IMG/VR virus record: IMGVR_UViG_2617270889_000001
Reading direction: 5' to 3' (one strand)
Length of the DNA: 64,000 nucleotides
Source of the DNA: a virus
In this document: piece after piece, positions 1 to 64,000 of the stretch
Layout: every line of letters starts with the position of its first letter
Position numbering within the stretch: position 1 is the first letter of the stretch
The notes under the pieces: model-generated
Databases searched by the model: none
What the model saw: only the letters and a program-made list of their open reading frames with translations
What the model was told of the DNA's origin: nothing
Translations under genes and position numbers: made by a program

Positions 1-222
1 TGCCTCAGTGCCACCAGAGGTAAAAACGATTGATTCAGGATTGGCAGCGTTAATTAAACTAGCAACTTGAACTCTGGCTTGTTCAACAACCGTTGCAGCC
101 CGTTGTCCCCACTCATGTAAGCTGGAAGGATTGCCCCACTGTTGAGTCAGGACTGTTTGTATAACTGCGATCGCTTCTTTTCGAGTGGGAGTAGTAGCGC
201 TGTAATCTAGATAAATTTGCAT
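1..222 (-). CDS. Cysteine desulfurase (IscS/NifS-like class V aminotransferase), 5' part; continues beyond window start (host gene)
   Basis: Minus-strand ATG at 222 reads MQIYLDYSATTP...QWGNPSSLHEWG, with the family YLDxxATT and GNPSSxH motifs; translated by hand. Confidence 0.9.
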   Translation of the reverse strand, partial: MQIYLDYSATTPTRKEAIAVIQTVLTQQWGNPSSLHEWGQRAATVVEQARVQVASLINAANPESIVFTSGGTEA

Positions 223-440
223 ATAGCCGATAATGGTGAGAACACACTTTGGTAATAAGCTGGTGATCTTTTCAGAAGATGCAGTTTACGTGGATAAATC
301 CTGAAAAAAATCTTGGTAATTCTGCATCTAGGAGTGGATTTTTCCCTTTGTTTGGAAAGTTATTTTTCTAATTAATTTAGAACACAAAATTTTGGGAATG
401 ATAAATCTGTCCACTCCCAATCCACTTTTAACAGATTACA

Positions 441-1508
441 GTGCAACTTATCTCTAGACAAAGATATTTTTCATATATCTTTTTACTGATATTCTCCCTC
501 GCTGGTTGTCAACGAGTCCAGTCTTTCAATCAGCGTCCAGCACCTTTACCACAAGACCCTTTAGTTCAAGTTTACTTTAACCATTCTGAGTCTTCAGAAT
601 ACAAAGAAGCTTACCGTCAGCAAACTCGCTTGGGGGATGATTTAGAAAAAGAAATTGTCAATGCTATTACGCACGCTAAATCTACGATTGATGTGGCGGT
701 GCAAGAATTACGTTTACCCAAAGTTGCCCAAGCACTGGTTGATAGACAAAAAGCTGGGGTAAAAGTCAGGATAATTTTAGAAAATACCTACAGCAGACCT
801 TGGAGTAGTTTAACATCTGCTGAAGTAAGTAAGTTAGATAAAAGGGAACAAGAACGCTACAACGAATTTCGCAAATTTATCGATATTAACCAAGATAATC
901 AACTCAGCCCAGCAGAAATCAATCAAAGAGATGCTTTAATAATTTTGCAGAATGCTAAAATTCCCTGGATAGACGATCGAGCAGATGGTTCAGCAGGTAG
1001 CAGCTTGATGCACCACAAATTTGTGATTGTAGATAATCGCATTGTCATTATCACTTCGGCCAATTTTACTTTAAGTGATACTTATGGTGATTTCACAAAT
1101 TCCAATACTTTAGGCAATGCCAATAACTTATTGGAGATTGACAGCCCAGAATTAGCATCTTTATTTACAGAAGAGTTTAATATTATGTGGGGAGATGGGC
1201 CAGGAGGTAAGCCAGATAGTCGATTTGGGTTAGAAAAACCGATAAGATCGCCTAAAAAAATTACATTAAATCAAACTACAATTACTGTGCAATTTTCACC
1301 AACTTCTCCGACTGAACCCTGGAGTAATAGTAGTAATGGTTTAATTGGTAAAACTTTAGATTCAGCAACCAAATCTGTTGATATGGCGTTATTTGTCCTT
1401 TCCGATCAGCGACTTGCTAATATCTTAGAAAATCGCCATCAACAAAATGTACAAATTCGCGCTTTAATTGAACCACAATTTGCATATCGTCCCTACAAGG
1501 ACGGTTAA
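441..1508 (+). pseudogene. comA: 5' part of PLD-superfamily competence nuclease (cyanobacterial ComA/slr0197-like), truncated by prophage insertion
   Basis: Lipoprotein-type signal (FSLAGC); one HKD motif (MHHKFVIVD) and SANFT; ends abruptly at FAYRPYKDG*, before the second HKD and the C-terminal HhH domain expected for this family. Confidence 0.75.
1488..1503. other. Candidate attL core: CGTCC-ctacaa-GGACG
   Basis: 5-bp inverted arms with a 6-bp spacer, at the point where comA-like coding stops; geometry resembles a tyrosine-recombinase core site. Confidence 0.45.
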
Positions 1509-1519
1509 GGCGGCAAATC

Positions 1520-1592
1520 AATGAAGGAAGCAGGAAGACGAAAGAAGGATGAAGTTAAGTCATCCCTCTTCCTACGAACTTCTTCCTTCATT
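1520..1592. terminator. Purine/pyrimidine heptamer-repeat hairpin, probable bidirectional terminator
   Basis: AATGAAGGAAG (1520-1530) pairs with CTTCCTTCATT (1582-1592) between convergent genes; related hairpins at about 9487-9600 and 10746-10803. Confidence 0.55.
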
Positions 1593-2061
1593 CTTTTTCA
1601 ACCCGCGTGGCGATCGCCCTTAGTAAATCCGCCAAATCAACCTGAGACATCAACTCAAGGTGGAAGGATACCCCTTCACCTTTGACACCATTGAGGGAAA
1701 CTTTAGGTTGGGATAACCGGGCAATGATGTGCTGTGCCACCCTTGCGGCTTCTCTATCTGGCAATTGATCCACTACTGGAATTACGTCTTCAGCAAACTT
1801 GTACTCTCTCACTGGTTGCGGCGCATTCTCACTGGCGCAAATGGCTATTAGTTCATCTCTGGTATAACCTAAGTGCGGCGCTAGCTTCTCAAGGGTTTTA
1901 AGTTCTGGCTCTTTCACCTCACCTTTTAAAATTCGCTCAATAGCTGGAGGTGATAAACCGACTTTTTTAGCAAAAGCCCTTTTTGATAGATGCCCTCTTG
2001 CCTTCTCAATAATTTCTGCCAGTTTTTCTATGCCCTCGTAGGTGTACACAGTTTTTGCCAT
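1588..2061 (-). CDS. XRE-family HTH prophage repressor (CI-like)
   Basis: N-terminal HTH LSKRAFAKKVGLSPPAIERILKG...LEKLA; divergent from the early operon. Confidence 0.85.
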   Translation of the reverse strand: MAKTVYTYEGIEKLAEIIEKARGHLSKRAFAKKVGLSPPAIERILKGEVKEPELKTLEKLAPHLGYTRDELIAICASENAPQPVREYKFAEDVIPVVDQLPDREAARVAQHIIARLSQPKVSLNGVKGEGVSFHLELMSQVDLADLLRAIATRVEKE

Positions 2062-2105
2062 ACACCCAGAATTACTGTTATACGTGAAACTTTACAAGAT
2101 AGCAT

Positions 2106-2151
2106 TGCAACACTATGTGTTTCATGATAAAGTGCAACATATAGTGTTTCA
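2106..2151. promoter_or_regulatory. Two tandem 19-bp palindromic operators
   Basis: TGCAACA-CTATG-TGTTTCA (2106-2124) and TGCAACA-TATAG-TGTTTCA (2133-2151) in the divergent intergenic region. Confidence 0.75.
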
Positions 2152-2161
2152 AAGAAGGTTT

Positions 2162-2635
2162 ATGCGCGTTAGAAAAAAGGAAATAGATGATTTTGTTAGT
2201 GAAAAAATCATCTATTCACCCACTAATGAATATCGTCATTGCTTGCATATCTTTGCTGCAATCGGCAAAGAGTTAATTTCTATTTACGCTTTGAAGTCTT
2301 GCAAAAAACAGATTGCTGGACTTTCACCATTACATTTCAAAATTAAACAGTCTATAGGAAAAAGAGAAAATCCGGTAACTATTTATATAGATAGGGAACT
2401 AGATGAACTTTTGAAAAAGTTTGAAGGGATTCCCCGCTCTCATGTTTTAGAAAGATGTTTAATTTTGGAGGTTGATGAACGAATTTCTAAATGGAGATGT
2501 GAAACTCCACTGCAATTTATTGGTTTAATGTCGTCAGAAACGCCTTTGAAAGACCTTAAGGGCGAGGTTTCATTAGGCAATGAAAGCCCCGCACCTATTG
2601 GGCGGGGAAATAAGTACGCGCAGGTAGCGGCATGA
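2162..2635 (+). CDS. Cro-position regulator with ribbon-helix-helix-like segment; start revised to ATG 2162
   Basis: PVTIYIDRELDELLKKFEGIPRSHVLERCL is a strand-helix-helix pattern; the longer ORF start at 2042 overlaps the repressor and operators. Confidence 0.55.
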   Translation: MRVRKKEIDDFVSEKIIYSPTNEYRHCLHIFAAIGKELISIYALKSCKKQIAGLSPLHFKIKQSIGKRENPVTIYIDRELDELLKKFEGIPRSHVLERCLILEVDERISKWRCETPLQFIGLMSSETPLKDLKGEVSLGNESPAPIGRGNKYAQVAA

Positions 2636-2817
2636 TAACACCTGCACAGCTTCTCAATTCATCAGCAACCAGATATCAACAGGCTCTTAACAACCTGCTT
2701 AAGTTTTGGCACATCAACGGGCAGTGCAAAACCTGCCCATATCGCACAAATTGCAGGGTACTGATTGAGCAGCAGATAGCTATTAAGGAGGAGGTTAAAG
2801 TCCTAATAAAAAAATAA
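2632..2817 (+). CDS. Small phage hypothetical protein with CxxC-x-C motif
   Basis: ATGA overlap with the upstream gene; CKTCPYRTNC. Confidence 0.6.
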   Translation: MITPAQLLNSSATRYQQALNNLLKFWHINGQCKTCPYRTNCRVLIEQQIAIKEEVKVLIKK

Positions 2818-2839
2818 GTTGCGAATCTCACCTCGCAAC
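2818..2839 (+). terminator. Hairpin after first early genes (tR1-like)
   Basis: GTTGCGA-8nt-TCGCAAC immediately after the 2817 stop. Confidence 0.4.
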
Positions 2840-3012
2840 CTGAATAATTTATTCCTTTGTTTACAAACCAAATAAGAATCTAACAACTTGATATTTAGCA
2901 AGCGCTAAATACGGGATTGTTGTTACCTGATTGCATATTGGGTCTTTATTAGGTTTTTATTATCGCACAAAAACCCTTAGATTTCTAGGCTTCCAACGAC
3001 ATATTTGATAAT

Positions 3013-3033
3013 GCGATTTTTTATTAAAATCGC
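3013..3033. promoter_or_regulatory. Inverted repeat upstream of replication operon
   Basis: GCGATTTT-ttatt-AAAATCGC in an AT-rich intergenic region. Confidence 0.4.
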
Positions 3034-3077
3034 GTGTTTACGTATATACTTACATACTTTACAAGGAGAGTATACCA

Positions 3078-3977
3078 GTGTCCAATATCACGATTTTATC
3101 TGGTTCTGAATTAGATAAAAAGCACCAGCTAGAGCAATCAATATTAGAGGGCATTGAAGCGGGTAAAAAAGGCTTTCAGCAAGCCGCCCAAGCTTTATTA
3201 AGAATTGATGAACTTGCACTATGGAGGGGCGAGGCAGTTTCATTTGATGCCTATCGCCAAAAATTCAAGGCGGTGCTAGAAGATTTAGATATCACAGACA
3301 GACACTTAAACAGGTTACTTGCTGCTGAGAAGTGTGTACAAATGTTAAGACCAATTGGTCTTAACATTTGTACACACAAAGAAAGTCATATCCGACCGTT
3401 GACCCAACTTAAGGAGCCGCTTCAGGTACAGCAGGCTTACAAACGAGCGCTAGACATGGCTGAGAAGGAAGGGTGCAATCTCAAAGCCGAACACGTACAA
3501 AAGGCTGTAGAAGAGATAAAACCGCCCAAGGTGAGGCTTGGGAAGTCACCACGCCCCCCAATTGGGGCAACAGTGCGGATACTTCCCCACTATGCCGAAG
3601 AGGAGTTTCACGGTGCAGAAGGTGTAATTGCCCAGCATCCATCAGTCGATCGGTGCATTGTCAGATTTGGAGATGAAACCAGCAAGCTGATTCCTGACAA
3701 CATGCTTGTGTGGGTAGAAGAAGTTAGGGAAGTAACCTCAACCAAACAGGAAGCTAAGGAACAAGCGATCGCCCTTGGGGTAAGAGTCGGATTACAAGCA
3801 TTGCCAGATATCGAGCGTAATGAGGGAATTGCCAGCGAGAGGGAGCAGATTGAAGTGGAGGTGGCGATCGCTTCTTTCTTGCGATTGCTACCCAAGTTTT
3901 CGTACCAGCAGAAAGGTTTGGTGTATGAGCAATTGATGAAAAGTGGGTTTGCGCCAAAGAGGTCACAAGCAGCATGA
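3078..3977 (+). CDS. Phage DNA-binding-type hypothetical protein with C-terminal KOW/SH3-like domain
   Basis: AAQALLRIDELALWR...SFDAY...RHLNRLLAA helical motif typical of phage early proteins; GATVRI...EGVI...CIVRF KOW-like; RBS AAGGAG. Confidence 0.6.
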   Translation: MSNITILSGSELDKKHQLEQSILEGIEAGKKGFQQAAQALLRIDELALWRGEAVSFDAYRQKFKAVLEDLDITDRHLNRLLAAEKCVQMLRPIGLNICTHKESHIRPLTQLKEPLQVQQAYKRALDMAEKEGCNLKAEHVQKAVEEIKPPKVRLGKSPRPPIGATVRILPHYAEEEFHGAEGVIAQHPSVDRCIVRFGDETSKLIPDNMLVWVEEVREVTSTKQEAKEQAIALGVRVGLQALPDIERNEGIASEREQIEVEVAIASFLRLLPKFSYQQKGLVYEQLMKSGFAPKRSQAA

Positions 3978-4306
3978 AATATACCAATTTACCCCAACCA
4001 ATTCCAAAACGAATATTGGGGATAGCTATTAACCGTCAACCTGGGGCGACTGGGCTTTGGGTAACGAGTAAGTACGATGTCTGGCATCTGCCAAACGGAT
4101 TGATATTCAAGCTAGGCGATCCCCTAAGAGTGAGTTGGTTCAAAGAAGGTAGAGAAGCGACAAGGGAAGAAGTACTTGAATCAATCAACAGTGGCTACCC
4201 AATCCTTCTAGAAGCCGCTCAAATCGATGGTGCTGGGGCTGTTAAGAAATTGGAAGAAATGCGCGATCGGGCTTTGGAATTATTACCAGTGACGGTGACG
4301 GTATGA
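3974..4306 (+). CDS. Phage hypothetical protein
   Basis: ATGA-coupled on both sides within the early operon. Confidence 0.7.
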   Translation: MKYTNLPQPIPKRILGIAINRQPGATGLWVTSKYDVWHLPNGLIFKLGDPLRVSWFKEGREATREEVLESINSGYPILLEAAQIDGAGAVKKLEEMRDRALELLPVTVTV

Positions 4307-5451
4307 GAGAAAGCTGTATATCGCACAAACCCAAATCACTGCTACTGGTTATCCGTGAAGACTATTTTAGGTTAGCAAAGTGTGACAAAGTACTATCCGC
4401 TTTACTTTCAGTTTTTGAATATTGGGCCAATGGTGAAATCTCCAAAAATCCCTCTTTAGCAGAAGAATCAATAGATTTAGGGATTCGCACAATATCAGAA
4501 ATTGAAAAACTGACCTTGTGGATTGCGACAGACAAACAGATCCGCACCAAGCTTAAGGAGCTTGAAGAATTAGGCTTCGTATCATCTTGTAAAGGAGTAG
4601 GCAATCACACCGCATACAGCCTTCACGTTCCCTACTTGCAGCAAGCCTTAGATGCACTTGATTGGTCTCTATCTTTATCAGAATTACGAAAACAAAACCC
4701 TTCTCGATGCACCCATACCTCCGGTTTATTAACCGAACCCCCTCCGGTTAATAAACCGCACCCCTCCGGTTTATTAACCGAACCCCCTCCGGTTAATAAA
4801 CCGCACCCCTCCGGTTTATTAACCGAACCACTATATATAGAAGAATTTAAGAATTTAATTAAAGAATGTGTAAGAAGCGCTGACGCACAAAACACACACA
4901 CTGACGACGAGGACGAGGTTGATTTTGCTAGTGCAACCTCTCGTAGAGAAGAAAACCAATCACCTGTAGATCCTTTTCTTGCCACCAATCCCAAAGAAGA
5001 ACCTGCGCTTTTGCCCCACGTCTTACCGCTTGAATCGAATATTCCGGCGAATGAGAATAACAATCATTTTCATAAAACAGCAGATAGAGTGCGATCGCAG
5101 TGGGAGCAAACAGGGGTATTGCCAAAAATCCCAATGGAAATAGATGCATGGGCGGCGATTGATTTAGGGCAAGAGGTGATTAATGCTTACCGTTTGAGTG
5201 GCAGGATAACCACTATCAAGCGGGGTGATATTGTGCCTGAATTTGCCTTATACGTGAGCGGTCAAAACAAAGGTAAAGATGTTGATTACGGCTACGCATA
5301 TATCAAAAAACTGGAATTAGATCCGCGCCAATGGGAGACTCTAGCCGCATTGGTTTTGAAGTGGCAAACATCACATCAGACGGGTAATCGCAGTATCAGC
5401 ATTGTCCGTGAGGTCAAACGTAGACCGCTAATTGAGCTTAATTTGAGGTAA
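4303..5451 (+). CDS. Phage replication initiator (lambda O-like: N-terminal wHTH, internal iterons)
   Basis: QIRTKLKELEELGFVS wHTH motif; in-frame repeat block; followed by a loader-like gene. Confidence 0.75.
   Translation: MRESCISHKPKSLLLVIREDYFRLAKCDKVLSALLSVFEYWANGEISKNPSLAEESIDLGIRTISEIEKLTLWIATDKQIRTKLKELEELGFVSSCKGVGNHTAYSLHVPYLQQALDALDWSLSLSELRKQNPSRCTHTSGLLTEPPPVNKPHPSGLLTEPPPVNKPHPSGLLTEPLYIEEFKNLIKECVRSADAQNTHTDDEDEVDFASATSRREENQSPVDPFLATNPKEEPALLPHVLPLESNIPANENNNHFHKTADRVRSQWEQTGVLPKIPMEIDAWAAIDLGQEVINAYRLSGRITTIKRGDIVPEFALYVSGQNKGKDVDYGYAYIKKLELDPRQWETLAALVLKWQTSHQTGNRSISIVREVKRRPLIELNLR
4718..4867. repeat. Putative replication origin: 45-bp tandem repeat (2.5 copies) = five alternating 14-bp iterons, then AT-rich tract
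   Basis: Units start at 4718, 4763 and 4808; CGGTTTATTAACCG alternates with its reverse complement CGGTTAATAAACCG; followed by ctatatatagaagaatttaagaatttaattaaagaat. Confidence 0.8.
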
Positions 5452-5454
5452 ATC

Positions 5455-6093
5455 ATGCTAACTCGTGAAAATTTTGAAGCCTGCATTCAGGAATTAGAAA
5501 GTTTTTATAACGGCACTATTCTTAACGGAGGAATTTTAGAATCTGTTTGGTACAAGACTTTAAAGCACTTACCTTTGGAAAAATTACAAAGTGCGATCGC
5601 GGGATGTTTTAAGAAGCATCCACGCCAGTACAATTTTTTCCCCTCAGCCGGACAGATTTTAGATTTTGCAAATTTTGTAGGGGGCGAGTATAGGGAGCCA
5701 GGGGAATCCATATTAGGGGATTTCAGCTTACCTATATTGCCTTCTGTTGAAGAAAGGCTTACGCCTGAGCAAAAGGCTGAATTAAATAAGCGCGGGAGAC
5801 TCCAAGCGCGGATTATAGTGAATGCTCAAAGCTGGATGACACCAGAACAAAAAGACGCTCTTGTAGAGCAACTAAAGCTTAAAGAAACTCACGAGTTAGA
5901 GGCGATCGCTTCTACGTCTGCGCGATTACCACGTCGTCCTAAATTCAACAATCTTTCTTTGACGATTAAAAATTTAGAGCAGGAGTTGGGCATACAATGC
6001 GACTACGAAGAAGAGGAAGTCACGAGTGAGGTAAAAGCCTCAAGCTATGACACAAGAGCAATTGCTCGTCAGTGGTTGGAGGGATCTCGATGA
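5455..6093 (+). CDS. Helicase loader/inhibitor-like protein (lambda P / SPP1 G39P-like position and motif)
   Basis: WYKTLKHLPLEKLQSAIAGCF...FFPSAGQIL; directly after the initiator. Confidence 0.6.
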   Translation: MLTRENFEACIQELESFYNGTILNGGILESVWYKTLKHLPLEKLQSAIAGCFKKHPRQYNFFPSAGQILDFANFVGGEYREPGESILGDFSLPILPSVEERLTPEQKAELNKRGRLQARIIVNAQSWMTPEQKDALVEQLKLKETHELEAIASTSARLPRRPKFNNLSLTIKNLEQELGIQCDYEEEEVTSEVKASSYDTRAIARQWLEGSR

Positions 6094-6542
6094 CTAAAAT
6101 TGACTTCATCCTCCGGCAATCCGCAACCAACAGAGATCAACTCACAACCCTAAGCGACACCCAATTAGAAATGGCGTGGAGCATCGCTCGCTATGACGTA
6201 AAAGCGGCTTACAGGTACTGCGTGATGATGGATGCCAAAAACCAGATGAAATGCCCATCCTGTGGCAAGGAATTTGTAAATTCCTACGAACAACATGATG
6301 GAAGTATGGCTTTTGTTTGTGCGTCGTGTAGTCCAAGAAGGAAGAAGAATTCGGAATTCCCTCTGCCTTCATTGACACTAAACCCATCCGACTATCACAC
6401 CGTATGCACTGGGAAACCAATTTGCATTGATGCCCAAACCGCCAAGCATCAAGCTAAGAAATGCAAAATCATCAACAAAGTTACGGGAGCTTGTGTGGTG
6501 CGAACTTTGGTTATGGTGGGCGATCGCGGGTACTGGCAATAA
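6090..6542 (+). CDS. Zn-ribbon phage protein; start revised to ATG 6090
   Basis: CPSCG...CASC; ATGA overlap with the upstream stop. Confidence 0.65.
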   Translation: MTKIDFILRQSATNRDQLTTLSDTQLEMAWSIARYDVKAAYRYCVMMDAKNQMKCPSCGKEFVNSYEQHDGSMAFVCASCSPRRKKNSEFPLPSLTLNPSDYHTVCTGKPICIDAQTAKHQAKKCKIINKVTGACVVRTLVMVGDRGYWQ

Positions 6543-6563
6543 AAACATAAAGGTATTGTAAAA

Positions 6564-7220
6564 ATGATTGATAGAGAAACTCTTGGTAAAACTGTTCGCC
6601 GTGCCTTGGTCAATTGGGCAAAAGAGCAAGAAAACCCTCCTACTTTTTGGAATGACTCGGATGAGTATCAAGAAGTAAACGAACATATTGGCGAAGCCGT
6701 GCAACGAGCAATATTGAGAGAGTTTGCCGACCATGTTGTTTGGTTCAGTGGTGACGACGAGCGCCATGCCATACCCTCAGAAGGGATGGTAAAACTAATC
6801 AACTACGTAGAAAAAGAACTAAACCAAAGCAACGTTAATCTTGCCAATTTGCACAGTTCAATTGTTTGGGGTATCCGTAAAGTTAAATCTGATGAACGTG
6901 ATATTGCAGTCAGATTTTTAGCTTTTAAGGATGACACTTTAGCTTACTTACGAGCACTGGTTTTAATTACCGAGATGGCCAACGGCGACCAAACCCACGC
7001 TGAGAAAAGAATTCTGCTTAATCATCTAATCAAGCAATTAGAAGGGGCGATCGTTAAAATTCGCAACGTTGAAAACTATCTCCTTACCAATTATTGGGAA
7101 AGGGAGGATGTTTTTAAATCCGATTATCCGAACCGATATTGGCGAGAAAAGGTTGCTCAGTTAGAAGAAGAAATTAAAAGTTTGAAATCTGGTAAGCCGC
7201 CAAATGAATCACCATTTTAA
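6564..7220 (+). CDS. Phage hypothetical protein (helical)
   Basis: 218-aa ORF in the operon, overlaps the next gene. Confidence 0.7.
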   Translation: MIDRETLGKTVRRALVNWAKEQENPPTFWNDSDEYQEVNEHIGEAVQRAILREFADHVVWFSGDDERHAIPSEGMVKLINYVEKELNQSNVNLANLHSSIVWGIRKVKSDERDIAVRFLAFKDDTLAYLRALVLITEMANGDQTHAEKRILLNHLIKQLEGAIVKIRNVENYLLTNYWEREDVFKSDYPNRYWREKVAQLEEEIKSLKSGKPPNESPF

Positions 7221-10200
7221 AATTGGCTCAATCGCCTCTGGTATGGGAATGCACCTGCATGGATTGAAGCAAATTGGTGGTGTCCCTGTGTGGGCAATCG
7301 AATGTGATGAGGCGATCGCCCACTGCTACCACCAAAATCACAAAAGCGAAGTCTACATCAAAAAAGTTCAAGACGTTGCCCCATCTGATTTGGCAGATAT
7401 TGATTTGTTAATAACTACCCTCAGCTGTAAAAATGCATCCATTGCCAACGCTAACCGGGGCGAATTGCCAGAAGATGCAGCAGCCGGGATAGCCACCGGT
7501 GACATCATCAAAGCCTTAAAGCCCCAGTACTTCATGCTTGAGAACGTCTGGGGATACCGCAAATTCGAGTCTTTTAAACAAATTCAAGCGGCGCTGGATG
7601 AGTGTGGCTACTATTCCCGCTTTTACAAATTCAATTGCCGTAATTGGGGTATTGCTCAAAGCCGCGATCGCCTTTATCTTTTGGCAAGCAAGGATGGTAC
7701 TTTCGCTGATCCTGTACCTCCACAAATCTCAGAGGTTGGGTGGTATGAGGTGATCGCTGACTTGATTGATGAGCTACCAGAAACAACACTTGCACCTTGG
7801 CAGTTGCGTAAGTTTCCAGAGTTAGCCCGTGAAGCTAATTCTTGTTTAATCCCAGACCACTCTAATTGGACAAATTTGATTCCTCAGTCTGCCCCTTGCT
7901 CAACAGTTAGAGAAGGACACCAAACCTTTAAAGCTTTAATCAAACGTGCCGGTGGGGGAAGAGATAGCGATCGCCTTTACCAAAGTGATGAACCATCTTT
8001 CACTATCCGAGCGATGGGTAGAAAGTCTGATAATCACTCTCGCATAGCCGACGCGATCGTGGGTGACAGAATTGTTGCGGTGACTCCTCGCGCTTGTCTG
8101 CGGTTTTTTGGCGATAAAGAAACAGCAGATAATATCTGGCTTCCTCCTACCAAGTCGCTAGCGAATGAGGTAGTAGGCAATGGCGCTAGTTGGGTGATGT
8201 TCAAAAGCCTATTTGAGCATTTATCCCAGTCTGTGCCGACGTTGCTTTCCATCGAATCAAACTCCTTGAGGGATATTTCGACTTCGCTCAATACAAGTGG
8301 TGGCGAAATGGTTGAGAACTTTTTTCAGATAGGCGATCGCGTTGAACTTGTATGCGATGTTTTATTTGGTGATATAAACCTCAAAGCTAAAAACCCCAAT
8401 GCCAAACTAGCCATTGCTGGAGAGTGCGCCGAAGTATGCGGCGTTCGAGGTACAAGACTTGCTCTTAGTGTTGGCGGTGAGCCATTTGATTGTCCCATTA
8501 GGTTAGTGAAAAAAAATTTAGATGTTCCTACCGCCGATACCGCAATGTTTACGTCAGAGCAGGGTATAGGGACTCAGGTAGAGAATAATTCTCATTCTGA
8601 ACCTTGCCCCCCTCCACCCAAAGAATCAGATAAGTGGTATACACCACCCAATATTCAGGATTTACTCACGCAGGTACTCGGCGCAGTTGACCTTGACCCT
8701 TGCGCCGATGACGGTAAACATATCAAAGCGGCAAACCATTACACCGCATCTGATGACGGACTTGCTCAGGAGTGGTACGGACGGGTGTTTATGAACCCTC
8801 CCTATTCATGCCCTGGCAAGTGGATGGCGAAATTGCAAGCAGAGATAGAGGCTGGAAGGGTAACGGAGGCGATCGCCCTGGTTCCGGCAGCGACAGATAC
8901 CAATTGGTTGCACCCGCTCCTTGACACTCAACCCATCTGCTTTTGGAAAGGCCGCATCAAATTTTTAGATACGAACTATCAACCAAAACTCTCGGCTAGG
9001 CAATCACACTGCCTGCTGTATTGGGGTACTAATGCACAGAAATTCAAACAAGTTTTTGACGAAGTTGGAACTGTGAAAAATATAAGCCAGTCTGCTCTTC
9101 TCTGCGAGACGCTGCGCGATGGGGTTTCCCCAAGTGGAAGAACTGGCGTTGAATCTGAAACTGCTTGGAATCCTGCTGATTTTGGAGAAGTACCACGCAT
9201 TGCTGATGGCGATCAACTAACGATTTTTTATGACACCCATGAGCCACCAGACCCCGACAATTACCCGTCTATCGCGGCGTATGAACAGGCATGGCAGGAA
9301 TGGGAGAAAAAGCTGACTAGGAGCAACGTAAAACAGGGAGTTCACGTTGTTGACCAGCTTGGATCGTTGGGGATTATCAAAGAAAACTTGGGGTTTGGGT
9401 TTGTCGTTGATTGGTTGGGTGACGCTGTTGCTTACAACTGGGAGCGAGACAGCGATCGCATTGATACTTTTAAGATCGCAAATCAAGGAAGGATGAAGGA
9501 GGAAGGAGGAAGAAGTGATGAAGTTGAATCTGAATCATCATCCCTCTTCCCGACGCTCGCAGACTCGCTACCGCTACGCTATCTCCCCTCTTCCTGCGAA
9601 CTTCCCAATCAAGTTTTTAAAAACAAGGAGCAAAATACTGTGACAACTTTCCAATTTTCTGGCACACAGGCGATCGCCTCTCAAATTGCCCAATTACAAG
9701 AGCAATTGAACAAACTCACCGCCTCTTTAGAGCCATACCAAGAGTGCGAACAAAAAGCTGAGGAATTGCGCCAAGAAGTGGCGCAATTTGGGCGGGAAAT
9801 GGTAGATAAGGGAATTCCCCAGAATGACATTTTAAGTTGGGCGCGATCGCTTTATAGCGCGGCTAGTGGTGTGGAGTTAGTGGAGAGTGATAGTAGTGTA
9901 ATTGCTGCTCAAAATGAAATTATTAGTGAATTGAAAGCCGGAAATCATGTATTGCGTGAGCAATATAGCGAAGTCATAAGACAAAGAGATTTACTAATAA
10001 AGCAGGTTGAAGACAATGATAATGATATGGATGTGCAACTAGCGGAACAACAATTAATACCAGAAGTGGAAGCTTCAAACAAAGAACTTACCGAAGGCGT
10101 AGCAAGCTTTACTGAAGGCGATCGCGTTTGTGTAAATGCTATACACGAATTAGAACACTTACTCGAAAGACTTGGTACAGTAGTTGGAATAAAAGGTAAC

Positions 10201-10746
10201 TCTATTGCCGTACTTTTTGACGCAACAGATAATGAAGGTCAGCACGAAATAATTACCGATAGAAGTAATTTGGTGCTACTTTTGAAAGCTACTCCAGACA
10301 ATCACGCACACATTAAAGCTTCTAACTTTATAGCTACTATTCGTACCAAAGCCGGAGCAAATAACATTAATTGGCAGAATATCAGCGAACTGTGCCAAGG
10401 CAATCATCTTATTTTAAAAGAATTGCTTTTAACGACCACTACAAAAATTCAAAAAGAACTGATTCAAAAGCTACCTCAACTGATGGCTGATTACATTGCT
10501 GAAACTGGTGACATTACAGATATGCAGCTTGTTGGCGATAAATTTAAGTCTGAAGTTGAGGCGTTGTTAGAAGTAAAAAAGTCTCTGGTGTATCAAGCTG
10601 GTGATTGGGTAAAAAGTACAGAATCGGGTGAAATCTGGCAAGTACGAAATTTTGACGGTGAGTGGTTGTCGGTGAAACGAGACAACAAGATTGGCTCACT
10701 GCATAAATCAGAAGTTGAGTTGATTCAACAAGAAATCGCTGCTTGA
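7204..10746 (+). CDS. Multidomain DNA methyltransferase: C5-cytosine MTase + KOW + phage N6-adenine (Dam-like) MTase + coiled-coil/KOW tail
   Basis: C5 motifs IASGMG (I), TTLSCK (IV), MLENV (VI), QSRDRLY (VIII), VVGNG (X); N6 motifs KWYTPP, DLDPCA, WYGRVFMNPPYS. Confidence 0.85.
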   Translation: MNHHFKIGSIASGMGMHLHGLKQIGGVPVWAIECDEAIAHCYHQNHKSEVYIKKVQDVAPSDLADIDLLITTLSCKNASIANANRGELPEDAAAGIATGDIIKALKPQYFMLENVWGYRKFESFKQIQAALDECGYYSRFYKFNCRNWGIAQSRDRLYLLASKDGTFADPVPPQISEVGWYEVIADLIDELPETTLAPWQLRKFPELAREANSCLIPDHSNWTNLIPQSAPCSTVREGHQTFKALIKRAGGGRDSDRLYQSDEPSFTIRAMGRKSDNHSRIADAIVGDRIVAVTPRACLRFFGDKETADNIWLPPTKSLANEVVGNGASWVMFKSLFEHLSQSVPTLLSIESNSLRDISTSLNTSGGEMVENFFQIGDRVELVCDVLFGDINLKAKNPNAKLAIAGECAEVCGVRGTRLALSVGGEPFDCPIRLVKKNLDVPTADTAMFTSEQGIGTQVENNSHSEPCPPPPKESDKWYTPPNIQDLLTQVLGAVDLDPCADDGKHIKAANHYTASDDGLAQEWYGRVFMNPPYSCPGKWMAKLQAEIEAGRVTEAIALVPAATDTNWLHPLLDTQPICFWKGRIKFLDTNYQPKLSARQSHCLLYWGTNAQKFKQVFDEVGTVKNISQSALLCETLRDGVSPSGRTGVESETAWNPADFGEVPRIADGDQLTIFYDTHEPPDPDNYPSIAAYEQAWQEWEKKLTRSNVKQGVHVVDQLGSLGIIKENLGFGFVVDWLGDAVAYNWERDSDRIDTFKIANQGRMKEEGGRSDEVESESSSLFPTLADSLPLRYLPSSCELPNQVFKNKEQNTVTTFQFSGTQAIASQIAQLQEQLNKLTASLEPYQECEQKAEELRQEVAQFGREMVDKGIPQNDILSWARSLYSAASGVELVESDSSVIAAQNEIISELKAGNHVLREQYSEVIRQRDLLIKQVEDNDNDMDVQLAEQQLIPEVEASNKELTEGVASFTEGDRVCVNAIHELEHLLERLGTVVGIKGNSIAVLFDATDNEGQHEIITDRSNLVLLLKATPDNHAHIKASNFIATIRTKAGANNINWQNISELCQGNHLILKELLLTTTTKIQKELIQKLPQLMADYIAETGDITDMQLVGDKFKSEVEALLEVKKSLVYQAGDWVKSTESGEIWQVRNFDGEWLSVKRDNKIGSLHKSEVELIQQEIAA
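9121..9138. repeat. Small dispersed repeat core GGGGTTTCCCCAAGTGGA, in-frame inside the MTase gene
   Basis: Identical 18-mer at 38784-38801 and a related copy near 29313. Confidence 0.7.
9542..9594. repeat. 35-bp small repeat element flanked by 9-bp direct repeat CCCTCTTCC
   Basis: CCCTCTTCC at 9542-9550 and 9586-9594 flank cgacgctcgcagactcgctaccgctacgctatctc; the hairpin at 1560-1580 shows the uninterrupted form. Confidence 0.65.
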
Positions 10747-10803
10747 ACCAGAAGGAAGAAGGAAGAATTCTTCTCTACCTTCTTCTCTCTTCCTTCTTCC
10801 TTT
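10746..10803 (+). terminator. GAAGGAA/TTCCTTC heptamer hairpin after the MTase gene
   Basis: agaaggaagaaggaagaa ... ttccttcttcctttg. Confidence 0.5.
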
Positions 10804-10964
10804 GTTAAATCAAAGGGGATATTTTGTCTATTTGTCCATACTGCCAAACTCAATTTGACTTAATTGATGGCTTTGGTAATCACTGCTCTCGCCGTTGCGC
10901 GGTTCGCCACGGCAATAAAAATTTGTGGTCTGAAGAAGAGAACTTGAACACTTAAAATCAATGA

Positions 10965-11231
10965 TTGGCTCAAGCCCAGGCAGGCATCGCCCAGATGTGG
11001 AATAGGCTTTACGAGCCAGAATACCAAGAGCGCGGCATTAATCAAATATTCATTTTTACTGCACAATTTGGGGAATTGATAATAAGATTAGAAGTTAATC
11101 CTTTTGAAGACGAACTTGCCAAAAAGTTGGTAGCACCTGAACCACAAGCTTTTCAAAATTGGCAAAAGAAAGTTGAGGAGCAATTCAAGAAATTGTACGG
11201 AATTAGCATTAAACAGTGGCAAAAGCGGTAA
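10965..11231 (+). CDS. Hypothetical protein (start uncertain, possibly degenerate)
   Basis: TTG-start ORF; the same frame has a Cys-rich ORF at 10824-10955 separated by two stops. Confidence 0.4.
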   Translation: MAQAQAGIAQMWNRLYEPEYQERGINQIFIFTAQFGELIIRLEVNPFEDELAKKLVAPEPQAFQNWQKKVEEQFKKLYGISIKQWQKR

Positions 11232-11509
11232 AATACCAGTATTTTTACCACTGCGCTTTTATGTGCATCCTGTTGTCAAACGACCATCTAAGAGAACTTA
11301 CGGAGATATATCACGTACAAGACGGTACAAAGATTCCTGTGCTAATTGAATTTCTTTGGTCGCTCCGACATTTACAAGATAAGCTGGAAGACTTGCCGCC
11401 AATGGAGAATAAAACCCACTTAGTGGATCGGGCGCAAGAGATGGATTGCGCGATCGCGTCTGAAATTATAGAATCTGTTGAAAAATGCTTACAATCGATT
11501 CCCCCCTAG
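11216..11509 (+). CDS. Hypothetical protein
   Basis: Overlaps both neighbours on the same strand. Confidence 0.5.
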   Translation: MAKAVKYQYFYHCAFMCILLSNDHLRELTEIYHVQDGTKIPVLIEFLWSLRHLQDKLEDLPPMENKTHLVDRAQEMDCAIASEIIESVEKCLQSIPP

Positions 11510-14202
11510 CCACAGATACCGCCGCACGCTACACCGCCGCCCATTTAATTGAAGTGGCAAAACAGGAAAACAACTTTGCGCCTTTAGTAACTGTGGATTT
11601 TGGGAAAGCAGAAAGCATAGTTGTTGAATACCAAGAAACAATCACTCTTCCTGAAAGCTGGGAAAGTGTAAGGGCGATCACTTCCAACGGACAAACTTAC
11701 ACCCCAGCAATTGATCCCGAATCGCCTCAAGCGGGGGAATTTGTCTACAATCCCTACACCAACACAGTGCAAGTTTATGGGACAGTAGGGCGGAGTCTTC
11801 AAATTTACGGTAATACCCAAACAATTAAATTCTTCCCTCCCCTGCTTCCCCCTCCCTACCCTCAACTTTTTACCAATTTGCCATTAGAGGGGGCTATTCA
11901 ATTTACTCGCCAATTTGAACAACAACCATCTGCCCAATTTGAATTAGAGCTAAGGCTATCTAAAGCGCAAATACAAAGTATTTTTGCACCGGGGACAGAA
12001 TTGGATTTGTACGGGTTGCCGTTGAGAATTAACAGTTTAAATATTAAAGAATTACCCCGATCGATATACCCAGATGGACGTTGTAAAATAAGCGCCTCAC
12101 TGGGTTCGCGCTGGGAAAATTATCTTGATGAGCCGTGCTTCTTGCGGTCGGATGGGGGAAATAGTACATCAATCAGTGAGCCATTTCAAGACACCGAATG
12201 CACCGCGCCCACGCCATCACTAACCGATCCCAACTTCAACACGACCATACAGCAGTTGCTTGCCAAGATAGGTATTGCCTACACTGGGCCCAACCTTGCG
12301 TCTGTACCAATACCTCAAGGTACAGCAAGGGATACAGTGGTGAATCCGTTGCAGCTACTGAGCGATCGCTTGTTAGTCGCAAATTCTTTTGTGAGGTGGA
12401 GTAACGCATCTGCGGTTGAGGTGGTTCCGATTGGTAGCGGAAGGGTGTGGAATTATCAAGAATCTGATATTAAAGGAGAGGATGGAGTTGATACGAGTTT
12501 TGAGGCGATCGCCAAACTCAGCAAGCGCCGACTGACAGCAATTCCTAACTTAAATCCCCCGCCCCCCGACTTAGTGAATTTTCCAAGCGAGGTGCAGTTG
12601 CCACCAGTGCCACAACTACGGGGCGAGTTACCAACAGCGCTGGCGTTTGAATACCCAAATAGCGAACTAACTGGGGAATTTAGCGAGATTCGATCTGACC
12701 AGCAAGAGCGCACCCAAGGGCAAAAACCTAGATATACAAGAAAGCCAAGAAAAATAGAAGAACGGATCGACGGCGATAAAAATGCTCATATTCCTTTAGA
12801 GGGTGTGCAGTCCATCCAAAATATGAGCTTGATTTTTGATATTGGCGGACAAACTAAAACCCGCTCAACTACCACTACTGAGGATGGGGCGACGGTTAAA
12901 GTTGTTGACGAGATTTGGGGTTTCGTTTGCTATGCCGCTCAAATTTATGATGATAGCCGCGATCGCCTTAATGGCAATCCTAATGATTATTGGGTGTGCT
13001 TGAAGCGGACAACCACAGATTACACCTACGACGAAGATACTGGCTACTTACTTTCTACTGCAACATCTGGCTATAATACTGTACGCTTCCGCCAAGAATC
13101 AGCGGACAATCCCGAAACACTGGGGATGGATTCAGGCGATCCAGAACTCGATTTGTATAAATTTATTCAAATACCAGTTCTTGGGCGCACTAGCTACTAC
13201 CTCAAATTGATGCCTGAATACAGTAGCGAGGGGTTATTTGAATTAGTAAAAGTGTGCAACAGAGACGGTACTAGTACACTTCAGCCGCTAATTAATCCAG
13301 ACTACGCGCCGCCGTACTATGTGGAGTATGAGCGCACGGAATCAGTCGCGTTTGCAAGTCGCCCCAACCCAGATAATGAAGGTAGAACCGGAAGTGAAGA
13401 CGACCCCCTTGCGCCTGATTTAACTGCAGGGGAAGAATCAAAATTTGAAGCTTTCACTCAAGTGACTGTTGCTACATACCAACAAAAGTTAATAGGGTTT
13501 GAGGGTGGCTACCCAACTTACGAGCGCGGGGAAGAAAATACACCCCAAAAGTTCACCAAGTACATCAAACAATTCAAGGCTCAAGGCCCCGCGATCGCCA
13601 CTGCCCTAGAAGAAATCTCAATTGAAGAGGGCACTGGAGAACTGCCCACAGCCACTAGAAGTCCACCACAATTTACCAAAGAACAACCTGCTGAAAAACC
13701 TAATAAAACCGAAGAGGAGAAACAGAAATATCGGTATTTTCTGCAAACTGCGGGGTATACGGCGGCCGCCCCGATTAATGGCAGTGAAAGCTTCCCCTTA
13801 GCTAAAACTTTTGAGCAAGCGCTGACTGCTGCTCGGTGTAAATTGGCTATTGAAAATTGGAGAAATGGATTTACAGAGACGTTGCAAGTTGGGGGGAATT
13901 TGGGGATTCGAGAGGGCGATCGCTTTAACTACACTTGCAATGGTGAATTTCGCCAAAGGATAGTACTAGGAGCGCAAACTACACTCAATATTTTGGGCGC
14001 GGTTGACGGTGTGCCTAAGGTGACTTCTGTTACTTCCCTCACATTGGGGCGATGGATGTTGCCAGAGTTGACTTATAGTAAAGTGCCAGTGCCCAAGGAG
14101 CCGAAAGCGCCTAGATTTAATATCACCGTAACTGATGTGGTAAGCGCCGAACTAGGCAGTATTATTGATTGGGCGAAGATTAGAAGTAGAAGAAATCCTT
14201 AG
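11485..14202 (+). CDS. Large virion protein, probable tail hub/tip protein
   Basis: 905 aa, beta-rich, T/P/E-rich; hub-like segments (LLSDRLLVANSFVRWS; C-terminal NLGIREGDRFNY...VTSLTLG); adjacent to the tail fibre cluster. Confidence 0.5.
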   Translation: MLTIDSPLATDTAARYTAAHLIEVAKQENNFAPLVTVDFGKAESIVVEYQETITLPESWESVRAITSNGQTYTPAIDPESPQAGEFVYNPYTNTVQVYGTVGRSLQIYGNTQTIKFFPPLLPPPYPQLFTNLPLEGAIQFTRQFEQQPSAQFELELRLSKAQIQSIFAPGTELDLYGLPLRINSLNIKELPRSIYPDGRCKISASLGSRWENYLDEPCFLRSDGGNSTSISEPFQDTECTAPTPSLTDPNFNTTIQQLLAKIGIAYTGPNLASVPIPQGTARDTVVNPLQLLSDRLLVANSFVRWSNASAVEVVPIGSGRVWNYQESDIKGEDGVDTSFEAIAKLSKRRLTAIPNLNPPPPDLVNFPSEVQLPPVPQLRGELPTALAFEYPNSELTGEFSEIRSDQQERTQGQKPRYTRKPRKIEERIDGDKNAHIPLEGVQSIQNMSLIFDIGGQTKTRSTTTTEDGATVKVVDEIWGFVCYAAQIYDDSRDRLNGNPNDYWVCLKRTTTDYTYDEDTGYLLSTATSGYNTVRFRQESADNPETLGMDSGDPELDLYKFIQIPVLGRTSYYLKLMPEYSSEGLFELVKVCNRDGTSTLQPLINPDYAPPYYVEYERTESVAFASRPNPDNEGRTGSEDDPLAPDLTAGEESKFEAFTQVTVATYQQKLIGFEGGYPTYERGEENTPQKFTKYIKQFKAQGPAIATALEEISIEEGTGELPTATRSPPQFTKEQPAEKPNKTEEEKQKYRYFLQTAGYTAAAPINGSESFPLAKTFEQALTAARCKLAIENWRNGFTETLQVGGNLGIREGDRFNYTCNGEFRQRIVLGAQTTLNILGAVDGVPKVTSVTSLTLGRWMLPELTYSKVPVPKEPKAPRFNITVTDVVSAELGSIIDWAKIRSRRNP

Positions 14203-14213
14203 TTATTTTTATT

Positions 14214-14378
14214 ATGTACACCACTGCTAAAGTAGCCGAACCTTGGCGATCGCTATTCCCCAAAATCAAAGAATCTACTACCAGTATTGAAGTTACGGTG
14301 CGCGGTCAAAGTTTCACAATTGAGATTCCCAAGAGGCGATCGCAGGTCACTACCAACAGAAATTTACAATTTCGCTAG
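14214..14378 (+). CDS. 54-aa hypothetical protein (absent from ORF track)
   Basis: MYTTAKVAEPWRSLFPKIKESTTSIEVTVRGQSFTIEIPKRRSQVTTNRNLQFR; stop overlaps the convergent stop at CTAG 14375-14378. Confidence 0.5.
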   Translation: MYTTAKVAEPWRSLFPKIKESTTSIEVTVRGQSFTIEIPKRRSQVTTNRNLQFR

Positions 14379-15901
14379 CCTGAAAATGTCTTTTTCTTTT
14401 TATCTTCATTGAAAATTGTTGGCTGCGCTAATCGCTTGACAATTGTAAATTCTTCATTTACGACATCTTTGAAATCACCAACTCTTTTAAGTTTACTGTA
14501 GGGCACAAATAAATCCTTGTTTTCCAAAGGTGGCGGCATTTCACCCACGTTCACGGGCTGGTAATTAACATCTGGGAAAACGCTTGCATTTATTGGTGAA
14601 GAGAATATTGCATCGTTTGGCGTTAAAGTGGTATTTTCTTCGCCTTCCAAAAACTCTTCTTTGATAAAGATAAAAACTTGTTGCCTGTAGGGATAATCTA
14701 ATGCAATATCATAAGTACCGGGGATATCTACTTTCAAAACAATGCCGCCAACAGAACCATAAGCTGTAAATGGTTTGTCTCCACTTGGCATTGGTTTTTG
14801 CCCTGTGGCGGGGTTTGTCGGATTAATGCTTGCTGAAATATTTGCCCAAAACCCGCCACTCAAAATTAATCCCACTTGGTTGTTTTCAAAAAGCCATAAC
14901 AGACCTAGATTACAGCATGGATTAACTCTTGAGCTTAAATTATTTATATCTCCTAAATCCCAAATTACAATTCCTTTGTCTCTTGAATTGGCGCTAGAAT
15001 CACCATCGCTATCTTTAACTCCAGAGATTGCTAAATACTTTATAGTGCCAGATGAATTTTGATACTTTATGCAGAATGAAATTGTTTCATCGAAAAAGCC
15101 TAGTAATTGATTGCTGGATTGCACTGAATCAGTAATTGTTGGATTAATTATTATAAAAGGATTGGTTGTGGTTGACAAAGGCATCTGGATACTAATATTT
15201 GTTATTTGATTAACCCTATCTTTGCATCCAATAGAATCTACTTGACAATATCCACTAGCATAGTCATAAATAACTCCTTCCAATATTTCTTCTCTAGCAG
15301 ATGCTGTTAACAGCTTTAGAGTTTTGTCCGAGCCATACCCTAGGCTATAATAAGCACCATTTAATACGCTTTCGTCAAACTGCTCTCTTGTATTCCTACC
15401 AATATCAAATGTATTTAACCTAGTTGTTTTAAATCCTAAAATTAATACTTGAGGATTTAAAAAAATCAAATCTGGAACTTCTTTTTTAATAGTGTAAACA
15501 CTGTTTTTGATTTCACAAATATAATATTTATTATTTGACTCTATTGGGTAAAGAAAAGGGTTGCTATTGGGGTCAACCCCGATAGGGTAATAAACATCGA
15601 TAATAATAGCTATACCTAAATCAGTAACTTTTTTGATGGGAACCGATCGCCTATATTCAATAATTCTTCTACTGCTGGTATTTTCCGTTTCATTGGCAGC
15701 ACCAGTGAGATACCAATTACCTTTGTCAGTGAGAAGGGCGATCGCCTCTCCTGCTTCTAGGTTAGTTAAATAGGTTGCTCTAACATTAGCGCCGCTAACT
15801 CTCAAGCTTACCGTTTGTGCGGCAACCCCTTTGGGAACCCGAACGGTAAGCATATTGGTGATAACAAATAGCTTTTTGAGTTCTTCAAAAGTAACCATCA
15901 A
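14375..15901 (-). CDS. Tail-associated protein with short N-terminal attachment-like segment and AT-rich variable body (candidate receptor-binding protein)
   Basis: Last gene of the leftward tail operon; visibly lower GC and no HIP1 over about 14400-15640. Confidence 0.55.
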   Translation of the reverse strand: MMVTFEELKKLFVITNMLTVRVPKGVAAQTVSLRVSGANVRATYLTNLEAGEAIALLTDKGNWYLTGAANETENTSSRRIIEYRRSVPIKKVTDLGIAIIIDVYYPIGVDPNSNPFLYPIESNNKYYICEIKNSVYTIKKEVPDLIFLNPQVLILGFKTTRLNTFDIGRNTREQFDESVLNGAYYSLGYGSDKTLKLLTASAREEILEGVIYDYASGYCQVDSIGCKDRVNQITNISIQMPLSTTTNPFIIINPTITDSVQSSNQLLGFFDETISFCIKYQNSSGTIKYLAISGVKDSDGDSSANSRDKGIVIWDLGDINNLSSRVNPCCNLGLLWLFENNQVGLILSGGFWANISASINPTNPATGQKPMPSGDKPFTAYGSVGGIVLKVDIPGTYDIALDYPYRQQVFIFIKEEFLEGEENTTLTPNDAIFSSPINASVFPDVNYQPVNVGEMPPPLENKDLFVPYSKLKRVGDFKDVVNEEFTIVKRLAQPTIFNEDKKKKTFSG

Positions 15902-16539
15902 AAATCTGCGCTAACGTTTTCGTAGCCAAAAAATCCACTTGGGCTACTACTGGGTGCGGGATGAGCTATCCAAGTGTCTCTTGTGCCATCCGACCCATAT
16001 ATTAACTTTCCACCTGAATAGAAAGTGCCACTGTAAATCCCCACAACCCAGTATTGAATTGTATTTGCCGATCCTGGGGGGAACTGGGAATTGTTACCAA
16101 GTCTGTAAATTTTAGCAGTCGCTCCCCCCGATATAATTTCAATTTCGTTACCGTATACTTGCTCTACTGGTATGCGTATTTCTATCGGGGGCGAAGAATT
16201 AGATCCACAAACCAAGATTCTTTCCCCAAAGCTCGCATTGTATGGGGTTTGTGTGGTTAGCACGGTTAAAGGAGCAGCGCCGCCGCCACTATCATTGTTA
16301 TTGCTTGCACCATACCGATGCCATCTACCCACCCCGTCATTTGGGGCAACTATTGATGGTAGGCTTTCTGCTGTCGATGAGGAACTATTGTATCTATACC
16401 AACTTGAACTTCCAACGCCATCATCCAAAACCGTCAAGAAAAGGTTAGGTACACGCTTTGGAGTTGTAGAATTATTTAAAGTTTTTAAAACGGTGATGCT
16501 AGCAACTGATAGAGAATCGGTAATAAAAGCCATATTCAA
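15898..16539 (-). CDS. Tail fibre/spike-associated protein
   Basis: WYRYNSSS...PSIVAPNDGVGRW resembles N-terminal segments of tailspikes; G/S-rich. Confidence 0.55.
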   Translation of the reverse strand: MNMAFITDSLSVASITVLKTLNNSTTPKRVPNLFLTVLDDGVGSSSWYRYNSSSSTAESLPSIVAPNDGVGRWHRYGASNNNDSGGGAAPLTVLTTQTPYNASFGERILVCGSNSSPPIEIRIPVEQVYGNEIEIISGGATAKIYRLGNNSQFPPGSANTIQYWVVGIYSGTFYSGGKLIYGSDGTRDTWIAHPAPSSSPSGFFGYENVSADF

Positions 16540-18584
16540 ATATATATAATATTGCCATCTGAACTTACTACAATATTGCCCGAACTATCTATCAATATTC
16601 TTTCAAAATTAACCCCACCACCCGTAGCTGGGGGAAAGGCAAAAGTTAAATAGGCGTGGGTAATAGTTCCAGCATTAATTACAGTGGGCGGTTCACCCTC
16701 ATCTAAAATAGTAATTGCAGGGTTAACCTCAATTGTCCCCGGCTCTAATTCTCCTTCAAATTCATAAACGCATGGTGGGGATGCGTGGCTAATTGAGGTG
16801 ATTTGGTTGCCATCGTAAACAAAACTGTAAGATACGCGGTAACTGGTAGATGGGAAGTTGCCAGTAATTGCAGGCGCGATCGCCCCTGTCAATGGCGCAA
16901 ATAAAGAGAAATCGTCGTCAGCAAATAGTAAATCGCTGACGACACCCGCAGCCCAATTACTGATAGTAAATTGCTGTGAACTTGCGGCCACCACGCCAAA
17001 CCCAGAGAAACGGCGGATTTCTAGAGTATCCTGTCTTTGTAAATAAATATTTACACTGAAGGGATTAAACAACCCTTTGTTTTTGCTGATATCATCTGCG
17101 ATCACGTCTGGGTAATTAGCGCGAATCATTCCCACGCCATTTACTGTGCAAGGATAAGAAAGAATTAGAGTAGCTCCCGCAGTTATTGCGACGTAGCCAC
17201 TCCAACCACCAGGAGAGCTTTCCCCCGCCAGAGTAGAAACGATCGCCCTTATTCCTTCACTACTAGTTCGCGTATAACTTGGTGATTCCGTAAAAACGTC
17301 TCCATTGCCATTAATAACTACTTTTTGTCCTGCTAAATTTGGTTGCAGATTCCCAAAAGTCCGCCGAGGTTTTTCAGGTGGGTTATAGCTGCCAATTAAG
17401 GGTATCCCTCTCAGCACATCGTAACTTAGCCCAAAATTGGGCACTACTCGATAGCGATCGCCAACATCAATAATTACTCCGCCAACTGTTTGCGTATACG
17501 ACAAAAGTAACCCTACAGGGTTGTAGTCGCCCGATTGCACGCGGGTTGCTGGGAATACACCAATGATGTCTTTTACAGTGAATTCAGCAGCTGCAAAAAA
17601 TGGTTTTACTGCAAGGGCGATCGCCTCTGTTGGCTGTAAGTCGTCAATTGTAATAAAAGGCGTGGTTAGTTTTGGTGTCCAAGGGAAGTCTGCACCGCAA
17701 TTTGGGAAGTCCCGCCCATCACCATCTTGGGTTCTGATGCTGCCATCGGCTTTCACAAATCCGATGAACTTCACCATGAATAAGCCACTGAGCAGATCGG
17801 GACTACGCTTGTTATTGTATTCCAACTCAATTCCAAACTCTGTCCCCGCCGGAATTGCGTTTGGACTGTCATTGTAAATCCAATATTTTGCCTCCCACGC
17901 CGGGAGATACTTACTTAAAGTTTCCCCTGGATAAGGGGGAGTGGGAATTGTGGTAATTGGATTTATTGAATTGATGGGGCGATCGCTCCCCACCCCAGCA
18001 CGAGTATCGCTCACGTAGGTTGATGGGCCGCCAACTCGTACCCACTGGCCAATATCAGCGGCAATTACATCTGGAGATAAAGGTAAATTTGAATTAGCGC
18101 GATACTCCACAAAAATTGAGAGGGCGGTAATAAATCGCACTTGCCCGTCAAGGCGATCCGCTCCACTAGGAAGGCTCCCTACGCTGGTCACGGAAGGAGC
18201 TAACGCAGTGTGAATACTGCGGGTCAATTCTAGGACTGCTGGCAACAGTGTTTTTACCGACTGCGGTTCAATACCAATGCCGTATTGGAATGCAGCGACG
18301 CGAGCAATTTGGACGTGAGTGGAGGGGTCGTTTGTCACCCCAGCACTGACAACAAAATAATGTACATCCCAACCATCGGGCATTTCGGGGATGGTGATGA
18401 TGATTTTTTGATTGGTGGAGTAGGCGATCGCACCACTTACACTTGGCTTATTGAATCCAGCGCGGTTTTGTAGTTGGAAAGAAAAATAAATTGTTCCAGC
18501 AGTGAGACTACCGCCGTTAGTAGCGCCAACATCAAACAAGGGGCAAGTTTCACCAACTCCGGCATATTGGGCGATTAATGCCAT
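16536..18584 (-). CDS. Tail/baseplate structural protein (682 aa)
   Basis: Beta-rich, in coupled operon downstream of the tape measure. Confidence 0.6.
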   Translation of the reverse strand: MALIAQYAGVGETCPLFDVGATNGGSLTAGTIYFSFQLQNRAGFNKPSVSGAIAYSTNQKIIITIPEMPDGWDVHYFVVSAGVTNDPSTHVQIARVAAFQYGIGIEPQSVKTLLPAVLELTRSIHTALAPSVTSVGSLPSGADRLDGQVRFITALSIFVEYRANSNLPLSPDVIAADIGQWVRVGGPSTYVSDTRAGVGSDRPINSINPITTIPTPPYPGETLSKYLPAWEAKYWIYNDSPNAIPAGTEFGIELEYNNKRSPDLLSGLFMVKFIGFVKADGSIRTQDGDGRDFPNCGADFPWTPKLTTPFITIDDLQPTEAIALAVKPFFAAAEFTVKDIIGVFPATRVQSGDYNPVGLLLSYTQTVGGVIIDVGDRYRVVPNFGLSYDVLRGIPLIGSYNPPEKPRRTFGNLQPNLAGQKVVINGNGDVFTESPSYTRTSSEGIRAIVSTLAGESSPGGWSGYVAITAGATLILSYPCTVNGVGMIRANYPDVIADDISKNKGLFNPFSVNIYLQRQDTLEIRRFSGFGVVAASSQQFTISNWAAGVVSDLLFADDDFSLFAPLTGAIAPAITGNFPSTSYRVSYSFVYDGNQITSISHASPPCVYEFEGELEPGTIEVNPAITILDEGEPPTVINAGTITHAYLTFAFPPATGGGVNFERILIDSSGNIVVSSDGNIIYI

Positions 18585-19405
18585 TAAACTTGTCTCCCTA
18601 ATGCAGTTTGCAATGCTTGAACTGCGCTATAAAATGCAGTAGCTTGTGTTGGTGTAATGCCAGTTCCAATGCTGTGAAAGCCGCAAATTAAATTAGAATT
18701 TCTTCCAAAAGCAGATCCCGACCAACTACCAAATATAGAAACTTCAGCAGTGGATAAAGCATTAGTAGTAAAAGCCGTATCAATTCCTACTTGATTGCCT
18801 CTATAAAATAAATACCCCAAGTTTGCAGCAGTATTAGAACCTATCAAATGTCCAGGAACTATGTTGTTTGCGTAAGCTGCTACAACTTCAGCACCAGAAC
18901 CAAGAACTGACTGGACGTTATTGCCATTTCTTTCTAATCTAAAATTCCCAACACTATTACATCCAAGATATGCAGCAGGACTAGCCCCTGTTACTGCTCC
19001 TGCATTCCTAGCATATACGCTCAAATGCTGATTAAAAGAAGTAGTAAGTTGAACGCTAGGAATAAACCCAGTTTTTAAATATTTAGTTCCGCTGGTATCA
19101 CCAGTCAATCCAGTGGTTTCTGAGTAATTACCAGGAGCAAAGCCCACATTTGTCAGTGAAGATTGAATGTTACCTGGGTATTTCAATTTAACTAAAGCTG
19201 CTGCTAATTCATTACCTGCATACGGCGCAATTTCTAATAAAGAATCCCAGAAATTGTTTAGTTTAGCAGTGGTAATAAAAGTATCAATAGCATTTAAGCT
19301 GGAATTTGATATACTCCCGCCTACTGCAATTATTCTATTTTTGAAGCTAGTTATATCGGAATTAAGTTTAGATGTACCTAGTTTTGAGCCAATAATTAGT
19401 GCCAT
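18584..19405 (-). CDS. Concanavalin A/LamG-like lectin-type virion protein
   Basis: G/N/S/T-rich beta pattern (GDTSGTKYLKTGF, HLSVYAR, AFYSAVQALQTALGR) typical of phage glycan-binding domains. Confidence 0.5.
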   Translation of the reverse strand: MALIIGSKLGTSKLNSDITSFKNRIIAVGGSISNSSLNAIDTFITTAKLNNFWDSLLEIAPYAGNELAAALVKLKYPGNIQSSLTNVGFAPGNYSETTGLTGDTSGTKYLKTGFIPSVQLTTSFNQHLSVYARNAGAVTGASPAAYLGCNSVGNFRLERNGNNVQSVLGSGAEVVAAYANNIVPGHLIGSNTAANLGYLFYRGNQVGIDTAFTTNALSTAEVSIFGSWSGSAFGRNSNLICGFHSIGTGITPTQATAFYSAVQALQTALGRQV

Positions 19406-19861
19406 CTAATTTAATGCCTCTTGCACCTCTTGTTCGTTTACGGGATAAATTTTTAGTTCTTCAGCACGCGACTGCCCAGGTATTTGAGCCTGCCAATTTG
19501 GATCGGGTTCTGTAAGCGCAAGTAAAGCTGTGAGATTATCTTTACTATTTTGAGATATAAAAGTCTTCACTATTTCAAATAGTATTGAAATATTTATTCT
19601 GTCGTTTGCATTGATGACCATTTCAATTCTGTCTAGCAACCCCGGTATTTTAAATGTTTCTAAAGCTTCTTGCGGCGTTATCCCTTGTTGGAATAAATCA
19701 ACCAAAGTTAATTGTTTTGGTAATTTTTCTTGTGGTACGGGATTATTGATTAGCGGTTTTTGATTCAGCAGAGAAGCGATCGCGGGAAAATTCTGCGCTG
19801 TTACCAATTGCTCGTATTCTGATAATTCGAGTTCGTCTCTAAGGATTGTAATTTTACTCAT
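19406..19861 (-). CDS. Tail fibre assembly-like hypothetical protein
   Basis: Position between fibre-like genes; helical and acidic. Confidence 0.5.
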   Translation of the reverse strand: MSKITILRDELELSEYEQLVTAQNFPAIASLLNQKPLINNPVPQEKLPKQLTLVDLFQQGITPQEALETFKIPGLLDRIEMVINANDRINISILFEIVKTFISQNSKDNLTALLALTEPDPNWQAQIPGQSRAEELKIYPVNEQEVQEALN

Positions 19862-20415
19862 AATGTGTAGTAATGGAATGCGTAATTAACTGAATTTGCA
19901 CCGGATAAGCTAAGGACTAATGCTGTATTCGCGTCTAATCTTAGTTCTCTATTTAAAAAGTAATTAATGGCTAAACCGTCCCCCTGATTTTGACATAAAA
20001 TTCTTTCTTTCGTCGTAGCACCGGATTTTAATATTATGGTTGTTGCGGTACTTGCTTCAAGTTGAATTTTTAAATAGCTAATATTTATTGATATTCCCGT
20101 TCCAGGTGCGGCAATAATCGTATTGTCTCCAACAGTGTTGATTGTCCCAGCAATTATTGTGATAGCAGGTCTATCAAAGAGTGTTGCTAGTCTTTGCAGC
20201 AGTCGCTTGAAAAGGCTAATCAGGGTTGCATTAGCAGTGTCGCTATTTGCCGGGATATCTGAAATTGTCCCAATGGCTGAAGAATCACTTGCAGCGATAT
20301 CCAGTTTTCCGTTAGCCCCAACAGCGATCGCCCTTACCTTGCCATCTGCATCTACCCCGCCTATTACGTGAGTTTGTAAAGTTCCTGTAGAATCATTCCC
20401 ATTTTCAAATCCCAT
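19858..20415 (-). CDS. Virion accessory protein; N-terminus paralogous to 21305-21688
   Basis: MGFENGNDSTGTLQTHVIGGVDADGKVRAIAV. Confidence 0.65.
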   Translation of the reverse strand: MGFENGNDSTGTLQTHVIGGVDADGKVRAIAVGANGKLDIAASDSSAIGTISDIPANSDTANATLISLFKRLLQRLATLFDRPAITIIAGTINTVGDNTIIAAPGTGISINISYLKIQLEASTATTIILKSGATTKERILCQNQGDGLAINYFLNRELRLDANTALVLSLSGANSVNYAFHYYTL

Positions 20416-20984
20416 TATCTTGCTAACCTGTATTGAATTAAAGCAATGGGCGCTCTTATGTTGGGAGCTAAAGCAGTTTTTACAAAAGTGGTATTAAATC
20501 CTGCGCCCAACTTTGAATATTTGGTATTAATTGCATTACTACTTTTACAAATATAATCGGTAGTCTCCCCTCCATTGCCAGCGGTAATATTGATTGATTG
20601 TAAATTTGACGTGGTGTTTCTAAACTGCAACGCCCAGTAATTTGCAGCGCTCAAATTACCAGACAAGACGCGAAACATTCCATGAATTTTGTATAGATAA
20701 ATATCATAATCGTTGCCTTGGTTGAAAGGAATATTATCAGTTGTGGCAGAAATATCGCCAATCACGCCGCCAATTAATACTCCCTGTCCTGACCAAGCAT
20801 GAATTGATTGCTGATACAGTTTTCTAGATAGCCACAAAGATCCATTCCAAAACCACTCCATTACTAAGTCGTTGTTTGCATCGACTTCATTGTGGCGATC
20901 GCCCCGATTGGGTGACAAGGGAACACCAATAGAAGTAGTTTCTTTTATAGTTATTTGAGGCGTAAAACTAATATCGGTAGGCAT
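20415..20984 (-). CDS. Tail fibre-like small protein
   Basis: PNRGDRHNEVD...WFWNGSLWLS fibre-type motif. Confidence 0.55.
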   Translation of the reverse strand: MPTDISFTPQITIKETTSIGVPLSPNRGDRHNEVDANNDLVMEWFWNGSLWLSRKLYQQSIHAWSGQGVLIGGVIGDISATTDNIPFNQGNDYDIYLYKIHGMFRVLSGNLSAANYWALQFRNTTSNLQSINITAGNGGETTDYICKSSNAINTKYSKLGAGFNTTFVKTALAPNIRAPIALIQYRLAR

Positions 20985-21007
20985 GCTTCAAGTCCGCAGA
21001 GGAACGA

Positions 21008-21295
21008 TTAGGAAAGTGAGGATATCCAAAAGGTTGTGCCAGTAGCAGTTGCAGCTGCATCTTTTGTCGGGTCGTAAGCGATCGCTCCTATGGTGTCGTT
21101 TCCTGTAGTTTCCCAAGAAAGCCCTTGACCGGGTACTATATTAGCTCCTAAGACAATGCCATTTTTAGTTCCCGCATTGTAAATAAAAACTGATTTTGCC
21201 CCCGCCGCTATACTCCCTGCTGTTGTTACAGTTAAATATCCGGGCGCTCTTTGGACACCTGCGACTGTTGATTGAGCTTGATAACTAATAGCCAT
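21008..21295 (-). CDS. Small virion beta-sandwich protein; paralogous to the C-terminus of 21305-21688
   Basis: IAAGAKSVFIYNAG...LSWETTGNDTIGAIAYD. Confidence 0.65.
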   Translation of the reverse strand: MAISYQAQSTVAGVQRAPGYLTVTTAGSIAAGAKSVFIYNAGTKNGIVLGANIVPGQGLSWETTGNDTIGAIAYDPTKDAAATATGTTFWISSLS

Positions 21296-21304
21296 ATTTA
21301 CTCC

Positions 21305-21688
21305 TTAAGTCAAAGTAACTAACATGAAGATTGTGTCTGTTGCATTATAAGAAATTTCAGCTATTGTGTCGTTACCTGTTGCTTCCAAAGATACCGAATC
21401 CCCCGGCAAAAATTCGGTTTCAAGAAGCAATCCAGCAGATCCTCCAATATTGGCAACAAAAACCATTTTTGTCCCAGCAGGGATAACATTTTCGTCACTG
21501 ACTTTTTTAATATCGGGTTTTCTTTGTATTCCCGAATCAACAGGTGTAATACTAACACCTTCACCAATTGATTGTATCCTTCCATTTTCGTCAACAGCGA
21601 TCGCTCTAACTTTGCCTTGAGAATCTACCCCACCTATTAAGTAGGTTTGTAGAGTCCCTGTAGAGTCGTTGCCGTTTTCAAATCCCAT
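21305..21688 (-). CDS. Small virion protein, chimera of the modules in 19858-20415 and 21008-21295
   Basis: MGFENGNDSTGTLQT... N-terminus plus IPAGTKMVFVANIG...LEATGNDTIAEISYN C-terminus. Confidence 0.65.
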   Translation of the reverse strand: MGFENGNDSTGTLQTYLIGGVDSQGKVRAIAVDENGRIQSIGEGVSITPVDSGIQRKPDIKKVSDENVIPAGTKMVFVANIGGSAGLLLETEFLPGDSVSLEATGNDTIAEISYNATDTIFMLVTLT

Positions 21689-21690
21689 AT

Positions 21691-22263
21691 CTACTTAAGT
21701 CTTAAATTAACTTCAGTGAAAGTGAGCGACCAATTACTATTTATATAATTTTGGTCGTAGCCAAGAGGTGGAGTTTCATCAATAATCATTTCTCCATATC
21801 TAACTGTGGCTAATCTATTGTTGTAAATAAAGCGATCGCCTAATTCCACACTACAAAAGTCAACTACCTTGATTGGGCTGAATTGATTGTATTTACTAGA
21901 CTCCGAAATCAGGATTAATTTTTGTAAAACCTCCAGAATTACTCGCTCTTTTTGAATAACTGTTGCTTTAAATCCCCGTTTAATTGTACTTGCACCATAG
22001 CCAGTACGACTAAAAGTAGTCTTCAAACCTGGGCTATCCCCTAATCTATTTGTTTCTGGTGAATAGTCGGTGAATAATTTTAAATAAACATAGTTATTTG
22101 TGTCTGTTTCTTGATAATGGGTAGGGTCAAATAAATAAAACCATTTAGATGCAATTTGCAAATCCTCAATGACTGCAACGGGAGTTAGTACTAGCAATGG
22201 AAGTCTGGCTAGTTTTCGCTGACAGTTAATTTGAGCATTGGCGATCGCTTCTAATATGGTCAT
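21691..22263 (-). CDS. Distal tail-like protein
   Basis: Immediately downstream of the tape measure; ends WSLTFTEV. Confidence 0.5.
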   Translation of the reverse strand: MTILEAIANAQINCQRKLARLPLLVLTPVAVIEDLQIASKWFYLFDPTHYQETDTNNYVYLKLFTDYSPETNRLGDSPGLKTTFSRTGYGASTIKRGFKATVIQKERVILEVLQKLILISESSKYNQFSPIKVVDFCSVELGDRFIYNNRLATVRYGEMIIDETPPLGYDQNYINSNWSLTFTEVNLRLK

Positions 22264-25200
22264 GATCTTTGTATCAAAACTCCTAAATCATATAATTCTT
22301 TTCTAATATCTGTCACTGTTTGAGTAGCTGCTTTTTTGGCATCATCTCCATTAAAATTATTGACAATCGAGACTGGTACATTTGCCTCCGTTGGTGTTGA
22401 TAGTTTTTGTTCTACTAAGGTATTGAGTTTATTCACTGCCTCAATAATTCCCGCTTGCCCCAAAGTATTTAAATCTTGGGAGGATAGTTTTTGTGGTAGC
22501 TTATAACCAAACTCCTGAAACCTACTTAATTGATCCTGACGGAACTTTTCAAAATCAGGGAATTGTAATTGTAAAGATGGAGTTTCAGGATTGATTCTGT
22601 TGGCGACTCGATCCGCTCTAAACTGCTGCAAAGGTTCAAGCGTACCCTCTCCAAGAAAGCGAGATTTGGTTGCTGCAACAAACGCTTCCCCTGTGCTACC
22701 AACTTCATCTCTCCCTACACCCAGCGCACGGGATAAGGAGCGATCGCGGATATCGCGCAATAACCGCCGTCCTTCCCTTGGGTTAAGAGATTGAGCAAAT
22801 TCTACCTGTGCTTGGTCGCGCTGTAAAAGCGATCGCTCATTAAAACTTTGCTTTTCTAATCCCCCTAGTGTTGATTGAATTTTTCCCTGCTGGTCTAACA
22901 GTCTCCCCGCGAACTTAGTACTAATTGCTTCCTCTACCTTTGCTTGCAAATTAAGCTGTGCAGCTTCAATACTTTGGGGTGTGGCATTGGGGTCGAGTTG
23001 GGCTTTTGCAAGGTCGGATTGGGCTTGAGCAATACCAGCTTTACTTTGCGCTTGGGATACACGATTACGAATTTTCTCTTGTTCTAATTGTGCTGCTTGC
23101 TGGGCTAAATTTAAATCTAGTACCTGACCTTCTATAGTTAGTTGCCTCTCTAGAGATTGAATTTTAATAGCTGCAATTAGTTGAGCAATGTCTTTTCTTT
23201 GGCGGTCATTTTTAGATAATTCAGAGGCGATTTGCAATTCACCTGTAACAAAATCTACCCGCCCTTTGACGAAGGTTTGAGTGGCTTGTAGTACGCTTTT
23301 TTGCTGGTCGTAAGCTTTGGATACAGCTTCACTCTGTTGGATTTGAATTTGTCCCGCTAGGTTAATTCGCTGGGATGCTAATTCAATATCCTTAACCTGC
23401 TTTTCGATACCCGCTTGCACCTCACGGCGACGGGTAAGGGTTAGCTCAATTTGGGCATCAGTTTGCGCTATTCCTTGTTTTATGTTTAATTCCTTTTGGG
23501 AATTCTCAGCAATTTGAGACTGCTGAACTTTGGAGCGTTCAAGGCGATCGCCCTGTTCTTGTAACAAATCTGATTGCTGTTGCGCCCCTTGTATCTGTAG
23601 CTCAATAGCTTTGATTTCTTCAGGCGATCGCTTATCTCGATTCGCCCTAATTAACTCTAAATTTAACTCCGCCAATTGGCGTTGATTTTCAATCTTCTGA
23701 ATTCGGAGTTGAATTGTTTCCCGCTCTAAATTCAACTTGTTAATTTGGGTTTGAGTTGCAAGTGATACTTGCTCTTGCTGCTGAGTTACTGCCAGATTTT
23801 TAACTTTATTCTCGGCAATTTGGGTTTCAATTGCGGCACGCTTCTCTAAGTCTCCAGTGAATTTGAGTTGGTTTTGTAGTCCTGATTCAGTCGCCTGGTT
23901 GAGTACGCCCTGTAATTGATTAGCGGAATTTAGTAACTGCGATCGCTGTTCGATATCTTTGGATTGGGAATCAACACCACTGCTTTGGCGTTGTAAGGTG
24001 AGGGTTTGCAGTTGCGTAGTATTGGCAATGATGCGCTTTTGGCGTTCTTGTTCTAAGTTGAGTAGGCGCTCGACTTCTGCGGCTTCTTGCTGTCTGAGTT
24101 GAGAACGAGCGATCGCAATTTTGTTGCTGAGTTCTACACTGGTTTGACCTGATTTATTGAAGTCTTGAACCAAGTTATTGAGGCGATCGCGGGAAGCTTT
24201 AATCTGAATTTGAGATATCTGGGTTTGGGCATCTCGCTCAGTAATTTGGCGCTCAGACTGACGCGCTTTGATTTGTTCAATCTCAATATTAAATGCCTCC
24301 TGGCGCAATCCTCGCCGCTTCTCCAGTTGGCGATTATCTTCAGCCGTTACCGTTTGCTCGATTTGCACCCTAATGGCGGCTGCTTCTCTTTCTAACTGTG
24401 CCTTACGAACTGGGAATTGAGCATACTCCTTAATCTCAATTTCCTTTTGAATTAGTGTTTCTCTTATGCCTTGGAGTTGAATTTTGGCAATTTCTTTTTC
24501 AGCGTCTTCCGTACTGATTACTCTCTGTTGCTGCTGCAACTTAACTCGTTCAGCCCCTACTTTAAGTTCTTCTGAAATCTGTTTTGAATTCGATTGAGCA
24601 ATCTCTGATATTTGTCCGGTAGCTGCAAGGCGATCGCTCTGGGATAACCTAAAGCCTTCCGTGCCATCGGGTAGTTTGATTTTGTCGTCTCTAACTGCTC
24701 TTAACCGTTTTATGACCTCTGCCTCTGCTGCCCCTGTAGGTGCAAACAACGGTTTACCGTCTTGGGTTGGCCCTGCTAGTTGCTCAAATAATCCACCTTG
24801 GTAAGATTCTAAAACCTGTGATTGCAATTGTGTCGCTTCATTTCTTAGAGTAGAAATATCTTTGAGGAATGGGGTAGCTTTGCCTTGGGCATCAAGTTTA
24901 AATTGTTGCCCAAAGTTAGCTTGAGCATTGCCCAAAGCTTGCCCCAAGTTCGACGATTCGGTGATTGCTCTTTTTAGTCCGGGAAGGGTTTCGGTATAGT
25001 ATTTTGTAAACTCTTCCCGCCCTGCTTTGAGTGCTTCGTTGCGTTTCTCTAGGGTTTGGCGTTCGGTTTCGAGTAGTTTAATGCGATCGTCAAAAGTTGC
25101 CTTAAGCTCAGGGTCTTTGATACCCTCGGAGACTTTCTTTTGTTCCGCAATATTTTTCTCAATTCCAGAAATTAAATTTTCATTCCTGGCTTTTTGAGCA

Positions 25201-28200
25201 TTGAAAATTTGATTTTCCCGCTCTAAATCATCAGCAGTTAGCTTTGTCCCCTTCCTTAGTTTTTCATTGGTTTCTGAAGTTAAACCCAACGCACTACGGT
25301 ACTGATTAATTTTTTCCGCAGTGGCTAGCGATTGCTCACCTACAACATCAAGGGCTATTCCAGTCTGACTGAAATTTTGGATTAACCTATCAGATTCTCT
25401 ATTTTGTCCAGTTTTGGACACCGCCCCTGCCGGATCTGTAAAGACAGTTGGGTTTGTCGTGAAAGCTGCTAGAGAATTTGCGGCAAGATCAATCGAACTT
25501 CCAATTGTCCCAGGTATCCCCCCGAAAAATTCCCCAACGCGATCGCCAAATCCTTTTTCTGGCGTTCCGGTTGCACCTTGGCGAATTGCTTCTAGCTGAG
25601 ATTTAAACTCCTCTAGTCCCTTAGTAGTTAATTGCCCCTGATCGCCTACTCTCGCCAAGGTTTCACGGAGTTGGTTGAATTGCCCAGTGGTTAGATCGCC
25701 GGATAATCTCAGTTGCTCAAGACGCGATTCTACCTGGGTTGCTGATGCATCGGGGACAATTTCAGCTTTGAATTGCAGTAAGCGTTTCTCCGTCCCAAAC
25801 TGCTTAAATAAATCTGTATCCTGTTTGAGGACTTCCCCTAACCCTGTGGCAGCTTCATTTGCGGCTTTTCGCAAGCCAAATAAATCTTCTCTGAATATGG
25901 CGATCGCTGCTGCTCCAAGTGCAAGCAATGGGCCAAGCGGGCCAAGTGTACCCAGTAATCCTGAAATTGCATTGCCAGCTACACCAAAACCACCTTTAAG
26001 CAGATTGAGACTGCCAACTACCCCACCCTTAAGGACATTGGCGAGTAGTCCAGAACTACCAGAAAGCAAACCTTGCGCTGTTGCCAGCCCCCGTGTCAAA
26101 CCTGTGTTGATAGTCTTGAGGCTGATTTCGGTCGTCAGTAATGTATTAATTGCCCCCAACGGGCCAGTGGTTCCGAATAATACGTTTCTGCCAAATATCC
26201 GCGTTTGTGCAAGTCCTCGTTCTGCAAGTTCGTCAGCAGTTAAAACTACGGTGTGTGTGGCCGTTGCTGTAGTTGCAGATGCAAGTACGGTGGCTTGAGC
26301 AGCGATCGCCCCTGTTGCTTTTGTAGCTCCCTGTTTTACATTTTCATAAGCGATCGCTACCGTCGCCCCCGCATCAATAGACTTGATATTTTCAAAACTA
26401 GAGGCTACTGCCTTCCCAACAATATCTGCCTCTTGCTTAATCCGCCCCAATCCAGATGCAAAGGGTTTACCATCAGCCCCTAATATTTGCGGTGGGGCAA
26501 AAGCCCCCACTGCTTCAGCAATCCCTAGACCAACATTTTTGGCACTTTGAGCAACTTCTCCCAAGGGGAGACGCGAAACGCGATCGGCTACTGCCTTCTT
26601 CCCTTGTTCTGCTGCACCTTTGGTATCGAGTCCGGTAAAGCCCGCAATGTTCTTGTTAAATACCTCACCCGCTTTGTTGCGAACTGCGGCGGCAGCTTTG
26701 GTGACAATATTTTGTTTCTCAAGCGCTCCCGTTGTTGCCTCTACACCAAGTCGAAACCGTTGGTCAATGCCAAATAGTTGTAATGCAACTGCTACCAGCC
26801 CTTTGCGCTGCACAATCAACTCTTTGATGACTGCCAACTCTTTCCCTAGTTGACCGGATAGCAGCAGTGAGATTGCCCTAACTTGCAAATAAGTTGATGC
26901 CAGGGTGAGCATCGTTTGAAATAGGATCGTTACCGCGCTTGCTGTGGCGCGGGTCGTAATCTGAAATACGATAAACTGTCCAACTGCTTGCTTAACTGGT
27001 TCTGGTAGTCCGCTAAAAAAGTTAGCAATTTTTTCTAATACATCAATACCAGGTTCAAATACTGGGGCAACAGAAGCGGCGATTTTAATGATTAATTCTT
27101 GGAACTTGTTGGCGATTTGTTGAAATTTGGAGATGCGATCGCCTGTAGCAATTTTAAATACTTCATCTAAACTACTAGCACTTGCACTATTGACACTTTG
27201 CAAAGTAGATGAAAGCTTTTGCCCGTCTTGAGCGAGCAGTGCCAATACTGTACGGAATGCTACCTCTTCCGGGAAAATATCTTGCAATACCTTGGCATTT
27301 CCACCGGCTGCTTTATTGAGATCGATCAGCGCTTGGGTAAAACCTTTGGCTTGAATTTCTGCTTGGTCAAAACGGATCTTTTGTCCATTGAGTGAGAGTT
27401 TATCAAGTGCCTTTTGCGCTTCTGGTGTCTTTTGAATGATAGTCCCAGCAATTCGCTGTACTCCGGTTAGTGCGGTTGCAGTATTCACCCCTTGAGTTGT
27501 TAGCACTGCTGTACTTGCGGCAAGGTCAGTTAATCCAATTCCTGCTGTTTTGGCGCTCGTCGCGGTTTGTCCAAATCCCAGTGATAACTCTTGGATTGTT
27601 GTCAAACCAGATTCAACAATACTATTTAAGATTGCGGCTGCTTTGCCGGATTCACCGGCTGATAACTGGTAGGCGTTAAGGGTTTTAGTCAGGAGTCGCA
27701 ACGTTTCACCAGGATCGGCAGACGATCCACCAGCTTGCCCAATACCCACCAGCTTTAGCCCATTTGTTAAAACCTGTTGTGAGTCGGCGGCTTTGGTGAA
27801 TCCTGACGATAAAACCTCGTACTGTCCGGTTAATGCATTTGTAGAGGAGACAGTATTGTTTAATTGCTTGTTTACAATATCCTGAACTTGGAAGGCGTTT
27901 TGTAACTGCTCTTGCTGGTTGGCGCGGAGAGCATTACCTGCTGCGTCAAAGTTAACGTTACTTCTAAGAATGGTTCCCGCACGGGACGCTGCTTGTTCAA
28001 ATCTTCCTAAATTTTGTACTGCCGATATCGCAAAGGCATCTAATGAGGCTTCACTACCTTTAACGGCATCAGTGAGAGTGTAAAAGTCCTCAATACCCTG
28101 AGTACTAACCCCAGACGATCGCAACAAATCTAAAGTTTGCGGTATCCGAGCGTACACTGCCGCCGCATCCTGTACGCCCTTAGCAAAGGTGAGCGCCTGC

Positions 28201-28484
28201 CCACCAAGAAAGGTAATGTCAGACAGTGCAGAGAAAGTTTTAAGCGCCTTTGAATTGACATCAGCTAACTTTCCAATTGCGCCACCAAACTTTTGGGCAT
28301 TCTCAGTACCAAGGACAAATTGACCAATTGAAGACTCTGAAGCTTTTTGTAACCCTTTGAATCCCGCAGCTAGTGCAGCAGTACCGATGGTTAACCCTGT
28401 AAAACCAAGAGAAATATTGTTGACGGTAGCGATCGCGCCGTCATCAACTGCTTTCAATCTTAGGGTGGTAGTGGTATCTGCCAT
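22260..28484 (-). CDS. Tail tape measure protein (TP901-type core)
   Basis: 2074 aa, A/Q/L-rich helical repeats, hydrophobic central segments, core motif ...LGRFEQAASRAGTI...GLTTIQELSLGF...LAASTAVLT. Confidence 0.92.
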   Translation of the reverse strand: MADTTTTLRLKAVDDGAIATVNNISLGFTGLTIGTAALAAGFKGLQKASESSIGQFVLGTENAQKFGGAIGKLADVNSKALKTFSALSDITFLGGQALTFAKGVQDAAAVYARIPQTLDLLRSSGVSTQGIEDFYTLTDAVKGSEASLDAFAISAVQNLGRFEQAASRAGTILRSNVNFDAAGNALRANQQEQLQNAFQVQDIVNKQLNNTVSSTNALTGQYEVLSSGFTKAADSQQVLTNGLKLVGIGQAGGSSADPGETLRLLTKTLNAYQLSAGESGKAAAILNSIVESGLTTIQELSLGFGQTATSAKTAGIGLTDLAASTAVLTTQGVNTATALTGVQRIAGTIIQKTPEAQKALDKLSLNGQKIRFDQAEIQAKGFTQALIDLNKAAGGNAKVLQDIFPEEVAFRTVLALLAQDGQKLSSTLQSVNSASASSLDEVFKIATGDRISKFQQIANKFQELIIKIAASVAPVFEPGIDVLEKIANFFSGLPEPVKQAVGQFIVFQITTRATASAVTILFQTMLTLASTYLQVRAISLLLSGQLGKELAVIKELIVQRKGLVAVALQLFGIDQRFRLGVEATTGALEKQNIVTKAAAAVRNKAGEVFNKNIAGFTGLDTKGAAEQGKKAVADRVSRLPLGEVAQSAKNVGLGIAEAVGAFAPPQILGADGKPFASGLGRIKQEADIVGKAVASSFENIKSIDAGATVAIAYENVKQGATKATGAIAAQATVLASATTATATHTVVLTADELAERGLAQTRIFGRNVLFGTTGPLGAINTLLTTEISLKTINTGLTRGLATAQGLLSGSSGLLANVLKGGVVGSLNLLKGGFGVAGNAISGLLGTLGPLGPLLALGAAAIAIFREDLFGLRKAANEAATGLGEVLKQDTDLFKQFGTEKRLLQFKAEIVPDASATQVESRLEQLRLSGDLTTGQFNQLRETLARVGDQGQLTTKGLEEFKSQLEAIRQGATGTPEKGFGDRVGEFFGGIPGTIGSSIDLAANSLAAFTTNPTVFTDPAGAVSKTGQNRESDRLIQNFSQTGIALDVVGEQSLATAEKINQYRSALGLTSETNEKLRKGTKLTADDLERENQIFNAQKARNENLISGIEKNIAEQKKVSEGIKDPELKATFDDRIKLLETERQTLEKRNEALKAGREEFTKYYTETLPGLKRAITESSNLGQALGNAQANFGQQFKLDAQGKATPFLKDISTLRNEATQLQSQVLESYQGGLFEQLAGPTQDGKPLFAPTGAAEAEVIKRLRAVRDDKIKLPDGTEGFRLSQSDRLAATGQISEIAQSNSKQISEELKVGAERVKLQQQQRVISTEDAEKEIAKIQLQGIRETLIQKEIEIKEYAQFPVRKAQLEREAAAIRVQIEQTVTAEDNRQLEKRRGLRQEAFNIEIEQIKARQSERQITERDAQTQISQIQIKASRDRLNNLVQDFNKSGQTSVELSNKIAIARSQLRQQEAAEVERLLNLEQERQKRIIANTTQLQTLTLQRQSSGVDSQSKDIEQRSQLLNSANQLQGVLNQATESGLQNQLKFTGDLEKRAAIETQIAENKVKNLAVTQQQEQVSLATQTQINKLNLERETIQLRIQKIENQRQLAELNLELIRANRDKRSPEEIKAIELQIQGAQQQSDLLQEQGDRLERSKVQQSQIAENSQKELNIKQGIAQTDAQIELTLTRRREVQAGIEKQVKDIELASQRINLAGQIQIQQSEAVSKAYDQQKSVLQATQTFVKGRVDFVTGELQIASELSKNDRQRKDIAQLIAAIKIQSLERQLTIEGQVLDLNLAQQAAQLEQEKIRNRVSQAQSKAGIAQAQSDLAKAQLDPNATPQSIEAAQLNLQAKVEEAISTKFAGRLLDQQGKIQSTLGGLEKQSFNERSLLQRDQAQVEFAQSLNPREGRRLLRDIRDRSLSRALGVGRDEVGSTGEAFVAATKSRFLGEGTLEPLQQFRADRVANRINPETPSLQLQFPDFEKFRQDQLSRFQEFGYKLPQKLSSQDLNTLGQAGIIEAVNKLNTLVEQKLSTPTEANVPVSIVNNFNGDDAKKAATQTVTDIRKELYDLGVLIQRS

Positions 28485-28490
28485 AGGATA

Positions 28491-28602
28491 AGGCAGGAGG
28501 CAGAAGGCAGGAGGCAGAAGGTTTATCCTGTTGCGCTGGAATAGGTGGCAATTGGAAGTATTTGCTACTCCCTTCTGCCCTCTGCCCTCTGCCCTCTGCC
28601 TT
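28491..28602. repeat. STRR-type heptamer inverted array (AGGCAGA/TCTGCCC), hairpin upstream of the tape measure
   Basis: ggcaggaggcagaaggcaggaggcagaagg ... ccttctgccctctgccctctgccctctgcct. Confidence 0.75.
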
Positions 28603-28665
28603 TATTCCACTACAGTTTAGCTAGTGGTTGTATAAAGCACTAGAGGCTAGTCAATATTGTCATAT

Positions 28666-28842
28666 TTAAGATCCACTTTCGACCAATTCATAGAGAAGCG
28701 ATCGCACTTTTTCTTGCCACTCTGGAATCGCTTGAATTTTTTCTAAAACAGATGGTTCAATTCTCAAGCTCAGTTTTGCGTCTCTGGGTTCTGCTCTGTC
28801 TGTAGTAAATTTTCCTTGATTATTTCGTATTTTTTGCATCAT
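28666..28842 (-). CDS. 58-aa ribbon-helix-helix-like regulator (absent from ORF track)
   Basis: MMQKIRNNQGKFTTDRAEPRDAKLSLRIEPSVLEKIQAIPEWQEKVRSLLYELVESGS; strong RBS GGAGGTGA. Confidence 0.65.
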   Translation of the reverse strand: MMQKIRNNQGKFTTDRAEPRDAKLSLRIEPSVLEKIQAIPEWQEKVRSLLYELVESGS

Positions 28843-28946
28843 TCACCTCCAATTACCTCTATTGTATGTCAGAACCACGTCCCCGTGGTATAGAGTCTTT
28901 TGATGGTAAATGGTTAAAAATACAAAATTATTTATGCAAAACTCTC

Positions 28947-28980
28947 TTTACATCCATGTCCCCACGGATTATAATGGATG
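28947..28980 (+). promoter_or_regulatory. Near-consensus sigma70 promoter overlapped by an inverted repeat
   Basis: TTTACA (28947-28952)-17 bp-TATAAT (28970-28975); CATCCAT (28951-28957)/ATGGATG (28974-28980). Confidence 0.65.
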
Positions 28981-29024
28981 CATGAGGGAAAAAGTTACAC
29001 CCTCGAAATTAAGGAGGTGAGTAA

Positions 29025-29219
29025 ATGAGTCAATCAGGAAATGGAAAAAAAGAAGATGTTAAGCCGTCGGACATTGATATCTTCGAGAAGGTTGAAAACG
29101 AAAACCCATTAACCGAAGACCAAAGGTGGTTCAAAGAGAACCTTGGTACAGGTGAACGGGAAATCGAGATCAACCCACCTGAGCTAGATGGTTCCGAGGA
29201 TGAACCTCAAGAAGGCTAA
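29025..29219 (+). CDS. 64-aa highly acidic moron protein
   Basis: RBS AAGGAGGT; 19 D/E versus 7 K/R. Confidence 0.7.
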   Translation: MSQSGNGKKEDVKPSDIDIFEKVENENPLTEDQRWFKENLGTGEREIEINPPELDGSEDEPQEG

Positions 29220-29227
29220 TCCATAGT

Positions 29228-29345
29228 GAGGCAGCGCGGTCTTCTCCCAAAGGGAGAGGCTAACGCCTTTCCTTCGGAACGCTACGCGAACGCGGAGCGT
29301 CTCGTAGAGAAGGGGGTTTCCCCCAGGAGTGACTGCCGAACCACG
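29228..29345. repeat. Composite GC-rich small dispersed repeats
   Basis: gcggtctt, ccttcggaacg and ggggtttcccc pieces shared with elements at 9121, 38776 and about 61950. Confidence 0.55.
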
Positions 29346-29353
29346 AAGTGGAG

Positions 29354-29379
29354 AAAACCCCTACCCCAATAGGGGTTTT
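29354..29379 (+). terminator. Intrinsic terminator-like hairpin
   Basis: AAAACCCCT-8nt-AGGGGTTTT. Confidence 0.55.
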
Positions 29380-29413
29380 CAATGCTTTACCCATTTTATC
29401 AAATTCAGCGAGT

Positions 29414-29725
29414 ATGAATGATTGCACTATTGTTTATCCAAGCTACTTCCGAATTTTTGAATGCAGAGTAGGGCGCTGGTTCATTAAAGATACAGAAATT
29501 TTCATAGGGACTGAAAACCCAATCAAAGATAATGATATTGCTGCGCTTTATGGCGTTACCGAGCAAGAGGTGGTTATCAACCTGTTCCGTGTCAATGGCG
29601 GGAAATCCGGTTTTTATCTCGCAAATTTGAAGGATAAAGGATATTACTACTGTGGGCAAAACAGGGAAGACCTAAAAGCCAAGCTGCGAACGCTTGGCAT
29701 TGGGCGCGAAGATCCGATCTCCTAA
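29414..29725 (+). CDS. Cyanobacterial hypothetical protein; start revised to ATG 29414
   Basis: VVINLFRVNGGKSGFYLANL...YYYCG; the upstream in-frame extension runs through the terminator hairpin. Confidence 0.6.
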   Translation: MNDCTIVYPSYFRIFECRVGRWFIKDTEIFIGTENPIKDNDIAALYGVTEQEVVINLFRVNGGKSGFYLANLKDKGYYYCGQNREDLKAKLRTLGIGREDPIS

Positions 29726-29726
29726 A

Positions 29727-29909
29727 CTACCGCTTGTATTGCTGTTCTATTTCTTTGTCTTTTTTTAGTACGCCTTCCAGTTGCCTTGCGGCATCATCTG
29801 CTGGTTGGCGTTTTAAGTATTCGCACCCCATAAACATCACAAGTAGGGCGATCGCCGCACCCAGCGCTACCCATTGTTTTTTAGAAATATTTTTTAGGTC
29901 AAAATTCAT
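29727..29909 (-). CDS. Small membrane protein/possible lipoprotein
   Basis: Basic N-terminus, hydrophobic helix, MFMGC lipobox-like motif. Confidence 0.6.
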   Translation of the reverse strand: MNFDLKNISKKQWVALGAAIALLVMFMGCEYLKRQPADDAARQLEGVLKKDKEIEQQYKR

Positions 29910-30120
29910 ACTAGTCAGTTATGTACTGGGTTTATTATTCCCACACTGATATCACTTTTAGTATTTCTTCGGCTTGCAATGCAGGCATATAGCTACTTCT
30001 AAAACAAAATATAAATTCCCGCCTGTTCCCAATATTTCGGAGACCCTGCAAAAATTGCCTGACGGTACTTTCAAGCATTTTTGCTTTTCGCTTCGGAGAC
30101 CCTCAAAACAAGGTTTCATG

Positions 30121-31752
30121 TTAACTAAACAATTTATGCAATTCTTCCATCTCAGAATTAGTCTCAGCTTGCAATGCCGTAGCCGCGTCTTGCGGCACTC
30201 CTCCCAATTCCATTGGGTTCGTTAGGGCAATAATTACGGCTTCCGAGTCTGGGCTTCTCCCTAATCTGGATTTGGTTTTATCCTTGGGTTCACAGAAGAT
30301 TTCATCTTTGGTATTCGTACTATATCTTGTAGCAGTCAAATCTTGGAATACATACTCTTCATTTTCCAGAGGAGCGATCGCTATTCTCCCACCCATCAAT
30401 AGTTCTCGAAACTGCCAGTACAACTCTGCCTTGAGGTTAGTAAATTTCTGCTTTGGTTCCTCTTTTTGTTTTTTCTTCTTGTAGCTGGGGACATCCCCAA
30501 AACGACAAGGCAAGGCTTGATACCCGGTTTTTTTGAGTTTAGCGAGTGTCCCAGCGCCAACTCCGGTATTATCCACAGCAATTGAGTAACCAGTACCAAG
30601 TAGCTTAATTTGACTTGCTGCAATATCGGCGGCGCGTTCTGTGTCGAGTAAGTCTCCCTTGGTGGGGTGGATTTGCACTTCGTACAATACTGGCCCGCGT
30701 AGCAGTGCCAAAGCGTGAGGATCGCCGCCGTCGCCAACATCTAAGCCTAATCTCCAAGGGTAACGCTTGGCGATCGCATCCCAATATTGTGGATTTTGAT
30801 CGTAGAGCGATCGCGCTTGTTTGAGTAGGGTGAGTAGGATGATGCCGTCTGCTGCATCTTCTGCGTATTCACCCATCACCCGCCCTTTCCAATATGCTGA
30901 AGTTTCAAACTTCTCTCGCCGGACTCGTTCTATCCAATCAATTGAGATTGCGCCGGGGATGCGATCGCGCGGGAATTCTGGCGGCCACTCTTGCTGTGGT
31001 TTAATTTCTCCATCTTCATTGATGATATGTTCGGCTACTTCAGGTTTTAATCTGTAAACGCCATCAGCACACAGTTCATAGGCCCACGAAACATTAGGGT
31101 GACTGAACGCAGAAACAGTCAGGCAACGCTTATCTAGTTTACAAGTCTTAGCAAATTGCGACTGCGGATCTACTGGGTTCCCTATCCTCAATCCCCTATT
31201 ATCTGAGCCAGTCAAACAAGCAATAAACCCGTTATCAATCTGTGGTGTTATCCCGTCCGCTTCATCCTCAATCAGCAATTGCTTTTGTCTATGCTGACCC
31301 TGAAAGGAATTCTCTGAATAATCACGACTAGTTATGCCAAATGCGTACACAGTCTCAGAAAACAGCAGTTGCATAATGTCGCATCTACCGCCCAATTTGG
31401 TTTTGTGCAAACCGTGAATTTTTCGCAACTCTGCCCACAGTATCCACTTAACCTGATCTTCACTAGGTGCAGTAGTAATTGCCACACCGCCCACGCAAAA
31501 CAGGAAATAGATTACAAGTAATGAAGCGATAAAGCTTTTCCCGGTTCCGTGTGCTGCTTTGACATTGGTGATAGGGCGATCGCGTACTGATTCAGCTATT
31601 ATTGTTTGCTCGTTAGTTAGCTCAATACCCAGTTCGTTTTTAAAAAAACCTACCGGATCGTCAGCGTACTGGGGAAAGGGGATAGGACGCGAACCACCAT
31701 GAACTAGTGCGGCATATTTAGATGACGAGGTTTTAAGTTTGGCTAGTCCCAT
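30121..31752 (-). CDS. terL: Terminase large subunit
   Basis: Walker A AAHGTGKS, Walker B LLIEDEA, coupling motif IGNP, nuclease LGLDVGDGGD, C-terminal RSPD. Confidence 0.93.
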   Translation of the reverse strand: MGLAKLKTSSSKYAALVHGGSRPIPFPQYADDPVGFFKNELGIELTNEQTIIAESVRDRPITNVKAAHGTGKSFIASLLVIYFLFCVGGVAITTAPSEDQVKWILWAELRKIHGLHKTKLGGRCDIMQLLFSETVYAFGITSRDYSENSFQGQHRQKQLLIEDEADGITPQIDNGFIACLTGSDNRGLRIGNPVDPQSQFAKTCKLDKRCLTVSAFSHPNVSWAYELCADGVYRLKPEVAEHIINEDGEIKPQQEWPPEFPRDRIPGAISIDWIERVRREKFETSAYWKGRVMGEYAEDAADGIILLTLLKQARSLYDQNPQYWDAIAKRYPWRLGLDVGDGGDPHALALLRGPVLYEVQIHPTKGDLLDTERAADIAASQIKLLGTGYSIAVDNTGVGAGTLAKLKKTGYQALPCRFGDVPSYKKKKQKEEPKQKFTNLKAELYWQFRELLMGGRIAIAPLENEEYVFQDLTATRYSTNTKDEIFCEPKDKTKSRLGRSPDSEAVIIALTNPMELGGVPQDAATALQAETNSEMEELHKLFS

Positions 31753-32316
31753 CTATCCAAAAGGATTGGAAATATCCAGCCTAGTAATAACACAGTCTTC
31801 TTCGTAAGTTCTTAAAAATTCCCATGCTTGCTTGTTCCATCTAGCATCAGCAAGTGCGTTGTGTTCGCCTTTGTCTTGTTTTGGTAATTCTGGATCGCCT
31901 AGCTGTTTACACCATTGCTTGATGTCGTTGGCGTACATTGGGAACCCTTTGGGAAGGTCAATCATTGCCCCAAATAACTGACAGAAGGCCACCCAATCGT
32001 AATCAGCATAGTATCCCCAAAATTCTGGCTTCCACCCTTCCTCAAAATGTGGCTCTTTGGGATACCAGCTTAGAAACCTGACAATACTGGTAGCGATCGC
32101 CTGTCTTGTTTTCCATCGATCGCTACCAGTGCAAGTTAAAAAGTCGCCTTCTAAGTGAGGGAGAACGTTTGCTTTAACCCAATTACTTGCTCGACTGAAA
32201 TCACATTCAGCATTTTGAAAATATAGCTCACGCCCATCTTCGGCAACTATGCCAATTGAAATAAGCTCTATTGTACGACCATCTTCAATAAATTCTGTAT
32301 CTAGCCAGTAGTGCAT
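31753..32316 (-). CDS. DEDD 3'-5' exoribonuclease (Rv2179c/RNase AS-like phage family)
   Basis: WLDTEFIEDG, YYADYDWV, HNALADARW. Confidence 0.85.
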   Translation of the reverse strand: MHYWLDTEFIEDGRTIELISIGIVAEDGRELYFQNAECDFSRASNWVKANVLPHLEGDFLTCTGSDRWKTRQAIATSIVRFLSWYPKEPHFEEGWKPEFWGYYADYDWVAFCQLFGAMIDLPKGFPMYANDIKQWCKQLGDPELPKQDKGEHNALADARWNKQAWEFLRTYEEDCVITRLDISNPFG

Positions 32317-32360
32317 AAAATTATTAAGGTTATGTGATTTATAAGCGATCGCCTACTAAT

Positions 32361-32576
32361 TTAGATGATGATTTCTTGAGCAAAAGCAAAAGGAACATAC
32401 GCAATACCTCTTGAGGATTGTGCCATCAATCCTTGTTGAACCAATTGTGAAACGTCCACAGCATACTGCTTTGGTATACCGTCCACAACTTCCACAACAT
32501 CAAAAACCTGCTCTACAAAATTGTTAAACCACATTTGATAGCGTTCTGTATCTGGTTGTGTGATTTTAATTTGCAT
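32361..32576 (-). CDS. 71-aa hypothetical protein flanked by a 17-bp direct repeat
   Basis: AAGCGATCGCCTACTAA at 32343-32359 and 32579-32595. Confidence 0.65.
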   Translation of the reverse strand: MQIKITQPDTERYQMWFNNFVEQVFDVVEVVDGIPKQYAVDVSQLVQQGLMAQSSRGIAYVPFAFAQEIII

Positions 32577-32606
32577 AAAAGCGATCGCCTACTAACTATC
32601 ACAATC

Positions 32607-33200
32607 TTAATCTGGTTTACCAATCGTTCTCAACTCTTCTTCCATCCTCCCTATACCCTCACCAATTACTCTTGCTTGCTCTGGTGTTGCTACACCTTCA
32701 GCCAACAATAATTGCACCGCATCAAGTACAGGAATATCTTTAGGATACAACCGTAGTCGCTTCATTAATTTTTCTAACGCTGACAATTTATCATGCATCG
32801 TTACCGTTGTTGTGGTGGTAACTCCGTCTTTACTTAAAGTTTTGGATACTGTAATACTTTTTACCGAAGCCTTGGCGCGATCGCCCCACTCCTCAGACTT
32901 CTTGATTTTTATGTTATCGCCATCGTACTCTAAGATATCAGTGATCCTTGAAAGGGCGATCGCTGCTACCTCAGCAATAATTTTTACCTCAGACAGTCCC
33001 GCAATTTCCCCTAGATAGGCTTGTATCTTAGTGTTTCTTAGTAGCGCACAAGCGCTTGCAGCAGCGGAGTTATCGTTTTTGACATTGTATCCTGCTCTGA
33101 TATATGCACGAGTTTTATTGAGGTCTTTGACGTACTCGTGACAAAACCTCAGTTGCAAGTCTGTTAATTCTTGTGGGTTAGTTTTCTTATCCCCAGGCAT
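32607..33200 (-). CDS. terS: Terminase small subunit
   Basis: LTDLQLRFCHEYVKDLNKTRAYIRAGY...LLRNTKIQAYL and TMHDKLSALEKL, Terminase_2-like. Confidence 0.9.
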   Translation of the reverse strand: MPGDKKTNPQELTDLQLRFCHEYVKDLNKTRAYIRAGYNVKNDNSAAASACALLRNTKIQAYLGEIAGLSEVKIIAEVAAIALSRITDILEYDGDNIKIKKSEEWGDRAKASVKSITVSKTLSKDGVTTTTTVTMHDKLSALEKLMKRLRLYPKDIPVLDAVQLLLAEGVATPEQARVIGEGIGRMEEELRTIGKPD

Positions 33201-33301
33201 TGATCAATAAGGGCGAAGTAATCTAACTTTAACCTGAGACGCTATGCCAGTGAATGAGTAAACACCCCAATTAGGTAATGATTTGGTAGGGAATTTAATT
33301 T

Positions 33302-33658
33302 ATGGCTAGTTGGTCAACAATCGACAGGGAAAGTGAGTTCTATTCAATCTTTGGTGAGGAAAGAATACCTATACTTTCTATAGTTCCAATCATCCCAAGA
33401 GTTGCAGGATCGCCGCCGTGCTACGTAGTATTAGGGCGTGAACTACCGCCACACATGGTAGAACAGCTAGCCATTAAATTGTTTGATGTGTGGCGACCAG
33501 AATGTGAGTCATTGCAAATGGCGACTGACTACATATTGAAAGGACTGCCATTAAAAACCAGTCATTTTAATGGGTGCGGGACGGATGATTATTTTCAAAT
33601 GCAGATGGGAACAGCTTTAAACGCTGCAATCCATTTTGCTTACAGCGATCGCCCATAA
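33302..33658 (+). CDS. Hypothetical protein (rightward three-gene insert)
   Basis: 118-aa ORF; HIP1 pair at its 3' junction. Confidence 0.6.
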   Translation: MASWSTIDRESEFYSIFGEERIPILSIVPIIPRVAGSPPCYVVLGRELPPHMVEQLAIKLFDVWRPECESLQMATDYILKGLPLKTSHFNGCGTDDYFQMQMGTALNAAIHFAYSDRP

Positions 33659-33684
33659 CAAGCGATCGCCATAAACAACGAACA

Positions 33685-33897
33685 ATGCAAACCACAAAAT
33701 TACAAAGATTTTTGCTTGGTGTTGATCTTATTAGGCGTTACGAGGTAGACGCAGAAATAGGGGTTAATCACGGATTTATTAACATTGGTAGTTACGAGAT
33801 TTGCTACTCGAAGATGCCAGACCATGAATGCGCCTTAATGAAGCAGTGGGGATGGGTTGAAGGTAACGGGGGTTGGTCATTTTACACTGTGGATTAG
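33685..33897 (+). CDS. Hypothetical protein
   Basis: 70-aa ORF ending WGWVEGNGGWSFY. Confidence 0.6.
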   Translation: MQTTKLQRFLLGVDLIRRYEVDAEIGVNHGFINIGSYEICYSKMPDHECALMKQWGWVEGNGGWSFYTVD

Positions 33898-33999
33898 GAA
33901 GCGTAGGCGCTCGATCGCTCACTACCGCAACGCTCACGTCAACTCCTATCTCTTGCTCAAGTATTGGTATAGTTAGTCTGTTGTGTTCAAGCATCTAGT

Positions 34000-34551
34000 A
34001 TGGCAGAAGAAGGAGTATGGGTAGTTTCTTGGACGACTCCAGAGTTTGAGCCAATTGTTAGGGTTTCCAAAAACGATCAGGAAGTTTCACTATCTTCGTT
34101 TGCAGCTACCCAACACGCGATCGCTATTTTTAATGCTGCTGCTTACGCCGAATCAGAAGTGGCGCTATTTAAGGCTTTAGTCCCAAATGTGCCTAAAGGA
34201 TTTGGTAAGCCTAGCAAAGATGTACAAATGGCATTGATGATGCTAAAAATGCTACGAGATAAACGGGAACCTTTGCCTAGTAATATTAGCGGTATTTTTG
34301 GATTTAATACTCAAAAACCTTTAGTAGAGATTGATTACGGAAAGTTTAAATTACAGTATGAATTAGATGAAGTCAGGTTTCACGCTGCATCACTACTAGA
34401 AGCAGCAGAAGCGGCGAGGTTTGATGCCTTCTGGTTTAAGTTTGGCAACCAAGAGTTAGGATTAGAAGAATTAGAAATACTTGGCATTGTTCAAAAGTAT
34501 CGTCTTTACAAACAGAAATACTCAATTGAAGCAATGTTCAAAAAGTCTTAA
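34000..34551 (+). CDS. Hypothetical protein
   Basis: 183-aa ORF with an internal repeat-like AxxHAxxLxxAAxxA segment. Confidence 0.65.
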   Translation: MAEEGVWVVSWTTPEFEPIVRVSKNDQEVSLSSFAATQHAIAIFNAAAYAESEVALFKALVPNVPKGFGKPSKDVQMALMMLKMLRDKREPLPSNISGIFGFNTQKPLVEIDYGKFKLQYELDEVRFHAASLLEAAEAARFDAFWFKFGNQELGLEELEILGIVQKYRLYKQKYSIEAMFKKS

Positions 34552-34584
34552 GCGATCGCTTGTTATGGGCGATCGCCCGTCAAC

Positions 34585-34971
34585 TTATTCTGCTGGAGGA
34601 TCGTCTCTGGTATCTCCGGCCGCAGTAAGAAAAGCGTCTAGGTGAACTACGTTCTCTTTCTTGGCCACATTCAGCGATGGCGTAACACCACCCGCTGCGT
34701 AGGTTGTGGCGTTGCCTGCAAAAGCGTAAATCAGAGAGCTAAGAGTAATAGTAGCCTCAGTATCCGACTCTAGTATTGAATAGGGTAATACTACGCGGAA
34801 TAGTACTTTATTAGCAGTCCCCCCACCATCTAAGGTGACAGGGGTGTAAATATCAACAATAAAACTTTCATCTGTACCATCGGCGATCGCGGCTGTTAAG
34901 GGCAAGCTTTTTGCTGTTTTGGGCGCATTGGTCAACCTGTTGAAAGTTTCAGTTTTCGTCATCGTCGTCAC
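34585..34971 (-). CDS. Tail-region hypothetical protein
   Basis: Overlaps the end of the chaperone GT ORF; T/A-rich. Confidence 0.6.
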   Translation of the reverse strand: MTTMTKTETFNRLTNAPKTAKSLPLTAAIADGTDESFIVDIYTPVTLDGGGTANKVLFRVVLPYSILESDTEATITLSSLIYAFAGNATTYAAGGVTPSLNVAKKENVVHLDAFLTAAGDTRDDPPAE

Positions 34972-35212
34972 TCCACATAAAGTCTTTTACGTTCACCGTC
35001 TTTTGTTCGCCAGTGGCTGACTGGAATACTAAAGTTTGTTTACTGTGTTCTTTCAGCCATTTTTGAGCTTGTTCGCGCTCGTATTCTTCCTCTCGTTCCT
35101 TGGGGTCGCGGCGTAGTTCTACAGTTTGTTCCAAAAGGTCGTTGAGGAATTGGACGGGGAAGGATTCAACTAGATACGGAACTAACCCGCCTTTACCGTA
35201 AGCCTCAATCAA
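34949..35212 (-). CDS. Tail assembly chaperone T portion (likely expressed as a -1 frameshift fusion)
   Basis: The -1 frame is open from the slippery site at 35365 through this ORF (...GNLEVDLFALLIEAYGK...). Confidence 0.65.
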   Translation of the reverse strand: MIEAYGKGGLVPYLVESFPVQFLNDLLEQTVELRRDPKEREEEYEREQAQKWLKEHSKQTLVFQSATGEQKTVNVKDFMWSDDDDEN

Positions 35213-35226
35213 TAAAGCAAATAAAT

Positions 35227-35787
35227 CTACTTCGAGATTGCCGGAACTTCTGACACTGGCTCTGCTTGAATCTGCTCTAGCGTTTGTTCTAATTTTGCCA
35301 TTCGCACCTTGCGGCTTTCGTCCTCCCTCTCCCGTACCAGACGGAACAGGGTTGCCGAAAAATTTATATCGTGAATCTTGGCGATAAGGGAAGGGTCGTT
35401 GACCAGATTGCCGTTTGCGTCTTTTTCTCGCTCTAGATTATCTTTGATGTTTTCCGAAAAAAATATCCTGCCAAGTTGAGCTAAATCTGAAGAGTTGGCG
35501 ATCGCCTCTATATCAAATCCTGGCTCAGGTTGTCCAACTACCGGAAGGATGGCCGCGAGTTTAACCATATTCTCCCATGTGGACTTATTAACCAAGAGGT
35601 GGGCTAATCGCCCGTCATGCTCTACAAAATCTCGTAGTAGCTTTTCTTGATAATGGATAACTTCAGATAGTCCGCCCTTTTTGCTTTTAAATGGGGCGGG
35701 GCGAACTGTTATCTTTTTGCTGGGGTCGCCGTTTTCATTCCAGTAAATAACTTCAAATTCTGGGTATTCACGTTTGACATTGGTCAT
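35227..35787 (-). CDS. Tail assembly chaperone G
   Basis: Directly downstream of the tail tube; contains A AAT TTT slippery heptamer. Confidence 0.7.
   Translation of the reverse strand: MTNVKREYPEFEVIYWNENGDPSKKITVRPAPFKSKKGGLSEVIHYQEKLLRDFVEHDGRLAHLLVNKSTWENMVKLAAILPVVGQPEPGFDIEAIANSSDLAQLGRIFFSENIKDNLEREKDANGNLVNDPSLIAKIHDINFSATLFRLVREREDESRKVRMAKLEQTLEQIQAEPVSEVPAISK
35359..35365 (-). other. Programmed -1 ribosomal frameshift site A AAT TTT
   Basis: In-frame X XXY YYZ heptamer (codons ATA AAT TTT); no stop in the -1 frame until 34949. Confidence 0.6.
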
Positions 35788-35819
35788 TGGTCATTGGTCA
35801 TTAGTCATTGGTCATTGGT
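35780..35819. repeat. STRR2-type heptamer array (TTGGTCA)n
   Basis: ttggtca x5-6; overlaps the chaperone start codon. Confidence 0.8.
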
Positions 35820-35897
35820 TGACTGATAATTGCAAAAACGCCCGATTAGTTTACTAATGTATGCGAGTATAACTAATGTTTTTATACCTAACTTTGC

Positions 35898-36692
35898 CTA
35901 GTTATCGCAATACACCGTACTTGCTAGTTCGTAAACTTTGTATGGCTCGCAAACTCCCAGTCCTGACAGATCAAACTTTATCTCTAAGTTGTCAGCTTTA
36001 GGATCGAGCTTGGAGCCAGAAGGGTCAATCTGAGCAGAATAAACCTCGACCAAGGTAACGGTGTCGTCACTAGATCGAGCAATAATATTGATTATTTGCG
36101 TACCTAAAGATTCTTCTGATACGGTTCTTGCCGCGATCGCAGGCAAAGGAACCTTAATATGCGTTATTTGGTTGAGTAAATTGGTAGAGAATTTTTTGGC
36201 GAAATTAGCTCCAATCGCAAAACTATTATCAGTACTTGGGCTGAAACTGTCATAAGGTTGTTGAATTAGAGGCAAAACGTCTTGATTATCAGCAACAATC
36301 GACGCAGAGGTTTGCACATCTTTGACTACACCATAACCAACCTTCCCTGTTGGTGCGCCTGGGTAGGTTAATTTTCTAATTTTTAGTTCTTTAGGAAGAA
36401 TGAGATTGTCAAAAGTGCTACGGGTAATTTTTCTGCCACGCTGCAAAGCATAAAGGTCAAGCGTTGAGCCTGAATAGGTCAACGTTAAAACGGGCTTGAA
36501 ACCCTTAACATTGTTGCCAATATTTGTTTCTCGGCCGTAAGCGTCACCTCCTGTAATTTTTTCGACATCTGGGTTGTCATCAATAACAGCATTGGTAGGC
36601 AGTCTTCCCGCCCGGACTACCCCTGTCTCCTCATCCGTTATGGTCATACCCATCACACCCGACCATTTTCTGATATAACTCTTTTCACTCAT
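35898..36692 (-). CDS. Major tail tube protein
   Basis: 264 aa, beta-rich, between tail terminator and chaperones; no sheath gene nearby. Confidence 0.7.
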   Translation of the reverse strand: MSEKSYIRKWSGVMGMTITDEETGVVRAGRLPTNAVIDDNPDVEKITGGDAYGRETNIGNNVKGFKPVLTLTYSGSTLDLYALQRGRKITRSTFDNLILPKELKIRKLTYPGAPTGKVGYGVVKDVQTSASIVADNQDVLPLIQQPYDSFSPSTDNSFAIGANFAKKFSTNLLNQITHIKVPLPAIAARTVSEESLGTQIINIIARSSDDTVTLVEVYSAQIDPSGSKLDPKADNLEIKFDLSGLGVCEPYKVYELASTVYCDN

Positions 36693-37176
36693 TGCACCCG
36701 ATATCCTCTGTTATTTCAAAATTTACTAGTAAAAATGTATACACTGGTTCGCCGTTGAGCGACATCACCCGGTACTCAGCTTTAATCTGGCTTTCAGGGT
36801 CGAAACTTGGGCAACATCCCCGATGGTTAATCCCGTACTCTCTCATAAGTGAATCAATATTAACCGCAACCCATCTTAAAATCCCTGGTATCCGTTCTTC
36901 ATCTGGAAAACTCAGACAATATCCTATGGTCATCTGAGTGGTATTTTGCCCCCAAGTGAAGTTATCGGTATTTCGGTATACCTTCAATAGCGGGAACGAG
37001 GATAAATCAGCAGGAAGGGAGTTGTAGCAAATCGCGTGACGCACTGCTACGATTCCCGTCTTCAATTCACCAATGCGATCGTTGAGTCCATCTTTGATGT
37101 AGGTGGCGATCGCCTGCATTGATGGATCGATCGTGGGAAGGGCGAGTTCGGGGAATGTGGAAGTTGACCAAACCAT
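36685..37176 (-). CDS. Tail terminator/completion-like protein
   Basis: SSFPLLKVYR motif and position upstream of the tail tube. Confidence 0.55.
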   Translation of the reverse strand: MVWSTSTFPELALPTIDPSMQAIATYIKDGLNDRIGELKTGIVAVRHAICYNSLPADLSSFPLLKVYRNTDNFTWGQNTTQMTIGYCLSFPDEERIPGILRWVAVNIDSLMREYGINHRGCCPSFDPESQIKAEYRVMSLNGEPVYTFLLVNFEITEDIGCNE

Positions 37177-37178
37177 AG

Positions 37179-37418
37179 CTATTGTTCAGCGTTCAGATTT
37201 TGCCTAATTTCATCAACCGTTATCCCTTGATTTGCAAACATTCGGGCTTGCTGTAAAGCAAAAATTGCAAACTGCTTACATTGAGGATCTTCGATTTCCA
37301 CATCAACAGCTTTAGCAAACTCTAGCGCCAGTGCGTTAATTCTGTCGTGCTTGCGGACGCGATCGCTCCCTGGCGTAGGAGGATGATAACGAAAATACTC
37401 TTCGATTGGGATATCCAT
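37179..37418 (-). CDS. Acb2/Tad1-like helical hairpin protein (candidate signalling-nucleotide sponge); start revised to ATG 37418
   Basis: YFRYHPP...RKHDRINALALEFAKAVDVEIED...KQFAIFALQQARMFANQGI matches my recollection of the FxYHxP...LEEAxMWAN consensus. Confidence 0.5.
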   Translation of the reverse strand: MDIPIEEYFRYHPPTPGSDRVRKHDRINALALEFAKAVDVEIEDPQCKQFAIFALQQARMFANQGITVDEIRQNLNAEQ

Positions 37419-37441
37419 AATTAGCTTGACCAAGCCATAAG

Positions 37442-37786
37442 TTAATTTACGATAGAACCAAGTCCAACAGCGATTGCCCCCACTGCTAAACGACGATGCC
37501 ATGTCCCTGGCTCTTTATCTTCTGAATAAACCTTAGAAGTTGCCCAAACCGTATGCCCATCAGCGTCAGGGTAATCATTAGTTCCATCTATAAAAACAAT
37601 CAAGTTTGAATAGCCCTGAGCTATTAATTCGGGCGATACATCTCGCCATAGTTTCACAATAATTGCAGGTCTAATTTCACCTTTATTTCTGCCATCTGGC
37701 AAGACATACAAAACGTGAGTTCCTTCCGTTATTCCAGTCAATTTCTGTGACATATTCACCTCTTGATTATTAAAATTATTTGACAA
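37442..37786 (-). CDS. Phage hypothetical protein (SH3-like)
   Basis: VLYVLPDG...RPAIIVKLW...NLIVFIDG...PGTWH. Confidence 0.65.
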   Translation of the reverse strand: MSNNFNNQEVNMSQKLTGITEGTHVLYVLPDGRNKGEIRPAIIVKLWRDVSPELIAQGYSNLIVFIDGTNDYPDADGHTVWATSKVYSEDKEPGTWHRRLAVGAIAVGLGSIVN

Positions 37787-37796
37787 ACGATCGCTG

Positions 37797-38255
37797 CTAA
37801 CCTCCCAAATATCCAGCTACATAAGCTGCAACTTTCTCAAGTAGCGCCGGATGCCAAAAAAGGAAAGGGCGATCGCGTTGCAACCTAGAAGCTTTGGCAA
37901 GTGCCGTACCAAATACGAGTTCAGTTTCAGTCACCTCAAATACTTCATAAGGGTTTCCTGCCGCCGTCATGCTTTGGAGTAGTTCGCCAGTGTCGCGGAG
38001 GATCTGACCATTACGACGGATGGGACGAGCAAGTAAGTATTCATTACTCAAAGCTTCCCAATTCTCACCGCCCAGTACTTCACCACCTGTTTCTGTGGCG
38101 GGGGATGACTGGAAGCGTAAATCCACATCTTCTTGGATAAGTAACCGGATAGCGGGGCCAGCTTCCCTAATATCCTGCACTCTGAGTTTGATACCTTGCA
38201 GAAGTTCCGAAGCTTTTTGTAAGTCGCCTGTATTAATTTCAAGTGTTAATCCCAC
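37797..38255 (-). CDS. Virion morphogenesis/neck protein (Mu gpG-like)
   Basis: RFQSSP...WEALS...GQILRDTGELLQSM...LVFGT...RPFL. Confidence 0.8.
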   Translation of the reverse strand: MGLTLEINTGDLQKASELLQGIKLRVQDIREAGPAIRLLIQEDVDLRFQSSPATETGGEVLGGENWEALSNEYLLARPIRRNGQILRDTGELLQSMTAAGNPYEVFEVTETELVFGTALAKASRLQRDRPFLFWHPALLEKVAAYVAGYLGG

Positions 38256-38520
38256 TAGCGATCGCCTCCTTTATTGCTTTGGCTATCTGGTCAATAGATG
38301 AGGGCGAAAGCTCTGAATTATGTGCATAACCATGCCCAATATATTGACCAACAAGTTGAGGTGAATCACTGTATGAGCGGTTAATTATTTCTAGCGCTTG
38401 AACGACATCACCAAGATTTCGCGGTGTCGCTCTTAGTGCAAGTAATCGCTCCAATAAGCTTCTTAAATACTGTTCCGCTTCGCTTATTTCTTTGATAATT
38501 TGCTCGTTATCTGGCTGCAT
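38239..38520 (-). CDS. Hypothetical protein flanked by a 15-bp direct repeat
   Basis: ATTTCAAGTGTTAAT at 38236-38250 and 38523-38537. Confidence 0.6.
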   Translation of the reverse strand: MQPDNEQIIKEISEAEQYLRSLLERLLALRATPRNLGDVVQALEIINRSYSDSPQLVGQYIGHGYAHNSELSPSSIDQIAKAIKEAIASGINT

Positions 38521-38549
38521 TGATTTCAAGTGTTAATTCGATCTAGTTT

Positions 38550-41219
38550 TTAGCTGTGTGCCTTGTAGCGGTAGTAGTCTATAGGGGTAAACCCAGTAAC
38601 CGCAGAAAGGGCAAGCCCCGCACCTGCAATCAAACGCTTACGTTTTGCCTTTCGGACTATAACGGTTTTGCCTTTTTTTGTGCGGCGAGTGTAAGTGCTG
38701 CTAAAATTAGCCGAGCAACAACAGTGGCGTTTCAAAACACGGCGTTTAAGTCTACGTTTCAATCCTGCGAAAAACGCGGTCTTGGGGTTTCCCCAAGTGG
38801 AGCGATTTTTCAAGACAGTACCAAATTCCGCCGTTTTAATTGGGTGGCGAGACGCTGCAATGCTATTACCACCAATTCGTCTTTTAGCGACTCTAGAACC
38901 GCTTCCTTCTCCGAATTTGTAAGTATGCTGTAAGCTGGCAAGGACTTCATCGTATACCTCCTTTTCTACTTTTTTGGGATTCTCACCATTGGCTATGCGT
39001 TCAGAGGCGCGGTTAATTGCGGTTGATGTTGCACCTGATAAGTTCTTTTCTTTATCAAAGGCATCAAGCGCTTTGGATGCTGTCTCTGAGATTTCGGCTG
39101 ATTCAGCTACATTTATCTGGTTGCCAGCCTTAGCCAAATCTTCAGCAGCACGCGATCGCCCCACTGTGCCAAATAGCTTTTTCTCTCTAGCTAGTTGACG
39201 TTTAATCGAAGCTTGGATTTGCGCTTTTTCCACAGCAAGCGATCGCGTCTCTGGAGAAAATCCAAGCAAGTCAAACAACCCACCTTGGGATTCCTGCACT
39301 TTAGGAGCGCCAACCACCATATCGGTTAATTCCTGGATGGTATCGTTGTTAATTTTCTTTCCTCGTTTCTCCTCCTTCTCAATCAGGTCTACCAATTCTT
39401 GCTGCTGTTTGTGGTCTTTGAGTGCGTTACCAATTGTCACGGCTCGTTGTTCGGGTAGCGTTCCCTGTACCACGCGGAAGAATAATGGTTCATTAAGTCG
39501 GGATAAAGCTAAACCATCAGTAGCAATTTTTTCACGCATTGGTATGCCCTTGCGTTCTAAATCTTCTCGACTCACTCCAGAATCGCGGAAGAATTTAGCA
39601 GCATCTAATGCATTGCCACGACCCTCAGCTATGTTAGTTAAAGCACCAACAGCGCGGGCTTCTTGCGGAGATTTGGCTTTGATGAATTTAGCAGTCATGG
39701 TTTTGACACCAAGCGCCTTGGCTCGTTCGGTGCGGTTGTGACCATTCACTACATATACTTGCTTGTCCTTGGGATCTTGCCAAACTTGGATAATGCCAGC
39801 TAAGTTTGCATCCCAAGTTTTAACTCCAGAGAGGGAGCCAACTGAACCAGTAGAAGTTTGAGCGCCCAAGATTTTGTATTGAAAGCGTTTCGGGTCAACT
39901 TTTAGCTTTGACACCTCCACTTCAGCAATACCACTAGAAAGTACCTGCCTTGCTCCAACGCTAGCAGCTGCTTGGGTTAGTTGTAGTTTTTCCTTTTGGG
40001 ACTTTAACTTGGCTTGGCGATCGCCTACCGATTGTAATAGTTGGCGATCGTAGTCGTTTTGAGGGAGTCTCCCTTGCTGGGCATCACGGTAAACTTGGGC
40101 GCGTTGCTTGGTGTACTGCTTGTAGGTGATTGGAGTTTTGGTTTTGATTCCCGTTTTTGGGTCGGTGTAGCACTTGCGGTTGTAGGGGATGAAGGTTTTA
40201 CCGCATTGCCAACCACCACGCCCAAACTCTATCCTTCTGCCATCTGCCCTCTGCCCTCTGCCTTCATTAAATTCAGCGCGGCGTTTGATGCGTTTTTTGA
40301 ATAGTGGCAGTCCACCTTGTAAATCTTTGTCGTATGCTAACGGGTTGAATAGGGAAGTTTGAGTATTTTTCTGAGCTTGTTGCTCAGTTTTGAGTTTAGC
40401 CATCCGCGCTTTTTTGGCTTGTTCTTCCCATGATTTAATTCGGGATTGGTCGCCTGACTTTTTAGCCTCAGCTAACTCTTGATTGGCGTAAGCTTCACGG
40501 TCAGCAGCCGATTTAAGGTCTTCAGCTTTGATGAGCTTTTTATTAGATTCCTTGGGTGGGGGCGGGGTGTCTTTGTCGTTCCCGTCTAGGTTTAAGGCTG
40601 GTTTATCCTTTACTCCAAATCTTTGTGCTAACTCTGGATACCCCTGTTGTAAATCTGGGTATCCCTGCTTGGCTGCATTGTGGTTAACTTTGCTCCAAAT
40701 TTCGGCATACTTACCTTTGTTGAAATCGTCAAAAGCTTTTCCAGTTGTCTCTTTATCTTTTTTTCTAGTGGCACTGCTAGCTGCACGGGAAAGGCGATCG
40801 CGCTCCGTACTCACCTGCTCGTATTCACGATAAACATCAGGTGGTAGGTAATCTTTTAATCTATCTTCATACTGATTAACTGTTAATTCTTTAGGATTGT
40901 CTAACTCTTTTAATTTAGATGCCCATTGAGAGCGCTGTTTTTGAATATCAACAGATGGTGGTTTATTTTTCCATCCTGGTACAGCAGCCCGACGGCGATC
41001 GCGTATAGCCTGCTCTCTATCTTTATATAGCGTTTGTGCAGCTTTACCCTTAGAACCGACAATCTTCTGGTAAACCTGATAGTTAATTGGGGTCTTTAAC
41101 CGTTTACCAGTCTTGGGGTCAGTCCAACATTTGGCGCGATTAGGGATGAAAGTGCCACCACAAGGCCAACCAAATTCGGCGCGGCTGTAATCGGACATTC
41201 TAAACAGTACCGTTCCCAC
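38550..41219 (-). CDS. Large head-module protein with two CG-x-TFIP-x4-C repeats and a ParB-like (DdrB-type) domain; start revised to GTG 41219
   Basis: GWPCGGTFIPNRAKCWTDPKTG and GWQCGKTFIPYNRKCYTDPKTG; VDPKRFQYK...W...VYVVNGHNR. Confidence 0.7.
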   Translation of the reverse strand: MGTVLFRMSDYSRAEFGWPCGGTFIPNRAKCWTDPKTGKRLKTPINYQVYQKIVGSKGKAAQTLYKDREQAIRDRRRAAVPGWKNKPPSVDIQKQRSQWASKLKELDNPKELTVNQYEDRLKDYLPPDVYREYEQVSTERDRLSRAASSATRKKDKETTGKAFDDFNKGKYAEIWSKVNHNAAKQGYPDLQQGYPELAQRFGVKDKPALNLDGNDKDTPPPPKESNKKLIKAEDLKSAADREAYANQELAEAKKSGDQSRIKSWEEQAKKARMAKLKTEQQAQKNTQTSLFNPLAYDKDLQGGLPLFKKRIKRRAEFNEGRGQRADGRRIEFGRGGWQCGKTFIPYNRKCYTDPKTGIKTKTPITYKQYTKQRAQVYRDAQQGRLPQNDYDRQLLQSVGDRQAKLKSQKEKLQLTQAAASVGARQVLSSGIAEVEVSKLKVDPKRFQYKILGAQTSTGSVGSLSGVKTWDANLAGIIQVWQDPKDKQVYVVNGHNRTERAKALGVKTMTAKFIKAKSPQEARAVGALTNIAEGRGNALDAAKFFRDSGVSREDLERKGIPMREKIATDGLALSRLNEPLFFRVVQGTLPEQRAVTIGNALKDHKQQQELVDLIEKEEKRGKKINNDTIQELTDMVVGAPKVQESQGGLFDLLGFSPETRSLAVEKAQIQASIKRQLAREKKLFGTVGRSRAAEDLAKAGNQINVAESAEISETASKALDAFDKEKNLSGATSTAINRASERIANGENPKKVEKEVYDEVLASLQHTYKFGEGSGSRVAKRRIGGNSIAASRHPIKTAEFGTVLKNRSTWGNPKTAFFAGLKRRLKRRVLKRHCCCSANFSSTYTRRTKKGKTVIVRKAKRKRLIAGAGLALSAVTGFTPIDYYRYKAHS

Positions 41220-41220
41220 G

Positions 41221-41760
41221 TTAGATCCCCCAATCAATAGAACTGGCAGCAGCCGGATTTCGCTGCTCAACTATGCTATAGCTACGGCTAACAACATCGG
41301 GTATCTCTCCTCTCTTAGGTACTCCCGGTAGAACCATAGGCTCAACTCGATTGAATGCAGTTGATGGTGGAGGAGCTAATCCAGGCAACGTAATCCCGAT
41401 CGCCTGACACTCTTCCTTGGCTTGCTTAAATAGGATCGCACCATACCCCTGATCGCCCCCCTCCCCTTGAGTTTGCTGGTAATGGGTACTCATAATTTCA
41501 GCAACCACAAATTTCTCAACAATGGATGCAAGAATTCTCAATGATTGGGTAGCATCGTTAGGGACAGGTAGCTCATAGAGCATAGATAGAGCCATGTCTA
41601 ACTTGGCTTCTACCTGTTCGCCAAGTTGCTCGTATAAAGAGTAATCAACTTGTTTTGCTCCGAGTGCTTGGGTTTGCCCTAGTGTCGGTGGCCCATTGTT
41701 TAGTTCAAGGCGGTTTTTGAGGCGACGGGCGATCGCCTCTGGAGTTGTGTATTTAAGCAT
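41221..41760 (-). CDS. Head-tail adaptor (Mu gp36-like); start revised to ATG 41760
   Basis: MLKYTTPEAIARRL...EAKLDMALSMLYELPV. Confidence 0.7.
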   Translation of the reverse strand: MLKYTTPEAIARRLKNRLELNNGPPTLGQTQALGAKQVDYSLYEQLGEQVEAKLDMALSMLYELPVPNDATQSLRILASIVEKFVVAEIMSTHYQQTQGEGGDQGYGAILFKQAKEECQAIGITLPGLAPPPSTAFNRVEPMVLPGVPKRGEIPDVVSRSYSIVEQRNPAAASSIDWGI

Positions 41761-42082
41761 TGGGATTGTAACCTGTGTAGCCTCTAGCCTTAATTTGATA
41801 CCTACCAACGTTACCTTGAGCGGTTATCCCTAAACCTCGCTCCCCTATACTTGGGCGAAATTCCTCACGGATGTTACGGCGATCGCTCCTCACAGAACCC
41901 ACACCTAAACCGTAGGCTTCACCTTTATCAATAGGGACGGATAGCCTAGCAGAAATTCGCCCCCGTTCAACCTTGAGACGATTCCTTGATTTGCGGACAA
42001 TTTGTTGCTTGCCGTTGCGGATGCGGGTGTAGGTAGAAGAGAAATTAGCTTGGCTGAATAACGCTACCAGTGGGTAATTCAT
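41753..42082 (-). CDS. Small basic head-module protein
   Basis: ANFSSTYTRIRNGKQQIVRK, shared with the C-terminus of the 38550 ORF. Confidence 0.6.
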   Translation of the reverse strand: MNYPLVALFSQANFSSTYTRIRNGKQQIVRKSRNRLKVERGRISARLSVPIDKGEAYGLGVGSVRSDRRNIREEFRPSIGERGLGITAQGNVGRYQIKARGYTGYNPNA

Positions 42083-42566
42083 CGGTTATCGCCTGCCCAA
42101 AGAGTGTTTGATCGAATAGCAATTTATCTGAATAAGTTTCCCACTTCAGATTTTTACCAAGGGGGACGCGTAGCTTTAAATCTTCCAAGCTAGTAAAGGG
42201 AGATTTTACTCGCTCCTCTGCTACCTTTTTGGCAACAACAATGCTGACACCTTCAAGGGCAGCGATCGCCTCTATGGTTGCGTCGTTAATGTGAATCCTT
42301 TCAGGAGTAGGGACTACCACAGTAGAAGTTCCGTAATTAACTTGCTCGTTGTTGGGAGTTTCTGCACCAATTTTTATAATGGTTTCTTCAAAACTGCCAG
42401 CAAAGGGGCTAAACGTTGGGATATCTGGGGAACCTTGAGTAACATATTCTTCAGTTAGTAGTGCCGTAGGCAATTCACCTGGCTTATATTCCCGTGGATG
42501 GTAAAAGTTGCCTTGATACTGTGCGTGTTTTTTCAGCGTTACAGGTTGATTTGGATCGATTGTCAT
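42045..42566 (-). CDS. ComEA/PsbU-type helix-hairpin-helix protein; start revised to ATG 42566
   Basis: IHINDATIEAIAALEGVSIVVAKKVAEERVKSPFTSLEDL; ATGA overlap with the capsid stop. Confidence 0.75.
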   Translation of the reverse strand: MTIDPNQPVTLKKHAQYQGNFYHPREYKPGELPTALLTEEYVTQGSPDIPTFSPFAGSFEETIIKIGAETPNNEQVNYGTSTVVVPTPERIHINDATIEAIAALEGVSIVVAKKVAEERVKSPFTSLEDLKLRVPLGKNLKWETYSDKLLFDQTLFGQAITDELPTGSVIQPS

Positions 42567-43702
42567 CACGCCACCTTCCTTGCTGCTAGCTGCTTGGGTT
42601 GTGCAATCCAAGGAATCATTCTGCCTACTGCGTAAGAGCGGCTTTCCGGTGGTGAAGATTTTAAAGTTTCTTCACTTTTAATAAAGATTCCTGGTTTGCC
42701 TTTAGCTTCAATCGTGGGGCCAAATAAACGTTTGCTCATGCCTTTGGTTAAGAAAACATAAGTATCGTTGGGGAAATATCGCCCTCTAATATTTTGCCCT
42801 GGCGCGATTTCAATTTCATACTGAGCATCACTAACCCGGAGTTTAGGAATTTTCAACTCAGTGGTAATTTTCTCCAAAATTGTTTGCCCGACCATTGCTT
42901 GCACAGATGAACCAGGGACGTTGTTGATTATCCCTAAACCGAGTGCGTAGTTGCGGGTTGATTGTTGCCTGAGCAAGTTATCCATCAAGTCTTGCGATAA
43001 CACGGTTTCATCTGGATAGTAGCCATTGAGATCGTAGAATGCGCGTGCGTGCCGCTGCAAATTGTCTATACCATTGGCGTTAGTGGCATCAGTCCAGATA
43101 GCGCTGCCTAAAGTGTTACCAGTCAAAGGGGCCGGGAATAAAGTTGGCTCGGTATTGTATTGCAAGCGAAAGCGGGAACCCGATCGCGTATCGGTAAAGT
43201 CGCATAGTCCAGTAGTGACGGTTTGCCACCACAAAACATTAGCGGTTTTCACAACTCTAGGTTGGAGACTGTCTACCGTACCAATTAGCAGATCCACAAA
43301 ATAGCGGGGCATATTCTGCATTTGCGCCAGTTCCATCATCCGGATCTCATCTTCTTCATTGAAGATGTGGGAGATCGCAATCTTACCGAACGACGAACCT
43401 TCAATTTTGGTCAAGCGACCTGCACGGGTTTGGGGGATTTCTTGACCTGTGGCAATGATAGACGCGATCGCCATGTTCCTTTCGATCATGTATTCCAACA
43501 CCCGGAAATCGTCGGTCATTTCCATCGGTGCGTACTCATCAGGGATGATGTATTGGTCAAGCAGTTTCATATCAGGCTGCTTACCTTCGGTTTTGAGGCG
43601 AATTTCCTTATTAGGATCGACCAAGAATGCGCTTGTATTGTCAATCAGCGCATCTATCTTGGTTTTAATTCGGGCTGTATTGAGAAATTTTGCAATAGAC
43701 AT
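42566..43702 (-). CDS. Major capsid protein (HK97 fold, lambda E-like family)
   Basis: 378 aa after the decoration gene; KIAISHIFNEEDE..., GRMIPWIAQPKQL terminus. Confidence 0.85.
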   Translation of the reverse strand: MSIAKFLNTARIKTKIDALIDNTSAFLVDPNKEIRLKTEGKQPDMKLLDQYIIPDEYAPMEMTDDFRVLEYMIERNMAIASIIATGQEIPQTRAGRLTKIEGSSFGKIAISHIFNEEDEIRMMELAQMQNMPRYFVDLLIGTVDSLQPRVVKTANVLWWQTVTTGLCDFTDTRSGSRFRLQYNTEPTLFPAPLTGNTLGSAIWTDATNANGIDNLQRHARAFYDLNGYYPDETVLSQDLMDNLLRQQSTRNYALGLGIINNVPGSSVQAMVGQTILEKITTELKIPKLRVSDAQYEIEIAPGQNIRGRYFPNDTYVFLTKGMSKRLFGPTIEAKGKPGIFIKSEETLKSSPPESRSYAVGRMIPWIAQPKQLAARKVA

Positions 43703-43708
43703 TTTAGG

Positions 43709-43736
43709 TTGGGAACTGGGGATTAGGGGCTAGGGA
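43709..43736. repeat. Degenerate STRR1-type array (ATTGGGG-like)
   Basis: ttgggaactggggattaggggctaggga. Confidence 0.6.
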
Positions 43737-43742
43737 TTAAAA

Positions 43743-44675
43743 TTAACCGCCTGTGTAAATCGGTATGAAACTGAGTCGGGGCATGGACGCAACGATGTGT
43801 CCATCAATATAGGGCAAAGCTAAAGTATTGATTGCTGCCATGTTGTAACCAGCGATCGCGTCTCCCCTATCCTGCCCCTCGTCATCGGTGAGGTAATACT
43901 CGTGAGTGAGAATACACAGTGGTGTATCGGTGATAGTTCCAATTTTTGTACCAATAACTTGGTTTCCATTAGAACTAGAAGCGGTAATAGTCAAAGCGCC
44001 TACAGGTGTTGTGACTGCTACAACTGCCGTACCTGTACTACCACCAGTACCTTGAGCTACGCTGCTCGTTACGGTAAAAACCGCTCTATTCTGACGGTGA
44101 GTGAAAGTAATCACAGCACCGGCAACAGTGGCATCAATATCAGCCCAACTTGAAGTTTGTGATTTTTGGGCATCGAATGCAGTCTTTAATCCAGTGGCGA
44201 CATCACTAGGTACTGTAGTTGTGGCAGTAAATCCAAAAGAAATGCCGTCTGCGGTGAGAGTGAAAATGTTACCGACTGCTGGGGAGGCGATCGTTACTGT
44301 AGTAGTTTGCGGCCCATCTGTGGCAGAAACTGCGGTTACTGTTCCAAAAGCTGCCGCACTTGCGTTTACTACCGCAGCATTTTCAGCAGTGGGAGTGCTT
44401 GAAGGCGTACCAATTACTTTGAGAACATCCCCTGGTTTAAATGCCCAGGGATTATTCACAATCACGGTGGTTGCATCGCTAGCATAAGGACTGATAATTT
44501 TCGCCCTTGGCAATATGCGGTTAGCAGTAGTCAATATACTGCCAGGTAATATACGCCGATGACCGCCAATTTTAGCGATATCAGTAGGTGTAATATATCG
44601 TCCATACAGTCTCTCGGTGTTGACGTTGTTGTATAGGACTGGGCGCTCAATTCTGTAACTGTAGCGAGTAAGCAT
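43743..44675 (-). CDS. Head decoration/cement protein with an inserted T/A-rich Ig-like segment
   Basis: RRILPGSIL...ILTHE...LPYID flanks around TVTIASPAVGNIFTLT...ATVAGAVITFT. Confidence 0.65.
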   Translation of the reverse strand: MLTRYSYRIERPVLYNNVNTERLYGRYITPTDIAKIGGHRRILPGSILTTANRILPRAKIISPYASDATTVIVNNPWAFKPGDVLKVIGTPSSTPTAENAAVVNASAAAFGTVTAVSATDGPQTTTVTIASPAVGNIFTLTADGISFGFTATTTVPSDVATGLKTAFDAQKSQTSSWADIDATVAGAVITFTHRQNRAVFTVTSSVAQGTGGSTGTAVVAVTTPVGALTITASSSNGNQVIGTKIGTITDTPLCILTHEYYLTDDEGQDRGDAIAGYNMAAINTLALPYIDGHIVASMPRLSFIPIYTGG

Positions 44676-44715
44676 GGTTTTGTATTACGAAATATTAAGA
44701 CCAATTGGTCTTGGT

Positions 44716-45678
44716 TTATTGGTAGCCGTGGCGAGAACGGTAATTGCTTACAAATTCTTTGCTTTCTTCTTTTTCGTGAGCATCGACATCAATCGTCTCT
44801 ACTACCTCTTGTGAGAAGAAAGCGCTGTAGTTTGATGGGCCTGATTGAGCTTTCCAGTTTAAACAAAACTCAACGTTGTCTAAATACTGCGATGGATTTA
44901 CGCCACTGTTGTTGCAAAACTGGCAAAACACTGCAACGCTATCTACGTCTTGGCTAAAGTTGGCTGAACGGAGCAAAGAATTACGTTCTGCTGGGGTGAG
45001 TATGTTTCGCTCCTCTAGGCTATCGGCTATTTTTTCAAGTTGGCGCAACCTAAAGCCTACCTCGCGTTCAGTTTGGATAGAGTTGAATTCAGCTCGTAAA
45101 TTTTGGACACTTGTGTTGAGCGATTTGTGCTGAGCGGAGTCGAAGTAAGTCGAAACATCAGCAGACATCTCAACTGAGTCGTCGGGCATTGCTTCATTGT
45201 ATGCTTCTTGCCCTAAAAGCATAAATTGCTGATAAGCCATCTCATCATCAGAGAGGAAATGGTCAGCGATCGCCTGGGTGACTTCGGGAACTGGGGCAGC
45301 TGCCCCCATTAAATAAGCCTGCACTTCTTCGGGGGTGATATTTGCGACTTCAGAAACTGTAGCAATCCCCTCTGCTGGATCGTCAAAGCTATCATCAATG
45401 ATACCTGAAAGCATCTCGCCAAAGTCAGCACCAGCAGCGCTCGTCATTTCTGGTTCAAATTCAACTTGAACTTCTATATCAAAGATGTCGAGTTGATTTT
45501 GAGCGTGGTCTTCAATAGCTTGTCCGATGGTGGCATCTACATCGCCAGAGTCAACCTGTCCGCCTGCCTCAGCTTCTAAGGCACTGTGGACTAAGGTAAT
45601 AAATTCTACGTAATTATTGTTAAGGTGTTGAATTTCTTCGTAGTCAGAGAGTGATTGTAATTGCTCAAGTACGTCCAT
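44716..45678 (-). CDS. Capsid scaffolding protein
   Basis: Acidic, helical, between protease and decoration/capsid genes. Confidence 0.6.
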   Translation of the reverse strand: MDVLEQLQSLSDYEEIQHLNNNYVEFITLVHSALEAEAGGQVDSGDVDATIGQAIEDHAQNQLDIFDIEVQVEFEPEMTSAAGADFGEMLSGIIDDSFDDPAEGIATVSEVANITPEEVQAYLMGAAAPVPEVTQAIADHFLSDDEMAYQQFMLLGQEAYNEAMPDDSVEMSADVSTYFDSAQHKSLNTSVQNLRAEFNSIQTEREVGFRLRQLEKIADSLEERNILTPAERNSLLRSANFSQDVDSVAVFCQFCNNSGVNPSQYLDNVEFCLNWKAQSGPSNYSAFFSQEVVETIDVDAHEKEESKEFVSNYRSRHGYQ

Positions 45679-45686
45679 AATTATTA

Positions 45687-45717
45687 GTCATTTGTCATTT
45701 GTCATTTGTCATTTGTC
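45687..45717. repeat. STRR2-type heptamer array (TTTGTCA)n
   Basis: gtcatttgtcatttgtcatttgtcatttgtc. Confidence 0.8.
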
Positions 45718-45718
45718 G

Positions 45719-46282
45719 TTATCGGCGACTGAAATAAATTGAGGTTGGGCGGCGAGAATAAGCTTCAGTCCGATCACGGGTGAGTAAGTAGCCTGCCGTG
45801 CCAAGGGCTGCCCCAGCTAGAGCATATTTACCTTTATTAGCTCCAAGATGACCTAACACTCCACGCCCAGCCCGCTTGGAAGCAACAGCAATATCACCAC
45901 CAATTTGACGAGCGCCTGTGGCAATATTTCCCGCACCAGCTTTAACGCCTGGGGAGACGATTTTATTGATCGCCCTCTTTGATTGACGTAAACCCTTTTT
46001 AACGATCGCTATTCCACCACGCTTAGTTTTTCTGAGGAAAGTTGGGGCATCTCTAGCGGCTTGTTTTACCTGCTGAGTAATGCTTTTTGAGGCACTAGAA
46101 GCGAATGGATCGGACACTGCCACCGCACCTGCTCCCGGTCTAAATTTGCTGGGCTTTATCGCCACGTTCTCGGCTACCGCCACACCTCCACCACCTCTAG
46201 CACGCCGACGACCCGCCCCTATTTCGGCAAATTCTGCATACTGAGTTTCAATATCCCGCATGGTAAATAAAATTACCGCCAT
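45719..46282 (-). CDS. Basic (K/R/G/A-rich) internal head protein with a hydrophobic C-terminal segment
   Basis: MAVILFTMRDIETQYAEF...; KYALAGAALGTAGYLL. Confidence 0.6.
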   Translation of the reverse strand: MAVILFTMRDIETQYAEFAEIGAGRRRARGGGGVAVAENVAIKPSKFRPGAGAVAVSDPFASSASKSITQQVKQAARDAPTFLRKTKRGGIAIVKKGLRQSKRAINKIVSPGVKAGAGNIATGARQIGGDIAVASKRAGRGVLGHLGANKGKYALAGAALGTAGYLLTRDRTEAYSRRPTSIYFSRR

Positions 46283-47190
46283 TACTTACGCCTCCTTCTT
46301 TTAAGAGTGACAGTGTTGCTTGTAAATTCTGCATTATCGCCCTCATCTTCTGAATACTGCTGCACGTATTCTTGGGGCATCTGCTGATAAGGGTCAATTT
46401 TAATAGGTTGTGGTTCTTGTATGACCATTTCTGCTGGTTCTTGGTCTAACCCCAATAGTTCCAGCAAATCTGCGTAAAAGTCATCAACCGCTTTTAATCT
46501 AAGCGCATCAGGAGTGATACCGATCATGTCGTTCCCGTCGGCTGATTCAATGTCACCAATCACGCGAAACAAGATATCAAAGCACTCTTGTGCTTCCCCC
46601 TTGAGACGGGCAATTCTGCCTTGCTGTTCTTTGGCTTCGGCGTAGCTCAAGTTAAAATAAGCGCGACTGCCTCCGTCATCAGCGCGGAATAAAGCAGGCC
46701 CGTGAATTGCTGGGAACGCAACAGAAGACACTTCTGCAATCCGTTCTGTATCTAAATCGATACCTGGGGATAAAGGTTTTATTAATCCTTTGCGTACCTC
46801 GTCAACATAATGGTTGATGTAAAACTTACCAAACATCCCAAATTTGCCAATCAAATCCCGCATTTTGGGATTGGGCAAATCGCGTTCTTGAATAATTCTC
46901 CCCTCTACACGAGAATGGAGTTTACCAAGTTTATTAAATCCACCGTTGGGGTTGACCAAGGTTTTGGCATGGTCGATCATCAAAGGAATTTCTACCCCAG
47001 AGTCAAAAGCCGCATTCGTGTTGTCTGTCAGCTGTTGTACTCTGTGGGATGGGAATTCATGAACCCTTCCTTTATTATCTTTTTGTGTTCCCTCAACCAA
47101 GAGAAGGGCATTCTTAATTAAAAAATCACCCTGCTCGTAGCTGCCAAACGCAACTAACCCACCGGCTGAATCAAAGTAAGCCTTGCTCAT
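46282..47190 (-). CDS. Prohead protease (Mu gpI-like); start revised to ATG 47190
   Basis: IPLMIDHA...LSPGID...IAEVSSVAFPAIHG follows the DH...LSP...PA pattern of the family. Confidence 0.7.
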   Translation of the reverse strand: MSKAYFDSAGGLVAFGSYEQGDFLIKNALLLVEGTQKDNKGRVHEFPSHRVQQLTDNTNAAFDSGVEIPLMIDHAKTLVNPNGGFNKLGKLHSRVEGRIIQERDLPNPKMRDLIGKFGMFGKFYINHYVDEVRKGLIKPLSPGIDLDTERIAEVSSVAFPAIHGPALFRADDGGSRAYFNLSYAEAKEQQGRIARLKGEAQECFDILFRVIGDIESADGNDMIGITPDALRLKAVDDFYADLLELLGLDQEPAEMVIQEPQPIKIDPYQQMPQEYVQQYSEDEGDNAEFTSNTVTLKRRRRK

Positions 47191-47198
47191 ATTAAAAA

Positions 47199-47221
47199 CA
47201 GATTGAGTTTTCACCAATCTG
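47199..47221. promoter_or_regulatory. Inverted repeat in the divergent protease/XRE intergenic region
   Basis: CAGATTG-9nt-CAATCTG. Confidence 0.45.
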
Positions 47222-47276
47222 CTAACAACTCGACTGACAATAGTATTATCTTTTTTATGACAAAGCGCCATACAGT

Positions 47277-47519
47277 ATGACAGATTGCCATATTTTAAGA
47301 AAGTTGAAGCAGGCAAGATTGGATGCAGGATTGTCACAGCTAAAAGCCGGGAAGTTCATCCATTGTTCTCAATCAACGCTTTGCAAAAAAGAGAGAGGCG
47401 ATCGCCGCTTCTTTGCTGAAGAACTATTGCAACTTTGTTATCTTTATAAGATATCCCCGAAGGATTTTATAGAAAAACGTAGAAAGAGGTCAAAAAAGAA
47501 ATCAGACATTAAAGGATAA
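47277..47519 (+). CDS. XRE-family HTH protein
   Basis: LKQARLDAGLSQLKAGKFIHCSQSTLCKKERG. Confidence 0.75.
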   Translation: MTDCHILRKLKQARLDAGLSQLKAGKFIHCSQSTLCKKERGDRRFFAEELLQLCYLYKISPKDFIEKRRKRSKKKSDIKG

Positions 47520-50500
47520 TTATGGATTTCTTAGAGATCGCATCTGTACTTGCATCTCTTGAACTTGCCTGTAATCATCCCCAATTTTTTTAACTAAATC
47601 TACCCTTTTGGCTTGCAAACTATCAATTTCATCAGATAGCTTGATTGCTCGTTGCGACAATCCCCCACCTAGTATTTGCTGCTGTTCTTGCAATCTCACT
47701 AACTGCTGATTGACGGTTGCAAGTTGAGATTGAGAAGAGGCGATCGCCCCTCTAAATTCTTCAGTACTGCTTTTAAGTTGTTGAATTTGCTGATAGGCTT
47801 CATCACCTAGCTTAAGGTCTTTGATATCTTCACCCACACCCTTCATCTGCTGTCTTGTCTGCTCAAATAAATCTCGTTTTTGGGCGAGTGCAATCTCATT
47901 TTTAGTTGTACCTTTGCCCTGTTGTTTGAGTAAATCTATTTCTTGATTGAGGTCGTTGATTTCTTTAAAAGTGTTGCGAGATGTGGAATCAAGGGCATCT
48001 AATTGTTGTTGAGCCTTAACTACTTTGGGGTTAGTTGATACCGCAGGGTTAGTAAATTGTTTGCTGTTAACAAGTCCTTTTAATCGTTCTTGGGTTGCTT
48101 GTAGTTGTTTTTGTAATTCCTCTGCACTGGTAGCTTTACCCTTGAGATCAAAGGTGGGTATGCGGTTAGCGTCATAGCGTAGGCGCTCGTAAATATCCTT
48201 GGCATCTTGATACGCTTGCTCAATAGTTTGGGATTGGTTTACACGAGAGTTACCTAACTGTTGCAGGAAGGTTTCGTTAGCTTGTTGGTATTGGTCGTAA
48301 AGTTTTGTAATGGGTTGAGAGGCGATCGCCCCAGGTTTTGCAGTGCTACCAATTACATCTTGATACCGTTTGCTCCATTCCTCCATATCAAGCAAAGTTT
48401 TCCTTGCATATCCATAAGCATCATCTGGAGAGATTTGGCGGAATAGCTCGGTGAGTGCGGCGTTATCTTTTTTATCAATAGCTTTTTGGATCTCTCGCTG
48501 TAGTTCGGTTAATCGATTGTTTGATGATCCGATGTTGCTGGGGTTGAGAGCGGCGTTTCGTGTTGAAAGCCAGTAGGTTAAATTGTCTTCAGCATTTTTG
48601 AGCAAGTCGTCAAAACCCTGAACTTTGCGGTCTGAGTTGATAAACCTAAACTCAGTATTACGTTTAACAACTTCAATGTTGGCTTCAATCTGTTTCGTTT
48701 TATCCCACAAATCAGATGCCATTTTGCGGATCTGGGCGAGTGACTTGGAAGTTGTGGGAGCGCCGTTAAGAACTAAAGATAAATCGCGGGGGATGTTGGC
48801 AGTATCCCAACCATTGAAACCAAGCAACCATGCCACCGTACCTTCAGGCATTGATTCTAGTTCTCGCATATCGGCTTGGATTTGTGACAATCGCCGCTCA
48901 ATTACTGGGGCAGTGTTACCCTCAAAGCCTTGATATTGCTCATCGTAGCGGTTGTAAAAGTTTTCTTGATTGGTGGCACGGTTATTTAAGTTGCGGGTTG
49001 CCGCTTCATCGGCGCGGCGGTAAAGTTTCGCACTGCTTTGCATTCGGCGCTGTACAGTGCGGAGGTCTTTTACAGTGTCGTACTGGGTTCTAAGTTCTGG
49101 TTCTAGCTGATTTTTAGTGACTGGTAGCTTGGAAAGTCGTTGTTGTAATTGCTTTAACTTTTCGGCAGTAGAAGCGATCGCCTGATTTGTTTGTTCAATC
49201 GTGTTAATAGCACCCCTAGCAGTGTCAATTACTGGGTTGGTGTAATCATTTAACTGGTCTGATACGGTTCTAATTTGGTCGATGGCATCAGACTGCTGAC
49301 GCTTGAGGCGTTGGAGTTCTAGCCATGCTTGGGAGCGTTCCGCACCGGGGGGAAGCCTAGAAACCTGGGATTCTAGAGTTTGGATTTTGGTATTAAATTC
49401 TTCTAGGTTGGTGCGGAGATTATCAGCAGTTTTTTGGGAAGTGACAGCAGCGCGTTGATTGTTGAGTTTAGTTACTCGCTGCTCTATTGCGTCAACTTTC
49501 TCATTAATTTTGGCAGCATACTTATTATTATTTTCAATCGCTCCATCAATAGTTTTGGTAGCTTTTTGAAGTTGAGCGCGGATTTGGGCGATGCTAGCGG
49601 GCGCTTGTTCAAAGTAGTTGGGCTTGGTGGGGTCAAGTAGGTTTTGGTAATTGTCCTCGACACTGGCTAACCGTCTATCCCATTCAAGTAATTGGTCTTC
49701 TACGGTAGAAACTTGCTGATTGAAACTACGAAAACCATCAACAGTATTTTGAGTGTCACTGGCTTGCTGTTTGAGTGACTTACCAAATAATTCTTTACTG
49801 TTTAACTGATCGTTGGCAGTTTTGACAGATGCTTGATTGAAGTCGTCAACACCACTCCGAATCCCTGACAGTTCTTGTTTCAAAGGATCGGTTACAATTG
49901 TTGGCACTTTTTGAGGTATTACTCGCTCCGGTGGTAATCCAGAAGTGGAGTAAGGTAACGGTGCGCGTGGTGAAATAGCATTACCAGCGCTTACATCTGG
50001 TGGTAATAAATCCTCCCCTGCCCCCCTGCCCCCCTGCCCCCCTGCCTCTCTTACTGGTACAGTTTCCTTAACTGGCGAAAATTGCCGAGGGATAACTACA
50101 GCGCGTTGCTGCATATTCTCAATGGTGCGATCGCCTATACCTTTGCCTTTAAGTCGAGTTTTTAAATCCTCAATATCTTTGAATGAACCTTTTTGCAGTT
50201 CGTTGAATATGGTTTCGGATTGCGATTTGGTCAACCCCAGATTAGCCGCCCATAACTGTGTAGGCGTGCGAATGCTTTTAGGGTCAAGTAAGGGGATAAT
50301 TTGATACCCTTCTGAGAGTTGCTTTAATCGCTCAAAGGTTTTTGCTCCAATTTCGGGGACGTTTTTTAAGTCCTCAATTTTGGTAATTGCTGACTGTTCC
50401 CGGCGCTTGAGGATCGCATTTACTTGGCGGACAGTAAGCGATCGCCCTGGTAATATTTTTTGCAATTCTTCACGAGTCGCGGTATTGATGTCAAGTTGCC

Positions 50501-51737
50501 CTAGTAATACCAAGGGTGTTACTGTTTCCCCTACTTCCTGTTGTTGCTGCGCTTGGGGTTGCTCCGACGCTCGTTCGCGCAGCGTGCCGGAGGCAGGACT
50601 CGCTACCGCTTCGCTATCAGCAACGGGTTCAGTTACAGGGGCTTTCTCACCAATCTCAGAACGGATTTGAGCAATTGCTTCAGCAAGGGTTATACCCGCC
50701 GCCGCAGTCGTGGTCTGTCCGGCGGCTCGTGCAATGGTTTGAATAGGTGTGATTGTTTTCCCGACTAGTACAGATGCAAGAATTCCAGCAGCCGCCCATA
50801 AAATTGGGCGCGGGACTAGTTCGCGGTTTTGTACAAAGCGATCGCGATCTTTTAGTTCAGGAGATTTTTTGAGTACTGGACTTAGCACGCAGCGACATCG
50901 AGGATGAATTGCTGGAGTATTAGCCGCGATCGCTTGCCAATCATTCAACGGAATAACCAAGCCGTGACGAGAAGCGCAAATATTACACCGTCTTTCGTCA
51001 ATTATTGTGTAAAATCTAACTGCTTCAACTAATCCAGACTCGCGGTAAGTCTCTAATCGTCCAGCGTTGTAAGCAAAAGTCAACTCAGTACGAGCAATGG
51101 TTTCAGCGCGTTTTGAATACCTGCCAGATTTAGTGCCTAGCCTTTCCTCAATGCGCTTGAGTAGTTCATTCCTGCTTATGGGTTGCTTGGTGTCGGGCTG
51201 TGGGGTGACTGCTGCGAGTAAGTCTTGCTGAATCTTTTTGTACTCCGAGTTTGTTACGTCTTGTGCTAACTGGTTAATCCGTCCCCTAATTGCGCTTTCG
51301 GCGGGGATGTTGCGGATTGGTCGGATTTGTACACCTGGTTTTTGTGCATCGTCAAAATAAATCAGGTTAGAGAATGAGTTAAAGTTGACTTTCCTGTTTG
51401 CGTTTTTTACCTCTGTATCGGCGTGGTTACTTCCCGTATTCCAGCCGGATAACCAGATGGAGTACAGCGATCGCTTGAGTGCAGATAGCATATATTCCTT
51501 TACTTGTAGCGGGTTTTTCTGGTTCTTTTTTAGTCGGGTATTTCCGTCATCTGCGGTCGTGGTTTGCAACAAATCTTTATCAATAAATGCTCTTGCTGCA
51601 TCTAAAGGAATGTTTGCTAACAACAAAGCACCTTTGGCTTCTAAATTATCTAAATCAGCTAATACTTTCTTTTCTCCCAAAATCAATTTATCGTTGGGGA
51701 ATTGGGGAGCGAAAGCACTAAAAACTGAATCAAACAT
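47520..51737 (-). CDS. Extended MuF (SPP1 gp7-like) minor head protein with HhH domains and a long coiled coil
   Basis: RAETIARTE...IDERRCNIC...PAIHPRCRC MuF domain; LDINTATREEL...VPEIGAKTFERL HhH plus a second HhH. Confidence 0.85.
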   Translation of the reverse strand: MFDSVFSAFAPQFPNDKLILGEKKVLADLDNLEAKGALLLANIPLDAARAFIDKDLLQTTTADDGNTRLKKNQKNPLQVKEYMLSALKRSLYSIWLSGWNTGSNHADTEVKNANRKVNFNSFSNLIYFDDAQKPGVQIRPIRNIPAESAIRGRINQLAQDVTNSEYKKIQQDLLAAVTPQPDTKQPISRNELLKRIEERLGTKSGRYSKRAETIARTELTFAYNAGRLETYRESGLVEAVRFYTIIDERRCNICASRHGLVIPLNDWQAIAANTPAIHPRCRCVLSPVLKKSPELKDRDRFVQNRELVPRPILWAAAGILASVLVGKTITPIQTIARAAGQTTTAAAGITLAEAIAQIRSEIGEKAPVTEPVADSEAVASPASGTLRERASEQPQAQQQQEVGETVTPLVLLGQLDINTATREELQKILPGRSLTVRQVNAILKRREQSAITKIEDLKNVPEIGAKTFERLKQLSEGYQIIPLLDPKSIRTPTQLWAANLGLTKSQSETIFNELQKGSFKDIEDLKTRLKGKGIGDRTIENMQQRAVVIPRQFSPVKETVPVREAGGQGGRGAGEDLLPPDVSAGNAISPRAPLPYSTSGLPPERVIPQKVPTIVTDPLKQELSGIRSGVDDFNQASVKTANDQLNSKELFGKSLKQQASDTQNTVDGFRSFNQQVSTVEDQLLEWDRRLASVEDNYQNLLDPTKPNYFEQAPASIAQIRAQLQKATKTIDGAIENNNKYAAKINEKVDAIEQRVTKLNNQRAAVTSQKTADNLRTNLEEFNTKIQTLESQVSRLPPGAERSQAWLELQRLKRQQSDAIDQIRTVSDQLNDYTNPVIDTARGAINTIEQTNQAIASTAEKLKQLQQRLSKLPVTKNQLEPELRTQYDTVKDLRTVQRRMQSSAKLYRRADEAATRNLNNRATNQENFYNRYDEQYQGFEGNTAPVIERRLSQIQADMRELESMPEGTVAWLLGFNGWDTANIPRDLSLVLNGAPTTSKSLAQIRKMASDLWDKTKQIEANIEVVKRNTEFRFINSDRKVQGFDDLLKNAEDNLTYWLSTRNAALNPSNIGSSNNRLTELQREIQKAIDKKDNAALTELFRQISPDDAYGYARKTLLDMEEWSKRYQDVIGSTAKPGAIASQPITKLYDQYQQANETFLQQLGNSRVNQSQTIEQAYQDAKDIYERLRYDANRIPTFDLKGKATSAEELQKQLQATQERLKGLVNSKQFTNPAVSTNPKVVKAQQQLDALDSTSRNTFKEINDLNQEIDLLKQQGKGTTKNEIALAQKRDLFEQTRQQMKGVGEDIKDLKLGDEAYQQIQQLKSSTEEFRGAIASSQSQLATVNQQLVRLQEQQQILGGGLSQRAIKLSDEIDSLQAKRVDLVKKIGDDYRQVQEMQVQMRSLRNP

Positions 51738-51745
51738 AATATTTT

Positions 51746-53104
51746 ATGACAACTATTGAAAACTCAAGTAAGCTAATTCCTTTATACGCCACAGAGTTAG
51801 CGCCGTGGTTAGATGAGCTTGATACTGATTTTGTAAGAGAACTTCCAGAAACAGGGGAGACTTACACCCTAGAAGATTTGATCAAGATGATCAAAATCTG
51901 CGTGGTAAATAAAGCGGCGATCAACTTAAAAACCATGAGAGCGGCGGCGGCGGTTGGACTTTACTCCCATAATGACCCTACCCCATATCCTACTGCGACA
52001 GGCCCGCAAACAATTCAAGAATGGATGCGCGGGAATTTTGACTCCATGAAAGGAAGTCTCCCCGCAGTAGTACGGAAGATGATTAAGCAAGCTTATAGTC
52101 TGGGAACTTCTTGCGGTGAGATTAGATGGTATAAGCGCAAAACTAGTCTGGGTTCCGAGTGGCGATTAAAGTCAATCCCTGTACTTAACCCTCTGCGGTA
52201 TTCGTTCGCTGGAGTTAAGGGTAGGGTAGATCGGATTATTTACCGCCCATTGCATGATTCTTCAAAAGCTATACCCTACGCAAAGCTACTTCACATTTAT
52301 TCACCATCACTTGAAGAGCCGGAAGATCCACGGGGCGATCCGGCGGCGGCTTCTGCTTTGCCATTTTACAAATCGCGGCAGATTATGTACAAGCAGTGGA
52401 CGCAAGCCGGACAAAGACAGGCCACTGGATTCACAATAATCAAAGCTCCCAGCGAGAAAACAGTAACAATTTTAGGGTCTAATGGCTTACCGCTAAGAAA
52501 CGACGATGGTACAATCAAAACTCAACCAGCGCTTTATGCAGCTGTTTCATCAGCCAAAAATATTGAAAATGGCAGCGTTTTCGGAACCGATAAAGAAAAC
52601 GATGTGATTAATGTTCCGGGTGGTGGTGGGGAAGGATTTTTTAATCTTTCACTTACTCACTACGAAAAAATGATTTTCTATGCTTACGGCGTGCCATCAA
52701 CAATTTTTAATGACACGGCATCAGGTATTGGGAATTCCGGGATTAATGCCGGACACCGACTAATACTTGATACCCAAATTGAGGATATTGTGAATGATTT
52801 AAGGGATGAGCTATTAGAAAAAATTGTACGTCCTTTGCTCATGGCTAACTTTGGCCCCAAATTTGAGGATAATTTGGGTGAGTTTAAATCAGATAAGTTC
52901 CTTGACCCGTCACTAGCGGCGACTAGAGTTAGTAATTTGACTATAGCAATGTCCTCTGGGACAATTGACGCAAACGACCTTGAAGCAACTAATAGACTGC
53001 GTGAAGATTTGGGATTGTCGCCATTTACTAAAGAACAATTTGACCAGCAGCAGCTTGCAAAACTATTGGCACAGCAAGAGCAGCAATATGGCGAAGGGTA
53101 TTGA
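51746..53104 (+). CDS. Portal protein (Mu gp29/DUF935-like)
   Basis: 452 aa; GTSCGEIRW, KLLHIY, EKMIFYAYGVP, IVRPLLMANFG, NRLREDLGL. Confidence 0.8.
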   Translation: MTTIENSSKLIPLYATELAPWLDELDTDFVRELPETGETYTLEDLIKMIKICVVNKAAINLKTMRAAAAVGLYSHNDPTPYPTATGPQTIQEWMRGNFDSMKGSLPAVVRKMIKQAYSLGTSCGEIRWYKRKTSLGSEWRLKSIPVLNPLRYSFAGVKGRVDRIIYRPLHDSSKAIPYAKLLHIYSPSLEEPEDPRGDPAAASALPFYKSRQIMYKQWTQAGQRQATGFTIIKAPSEKTVTILGSNGLPLRNDDGTIKTQPALYAAVSSAKNIENGSVFGTDKENDVINVPGGGGEGFFNLSLTHYEKMIFYAYGVPSTIFNDTASGIGNSGINAGHRLILDTQIEDIVNDLRDELLEKIVRPLLMANFGPKFEDNLGEFKSDKFLDPSLAATRVSNLTIAMSSGTIDANDLEATNRLREDLGLSPFTKEQFDQQQLAKLLAQQEQQYGEGY

Positions 53105-53161
53105 TTGGAATTATGTAAAGTCGTACTAGAAGCATAGAAGCATGAGATTTTTGTGTTTTAA

Positions 53162-53192
53162 AAGTTGAGAAGGGGCGATCGCCCCCTAACTT
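53162..53192. terminator. HIP1-centred hairpin after the portal gene
   Basis: aagtt...GGGGCGATCGCCCC...aactt. Confidence 0.5.
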
Positions 53193-53269
53193 GTAGGAAA
53201 AATATTATGAAATGAGAATCCTCTAAACTTAATCCATCTCTTTGGTGGCAATTAAATCTCGATGGTGGA

Positions 53270-53512
53270 ATGCTGAATGTTTTTATTCAACACAAACCAG
53301 ATGGATACTACGCCTTTATTGGCACTGGTATGCGCGTACAAGTGATGAAATTTCACACTTTACCTGAAGCCAAAGCGTGGTTGTTAAAACAGTTAAAGCT
53401 TTCACTTGATAAAATGCAATCCGAAATGCAACCGGAGATCCCTTGGCTATTGTGGGGATGCCTTGGGGGAGCTTTTGCCCTTTTAGCAACGTGGAGAATG
53501 TTAATTTTCTAG
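53270..53512 (+). CDS. Small protein with C-terminal transmembrane helix
   Basis: WLLWGCLGGAFALLATW. Confidence 0.55.
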   Translation: MLNVFIQHKPDGYYAFIGTGMRVQVMKFHTLPEAKAWLLKQLKLSLDKMQSEMQPEIPWLLWGCLGGAFALLATWRMLIF

Positions 53513-53520
53513 TTAATAAA

Positions 53521-53754
53521 ATGCCTGCACCAAAATATACTCATTGGAAAAATTCACCATCAAAATATGCGGCTTGTGGTACTCCCAACCCAAGAACAGG
53601 AACTTGCGAGAAGTTGCAAGTAACTTGTCCTCGGTGTTTGAGAATTGTGGAAAGAAGCGATCGCCTCAATGCTCTGCCTCAGCAATGCTACGAGTCTGTA
53701 ATTAAAAAAACTGAATCTTGGCTTGCCAAGTTGGGAAGATTTACCAGAGCATAG
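53521..53754 (+). CDS. Small Cys-rich protein; start revised to ATG 53521
   Basis: AACG...TCE...TCPRC. Confidence 0.55.
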   Translation: MPAPKYTHWKNSPSKYAACGTPNPRTGTCEKLQVTCPRCLRIVERSDRLNALPQQCYESVIKKTESWLAKLGRFTRA

Positions 53755-53820
53755 CCGATTGCTTTATCAAATCGATGTTATGCAAAATGCTGAAAAATTA
53801 TTGTAGAGGGGCGATCGCCT

Positions 53821-54123
53821 ATGAACAAAGATATAACTATAGTTCCCGCAGATTATCATTTTGAGATTCCTGAAGAAATTGCTAAATGTCCATACTGTGA
53901 GACAAAACTTCATGTTCAAGTGCATGGGTGGACAGAAGAAGATGACGGATGGGTTGCTGATTCGATAGAAATGGTATGCGAATCTGAGCCAGATATTGAT
54001 GACGATGCGTGGGATGATTTCAATGAATCCCATAGCGAAATGCCTTATGTTTATTTGCTGCCAGTGCAAAACACAGTACAGGAGTGGATTAACAATAATT
54101 TTCGGTTTGATATGGAGCAATGA
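53821..54123 (+). CDS. Acidic Zn-ribbon protein
   Basis: CPYC; GAGG-HIP1 immediately before the ATG. Confidence 0.6.
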   Translation: MNKDITIVPADYHFEIPEEIAKCPYCETKLHVQVHGWTEEDDGWVADSIEMVCESEPDIDDDAWDDFNESHSEMPYVYLLPVQNTVQEWINNNFRFDMEQ

Positions 54124-54992
54124 AATACGCTAAAAGTTTGCTCTACGGAATAATTGTAGATGCTGTTACTTCCGATTACCAAGATTACGCAAACTGGCAA
54201 TTAAGATGCCCCAAATGCGGGGAGCCAGTTCACTTGATTGGTGCATCAGAGCGAGTTGAACACGTAAGATTAGCGCCAAAATCAAAGCAGATAGTTTTGG
54301 TAAGTAGTGCCAAAATCAGTGCATCATTTGCTCATTTCAAGGGATTAGCCGATGAAGCTTGTGAAAACTTCAATTCCCAAATATCTAAGAACTATATTGA
54401 AAAATTTGAAAGAATAAATAGAGAGCAAAGGCTCAAGGTATATAATCAAAGATTTTTAGAAATAGTTGGCTATAACAAAAGTATGAAGGGATGCTTTTTT
54501 GATAACTTTAAAAAAGTAAATAAAATTAATAACAAAGTTGCTAAAAGTATTGAGCAAGATGCAGCAAAAGATTTTTACTCAACAGTATCACAATTAACTA
54601 AACTTGCAGGTGGGGCAAGAATTTTATTAGAAGGCATAAAATCTGATAAGTACCCATTAAATCGTTTTGACACAAGTCGAGCTAAAGATGAGGAGGTTAA
54701 ACAGTTTGTTCGGTGGGTACAAGAAGTTGACATTGATAGACAAATGATACTTCTTGAAGAAGCAATTGCCTTTTTAAAAACTCGCGCAGCGAGGGCGATC
54801 GCCTTACAGCTACTTGAATTATGTTTTTCTAGATTAATCTTCCATCGCCCAGGTACGATTGATTTAATCAAGATTTCAGGCAACTCCATAGCCGAAGAAG
54901 ATAGCAAATACAGGGAGTTAATCGAGCGATGTGTTACCGAATTAGTGCAAATATTTGCGCTTACCGATTGGGCAGGTGCGGTAGGAAATTGA
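54120..54992 (+). CDS. Protein with CoiA-like N-terminal Zn finger
   Basis: WQLRCPKCGEPVHL...SFAHF. Confidence 0.55.
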   Translation: MKYAKSLLYGIIVDAVTSDYQDYANWQLRCPKCGEPVHLIGASERVEHVRLAPKSKQIVLVSSAKISASFAHFKGLADEACENFNSQISKNYIEKFERINREQRLKVYNQRFLEIVGYNKSMKGCFFDNFKKVNKINNKVAKSIEQDAAKDFYSTVSQLTKLAGGARILLEGIKSDKYPLNRFDTSRAKDEEVKQFVRWVQEVDIDRQMILLEEAIAFLKTRAARAIALQLLELCFSRLIFHRPGTIDLIKISGNSIAEEDSKYRELIERCVTELVQIFALTDWAGAVGN

Positions 54993-55013
54993 AGTTGAAT
55001 AGAGGTTAAAACC

Positions 55014-55178
55014 GTGAAAGTATCTCTGGAATATCTTTACCATTACAGTTGTGACCACTGCCAGAAATGGTGGACAATTGGCGACATCAAGCCAGATATA
55101 AATAGCCAAGCGTTATGTCCACACTGCGGTAAAACAAGTTTAATTGTAGAAATCGTTCAATTTCAAACTAAGATATGA
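55014..55178 (+). CDS. 54-aa Zn-ribbon protein (absent from ORF track)
   Basis: GTG start, RBS AGAGG; CDHC...CPHC. Confidence 0.6.
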   Translation: MKVSLEYLYHYSCDHCQKWWTIGDIKPDINSQALCPHCGKTSLIVEIVQFQTKI

Positions 55179-55212
55179 CAGGTTTTTGTATGAAGAAGTA
55201 GAGGCGATCGCT

Positions 55213-55473
55213 ATGAGCGAATATAAATTAGTTATCGAGTTCATCAACGAATCAAAGGATTTTGCATTGGGTTTTGAGTCAGGCAAAGTTTACGAGCAGA
55301 TGAAAAATCAAATTCCTGAGATTGAAGGAGTGTTTGGTTCTGAAAACTTTGAGCAATTTAAACTGATGTCGCAAGCGATGAACTATTCAATTACTCAAAT
55401 AAATAACCTCAATAACTCACAAGAGTTTCCTAATGATTATTTGTTGCTCAAGTTCGTATTTCAACAAGGCTAG
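55213..55473 (+). CDS. Hypothetical protein; start revised to ATG 55213
   Basis: GAGGCGATCGCT-ATG; FALGFESGKVYEQM. Confidence 0.6.
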   Translation: MSEYKLVIEFINESKDFALGFESGKVYEQMKNQIPEIEGVFGSENFEQFKLMSQAMNYSITQINNLNNSQEFPNDYLLLKFVFQQG

Positions 55474-55543
55474 CCAATTATATGCTGAGGGGGATTAGTA
55501 ATTTTGATATACTGCCGACAGGTGTCGCCGGAGGTGTCGCACG

Positions 55544-56038
55544 TTGTCGGAATTAAACAAGCAAGAGGCTTTAAAGTATTTAGGGGTAAGCGATCGCACC
55601 CTGGAGAGATGGGTGAAAAAGTACAAAATCGCTGTGAGGTATGAAAATACTGATAGGGGGCGATCGCCTTTCTTTGACATATCAGAATTAGATAGGGTAA
55701 AGCTTGAGCGCGACCCCACTTATCGCCCTGCAATTTCGACGGGACTAGTGCCAGTTACTGTTACTCAAGAGGAGCGATCGCTTGCTGCAATTGCTGAAAG
55801 CTTAAAAACAATTGCTTGCGCCACCTCAAGCATTACTGCCTATTATCAAGTAGCAGCTATTTTAGCAAAGAAGTCTTTGAGCATAAGAGAAGCTGCGATA
55901 ATGTCAGGTTTATCTATAAACTTTTTGAAATACCATTTAAAAACGGGTAACTTAGTAGGCAAGAAATTAGGTAGGTCTTGGAGAATTTGCCCTCAAAGCT
56001 TTGAGCGTTTTATGGTAGATATTTTTAAAGAGACATGA
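55544..56038 (+). CDS. Tandem excisionase-like (HTH_17/MerR-like) DNA-binding protein
   Basis: LNKQEALKYLGVSDRTLERW and LSIREAAIMSGLS...GKKLGRSWRI. Confidence 0.75.
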   Translation: MSELNKQEALKYLGVSDRTLERWVKKYKIAVRYENTDRGRSPFFDISELDRVKLERDPTYRPAISTGLVPVTVTQEERSLAAIAESLKTIACATSSITAYYQVAAILAKKSLSIREAAIMSGLSINFLKYHLKTGNLVGKKLGRSWRICPQSFERFMVDIFKET

Positions 56039-56328
56039 ATTATTTTTGGTTATTTACATTTAGATTTGCTTGCATATCAATGTTTCGTTTGATAGGCACG
56101 ATTGAAAGCCGATTGCTTGAGCTACGCGAAAAAGAAAATATTGAATATACTTTTAGTTTTGTAGGAGAAAACCTTTACCAGCTTATTCCCTGCCCTAGCA
56201 ATTTTAGAATCCTTGAAAATTTATCTAATGTAGTTTGGACTCGGAAAGAAGGCGATCACTTGCTAATTAAAATGGAAACACTTACAGCGATTGAAGACCT
56301 GGTAATTAGTTTAAATAGCACACACTGA
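56035..56328 (+). CDS. Hypothetical protein
   Basis: ATGA-coupled; AT-rich. Confidence 0.45.
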   Translation: MNYFWLFTFRFACISMFRLIGTIESRLLELREKENIEYTFSFVGENLYQLIPCPSNFRILENLSNVVWTRKEGDHLLIKMETLTAIEDLVISLNSTH

Positions 56329-56555
56329 CGGATTGTATTCTGAGTAGAATTTGCGGTGGCCGTAGCGTTCTTTAAGAGGGGCGATGCTTACGGCGAGCTT
56401 TGCTAACGCTACTCTATCGACTTGCTCCATACGTTCTGGTACGTGTTGGGATGCGTTTCACTATATCAAATAACAGTATGGAAAGCTAAAGGCAGTAAAT
56501 TTTCCATTACCTTTCCTCAAAATACTGGCACGATTCACAAGGGTCACATCCGCCA

Positions 56556-56584
56556 GCAGTCCCGGAGTGCAGCGCTGGGATTGC
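56556..56584. terminator. Hairpin between convergent blocks
   Basis: GCAGTCCC...GGGATTGC. Confidence 0.4.
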
Positions 56585-56595
56585 CACAATGCAAG

Positions 56596-56982
56596 TTATT
56601 CTGAATACAAAAGTTGATATCCCAAGCTTAACCGCCTAACGAATTCTTCAGTATTTCGATTGCCCCAGACTGGATTTTTATGATCGATAAGCCAGTTTTG
56701 GGAATTGTGACAAATCTGTGTGTGGCATCTTTCGCATGTTGGAAACCAGTTGCTTCCTAAATTATTTTTACCGTAACTGGTATGGTGTAACTCATTATAC
56801 TTTCGTCTCAAACAGCAGCAACACAAGGAATCATACTTTTCAAGAAACTGACGAGCGATCGCACACTCTCTACTGTAATTGTTGCCGTAGCGCACCGAGT
56901 AATCTAATTGCGGTTTAGTAGGTACTCGTGCAGTAGTTCTACTTGTTTGCTGCTTGGTGCGTGTCCCATCATTTCTTCCCAT
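56596..56982 (-). CDS. HNH endonuclease-like protein
   Basis: CCCC...ELHHTSY...NWFPTCERCHTQICH. Confidence 0.7.
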   Translation of the reverse strand: MGRNDGTRTKQQTSRTTARVPTKPQLDYSVRYGNNYSRECAIARQFLEKYDSLCCCCLRRKYNELHHTSYGKNNLGSNWFPTCERCHTQICHNSQNWLIDHKNPVWGNRNTEEFVRRLSLGYQLLYSE

Positions 56983-58592
56983 TTTTCTTTGATTAGGTCT
57001 GGTGTCGGCACATTCAAGAGTTGGTCTGCCCAGGCAACTAAATCTTTGTGCCAGTCGGTTTGAATATCCTCTGGAGATGCTAAAGGAATAGTTAGAGGAA
57101 GTTGGTTGATTTGTCGCAGTCCTTTTGGCTTATTGCCCTTTTTCTTAAATTGCTTGTAAGTGTGGTGGGTGGGATGTATGGCCAAGGATTCGGGAACAGC
57201 GCCACTGACAATGCAGCTGTAGGCTAATTCGTCAACGTGTTTCTTTCTGGGGTCATCCTTTTTCCATTGTTTAGCTAACTGTCTTGCAGTGGCATTGAGA
57301 GCTATTAGGAGATAGTTATTCCTCATTTGTGCCGAAATATTTAAATCGTTGGCGTTAGACGACTGGTTTAAGGCAATGAAAATTATTTTGTATTTTCTAC
57401 CTTCTGAACCTAATCGTCTCAGTGCTAGTTCAATAATTTCTTTGTTTGAGAAGCTATCTAGGCAGGCATTAATCTCATCACCAAAGACAATGATTGTCGG
57501 TTCTAAATCTAGCTGCTGTTTATTAAGTTCTCGCCGGGAATCGAGTAGCTCAATCAGTAGAATTAATTGCTGTTCAATTAGCGCGAAATCAGCGATCGCA
57601 TGGATGCCTAGTTCACCCCACAAGACATTGACATTGGCATGAGGGTCAAGAGCTAAAACTTGTGCTGGCTCATCTTTGGTCAACCACCCTGCGACCCAAA
57701 CCGCCACGGAAGTTTTACCACTACCAGAATTACCAGCAACAATAATCCCTACTGCATCATCAACTAAATCCCGCCAGTCGTAGAATTCAAGCTCACCCAC
57801 TTTTCCGGGACATAAAGCTTCGTAATCAATTTCTTCGGTCAACTCCAAAGGAACAGGGACAGCCGATAAAAGCCTATTTGCTTCACTCCTGTGCTTTGCT
57901 TCTTCTGCCTCACATTTAGCTATCTCTGCCTTAAATTTAGCCAACTGTAGCAAACGCTGATACTCAGCTAATTGATTGTGCTTTTCAGCCTGCTCTCGGT
58001 CAAACTCGCGCTCACCTTCACTCTTATCCTTGATGCGAGTAATTTGGTCGTTGCGAGTTACCCGATCCTTTATGTACTCAGTTTCAACAGCGATCTTGTG
58101 TGTAGTGATTTCGCGCTGTTGTTCGTTAAGTTGAATTTCTTGATTTAAATCAGTTTTCAACTGCTCAAAATACGCTACAAACTCTTTTTTGTAGCGTTGC
58201 AATCGCTTTGAGGTCAGCAGTGTGCTACTGGACAATAAAATTAAACTTGCCATTGCCCAATTCTTAGCAATAGGATTTGTAGCCGGAATTGTCCGCAGCC
58301 GCGTTGCTTTGTCAGACAGAATAAAAGTTCCTTGCGGTTGAAAACGCGGATTAGTGGGTACGTAGTTTTCTTGTCTCCAATATCCTTCTGGGATAATATA
58401 CTGCTTGTCTTGAGTGCAATACTTAACAGCGCGATTATTATTTTTTTTGGGCTTAAAGCAGAATTCAATCACATCATATTTAGTGCCAGACATTGAATAG
58501 ACTGACAATCCTAAGCCCGTCAAAGACAGAGCGATCGCCAGCCCAATGCTGAATTGATTCTGTTGTTTGAACAACTTCAACCAATCCATCAA
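56904..58592 (-). CDS. Membrane-anchored FtsK/HerA-superfamily ATPase (TraB/coupling-protein-like)
   Basis: Two N-terminal TM segments, coiled coil, Walker A AGNSGSGKT, Walker B IVFGDE, EGRKY...ALNQS. Confidence 0.8.
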   Translation of the reverse strand: MMDWLKLFKQQNQFSIGLAIALSLTGLGLSVYSMSGTKYDVIEFCFKPKKNNNRAVKYCTQDKQYIIPEGYWRQENYVPTNPRFQPQGTFILSDKATRLRTIPATNPIAKNWAMASLILLSSSTLLTSKRLQRYKKEFVAYFEQLKTDLNQEIQLNEQQREITTHKIAVETEYIKDRVTRNDQITRIKDKSEGEREFDREQAEKHNQLAEYQRLLQLAKFKAEIAKCEAEEAKHRSEANRLLSAVPVPLELTEEIDYEALCPGKVGELEFYDWRDLVDDAVGIIVAGNSGSGKTSVAVWVAGWLTKDEPAQVLALDPHANVNVLWGELGIHAIADFALIEQQLILLIELLDSRRELNKQQLDLEPTIIVFGDEINACLDSFSNKEIIELALRRLGSEGRKYKIIFIALNQSSNANDLNISAQMRNNYLLIALNATARQLAKQWKKDDPRKKHVDELAYSCIVSGAVPESLAIHPTHHTYKQFKKKGNKPKGLRQINQLPLTIPLASPEDIQTDWHKDLVAWADQLLNVPTPDLIKEKWEEMMGHAPSSKQVELLHEYLLNRN

Positions 58593-59161
58593 TATCTCCT
58601 AATCATCTTCCAAAGAACTGGTAATAAGGCCAAACCTAAAGATGCTCCCATCACAATCTGCAATTGCAAGTTGATAGTCAGTCCATCGGTAGGCTGTACT
58701 TTGATTTCGTAGTTTTTTACTTCAACTTCAAAAGCTTGAATTGATTCATTGGCATATTGCATAAGCTGTCTGTATTCCTTAGTGGTATTCCATGAAATAC
58801 CAGCAGAAGCTATTAACTTACTACAGCCAAATACTACTCGTGAAATATCTCGTACTTTGTACTCGTTTGAAAGGTCAATTCCAGCTTCTCCGATGTCAAT
58901 CATGGCGGGAATGGAGCCAAGAGAAAATCCCAACAATCCCGCGCTCATTGCTCCTAAGCCCAAATCAATGGCTAGGAGACATAGAGTTATGTTGGCAGAA
59001 TTCGCAGTCAATGTAAGTAAAAAATTACGAATTAGTGTAAACGTCGCACAAGCAGATAAATAATCTTTCTCTAGACGATCTAAATAATCTTGATATTCAC
59101 GAGGCAGTTGACTTGCTTGGGAGTCCTCCTGCTGGTCTATAACGTCCGTTTCAAGTAACAT
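58589..59161 (-). CDS. Multi-pass membrane protein
   Basis: Hydrophobic hairpin LCLLAIDLGLGAMSAGLLGFSLG and C-terminal TM; overlaps the ATPase start. Confidence 0.7.
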   Translation of the reverse strand: MLLETDVIDQQEDSQASQLPREYQDYLDRLEKDYLSACATFTLIRNFLLTLTANSANITLCLLAIDLGLGAMSAGLLGFSLGSIPAMIDIGEAGIDLSNEYKVRDISRVVFGCSKLIASAGISWNTTKEYRQLMQYANESIQAFEVEVKNYEIKVQPTDGLTINLQLQIVMGASLGLALLPVLWKMIRRY

Positions 59162-59187
59162 TGGTTTATCAAGAAAAAATTTTTACT

Positions 59188-59219
59188 ACCCACTGCAATC
59201 TGACGTGATTGCAGTGGGT
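59188..59219. terminator. Perfect 13-bp stem-loop
   Basis: ACCCACTGCAATC-6nt-GATTGCAGTGGGT. Confidence 0.6.
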
Positions 59220-59223
59220 TTTA

Positions 59224-59877
59224 TTAAATACCTAAAGCGTTTCGTAGTCGCCGGATTATCCCCATTGGGCTTTTTACCTCTGCTTGATAATCGCGTTTGT
59301 GAATTAGAGATAAATCAGCGTTGTCTCCATGCTCTAAAAGATGTTCAGCCACTTTAAGTTCATAGTTTTGGTTTTCCTGCAACTGCTTTAGCTGGATACG
59401 CGAACCTTGTTCAAGCAGGCGAACTCGTCCTTCAACATCTTGGATTACCATGTCAGCAAACAGCTTGGCTCTGTTGTAGTCAATTGCCCAGCTATGCCTT
59501 CCTTTTTCCATCTCAAGTGAGGCTTTGAACTGTTCCCGCAGTTCATCCATATCATCCAAGTATTTGATGTTGGCAAAGCTAGCTTGACGCTGGGCTTTTT
59601 GAATATCCACCTCGGCTTTGCTGCCACTGGCAACAAATTCACCCAAGAATTTATTCCAGTCGCTCTCATTCTTAATTTTCGTTTTTACCGTTTCCGTAAT
59701 TGCAGGCATGAGGGCGGCAGCCATTTTCCCCTCTTGATACATCGACCCCAGTTTTTGAAGCGTGGCTTGATCGCCTGTCAATGCCTTCTGTAATTCCGCC
59801 ACAGATACACCAGCAACCCTTTGTGCTGCCTTACCTGCCTTGGTTCTGGTATTGATACGGGTTTTGATGTGTTTCAT
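59224..59877 (-). CDS. Coiled-coil protein
   Basis: Helical, Q/K/E/A-rich. Confidence 0.7.
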   Translation of the reverse strand: MKHIKTRINTRTKAGKAAQRVAGVSVAELQKALTGDQATLQKLGSMYQEGKMAAALMPAITETVKTKIKNESDWNKFLGEFVASGSKAEVDIQKAQRQASFANIKYLDDMDELREQFKASLEMEKGRHSWAIDYNRAKLFADMVIQDVEGRVRLLEQGSRIQLKQLQENQNYELKVAEHLLEHGDNADLSLIHKRDYQAEVKSPMGIIRRLRNALGI

Positions 59878-60014
59878 AGAAAATTCCTTGAGTTACAAAC
59901 AACACAAGTGGAGTCAGCAACAACAGCAATAGCAAATTGAATTTATGCTGTTGACGATACTCTGCGAAAGTGTCCACCGGGGAGTATCCCCGTGGCGCAT
60001 TTCGCGCTACTTGC

Positions 60015-60575
60015 TCAACTAGGGACTTTGAAGAGGTTGAGAATTTTTGCTTCTGTGGTGCGAAATTTGTCTCTAGCTTCTTCTATGCGACCAGAGAAAG
60101 CTGTAGCCTTGCTATTGAAGTGTTGGTTGGCTTCTTGTAGGCGCGTGACTAGATACTGTTCCACCTCTTGCATCATTTCATCAGTCTGTTGCAAATCTTG
60201 GTCAACTTGGTAATCAACCCAGGCGACGATCGCGGATTTGATGCGATCCTTGAGCGAGGCGCGATCGCTTAATACCCAGTCCATTTTTTGGCTAATCGAC
60301 TGAACTTCTTCAACCGATAAACTCACTTCTAAAGTGGAAGCAACTTGTTGAATTAAAGTTTGTTTTTGGGTATGACTCAATTCATCATTTGTACTTGCTG
60401 GAACTATTTCACTTGAGCCTGACAGTTCATCAACAATCTTAGATATCAAATTCTCTGTAGGTTCAACGTCGGCGTAGTTGCTGACAATAATATGCTTTCT
60501 GATTTGGTCAAGAGTAAATCTTTTACCCCGGTTTTTTAGTCGAGTTTGAATTACTTTAATTTTATTTTGGTTCAT
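60015..60575 (-). CDS. Helical protein with C-terminal coiled coil
   Basis: Coupled to the 60578-60970 ORF. Confidence 0.65.
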   Translation of the reverse strand: MNQNKIKVIQTRLKNRGKRFTLDQIRKHIIVSNYADVEPTENLISKIVDELSGSSEIVPASTNDELSHTQKQTLIQQVASTLEVSLSVEEVQSISQKMDWVLSDRASLKDRIKSAIVAWVDYQVDQDLQQTDEMMQEVEQYLVTRLQEANQHFNSKATAFSGRIEEARDKFRTTEAKILNLFKVPS

Positions 60576-60577
60576 GG

Positions 60578-60970
60578 TTATGCAAATAATTTGTACAAAA
60601 CTTCTCCTAACTCAGCAATAGAATAAGTACCGTCGTTTCGATAACTTATGTCCATGCTTCTAAACGCTCGATAAAACTTATGTTTCGATAAAGACGGACA
60701 CTTTTTGTAGATGTAATCCTTGATAACCGCGCCCTTAACAGAGCCATTTAGATCGGTGGCTGACTCTACCACCAAATTCAATACATGAGATGCGATCGCC
60801 TTCCTTGGTGCGACCCTTTTACACTTAGCGACAAACCGCAAATTATCAATGGTGAGCGGCAACCGAGCATTCACTAACTGATTTTTTAGCTCTTGCCATT
60901 GGTAAGCACGGACTGACTTCCCTAAGCAAGTTTCATAAATTATTCTTGTTCTCTCCTTCTGTAGGGGCAT
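60578..60970 (-). CDS. Basic putative DNA-binding protein
   Basis: RBS AGGAGAG; K/R-rich; SKHKFYRAFRSMDI helix-turn-like segment. Confidence 0.6.
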   Translation of the reverse strand: MPLQKERTRIIYETCLGKSVRAYQWQELKNQLVNARLPLTIDNLRFVAKCKRVAPRKAIASHVLNLVVESATDLNGSVKGAVIKDYIYKKCPSLSKHKFYRAFRSMDISYRNDGTYSIAELGEVLYKLFA

Positions 60971-60990
60971 ATTCTCTCCTTTTTAAAAAC

Positions 60991-61216
60991 TCAGTTGCAA
61001 CTGACATTTAGTGCAACTTCTTATGCTGTAAGCGCTGTGAACAATTACAAGAGATTTAGTCAACACTTAATGCAAGAAAAGTTGCAGTGCGCTGTCAAAT
61101 ACACTTTTTAGCATCCGTGTGGTGCAACGAAGAAATGAAATAATTAATGGTGCGGGTGCTTTGCACGTTATGCAGGCAGATAGTGCAACGACGGATTTAG
61201 AACAGATAATGCAAAG
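60991..61216. repeat. Intergenic cluster of TGCA(AC) motifs with a 14-bp palindrome
   Basis: TCAGTTGCAACTGA (60991-61004); GTGCAAC at 61011, 61122 and 61183; further TGCA cores. Confidence 0.55.
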
Positions 61217-61606
61217 CTAAATTGTAAAATCTGAACAATATTGAGGTAATTCAGGATGAACTGCACAAGGTAAATAATTATTAGCAGAGTAATAGATACA
61301 CCCATTGCAGTGATGTTTTGTTTCTAGTTCAGCAATCATTTGTTCTACTTTTGCTTCTGCTAACTTGTCTGACACTGCTTGAGAAATTGCCGCCACGCTG
61401 ATTGTGCATAAACCGATAATTCCAGCATTACCTCCATAAACCACCATCTTTTCAATAGTTAACTCATGAGGTTTTAAGGCATCAGCAAGCCGTGTAACTA
61501 CTTTGCCTGATAGCCCTAGTATTAAAATCCCAGCGCCTATTGTAGTTACGGTTAATCCCAATCCTCCTAGTGCGGTGGGAATAAGGTTAGATAACTTTTC
61601 ACGCAT
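61217..61606 (-). CDS. Two-TM protein with C-terminal Cys motif; start revised to ATG 61606
   Basis: Two hydrophobic helices; HCNGCIYY...LPCAVHP...CSDF. Confidence 0.65.
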   Translation of the reverse strand: MREKLSNLIPTALGGLGLTVTTIGAGILILGLSGKVVTRLADALKPHELTIEKMVVYGGNAGIIGLCTISVAAISQAVSDKLAEAKVEQMIAELETKHHCNGCIYYSANNYLPCAVHPELPQYCSDFTI

Positions 61607-61970
61607 ACTTTTTACGCCTTGTGCGTTTAGGTTTCGACGGCAGTACAAACCAAATAACTGCCCAAAATATTAAAAGTGATCGCAACAAGAAATTAACCCA
61701 AGGGCGTAACGGAGTTTTCCAAAATATCCACCAATGAATAATCCAGTGTGCAAACTTAGACAATGGAACCGTGTCACGTAATGGCATTTCTTTTTGGAAA
61801 TTACGATAAGTCAAATGATGCACGTTCAGACTCTTTGCCCACGGGAATACGACACAGTGATATTTTGTCAATGCGTGGCATTTCTTACACTTTTCACGCC
61901 ATTCATCTGAATTGATGTAGACATAATACTGAGGCGATGCCTTCGGCAACCCCTTCGGGGAACGGCTCAT
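61599..61970 (-). CDS. HNH-like protein with a hydrophobic C-terminus
   Basis: YINSDEWREK...CVVFPW...VHHLTY...HWIIH. Confidence 0.65.
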   Translation of the reverse strand: MSRSPKGLPKASPQYYVYINSDEWREKCKKCHALTKYHCVVFPWAKSLNVHHLTYRNFQKEMPLRDTVPLSKFAHWIIHWWIFWKTPLRPWVNFLLRSLLIFWAVIWFVLPSKPKRTRRKKYA

Positions 61971-62200
61971 GCTTTTGCCACCTCAGCTAGCGATTGAGTT
62001 AGTACTTTGGCTGCTTGCAATAACTTGTCCGGCTCCTCTGCGCTTGATGCAGCCGTCAACAACAGATCGCTAGCCTCGTGTATTGTTTCAATGAGTTTGT
62101 TGATAATTGCTTTCTGGTTTTTAATCTTGGCGATTAATTCGCTTTGGTTATAGACAGGATTGTTGTTGAACTGGGTTTCTAAGTCTTTGAGCGTGTCCAT
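61967..62200 (-). CDS. Small helical hypothetical protein
   Basis: ATGA-coupled to the next gene. Confidence 0.6.
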   Translation of the reverse strand: MDTLKDLETQFNNNPVYNQSELIAKIKNQKAIINKLIETIHEASDLLLTAASSAEEPDKLLQAAKVLTQSLAEVAKA

Positions 62201-62203
62201 ATT

Positions 62204-62581
62204 TCAAGAATTAAATAAATTCAGTTGTCCAAGGTATTCGCGTTTCAGCATTTTCTTGTGTGCCATTGCTTTCAAATCCATCCGACAGTGACACACGGAA
62301 CATAATGCTTTTAGATTGCAGCGCGTACAATCCTCTGGAATATGGTTCAAGTGAGCGGTCGTCAGTACAAATCGAGTAGGTTTAGCATTAATTTCGTGCA
62401 GTAAGTCACAGGAGTCTGTGCAATGAACTTTTGGCACAACTCGGTCAATGAACTCACTCAGAGTTTCCCCAACTTTCCTGCACTCCCGCCCACACTCTTC
62501 GCATTTCCAGTTGGCTTCGGTTTTGACTTGTAGGGCTATCTCCTGCCAACGGGAGGGATAGCGATCGCGCTGCATCGGCAT
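62204..62581 (-). CDS. HNH endonuclease
   Basis: RYPSRWQEIA...WKCEECG...LTTAHLNH...NLKALCSVCH. Confidence 0.85.
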   Translation of the reverse strand: MPMQRDRYPSRWQEIALQVKTEANWKCEECGRECRKVGETLSEFIDRVVPKVHCTDSCDLLHEINAKPTRFVLTTAHLNHIPEDCTRCNLKALCSVCHCRMDLKAMAHKKMLKREYLGQLNLFNS

Positions 62582-62770
62582 TTAGTCATCCTGCTTTGTT
62601 CTTTTGTGTAAATTTGCAAATGCGGGTGATTCGTGTTCTCTCTCAAGAATTTGCCTAAGTAGCGTGGCCATCGGGATCTTTTTCCACTCAGCCACAGCTT
62701 GAAATTCTTCGTAAGCCTTCTCCGAAAGGGTGATGGTCATCTGAAATCTATCTTTGTCTTTGTCTGCCAT
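62582..62770 (-). CDS. CopG/ribbon-helix-helix regulator (start 62770 or 62803)
   Basis: QMTITLSEKAYEEFQAVAEWKKIPMATLLRQILE. Confidence 0.75.
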   Translation of the reverse strand: MADKDKDRFQMTITLSEKAYEEFQAVAEWKKIPMATLLRQILEREHESPAFANLHKRTKQDD

Positions 62771-62867
62771 TGGCTGTAAACCGTGTAATTCCATCACATT
62801 ATCCATGCATTTGCATCTCCATGCACTCAATAGCTTAAGAATTTTCTAAAACAAAGCATAACACATT

Positions 62868-62894
62868 CATCACAATTGCGTGGTAATTGTGATG
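62868..62894. promoter_or_regulatory. 10-bp-arm inverted repeat upstream of the RHH operon (candidate operator)
   Basis: CATCACAATT-7nt-AATTGTGATG; related half-site CATCACATT at 62792. Confidence 0.55.
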
Positions 62895-63002
62895 GATATG
62901 AGAAGACAGTATGATAAAACAATGGCAGCAATGATTAAACCAAAATTCCAAGTAGGCGATCGCCTTTGCTAACGCCAGCGATCATAAAAAGTGACCTTTC
63001 AG

Positions 63003-63040
63003 GCAAAAGCCCTCCTGAATAACTTTTCAGGAGGGTTTGC
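63003..63040. terminator. Stem-loop downstream of the 63237 gene
   Basis: CCCTCCTGAA-6nt-TTCAGGAGGG. Confidence 0.5.
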
Positions 63041-63236
63041 TGATAAGAGAACTGCTGACTTCGGGGGTATTCAAGGGAAGCAAAGCCACATACATCTGAG
63101 CGATCGCAGATGGTGAGTTAAAAGTTGTTTGGGGCTTCTTCATCACCCCAAACAACCGTAAAACAACGAACTGCCATGAAAGGAGCGATCTCCCTTATTC
63201 AAGAAGGACTAGCAAAATTAATCAAAATTATCTAAC

Positions 63237-63755
63237 CTATAGCGAAGTTGATTGAATTTTCTCAACATCAGCTTGGAGTTTTCCTAGTTCCGAGCGCATA
63301 TTAGCGATCGCCAGTACAATCTCACCCTGCTTGGTAATCACAGCTAGCGCCGCCCCATGCTCTGCTAGCTTGTCTTTGTTTTCAAATATTTGGTCATACA
63401 ATCTGCCAATATCCCCTTTATTAAAATTGCTTTGCTCTTTCAAGGAAGTTAACTGCTGGTGAATCAAGTTTAGTTGTTGATCGTGTACTGAATCGCGCCG
63501 ATCGCTATCCGCCTCAACTTTGCCGATCGCTTCTTCCAATCCTTTACTGACACTAGCGATCGCCCCTTCAATCTTGCTTTCCCTAGAATCTTGAACCTGC
63601 CAAGCTGCGATCGCTAAAGCAGCAATTCCAATATAATTTCCAGTATCGCTGGGTTTAAACGAGAATGGCATCCCATGAAAAAATAGAATGACAATTAACC
63701 CAGCAATCAATATTAATAAAAATTTATTCTTGAATATTAGTTGAAAAAGTCCCAT
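63237..63755 (-). CDS. Two-TM protein with C-terminal coiled coil (possible holin-like or lysis accessory)
   Basis: FLLILIAGLIVILFF and YIGIAALAIAAW followed by heptad repeats. Confidence 0.6.
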   Translation of the reverse strand: MGLFQLIFKNKFLLILIAGLIVILFFHGMPFSFKPSDTGNYIGIAALAIAAWQVQDSRESKIEGAIASVSKGLEEAIGKVEADSDRRDSVHDQQLNLIHQQLTSLKEQSNFNKGDIGRLYDQIFENKDKLAEHGAALAVITKQGEIVLAIANMRSELGKLQADVEKIQSTSL

Positions 63756-64000
63756 CTTCTTTAATATCTGTTATTTCATTTAAAAAGATAGCTTTAGGAT
63801 ATTGGCGCGGGCCAAAAGTAATCGTGTCTTGATGCTTTAAATCAGCTTGACTTACTCTAGTTCCGTTAATCCAAACCCCGTTGGTGCTTTTGCTTTCTGG
63901 AATCATCAGCAACCCATCTATTACGAGGTAATAGGGGGTCTTTTTGCCCCTATTTGGCGGCATCAATACAAAGGTACAATGTTGGCGAGAAACAAATCTA
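63724..64000 (-). CDS. FHA-domain protein, 5' end outside window
   Basis: Frame stays open to the window edge: RFVSRQHCTF...KSTNGVWING...DTITFG gives the FHA SRxH and STNG motifs. Confidence 0.8.
   Translation of the reverse strand, partial: RFVSRQHCTFVLMPPNRGKKTPYYLVIDGLLMIPESKSTNGVWINGTRVSQADLKHQDTITFGPRQYPKAIFLNEITDIKEDGTFSTNIQE

Follow-up and report, generated by a model that had tools for sequence, protein, structure and literature searches.

The interrupted gene at the left end of the window

The window, by which we mean the whole stretch of 64,000 nucleotides that was analysed, begins with the 5' end of a nifS-like cysteine desulfurase gene on the minus strand (1..222), recognised from its open reading frame and from the Aminotran_5 domain found on the attB contigs described below. 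Next to it, on the plus strand, lies a 355-codon open reading frame (441..1508) with a GTG start, whose product carries a lipobox, LAGC, at residues 20-23 of its N-terminus (a lipoprotein signal), one complete PLDc_2 domain (Pfam) with a single HKD motif at residues 191-208, and the C-terminus FAYRPYKDG. The best 120 of thousands of relatives are Nostoc-group proteins; 73 of these 120 are exactly 543 residues long, and 93 contain the exact string FAYRPY/SEALDMMG (the slash marks the break) where the window reads FAYRPY/KDG and a stop codon. In the 543-residue homologues among them, two PLD domains are followed by an HhH_3 domain at the C-terminus, and some bear database names such as "competence protein ComE" or "ComEA-like helix-hairpin-helix protein". 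The truncation after one HKD motif that the first-pass annotation had described is therefore borne out: intact homologues, rather than ending near FAYRPY, run on through SEALDMMG to residue 543, and their second HKD motif (residues 395-412) falls past the break.

The break lies after residue 352, between codons Tyr352 and Ser353, and the window holds the comA/comEA 5' fragment, which encodes residues 1-352 of 543 and then KDG and a stop from phage-derived codons. Because the second HKD motif and the HhH DNA-binding domain are both absent from the 355-residue product, we infer that ComA should be inactive in the lysogen.

The 3' part of the gene and the extent of the insert

A tblastn search with an intact homologue found no comA 3' part within the 64-kb window. 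The far end was located in a reference genome, G001 (main contig C1, 8,234,322 bp), which matches the window at 100% and shares all sampled window words, and in which the window corresponds to G001:C1:3197204-3261203. Residues 1-356 of the intact protein align to G001:C1:3197644-3198711 and residues 351-543 to C1:3271350-3271928 on the identical strand. The missing half of comA, which had been predicted to lie at the other end of the element, is thus found 72.66 kb downstream of the 5' part and beside a recombinase gene. The insert ends 10,148 bp past the window, at G001:C1:3271351, and measures 72,656 bp in total; its left 62.5 kb (1498..64000) lie in the window and the remainder outside it, in a right-end region that we refer to as L003 (G001:C1:3259204-3275203).

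The same object is on record as interruption element #1 of N. punctiforme PCC 73102 (Hilton, Meeks and Zehr, 2016, PMC4874684; Table B, S1 File). That entry names the interrupted gene 'phospholipase D/transphosphatidylase', gives the direct repeat CTACA, position 1053 and the xis gene Npun_R2637 (serine), and lists a length of 72.656 kb at NC_010628 3198696-3271351, coordinates that agree with ours. The element is not termed a prophage there, competence is not mentioned and no excision data are given; in the main text the gene appears only in Table 1, and elements outside nif genes receive only general possibilities. Our literature searches for Npun locus tags returned no matches, and those for papers on resequencing or prophages of the strain returned none of relevance. 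The insertion itself has hence been known since 2016, and what is added here is its identity as a phage, the identity of its target as a competence gene, the evidence for excision and the recurrence of the site.

The insert carries a tailed-phage genome

The first gene of the insert encodes a CI-like HTH_3 repressor (1588..2061, minus strand; Pfam HTH_3, 1e-08), is transcribed towards attL and ends 80 bp past the comA stop codon, within the 100 bp that the first-pass annotation had given for the start of phage genes. Further into the window lie genes for a large DNA methyltransferase (7204..10746, plus strand; PHROGs 116/111/363) and, all on the minus strand, a tail tape measure protein of 2074 residues (22260..28484; PHROGs 4704/1533/1272), a terminase large subunit (30121..31752; phrog_2, 1.4e-21), a portal-like protein (38550..41270; phrog_21, 5e-59), a major head protein (42566..43702; phrog_29, 1e-12) and a MuF-like head morphogenesis protein of 1405 residues (47520..51737; PHROGs 595/115 and others, with an HHH_3 domain). 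The right arm, beyond the window, contains a lysin-like gene (L003:2416-3228, minus strand; PHROGs) and genes for Rep_1, DUF5131, HD and PNK-phosphatase proteins. The Rep_1 gene (L003:4375-4974, minus strand) is of the rolling-circle plasmid type and could support extrachromosomal maintenance of the phage.

Since terminase, portal, capsid, tape measure, lysin-like and CI-like repressor genes lie together in one att-bounded element, the insert is, judged from these genes, the prophage of a temperate tailed phage (Caudoviricetes), as the first-pass annotation had proposed. A close cultured relative was sought and rejected: the terminase is less than 30% identical to any in the phage collection searched, its matches being Streptomyces and Arthrobacter phages, and for this reason no cultured relative is known.

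Identity of the interrupted gene

Several indirect lines of comparison support the assignment of the split gene to the slr0197-type comA/comEA. The protein obtained by rejoining the two halves has two PLDc_2 domains, with HKD motifs at residues 191-208 and 395-412, and an HHH_3 domain at residues 480-541 (60 bits, cutoff 27); it also matches TIGR01259 and TIGR00426 (comEA), both below their cutoffs. The neighbouring nifS-like gene agrees with a published survey that used slr0197 as its comA reference and describes a conserved "cluster aq: nifS; comA" (PMC5101192, supplement). In that supplement N. punctiforme is scored "3 2aq" and other Nostocales "1aq", a score that fits two comA halves at the nifS locus. 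In a second survey (Nies et al., 2020), the bit-score quotient for ComEA is 0.9 for this strain, compared with 1.3-1.4 for other Nostocales, and ComEA is the only one of 13 factors with a value below 1. We attribute this low quotient to truncation of the comA product by the insert, and it is because the ComEA quotient lies below 1 that N. punctiforme was not marked "potentially competent" in that survey. The domains of the protein, the neighbouring nifS-like gene and both surveys thus support the comA identity that had been proposed from the sequence, through an indirect comparison with slr0197.

Synechocystis slr0197 knockouts are not transformable, and the literature places ComA at the membrane with its domains in the periplasm. 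Wendt and Pakrasi (2019) make no strain-level statement on comA of N. punctiforme. All 271 good-quality genomes of the family contain comA. Other families of the phylum have full-length matches with 50-64% identity, and among the genomes sampled the small picocyanobacterial ones yielded no match.

Attachment sites and recombinase

Both junctions of the insert share the pentamer CTACA, which marks the crossover region at attL (1493..1497) and recurs at attR (L003 12149-12153), so that the common att core predicted by the first-pass annotation exists. By symmetry, the central dinucleotide of this core is probably AC. The attL sequence reads ...atcgtccCTACAaggacggttaagg and the attR sequence ...ttaactctcaCTACAgtgaagcctta, and contigs of the excised forms (attB and attP, see below) change partner exactly at the core. 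The P' arm of attP, AGGACGGTTAAGGCGGCAAAT (1498..1518), is conserved in a second lysogen, L019, whose match to the window extends through position 1518. When attP is reconstructed, it forms an imperfect palindrome with the arms ATTTGCCGTTTTAACTCTCA and GGACGGTTAAGGCGGCAAAT around CTACAA; 15 of 20 positions match, and an arm match of at least 15/20 is reached by only 0.44% of random 65-mers drawn from the window. An inverted repeat at the break, CGTCC-ctacaa-GGACG, had also been pointed out. It is indeed present at 1488-1503, where it joins a host half-site to a phage half-site, but we rejected this 5-bp repeat as a signal, as 77 repeats of equal geometry occur in the window and it is not significant on its own.

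Directly left of the comA 3' part lies a gene for a 446-residue recombinase (L003:10790-12130, minus strand) with Resolvase (PF00239), Recombinase (PF07508) and Zn_ribbon_recom (PF13408) domains. The protein scores 470 bits (cutoff 375) against the NCBIfam equivalog NF041201, recomb_XisF, titled "fdxN element excision recombinase XisF", and by this match is assigned to the XisF family of large serine recombinases. Its ATG is only 18 nt from the core (L003:12130-12153), and in the circular form the genes for the CI-like repressor and the recombinase are co-oriented across attP. Because of this short distance, integration would cut the recombinase gene off from the circle's upstream region, that is, from the co-oriented repressor gene, so that in the prophage the recombinase would have to be expressed from transcripts that start in the flanking host DNA.

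The element carries no XisH: nine matches were found in the genome, none of them between 3198696 and 3271351, which rules out an XisH encoded within the element as its directionality factor. Two small open reading frames beside the recombinase gene (L003:10309-10515 and 10497-10766) gave only weak, sub-cutoff zinc-ribbon-like matches.

Two further observations concern recombinases of this kind. A 59%-identical homologue from another sample also adjoins a Rep_1 gene (L023:5575-6525). The N. punctiforme genome contains a second XisF-family recombinase gene (G001:C1:6073725-6075209, plus strand; 534 bits), which may mark an unrecognised element, given that the catalogue of Hilton et al. has just two entries for the strain.

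Excision rebuilds comA in public sequencing runs

Contigs from public runs of the same strain were aligned on window positions 1-3000; runs are coded X and studies P. These assembled contigs report the presence of a form, not its proportion, and minority forms can drop out. A 543-residue protein, P0001, is the exact join of the two comA halves and is encoded on Logan contigs from five runs, among them SRR6394276, SRR12750589 and SRR14512088. On one side of the core the flanks of these attB contigs match the window at 100% over 2.5 kb, on the other side they match L003 at 100%, and their single mismatch falls in the overlap just before the core.

Three DNA-like runs of study P3 (X7, X9 and X10, which carry a flag that the reference DNA may come from them) contain both products of excision, and an attL contig was not found in them. 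Their host-side contigs match the window up to position 1497 and then read GTGAAGCCTTAGATATGATGGG, which is attB; the overhang beyond the match is 56-100 letters long and begins GTGAAGCCTTAGAT... Their phage-side contigs, 15-26 kb in length, match from position 1493 onwards and are preceded by ...TTGCCGTTTTAACTCTCA, the end of the recombinase gene, which gives attP; here the overhang exceeds 255 letters and ends ...GCCGTTTTAACTCTCA. The same pair of attB and attP occurs in X8, an RNA library of study P4. We demonstrate, at the level of sequence, that precise excision rebuilds the 543-residue comA at attB and generates a circular junction at attP, in agreement with the earlier proposal that excision could restore the gene.

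These contigs also bear on the view that the insert is a dead one, that is, a cryptic and immobile prophage, with the attB contigs coming from a different strain that was never lysogenised. The reference genome and several studies do show the integrated form only. However, over stretches of 2.5 kb and 3.8 kb the attB contigs match the flanks at 100%, and at the protein level about 1.4% separates the next closest strain; attP junctions exist; and neither the two parts of comA nor the recombinase gene show any decay, all being intact. We therefore regard a dead insertion as extremely improbable.

Another view is that the insert behaves like the fdxN element, its excision being confined to terminally differentiating heterocysts, in which case ComA would have a heterocyst-specific role. 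The host does form heterocysts. Yet attB is the only host-side form assembled from the bulk cultures of X7/X9/X10 and X8, in which heterocysts are a small minority; the element has a full phage genome that forms attP circles, and it has no xisH; and comA is without a known heterocyst role. Taken together, these observations make a heterocyst-type element very unlikely.

The integrated form is seen in other runs. X1, X3 and X18 (studies P1, P2 and P7) cross attL in one piece, and X13 (study P5) contains attP together with an attL contig whose phage part extends 25 nt beyond the core, just below our 31-letter rule. A 60-base attL query, a weak search that relies on two sampled words, suggests that attL is also present in other samples of P3 and P4. 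The state of the prophage thus seems to vary between samples within these two studies. The ratio of phage to host contig depth was about 0.16-0.17 in X7, X9 and X10; contig depths were rejected as copy numbers, and this ratio is kept as a hint only. Across the runs, laboratory stocks appear to differ in whether the phage lies inside or outside the chromosome, and hence in the state of comA.

Such variation could be read as a regulated switch, or active lysogeny, modelled on the Listeria comK prophage, in which the element leaves and re-enters comA on a signal (stress, differentiation of hormogonia, akinetes or heterocysts, or symbiosis), persists as a non-lytic episome and turns competence on and off. 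The pairing of attB and attP in X7/X9/X10 and X8, where no attL contig was detected, is in line with this idea, as are the depth ratio in the three DNA runs, which would fit an episome kept at low copy number in polyploid cells, the Rep_1 replication gene, the mixture of samples with attL words and samples with attB and attP within P3 and P4, and the relationship of the recombinase to the developmentally controlled XisF. Against it, contig depths are not copy numbers, X7, X9 and X10 are perhaps replicates, the attL word search depends on two sampled words, and the differences between samples may reflect clonal lineages, such as mutants derived from a cured clone, rather than conditions. Moreover, neither re-integration nor a trigger or a directionality factor is known, and ordinary spontaneous induction followed by curing explains the same data. 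We consider a regulated switch rather unlikely, and give a similarly low chance to the reading that the phage alternates between the integrated and a stable low-copy extrachromosomal state, with comA and DNA uptake as a reversible, heritable on/off trait. If this were true, the on/off state of comA would vary between cultures or cell types, and true prophages would be connected, through an XisF-type recombinase, with the heterocyst elements that are excised during development.

Recurrent insertion into comA

Related phages occupy the same codon in at least three other Nostoc sources. A related-locus search of genome contigs with the recombinase gave no confirmed relative; a search for homologous proteins did find recombinase relatives. 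One protein, P0117 (367 residues, 83% identical), likewise reads FAYRPYKDG... near its end. Its contig, L019 (GCA_006365015.1), has an attL site with the same upstream genes as the window; the sequence at this junction is ...ccTTACAaggacggttatagg, and the genes behind it are phage-like, with 72-75% identity to window positions 2626-3951. Lysogens represented by attR are L020/L021 (GCA_036916595.1, SRR28386300) and L022 (SRR5947240), in which recombinases 80-82% identical to ours adjoin comA from codon 352 and the P arms are homologous. Given that L019, L020/L021 and L022 share this codon, a lineage of Nostoc phages uses, as judged by these junctions, comA codon 352 as its attB.

Other elements enter comA elsewhere. 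Two genomes from two other genera of the same family, G161 and G066, have comA split at residues ~393-398 by inserts of 11.7 kb (L013, G161:C11:8800-24200, positions 1472-13167) and 9.3 kb (L014, G066:C22:1-12600, positions 1051-10346). Both inserts carry, beside the 5' part of comA, tandem tyrosine recombinases (360 and ~635 residues; Phage_integrase) and a DUF6262 gene, an arrangement that resembles a recombinase-in-trio element. A homologous trio (71%/51%/41% identity to that of G161) lies in the opposite orientation in G193 (L017, G193:C68:1-9000, positions 2687-6587, and L018), where comA is split at residues ~202-213, and this homology indicates that the same element family has hit comA at two sites. 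Further splits occur at residue ~110 in G256, across contig ends, and at residues ~380-399 in G359, a member of another family, where the insert is ~53 kb long. Among the six largest open reading frames near the ends of the G359 insert (L024/L025, G359:C29:89900-99900 and 134700-144700) there was no Pfam match and no recognisable recombinase. On the evidence of these split genes, comA is a repeated target of unrelated elements, at other sites and in other genera.

Interpretation and comparison with known systems

We think it very probable that the insert is a temperate phage in comA, still live as a recombination unit, that was integrated by its own recombinase, would inactivate comA, excises precisely and recurs at the same codon; for such a phage the block to transformation would probably be protective. 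According to this model, the phage's XisF-family large serine recombinase would integrate the 72,656-bp genome at CTACA within comA, leaving the integrated state with only the 355-residue ComA product, and excision would restore the intact 543-residue comA (attB) together with a circular or concatemeric phage genome (attP). Blocked transformation would protect the element from deletion by incoming DNA, a logic proposed for other mobile elements in competence genes and reviewed in PMC12378983. The target, comA, is moreover conserved and is not essential in culture. That the lysogen loses competence, and that the phage gains from it, we infer.

A close parallel is provided by the comK prophages of Listeria monocytogenes (A118/phi10403S), which are likewise tailed prophages in a competence gene whose precise excision restores the frame. 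The A118 integrase is a large serine recombinase too. The two systems differ in that comK is a regulator, whereas comA/comEA belongs to the uptake machinery, and in that non-lytic, signal-dependent excision and re-integration have been demonstrated in Listeria and are hypothetical for the Nostoc element. Similarly, the Bacillus subtilis skin (SpoIVCA) and SPbeta (SprA) elements are phage-derived, split a host gene and rebuild it through excision by a large serine recombinase. Their excision is tied to the terminal mother cell in sporulation. With the fdxN element of Anabaena/Nostoc sp. PCC 7120 and its XisF, the comA element shares the recombinase family (NCBIfam equivalog). However, the fdxN element is without a virion gene set in the literature searched, depends on xisH and xisI and leaves the chromosome in heterocysts alone, whereas the comA element has a full phage genome, has no xisH and is found excised in bulk cultures.

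Mobile elements have been reported in comYC, comGA, comFA, pilQ, comM, ssbB and other genes, and the hypothesis of Croucher 2016 has been applied to them, as described in the sections of the review considered here (PMC12378983). Like the elements in those sections, the comA phage shows targeted insertion into a DNA-uptake gene at a site that is recurrent within a host lineage; unlike them, it comes from a cyanobacterium, no such case appearing in the same sections, and the gene it enters encodes ComEA as a fusion of PLD nuclease and HhH. Judged by the literature searched, no mobile element that targets a competence gene had been described from a cyanobacterium before. The occupation of the same codon in several strains, together with unrelated elements in comA elsewhere, brings a new phylum into the conflict of transformation with mobile elements. 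A complete phage with an XisF-family recombinase also lends support to the long-standing view that the interruption elements of heterocysts have phage ancestors. Finally, N. punctiforme PCC 73102 / ATCC 29133 is a main model for cyanobacterial differentiation and plant symbiosis, and differences between stocks in a 72.7-kb phage and in the state of comA matter when data from different laboratories are compared.

HhH domains outside the intact comA

The N. punctiforme genome encodes two further HHH_3 proteins, a 345-residue lipoprotein (L011 1342-2379; G001:C1:7685394-7686431, plus strand) and a 177-residue protein without an obvious signal peptide (L009 1162-1695, plus strand), which could partly replace the DNA-binding role of ComA. 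HHH_3 domains, the domain type lost from the interrupted comA, are also present in proteins of the phage virion module: a ComEA-type HHH_3 in the MuF-like protein (window 50321-50497, minus strand; G001:C1:3247524-3247700) and another in a 188-residue open reading frame after the capsid gene (window 42170-42298, minus strand). Many Nostoc genomes have ComA versions of 468-479 residues that end before the HhH domain (P0092-P0110; G033, G041, G197 and G276), and in some of them the HhH part forms a separate frame, adjacent or distant. The linker around residues 468-486 seems to be prone to breakage.

Follow-up and report, generated by a model that had tools for sequence, protein, structure and literature searches.

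Phages with a Mu/SPP1-type head module carry the portal gene (gp29/gp6) followed by the MuF gene (gp30/gp7), with terminase, portal and MuF genes co-directional. The same two families adjoin in a Nostoc prophage, of which a 64,000-nt stretch (the window) was analysed, and protease/scaffold-like and capsid genes follow them. Unlike in Mu and SPP1, the portal gene of this prophage lies on the opposite strand, and the terminase genes (TerS, 32607-33200; TerL, 30121-31752) are located centrally among the tail genes, about 20 kb from portal and MuF. The MuF protein also differs in that added HhH and coiled-coil regions bring its length to 1405 aa. In a literature search, neither this prophage nor the head-to-head arrangement was found described.

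The locus also resembles the G segment of Mu (Gin), the C segment of P1 (Cin), e14 Pin and Salmonella Hin in that a phage structural gene is placed between inverted repeats. Crossover in these switches takes place at sites of at least about 26 bp, with an invertase of some 190 aa encoded alongside and with a Fis-dependent enhancer. The exchange concerns variants of tail fibres or flagellin, and populations contain both orientations. In contrast, the repeat found here has 11 nt, is unconserved and is accompanied by no invertase, and just one orientation has been seen. Tyrosine-recombinase invertons, such as those of the fimS type and the Bacteroides promoter invertons, can work with short inverted repeats (about 9-20 bp). 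What they flip is a promoter segment of a few hundred bp, and their dedicated recombinase is encoded close by, whereas no Phage_integrase match lies in or near this prophage. The third comparable group is formed by divergent abutting or overlapping gene pairs with promoters in each other's coding sequence, which likewise leave no room for intergenic promoters.

The portal gene (51746..53104, plus strand) encodes a 452-aa protein of the Portal_Mu/DUF935 family, in agreement with the ORF layout. Its match to Pfam Portal_Mu reached 29.6 bits (cut-off 23.9). According to Foldseek, the AlphaFold model of the protein (pLDDT 76) is similar to the solved portals of G20c, HFTV1, P74-26, JBD30 and Mu, with E-values of about 1e-13 to 1e-8 (best 3.5e-13, probability 1.00). 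A PDB sequence search and PHROGs gave no match for the portal, so its identification comes from Pfam and the fold. The MuF-domain minor head protein (47520..51737, minus strand) showed a Pfam match to Phage_Mu_F at residues 189-285 (55.7 bits, E 9.7e-15), a further match to HHH_3, and 66.8 bits with TIGR01641 (SPP1-gp7; cut-off 39.65). Its MuF/SPP1-gp7 domain (residues ~187-288) is followed by a ComEA-type HhH region (~414-473) and by about 750 aa of coiled coil, the latter with weak SMC/Rad50-like matches. MuF is the leading gene of a leftward head-tail operon (MuF-protease-scaffold-capsid-tail), and portal leads a rightward run of ORFs reaching ~56328.

The initial annotation described the MuF and portal starts as lying back to back, 8 bp apart, with no Shine-Dalgarno (SD) sequence for either gene, and this description proved accurate. 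The MuF start codon (CAT, 51735-51737) and the portal ATG (51746-51748) are separated by the A/T-only spacer AATATTTT (51738..51745), and no SD-like tetramer precedes either start. The exact inverted copy that it reported for the 11-mer at the MuF start was also found. The left arm, CATAATATTTT (51735..51745), consists of the MuF start codon and the spacer, and the right arm, AAAATATTATG (53199..53209), is situated in an unconserved intergenic stretch. The repeat stops at exactly 11 nt, the flanking bases on both sides being A opposite A and thus non-complementary. As described, a well-spaced AGGA, 8 nt away, precedes the ATG at 53207; this ATG opens ATG-AAA-TGA alone, a mini-ORF of two codons (53207..53215, plus strand) with no sign of function. 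A check by hand confirmed that flipping the segment between the arms would give the portal-then-MuF order and place AGGA 8 nt before the MuF ATG. This neat geometry, with inversion bringing AGGA in front of MuF, counts against a fixed gene order, as does the use of repeats of just 9-11 bp by some tyrosine-recombinase switches, fimS among them.

A fixed gene order without a switch is nevertheless very probably the correct reading, the 11-nt repeat of this one genome being a coincidence of two A/T-only start-codon contexts. An inversion long ago would have left portal at the head of a rightward operon, divergent from the leftward MuF-protease-scaffold-capsid-tail operon, start against start. A/T-only start-codon contexts are common in this SD-poor cyanobacterial element.

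The head-to-head order of portal and MuF is common to at least six related cyanobacterial (pro)phages. When portal orientation was compared in related prophages, as the initial annotation had proposed, the divergent arrangement was found in all six, at portal identities of 47-92%. The gap between the two starts is 24 bp in L001 (92% portal identity), 0 bp in L002 (91%), 2 bp in L005 (68%), 0 bp in L016 (64%), -2 bp in L017 (60%) and 52 bp in L019 (47%). Thus, the starts abut (CATATG) or, in L017, overlap (CATG) in three of the six, and the others have a gap of 2-52 bp. The Mu/SPP1-type head module of this Nostocales prophage lineage is rearranged, with portal and MuF starts that abut or overlap on opposite strands, and its recognition helps to annotate cyanobacterial prophages. 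The portal N-terminus is kept from Met1 across relatives, unlike the spacer before it; the MuF N-terminus is likewise kept from Met1 in the four genomes compared. The stretch 3' of portal is unconserved and cannot be aligned with L001 or L002. The comparison of repeat conservation, proposed together with that of orientation, turned out negative: neither arm of the 11-mer was found in the six head-to-head relatives. Their longest flanking inverted repeats have 7-9 nt, each different from the others.

The distant relative L011 (30% portal identity) matches the canonical Mu/SPP1-type order exactly. Its genes run co-directionally from a 481-aa ORF with no family match through portal, MuF and a protease-like gene to the capsid gene, with portal and MuF overlapping. 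In the portal tree, the head-to-head genomes are scattered through a supported ingroup (96/98), and L011 falls outside it. The canonical order in L011 thus supports an ancient, fixed inversion of portal. The compared sequences support the view that portal was inverted long ago in the Nostocales clade, in an event that would predate the relatives with 47% portal identity. Since the inversion is older than these relatives and the arms are absent even at 91-92% identity, the repeat is neither its scar nor its substrate. The past inversion proposed in the initial annotation therefore stands in general terms, given L011 and the flipped-portal clade, but not by way of the 11-nt repeat, whose arms are missing from close relatives. 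The position and orientation of portal have changed repeatedly: the order is canonical in L011, head-to-head in seven genomes, downstream and co-directional in L023, and an inverted cassette in L013. The Pseudanabaena phages Pam2 and PA-SR01 were considered as synteny informants and set aside as too distant (24% portal identity).

The 11-nt repeat was compared with what the window offers by chance. In the 3 kb around portal there are also a second exact inverted pair of 11 nt and several of 10 nt. After removal of the cyanobacterial palindrome HIP1 (GCGATCGC) from the count, the window had 71 inverted pairs of 11-mers separated by 0.5-3 kb, and shuffled sequence gave about 43. Inverted repeats of at least 11 nt were present in 2.5% of segment pairs (140 nt and 340 nt, spaced like the portal flanks) sampled throughout the window. 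Under the tightest definition, with the left arm at most 30 nt from the starts and the right arm at most 150 nt from the stop, such repeats occurred at 0.12% of sampled positions, so the coincidence is not trivial. For arms consisting of an A/T-only octamer followed by ATG, the expected number of identical pairs on opposite strands and within 3 kb of each other is about 0.05-0.1 in a window of 64 kb. Taken on these statistics, the repeat seems barely above chance and may be regarded as a chance-level match of two A/T-only start-codon contexts.

Given the gaps of -2 to 52 bp across the clade, promoter and 5' leader of each gene would have to lie inside the coding sequence of the partner gene, or the mRNAs would be leaderless. 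Translation of both portal and MuF would then begin at SD-less starts on an A/U-rich leader, and at the 5' ends of the two divergent transcription units there would be overlap or competition. In a GeneMarkS-2 survey, 71% of cyanobacterial genomes were without pronounced upstream signals (PMC6028130). Within the window, SD-like motifs were detected upstream of just 16 of the 62 ORFs. A sigma-70 scan of 51300-53500 gave four sites against 4.1 expected, none of them well placed. An embedded conserved promoter was considered and rejected: in a DNA alignment of seven genomes, variation in the block before the portal ATG falls on third positions of MuF codons, so that the conservation of this block reflects the protein. 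Leaderless mRNAs were not supported either; a -10-like CATAAT ends 5 nt before the portal ATG, and nothing comparable is present in L002 and L016, where the gap is 0. Synonymous-site conservation was 0.51-0.58 in MuF codons 1-30 (0.425 overall) and 0.50-0.54 in portal codons 31-60 (0.414 overall). Constraint on synonymous sites at the 5' ends was rejected as well, the values being only marginally raised, with differences too small and the sequences phylogenetically non-independent. Contigs from RNA libraries span the whole stretch; they are blind to strand, transcript ends and level, and their source is RNA or carried-over DNA.

Tentatively, the conserved head-to-head junction might serve as a compact control point that involves no DNA rearrangement, although this is rather unlikely. 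Promoters would then lie within the first codons of the opposite gene, transcription of the two genes would be mutually exclusive or antisense-coupled, and the junction would set when portal is made or keep its stoichiometry low with respect to the other head proteins. The junction provides a small natural test case of how two essential genes are expressed with neither an intergenic region nor SD sequences.

The shared 11-mer could also be a functional context for translation initiation or regulator binding that is used twice, first where MuF and portal meet and again where the next rightward unit begins, with no part in recombination. A/T-only octamers precede 6 of the 62 ORF starts, about nine times the base-composition expectation, and A/U-rich leaders aid SD-independent initiation in cyanobacteria according to literature cited in PMC6028130. 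Both points agree with such a function. Against them, the second copy opens just the two-codon ORF and is unconserved in relatives, and the window contains no further copy of the 11-mer even when one mismatch is allowed. A double use of this context is very improbable.

The initial annotation had further proposed a reversible phase switch silencing particle formation, possibly run by the prophage recombinase. In such a switch, the 1.45-kb portal segment between the 11-nt arms would be flipped between a divergent "off" and a canonical "on" state. If true, this would give prophages a novel means of gating particle formation; on the evidence, it is absent. The exact arms do bracket portal precisely, and the flip would yield portal followed by MuF with the AGGA suitably placed. 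The repeat is nonetheless absent from all six head-to-head relatives, and only the orientation of the window was seen in seven head-to-head genomes, two assemblies and the contigs of four runs. The second assembly, G001, is 100% identical over both repeat junctions, and the contigs of four runs from four studies, one of DNA and three of RNA libraries, proved collinear with it. No inversion joints were found in the contigs of those four runs; because rare variants are lost in assembled contigs, a flipped subpopulation may exist at low frequency. Moreover, it is the supposed "off" layout that is conserved, and this in presumably viable phages, one of them an IMG/VR viral contig. Expression of the two genes aside, these results agree with most of what the initial annotation had named as refuting its proposal.

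The enzymatic side of the proposal was not borne out either. As the initial annotation itself had stated, the window has no invertase: no Resolvase or Phage_integrase match lies within its genome span (C1:3197203-3261202). The genome contains four PF00239 matches, none in this span, and the closest of them belongs to a large serine integrase of 446 aa (Resolvase, Recombinase and Zn_ribbon_recom domains) about 9 kb past the window end, the sole recombinase of the prophage. None of the 27 PF00589 matches in the genome is in or near C1:3197203-3271333. Large serine integrases act on long att sites. With neither a small serine invertase nor a tyrosine recombinase in the prophage, no conserved repeats and a single orientation, a portal switch is extremely improbable. 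It is just as hard to credit that the layout arose by recombination between short inverted homologies and that the repeat was left behind as a scar. The history of the clade does include an inversion (L011 against the ingroup), and both copies do stay after recombination between inverted microhomologies. However, relatives with as little as 47% portal identity have the layout, yet spacer and 3' flank are wholly different at 91-92%, and a non-coding 11 nt could not persist in a single lineage.

The 3' flank of portal was also inspected for structure. An Rfam scan of 51000-54500 gave no match, and the fold of the flank had a z-score of just -1.6. A HIP1-type palindrome of 14 nt (HIP1 core with a GGG/CCC extension; 53172..53185) begins 68 nt past the portal stop. 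It forms a short hairpin that is followed by no T-tract and was passed over in terminator calling. This palindrome is a mark of cyanobacterial DNA and has no part in any switch.

In this Nostoc prophage, the MuF gene (47520..51737, minus strand) and the portal gene (51746..53104, plus strand) are arranged head-to-head, and the distance of 8 bp between their start codons reported in the initial annotation was confirmed in the sequence. The 1405-aa MuF protein contains the Pfam domains Phage_Mu_F (residues 189-285, E 9.7e-15) and HHH_3 of the ComEA type, and also matches TIGR01641 (SPP1 gp7 minor capsid); its C-terminal ~750 aa give weak coiled-coil matches. The 452-aa portal ORF is above the Pfam threshold for Portal_Mu. 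Its AlphaFold model (26 homologues as input, mean pLDDT 76) matches the solved portals of G20c, HFTV1, P74-26, JBD30 and Mu with Foldseek E values down to 3.5e-13 and a probability of 1.00.

The divergent layout is shared by six relatives with portal identities of 47-92%: two Nostoc sp. loci, L001 (92%, start gap of 24 bp) and L002 (91%, gap 0), the IMG/VR viral contig L005 (68%, 2 bp), Nostocales HT-58-2 (L016; 64%, 0), the metagenomic L017 (60%, -2) and L019, a Logan contig of a public run (47%, 52 bp). The two starts abut as CATATG in L002 and L016 (5998-6003 in both) and overlap as CATG in L017 (6000-6003), leaving zero intergenic DNA. In the window, L001, L002 and L005, conservation of both proteins starts at Met1, and the spacer between the starts is not conserved. 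MuF length varies from 529 to 1405 aa among these six loci and the window; the long forms have two HhH motifs followed by ~750 aa of extra coiled coil with weak SMC/Rad50-like matches. Neither a toxin nor an enzyme domain was found in MuF.

The portal gene had been proposed to lie on an invertible cassette bounded by CATAATATTTT (51735-51745) and its single exact inverted copy at 53199-53209. Both copies were found as described, the right one following AGGA at 8-nt spacing and opening only ATG-AAA-TGA. The repeat is exactly 11 nt long and does not extend, with A facing A at the next position on either side. The surrounding 3-kb stretch contains a second exact 11-nt inverted pair (51588/53072) and eight exact 10-nt pairs. 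In the whole window, 71 inverted pairs of 11-mers other than the cyanobacterial palindrome HIP1 lie 0.5-3 kb apart, versus ~43 in composition-preserving shuffles. When 140-nt and 340-nt segments spaced as the portal flanks were sampled across the window, 2.5% of the segment pairs shared an inverted repeat of at least 11 nt; under the tightest definition (30 x 150 nt), this was the case in 0.12% of samples. Each arm consists of an A/T-only octamer directly before ATG, and such octamers precede 6 of the 62 ORF starts in the window. Sites of this kind form 12 opposite-strand pairs no more than 3 kb apart, among which ~0.05-0.1 identical pairs are expected. The repeat is a mild coincidence, picked after the fact.

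A past inversion, the other reading in the initial annotation, is supported in general but not with the repeat as its trace. In the more distant locus L011 (30% portal identity), the order is canonical: portal then MuF, co-directional and overlapping, followed by protease-like and capsid genes. Head-to-head genomes are scattered through a supported ingroup of the portal tree (96/98) and L011 lies outside it, though L011 and L013 are on long branches and their placement is unsure. The inversion predates the divergence from relatives that share only 47% portal identity, which rules out the lineage-specific 11-mer as its scar. The 11-mer is found in none of the six head-to-head relatives, whose longest portal-flanking inverted repeats are 7-9 nt and mutually unrelated; the portal 3' flank of the window is unalignable even with L001 and L002. 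A reversible switch was rejected, since the repeat is only 11 nt and unconserved, no small invertase or tyrosine recombinase is present, and a single orientation was observed.

Contigs of one DNA run and three RNA-library runs (four studies) each span 50800-54200 collinearly, and no joints, strand changes or variant letters were found in them over this interval. The reference arrangement is therefore dominant, although contigs could miss a rare flipped subpopulation. A second assembly of the genome (G001; 6 contigs, 9.1 Mb) matches the window at 100% identity over 51500-53400.

Other relatives show further arrangements. Among other members of the ingroup, MuF was not found beside the portal in L018, L020, L021 and L022; the portal is still divergent from the head module in L020-L022, and other plus-strand genes lie upstream of it in L018. 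The portals of L020 (L020:1-7407) and L023 (L023:3352-11410) are sisters (100/100 support) in opposite arrangements, divergent from the capsid genes in L020 versus downstream of and co-directional with them in L023, so a second inversion took place, with a breakpoint adjoining the portal. In the distant relative L013 (25% portal identity), an inverted plus-strand cassette of a 206-aa ORF, portal and a 157-aa ORF (6575-9109) sits between a protease-like gene and a minus-strand 1003-aa protein in the MuF position, whose match to MuF is weak and below threshold (22.6 vs 29.6 bits). Just downstream of this cassette lies an imperfect inverted repeat of 46 nt (83%; 9063-9108 / 9345-9390). Portal orientation has thus changed several times in evolution, and it is fixed in the lineage of the window.

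The absence of an SD-like motif before both starts was confirmed. It is ordinary: such a tetramer precedes only 16 of the 62 ORFs of the window, and the GeneMarkS-2 survey placed 71% of cyanobacterial genomes in the class that lacks pronounced upstream signals (PMC6028130). The -2 to 52 bp that separate the starts would put the promoters and leaders of each gene within its partner, unless the mRNAs are leaderless. No conserved -10-like element was found at leaderless distance in the window and the relatives compared, sigma-70-like sites are not in excess around the junction, and synonymous conservation at the MuF and portal 5' ends is only marginally raised. Contigs of the RNA run X20 end at 51498 and carry Illumina adapter letters there at depth 5, most likely through adapter read-through; the site could conceivably mark an RNA end in the MuF 5' region, ~250 nt before the portal ATG. 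Both the protein families and head-gene blocks in inverted orientation are of already known kinds, to which start codons that abut or overlap throughout a clade of cyanobacterial prophages add a minor new variation.

The DNA of the window belongs to a prophage of a cyanobacterial chromosome and contains frequent HIP1 palindromes. Leftward from the junction, the minus strand encodes MuF, a protease-like gene, three ORFs of 187, 320 and 310 aa that match no family, the major head protein, several further ORFs, a 906-aa protein, then TerS, RNase H and TerL (32607-30121), and beyond these a tape measure of 2074 aa and tail genes. The rightward ORF run starts with the portal and reaches about 56328. 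The minus-strand terminase block (TerS, the RNase H-like gene and TerL; 30121-33200), ~20 kb from the portal, lies between neck/tail genes and the tape-measure gene, and gene order throughout the morphogenesis region is scrambled compared with the textbook arrangement. The 906-aa protein (38550-41270) matches positions 998-1322 of the 1362 of PHROG 21 ('portal protein'; E 5e-59) and has no Pfam or NCBIfam matches; its probable identity is that of a polyvalent or ejected head protein, not of a second portal.

The window contains no invertase, as had been stated, and neither a small invertase nor a tyrosine recombinase occurs within the element or close to it. As its integrase, the prophage encodes a large serine recombinase (446 aa) ~9 kb past the right end of the window. 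A PLD-nuclease/HhH (ComEA-like) gene is apparently split by the prophage: its N-terminal PLDc_2 part is at the left end (441-1508), and its C-terminal PLDc_2 and HHH_3 part (186 aa) adjoins the recombinase in a locus past the right end (L015:8994-10932; G001:C1:3269993-3271931). With these halves at both ends, the element therefore appears to be roughly 72 kb in size.

Follow-up and report, generated by a model that had tools for sequence, protein, structure and literature searches.

In Streptomyces, TraB and the Spd proteins spread double-stranded DNA along hyphae (PMC4447253). The plasmid-phage pZL12 is reported to require a tra gene for its conjugal transfer (cited in PMC3583192). We have analyzed a leftward operon of eleven genes (g1–g11) in a window of viral DNA (the whole stretch under analysis, 64,000 nucleotides). 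Its carrier is best explained as a temperate siphovirus-type prophage of ~72 kb, which encodes terminase, portal, capsid and tape-measure proteins and for which the cassette described below would be accessory. The initial annotation read this operon either as a DNA-transfer module or as a defence system. We tentatively favor transfer: by analogy, the six-gene cassette g6–g11 (60970–56596) would translocate double-stranded DNA in the manner of TraB/Spd and so allow transfer or spread that needs no virions, a reading to which we assign a probability of about 0.4.

The proposed organization of the operon was borne out. All eleven open reading frames are present on the minus strand, and g1–g10 are also predicted by a public gene caller. 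A terminator-like hairpin (63010–63035, minus strand; a T-rich tail and a 10-bp stem in which 6 pairs are GC) closes the upstream FHA and 172-aa genes, so the g1–g11 module opens a new transcription unit. Downstream of this hairpin and immediately upstream of g1 is an inverted repeat (62862–62900; 16-nt arms, 7-nt spacer, 88% complementary), which provides a candidate for the putative operator. The first gene, g1 (62582–62830), encodes a small RHH/Arc-like regulator of 74 residues from the ATG at 62806 (the frame opens at 62830); the description of the operon as RHH-headed is retained, with a weak signal (Pfam RHH_1, E 0.025; PHROG phrog_3180, Arc-like repressor, 1.7e-4). Control of the operon would be exerted by g1 together with the palindrome upstream of it. 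Contigs of the stretch occur in 19 RNA runs from six studies, a record of presence and not of expression in the lysogen.

The gene order g6–g11 is kept in five other Nostocales prophage-like loci (L001, L005, L006/L009, L007 and L008; six including the window) and, therefore, this grouping is more than chance. Unlike g6–g11, genes g1–g5 vary between loci. The unit that recurs elsewhere is the six-gene cassette.

The ATPase of the cassette, g10 (56904–58592, minus strand), is identified by its fold, motifs and transmembrane prediction as a membrane-anchored FtsK/TcpA-like protein. Two transmembrane helices (TM1, residues 14–32; TM2, residues 108–126) flank an extracytoplasmic, Cys-containing loop and are followed by a coiled-coil stalk to residue ~245, a P-loop core (residues 255–500) and a three-helix C-terminal tail (residues 507–559, pLDDT 80–87 in the model). 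The topology is N-in, loop-out and ATPase-in, and the model contains one ATPase domain. Invariant in 36 relatives are G287-N-S-G-x-x-K293 (Walker A), D372-E373 (Walker B), R393/R399 and Q410-S411 at a strand end, a pattern that we take to be the FtsK-HerA superfamily signature of Iyer et al. 2004. The fold is nearest to the solved FtsK, TcpA, EccC and HerA motors, and not to other P-loop folds (Foldseek, 1e-6 against TcpA). We conclude that g10 is a motor of the FtsK-HerA superfamily. In fold comparison it is closer to FtsK, TcpA and EccC than to HerA, and it has no HAS-barrel N-domain; the annotation as a two-TM FtsK/HerA ATPase, thus, stands for the superfamily and the two helices, and gives way on the HerA side.

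Profile searches place g10 at the margin of the described families. The protein itself has no Pfam match at E ≤ 0.1. DUF87 (PF01935) matches 15 of the 36 relatives and FtsK_SpoIIIE (PF01580) matches 11, all below threshold (best FtsK_SpoIIIE E, 0.0039), and a distant member, P0154, scores 25.6 on DUF87, above the cut-off of 23.2. A sequence-profile search of the PDB with g10 gave P-loop-level matches only, the best being Cdc6 (1.3e-3). Alignments with FtsK models of the AFDB extend to residues 558–562, into the C-terminal helices, and this small helical domain, as modeled, probably binds DNA. A packaging motor of the PRD1 P9, STIV B204 or A32 type was also considered for g10 and rejected, since the prophage encodes a terminase of the ordinary kind.

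Three HNH genes had been recognized in the operon, and they differ in standing. The product of g2 (62204–62581, 125 aa) is a phage-type HNH endonuclease (PHROG phrog_1571, 1.5e-23). The basic g4 protein (61599–61970, 123 aa) carries a degenerate HNH-like motif (HH..Y..N...H) and one predicted C-terminal transmembrane helix, and has no profile match in Pfam, PHROG or NCBIfam. The Cys/His-rich, HNH-like g11 protein (56596–56982, 128 aa), whose gene overlaps the 3′ end of g10 by 79 nt, has a motif, CxxC...HH...CxxCH...CH, that is conserved in the six loci (56–86% identity) and gave no HMM match. Comparison of the g2, g4 and g11 families by hhalign did not support descent from a common HNH ancestor, and, with no HMM match for g4 or g11, the HNH label of these two is motif-based. 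The other variable genes are g3 (61967–62200), which encodes an acidic 77-aa protein of no known family with counterparts in L006, L007 and L008, and g5 (61217–61648; 129 aa from the ATG at 61606), whose product has the two transmembrane helices and Cys-rich C-terminal tail ascribed to it. For g3, described as a small helical protein, the frame is confirmed and weak coiled-coil Pfam matches suggest the helical character.

HNH-like genes beside an ATPase fit nuclease-based defence, and the HerA-nuclease systems (SIR2-HerA and DUF4297-HerA) likewise combine an ATPase of the same superfamily with an adjacent nuclease-like gene. The membrane motor could sense or seize incoming phage or plasmid DNA, and the HNH-like g11, g4 and g2 proteins could destroy it, protecting the lysogen or plasmid host. 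We consider such a role in defence or exclusion unlikely. None of the signature proteins of HerA-SIR2/DUF4297, Septu, Zorya or Wadjet was matched by PADLOC, which gave no system-level match, only short, low-score generic ones (HNH of ZorE to g2; coiled coil of JetC to g7, 7e-5; mad8 to g10, 1.3e-4, no stretch passing), and the defence half of the initial proposal gained nothing from them. The fold affinities of g10 also point away from HerA, plasmid and distant subtypes of the cassette have the membrane proteins without the HNH gene, and a set of six conserved genes that includes two coiled-coil proteins differs from the described HerA systems.

The first gene of the conserved core, g6 (60578–60970), encodes a 130-aa protein that is basic, as annotated (pI 9.8), and would accordingly be a candidate DNA-binding protein. 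Of the two proteins described as coiled coils, g8 (59224–59877, 217 aa) is predicted to form a long antiparallel coiled-coil hairpin, and g7 (60015–60575, 186 aa; PHROG phrog_33840, unknown function, 1e-7) is assumed to be helical from weak coiled-coil-type matches. No PDB structure matched the fold of the g8 model at E ≤ 0.001, and for g8 and g6 the ESM Atlas yielded nothing beyond unnamed clusters and weak leads to DnaD-like proteins. Between g8 and g9, the sequence folds into a hairpin with a 13-bp stem (59188–59219), a possible attenuator or RNA-stability element. The g9 product (58589–59161, 190 aa) is a polytopic membrane protein with three to four hydrophobic segments, in agreement with its annotation as multi-TM, and the TGA stop of g9 overlaps the ATG of g10 (TGATG). 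Plasmid pCC7120delta of Anabaena/Nostoc PCC 7120 carries a homologous g8-g9-g10 trio in the same order, where the counterparts of g8 and g9 have 223 residues (E 6e-7) and 192 residues (E 5e-7), respectively.

In the intergenic region upstream of g6 (60971–61216, minus strand), GTTGCA(C) repeats form an array that surrounds a TTGACA-like hexamer. Three exact GTTGCAC copies fall within 180 bp at the array, compared to 12 in the entire 64 kb, and the repeat positions are conserved upstream of the g6 homologues in L001, L005, L007 and L008. This array is a candidate internal promoter/operator or protein-loading site. Its position ahead of g6 would also suit a system for maintenance or segregation, in which an element-specific FtsK/SpoIIIE moves element copies, either excised phage DNA or a plasmid, clear of the closing septa of the filament or apportions them across these septa, or else tethers DNA to the membrane during replication. 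In fold and domain order, g10 has its closest cellular analogues in FtsK and SpoIIIE, g7 has a KfrA_N match in Pfam, below threshold, and an actin-like gene (ALP_N, ParM-type) heads the operon in pCC7120delta and in an element of Nostoc PCC 7107. However, a prophage has no need of partition genes while it is integrated, and a 12.6-kb Pseudanabaena plasmid with a relative of g10 already has a ParA-like ATPase gene besides its own replication gene (CyRepA1). Furthermore, the extracytoplasmic loop of the prophage ATPase shares 42% identity with that of the Nostoc plasmid version, versus ~25% for the motor; this conservation suggests that the protein touches some component of the envelope and does not work in the cytoplasm alone. 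A segregation role is, in our view, distinctly unlikely.

Members of the ATPase family are carried by prophages, by elements with an integrase and VapE primase, and by small plasmids, and the ATPase is flanked by small membrane proteins in every subtype. Relatives occur on 21 plasmids from Planktothrix, Nostoc, Annamia and Pseudanabaena, 17 of which are typed as non-mobilizable. The named relatives are all cyanobacterial and almost all from filamentous genera, in at least three orders; two MAGs, one labelled 'Synechococcus' and the other Obscuribacterales, are possible exceptions, and no unicellular isolate is among the named matches. The family is rare, with carriers in 6 of 401 sampled genomes of cyanobacteria, and its restriction to filamentous hosts is therefore drawn from a small number of related hosts. 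PHROG scans of Rivularia-type 17-kb elements gave collagen-repeat matches only. We found no paper on this ATPase family.

No member of the family was found in 50,697 sequenced phage records searched with three queries (the window ATPase and the Planktothrix- and Symploca-type proteins). The view that nothing of this kind is described in cyanophages is softened by the Planktothrix phage PaV-LD (HQ683709), in which ORF122L–ORF129L include a two-TM, FtsK/SpoIIIE-annotated ATPase, ORF127L, among small membrane proteins. ORF127L was rejected as a member, as the ATPase family HMM does not match it; BLAST gave E 0.007 over the P-loop only. This separate, non-homologous ATPase adjoins an M23 peptidase gene, whereas no wall hydrolase is recognizable in the present copy of the cassette. 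The PaV-LD arrangement hints that the motor might serve the infection cycle, during lytic growth or at entry, as an envelope device for genome entry or exit or for lysis timing, or might export protein as a minimal EssC/EccC-like ATPase. Such a role appears very improbable: besides giving no match in these phage records, the family is found on small plasmids without virion or lysis genes, g10 has one ATPase domain and not three, there is no WXG100-like family match, and the helical tail, which aligns with the C-terminus of FtsK, speaks for a DNA substrate and not a protein one.

In the translocation module that we favor, the engine is g10, a single-domain motor anchored in the cytoplasmic membrane by its two helices and spaced off the membrane by the coiled-coil stalk. 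It is translationally coupled to g9 and co-inherited with the presumed coiled-coil proteins g7 and g8, the basic g6 and the HNH-like g11. The motor would assemble as a membrane ring and recognize the double-stranded DNA of its own element, with the GTTGCA array upstream of g6 as a candidate loading site. Together with the small membrane proteins it would form a channel and pump the DNA through it, so that, without virions, the element could reach an adjacent cell in the filament or enter a recipient, as with TraB and Spd in Streptomyces. The carriers, the membrane-protein flanks and the lack of a type IV secretion system lend the transfer proposal of the initial annotation indirect support; on the functional side, we infer the DNA substrate, the pumping direction and the biological role of the cassette. 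Several observations speak against transfer. The accessory proteins have no sequence resemblance to Spd, type IV secretion or relaxase proteins, the element already makes virions, and, in a Gram-negative filament, two cytoplasmic membranes and a septal wall would have to be crossed.

How DNA passes naturally between filamentous cyanobacteria is poorly understood, and the majority of their plasmids are classed as non-mobilizable. A dedicated membrane DNA pump common to phages, integrated elements and plasmids would supply a mechanism of gene flow and, with Streptomyces as the first case, a second one in which a multicellular way of life shapes the movement of mobile DNA. We regard as doubtful, although worth stating, the wider proposition that prophages, integrated elements and plasmids of these organisms share a conjugation-like system free of type IV secretion, in which a membrane FtsK-like motor and a few small membrane proteins pump double-stranded DNA from cell to cell via septa or into recipient filaments. 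If true, it would offer a tailed phage a second means of spreading, free of particles, and would add to horizontal gene transfer in cyanobacteria a hitherto unknown route that is convergent with TraB/Spd of Streptomyces. Even with a role in defence or segregation, g10 represents a large family without a Pfam model (995 clusters at 50% identity match its profile).

Among the described motors, FtsK and SpoIIIE differ from g10 in having an alpha domain and four transmembrane helices instead of two, and the g10 family is encoded by mobile elements and not by the core genome. EssC/EccC of type VII secretion has three tandem FtsK-like domains, compared to one in the g10 model, and no WXG100 family match lies near g10; an FHA gene does lie upstream of the operon. 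With the TcpA/VirD4/ConQ type, g10 shares two N-terminal transmembrane helices and one FtsK/TrwB-type nucleotide-binding domain. TcpA of Clostridium perfringens pCW3 (PDB 6o1x/6o1w), an FtsK-like type IV coupling protein, is 17% identical to g10, with no sequence-level family membership, and g10 has in addition a coiled-coil stalk of ~110 residues, an extracytoplasmic loop of 75 residues that is conserved, and the C-terminal helical tail. TcpA operates alongside a complete Tcp conjugation apparatus and a relaxase, neither of which was found here: the cassette contains no type IV secretion genes, and none of the eleven proteins is a VirB4-type ATPase, a mating-pair-formation protein or a relaxase (no relaxase or VirB4 family match in Pfam, PHROG or NCBIfam). 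The initial annotation had said as much of the relaxase and VirB4, and is correct for these eleven proteins, but it overlooked a Rep_1 rolling-circle initiator gene (2.6e-35) on the same strand ~4 kb upstream, just beyond the end of the window.

TraB/Spd (pSVH1, pIJ101; PMC4447253) differs from the cassette in several respects. The eleven proteins have no detectable homology to TraB or Spd (Pfam, NCBIfam, PHROG), the host is of the Gram-negative type with an outer membrane, and the overlapping HNH-like gene and the two coiled-coil proteins are without Streptomyces counterpart. TraB is a membrane-associated FtsK-type motor with a C-terminal winged-helix domain; the g10 model shows two transmembrane helices and, as a possible counterpart of that domain, a three-helix tail aligned to the FtsK C-terminus. 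The likeness lies in the overall plan: a lone membrane FtsK-like motor with a tail that would read DNA, several small membrane and putative DNA-binding proteins, no type IV secretion system, and short direct repeats near the cassette as a candidate clt-like site. Both systems are carried by small plasmids, integrated elements and phage of multicellular filamentous bacteria.

The ATPase encoded by g10 (56904–58592, minus strand), the tenth of the eleven leftward ORFs g1–g11, is claimed by no Pfam, NCBIfam or PHROG model. In an alignment of 36 ATPase sequences (A1), the Walker A lysine, the DE pair of Walker B, the block RLGSEGRK and an NQS motif at a strand end are invariant. The AlphaFold model (pLDDT 80, core above 88) starts with a helix (residues 2–33), followed by a small β-containing loop with two conserved cysteines, a helix that begins at residue 109 and continues as a helical hairpin to about residue 245, a P-loop core (residues 255–500) and three C-terminal helices. 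Fold comparison of this model gave scores of 15.1 with TcpA, 14.5 with the FtsK motor, 14.1 with EccC, 13.3 with EssC, about 12 with HerA, and about 10 with RecA-like folds and the STIV2 packaging ATPase B204. Matches in the AlphaFold database include FtsK proteins, which align through to the C-terminus of the query, as well as ICEBs1 YdcQ and one Streptomyces plasmid protein; the closest clusters are made up of cyanobacterial proteins without a name and of proteins annotated as 'FtsK domain-containing'. Thus, based on the absence of a model match, the motifs and the fold comparison, we conclude that the g10 group is a new family in the FtsK branch of the FtsK-HerA superfamily. Its plan of anchor, linker, motor and tail is shared with FtsK, TraB and the coupling proteins.

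The Nostoc/Anabaena PCC 7120 plasmid pCC7120delta encodes proteins of 223, 192 and 575 residues that are homologous and syntenic to g8, g9 and g10, respectively. The outer loop (g10 residues 12–115, window about 58248–58559) is ∼40–42% identical between the prophage and Nostoc-plasmid (pCC7120delta) versions. This extracytoplasmic loop is the most conserved part of the two ATPases, whereas the motor core is the least conserved (∼25% identity). Conservation of a loop above that of the motor is unusual and, at the sequence level, suggests a conserved partner in the envelope. A second, plasmid-type paralogue is present in the genome that holds the window, on another contig (L034, G001:C5:25134-25514; a 632-aa frame). 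Like the pCC7120delta protein, it has the N-terminal TM-loop-TM domain in common with the prophage version, here at an identity of 35%.

All eleven ORFs proposed in the initial annotation were found, and sequence-property prediction agrees with its description of g5 and g9 as membrane proteins and of g6 as basic. The proposed RHH head (g1) does have an RHH/Arc-like match, but a weak one. Among the proposed HNH proteins, g2 is a clear phage HNH, but g4 and g11 contain His/Cys motifs only, without profile support. The model of g8 is a long coiled-coil hairpin. The g9 stop codon overlaps the ATPase start (TGATG), with AGGAG upstream, and g11, which is 56–86% identical across six loci, shares 79 nt with the 3′ end of the ATPase gene. 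Since a terminator-like hairpin (63010–63035) and a palindrome with 16-nt arms (62862–62900) precede g1, the g1–g11 stretch looks like a transcription unit of its own, as judged from these signals. The ∼245-bp spacer ahead of g6 contains GTTGCA(C) repeats, whose positions are conserved in four other loci of differing protein-level divergence. A perfect hairpin with a 13-bp stem is also located between g8 and g9 (window 59188–59219), and might set differing levels of the soluble (g6–g8) and membrane (g9–g11) parts.

Comparison of the loci fetched around homologues identified g6–g11 as a conserved unit, with the six families in identical order in loci from Aulosira and Tolypothrix and in three further loci of Nostoc or metagenomic origin. 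The expectation that the operon recurs elsewhere therefore holds for g6–g11 as an ordered unit, but not for g1–g5, which are present in some loci and absent in others. The ATPase is adjoined by small membrane proteins in every subtype compared. The combination of an ATPase with an HNH-like nuclease could also serve defence or exclusion, a role that we rank second and consider rather unlikely; PADLOC recognized no system here, and a known defence system was rejected. In Tolypothrix, the prophage-like locus that shares this cassette (L006) additionally carries, upstream, a gene for NblA (phycobilisome degradation; 3631–3810) and a sigma-70 gene.

By sequence match, the window corresponds to 3197203–3261202 of contig C1 of its genome (G001). 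The window, together with the sequence that flanks it on the right (L004), contains a single prophage of ∼72 kb, which splits a PLD-like/ComEA-like host gene (PLDc_2 and HHH_3) into an N-terminal part (window 441–1508) and a C-terminal part (L004:10372–10932). The right boundary region lies at L004:8994–10932 (about window 72790–74730), and a large serine recombinase is located at the right end. The left arm encodes a 1180-aa protein (window 7204–10746) in which C5 cytosine and Dam-type N6-adenine methyltransferases are fused. The tail-to-head block (tape measure, terminase, capsid and MuF) is on the minus strand, a short block with the portal and an HTH_17 excisionase-like gene is on the plus strand, and a long minus-strand block runs from the serine recombinase through HD, DUF5131, Rep_1, PNK3P and FHA genes to the g1–g11 stretch. 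The Rep_1 gene (L004:2579–3178, about window 66376–66975; 2.6e-35), upstream of the cassette on the same strand and flanked by the PNK3P and DUF5131 genes, encodes a pC194/pUB110-type rolling-circle initiator. This protein could start phage replication or act as a relaxase-like nicking enzyme.

The family profile matches 995 clusters at 50% identity (351 at 1e-10). All named members are cyanobacterial, with one 'Synechococcus' MAG and one Obscuribacterales MAG as possible exceptions to a filamentous pattern that includes Nostoc, Anabaena, Aulosira, Tolypothrix, Rivularia, Richelia, Calothrix, Fischerella, Dendronalium, Symploca, Planktothrix, Phormidium, Pseudanabaena and Annamia. Members are rare, with 6 of the 401 cyanobacterial genomes in the sample carrying the family, and none was found among 50,697 sequenced phage records. 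Its contexts are tailed prophages, elements with an XisA/C-type integrase, VapE/DUF3854 primase and HTH repressor, one element that encodes DnaB and an actin-like protein, and 21 plasmids, 17 of which are typed as non-mobilizable. On a 12.6-kb plasmid of Pseudanabaena, the ATPase and small membrane proteins are encoded together with CyRepA1 and a ParA-like protein. The Rivularia sp. PCC 7116 chromosome contains a compact integrated element of about 17 kb (L026), as do two further loci (L010 and L011). Such elements encode an XisA/C-type integrase, DUF3854/VapE primase, KGK, HTH_3, the ATPase, a 4-TM protein, Amidase_3, a collagen-repeat protein of 703 residues and three paralogues of 109 residues. 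Neither a capsid nor a terminase gene was recognized in them, and they may be viral, ICE-like or of another kind.

Several assignments for the cassette were rejected on a defining feature: the prophage has its own terminase (packaging motor), VirB4 and a relaxase are absent from the operon (T4SS coupling), and the ATPase has one ATPase domain (T7SS). As these and the known-defence assignment fail, we are left with a membrane translocase module that belongs to the backbone of widely differing mobile elements of filamentous cyanobacteria. A role in segregating the element or anchoring it to the membrane ranks third and appears improbable. A function at the envelope during the infection cycle, or in exporting proteins, is less probable still, even though the Planktothrix phage PaV-LD has a cassette, analogous to that of the window and not homologous, which adjoins its M23 peptidase gene. 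Since a translocase module remains, and the nearest working analogy for it is provided by TraB of Streptomyces and the Spd proteins (PMC4447253), we rank first, by analogy and tentatively (probability of about 0.4), a role in translocating DNA, for transfer or spread that is independent of virions. The TraB/Spd system, too, occurs on very small plasmids, on integrated elements and on the plasmid-phage pZL12 (PMC3583192), and the cassette family likewise resides on small plasmids, integrated elements and prophages.
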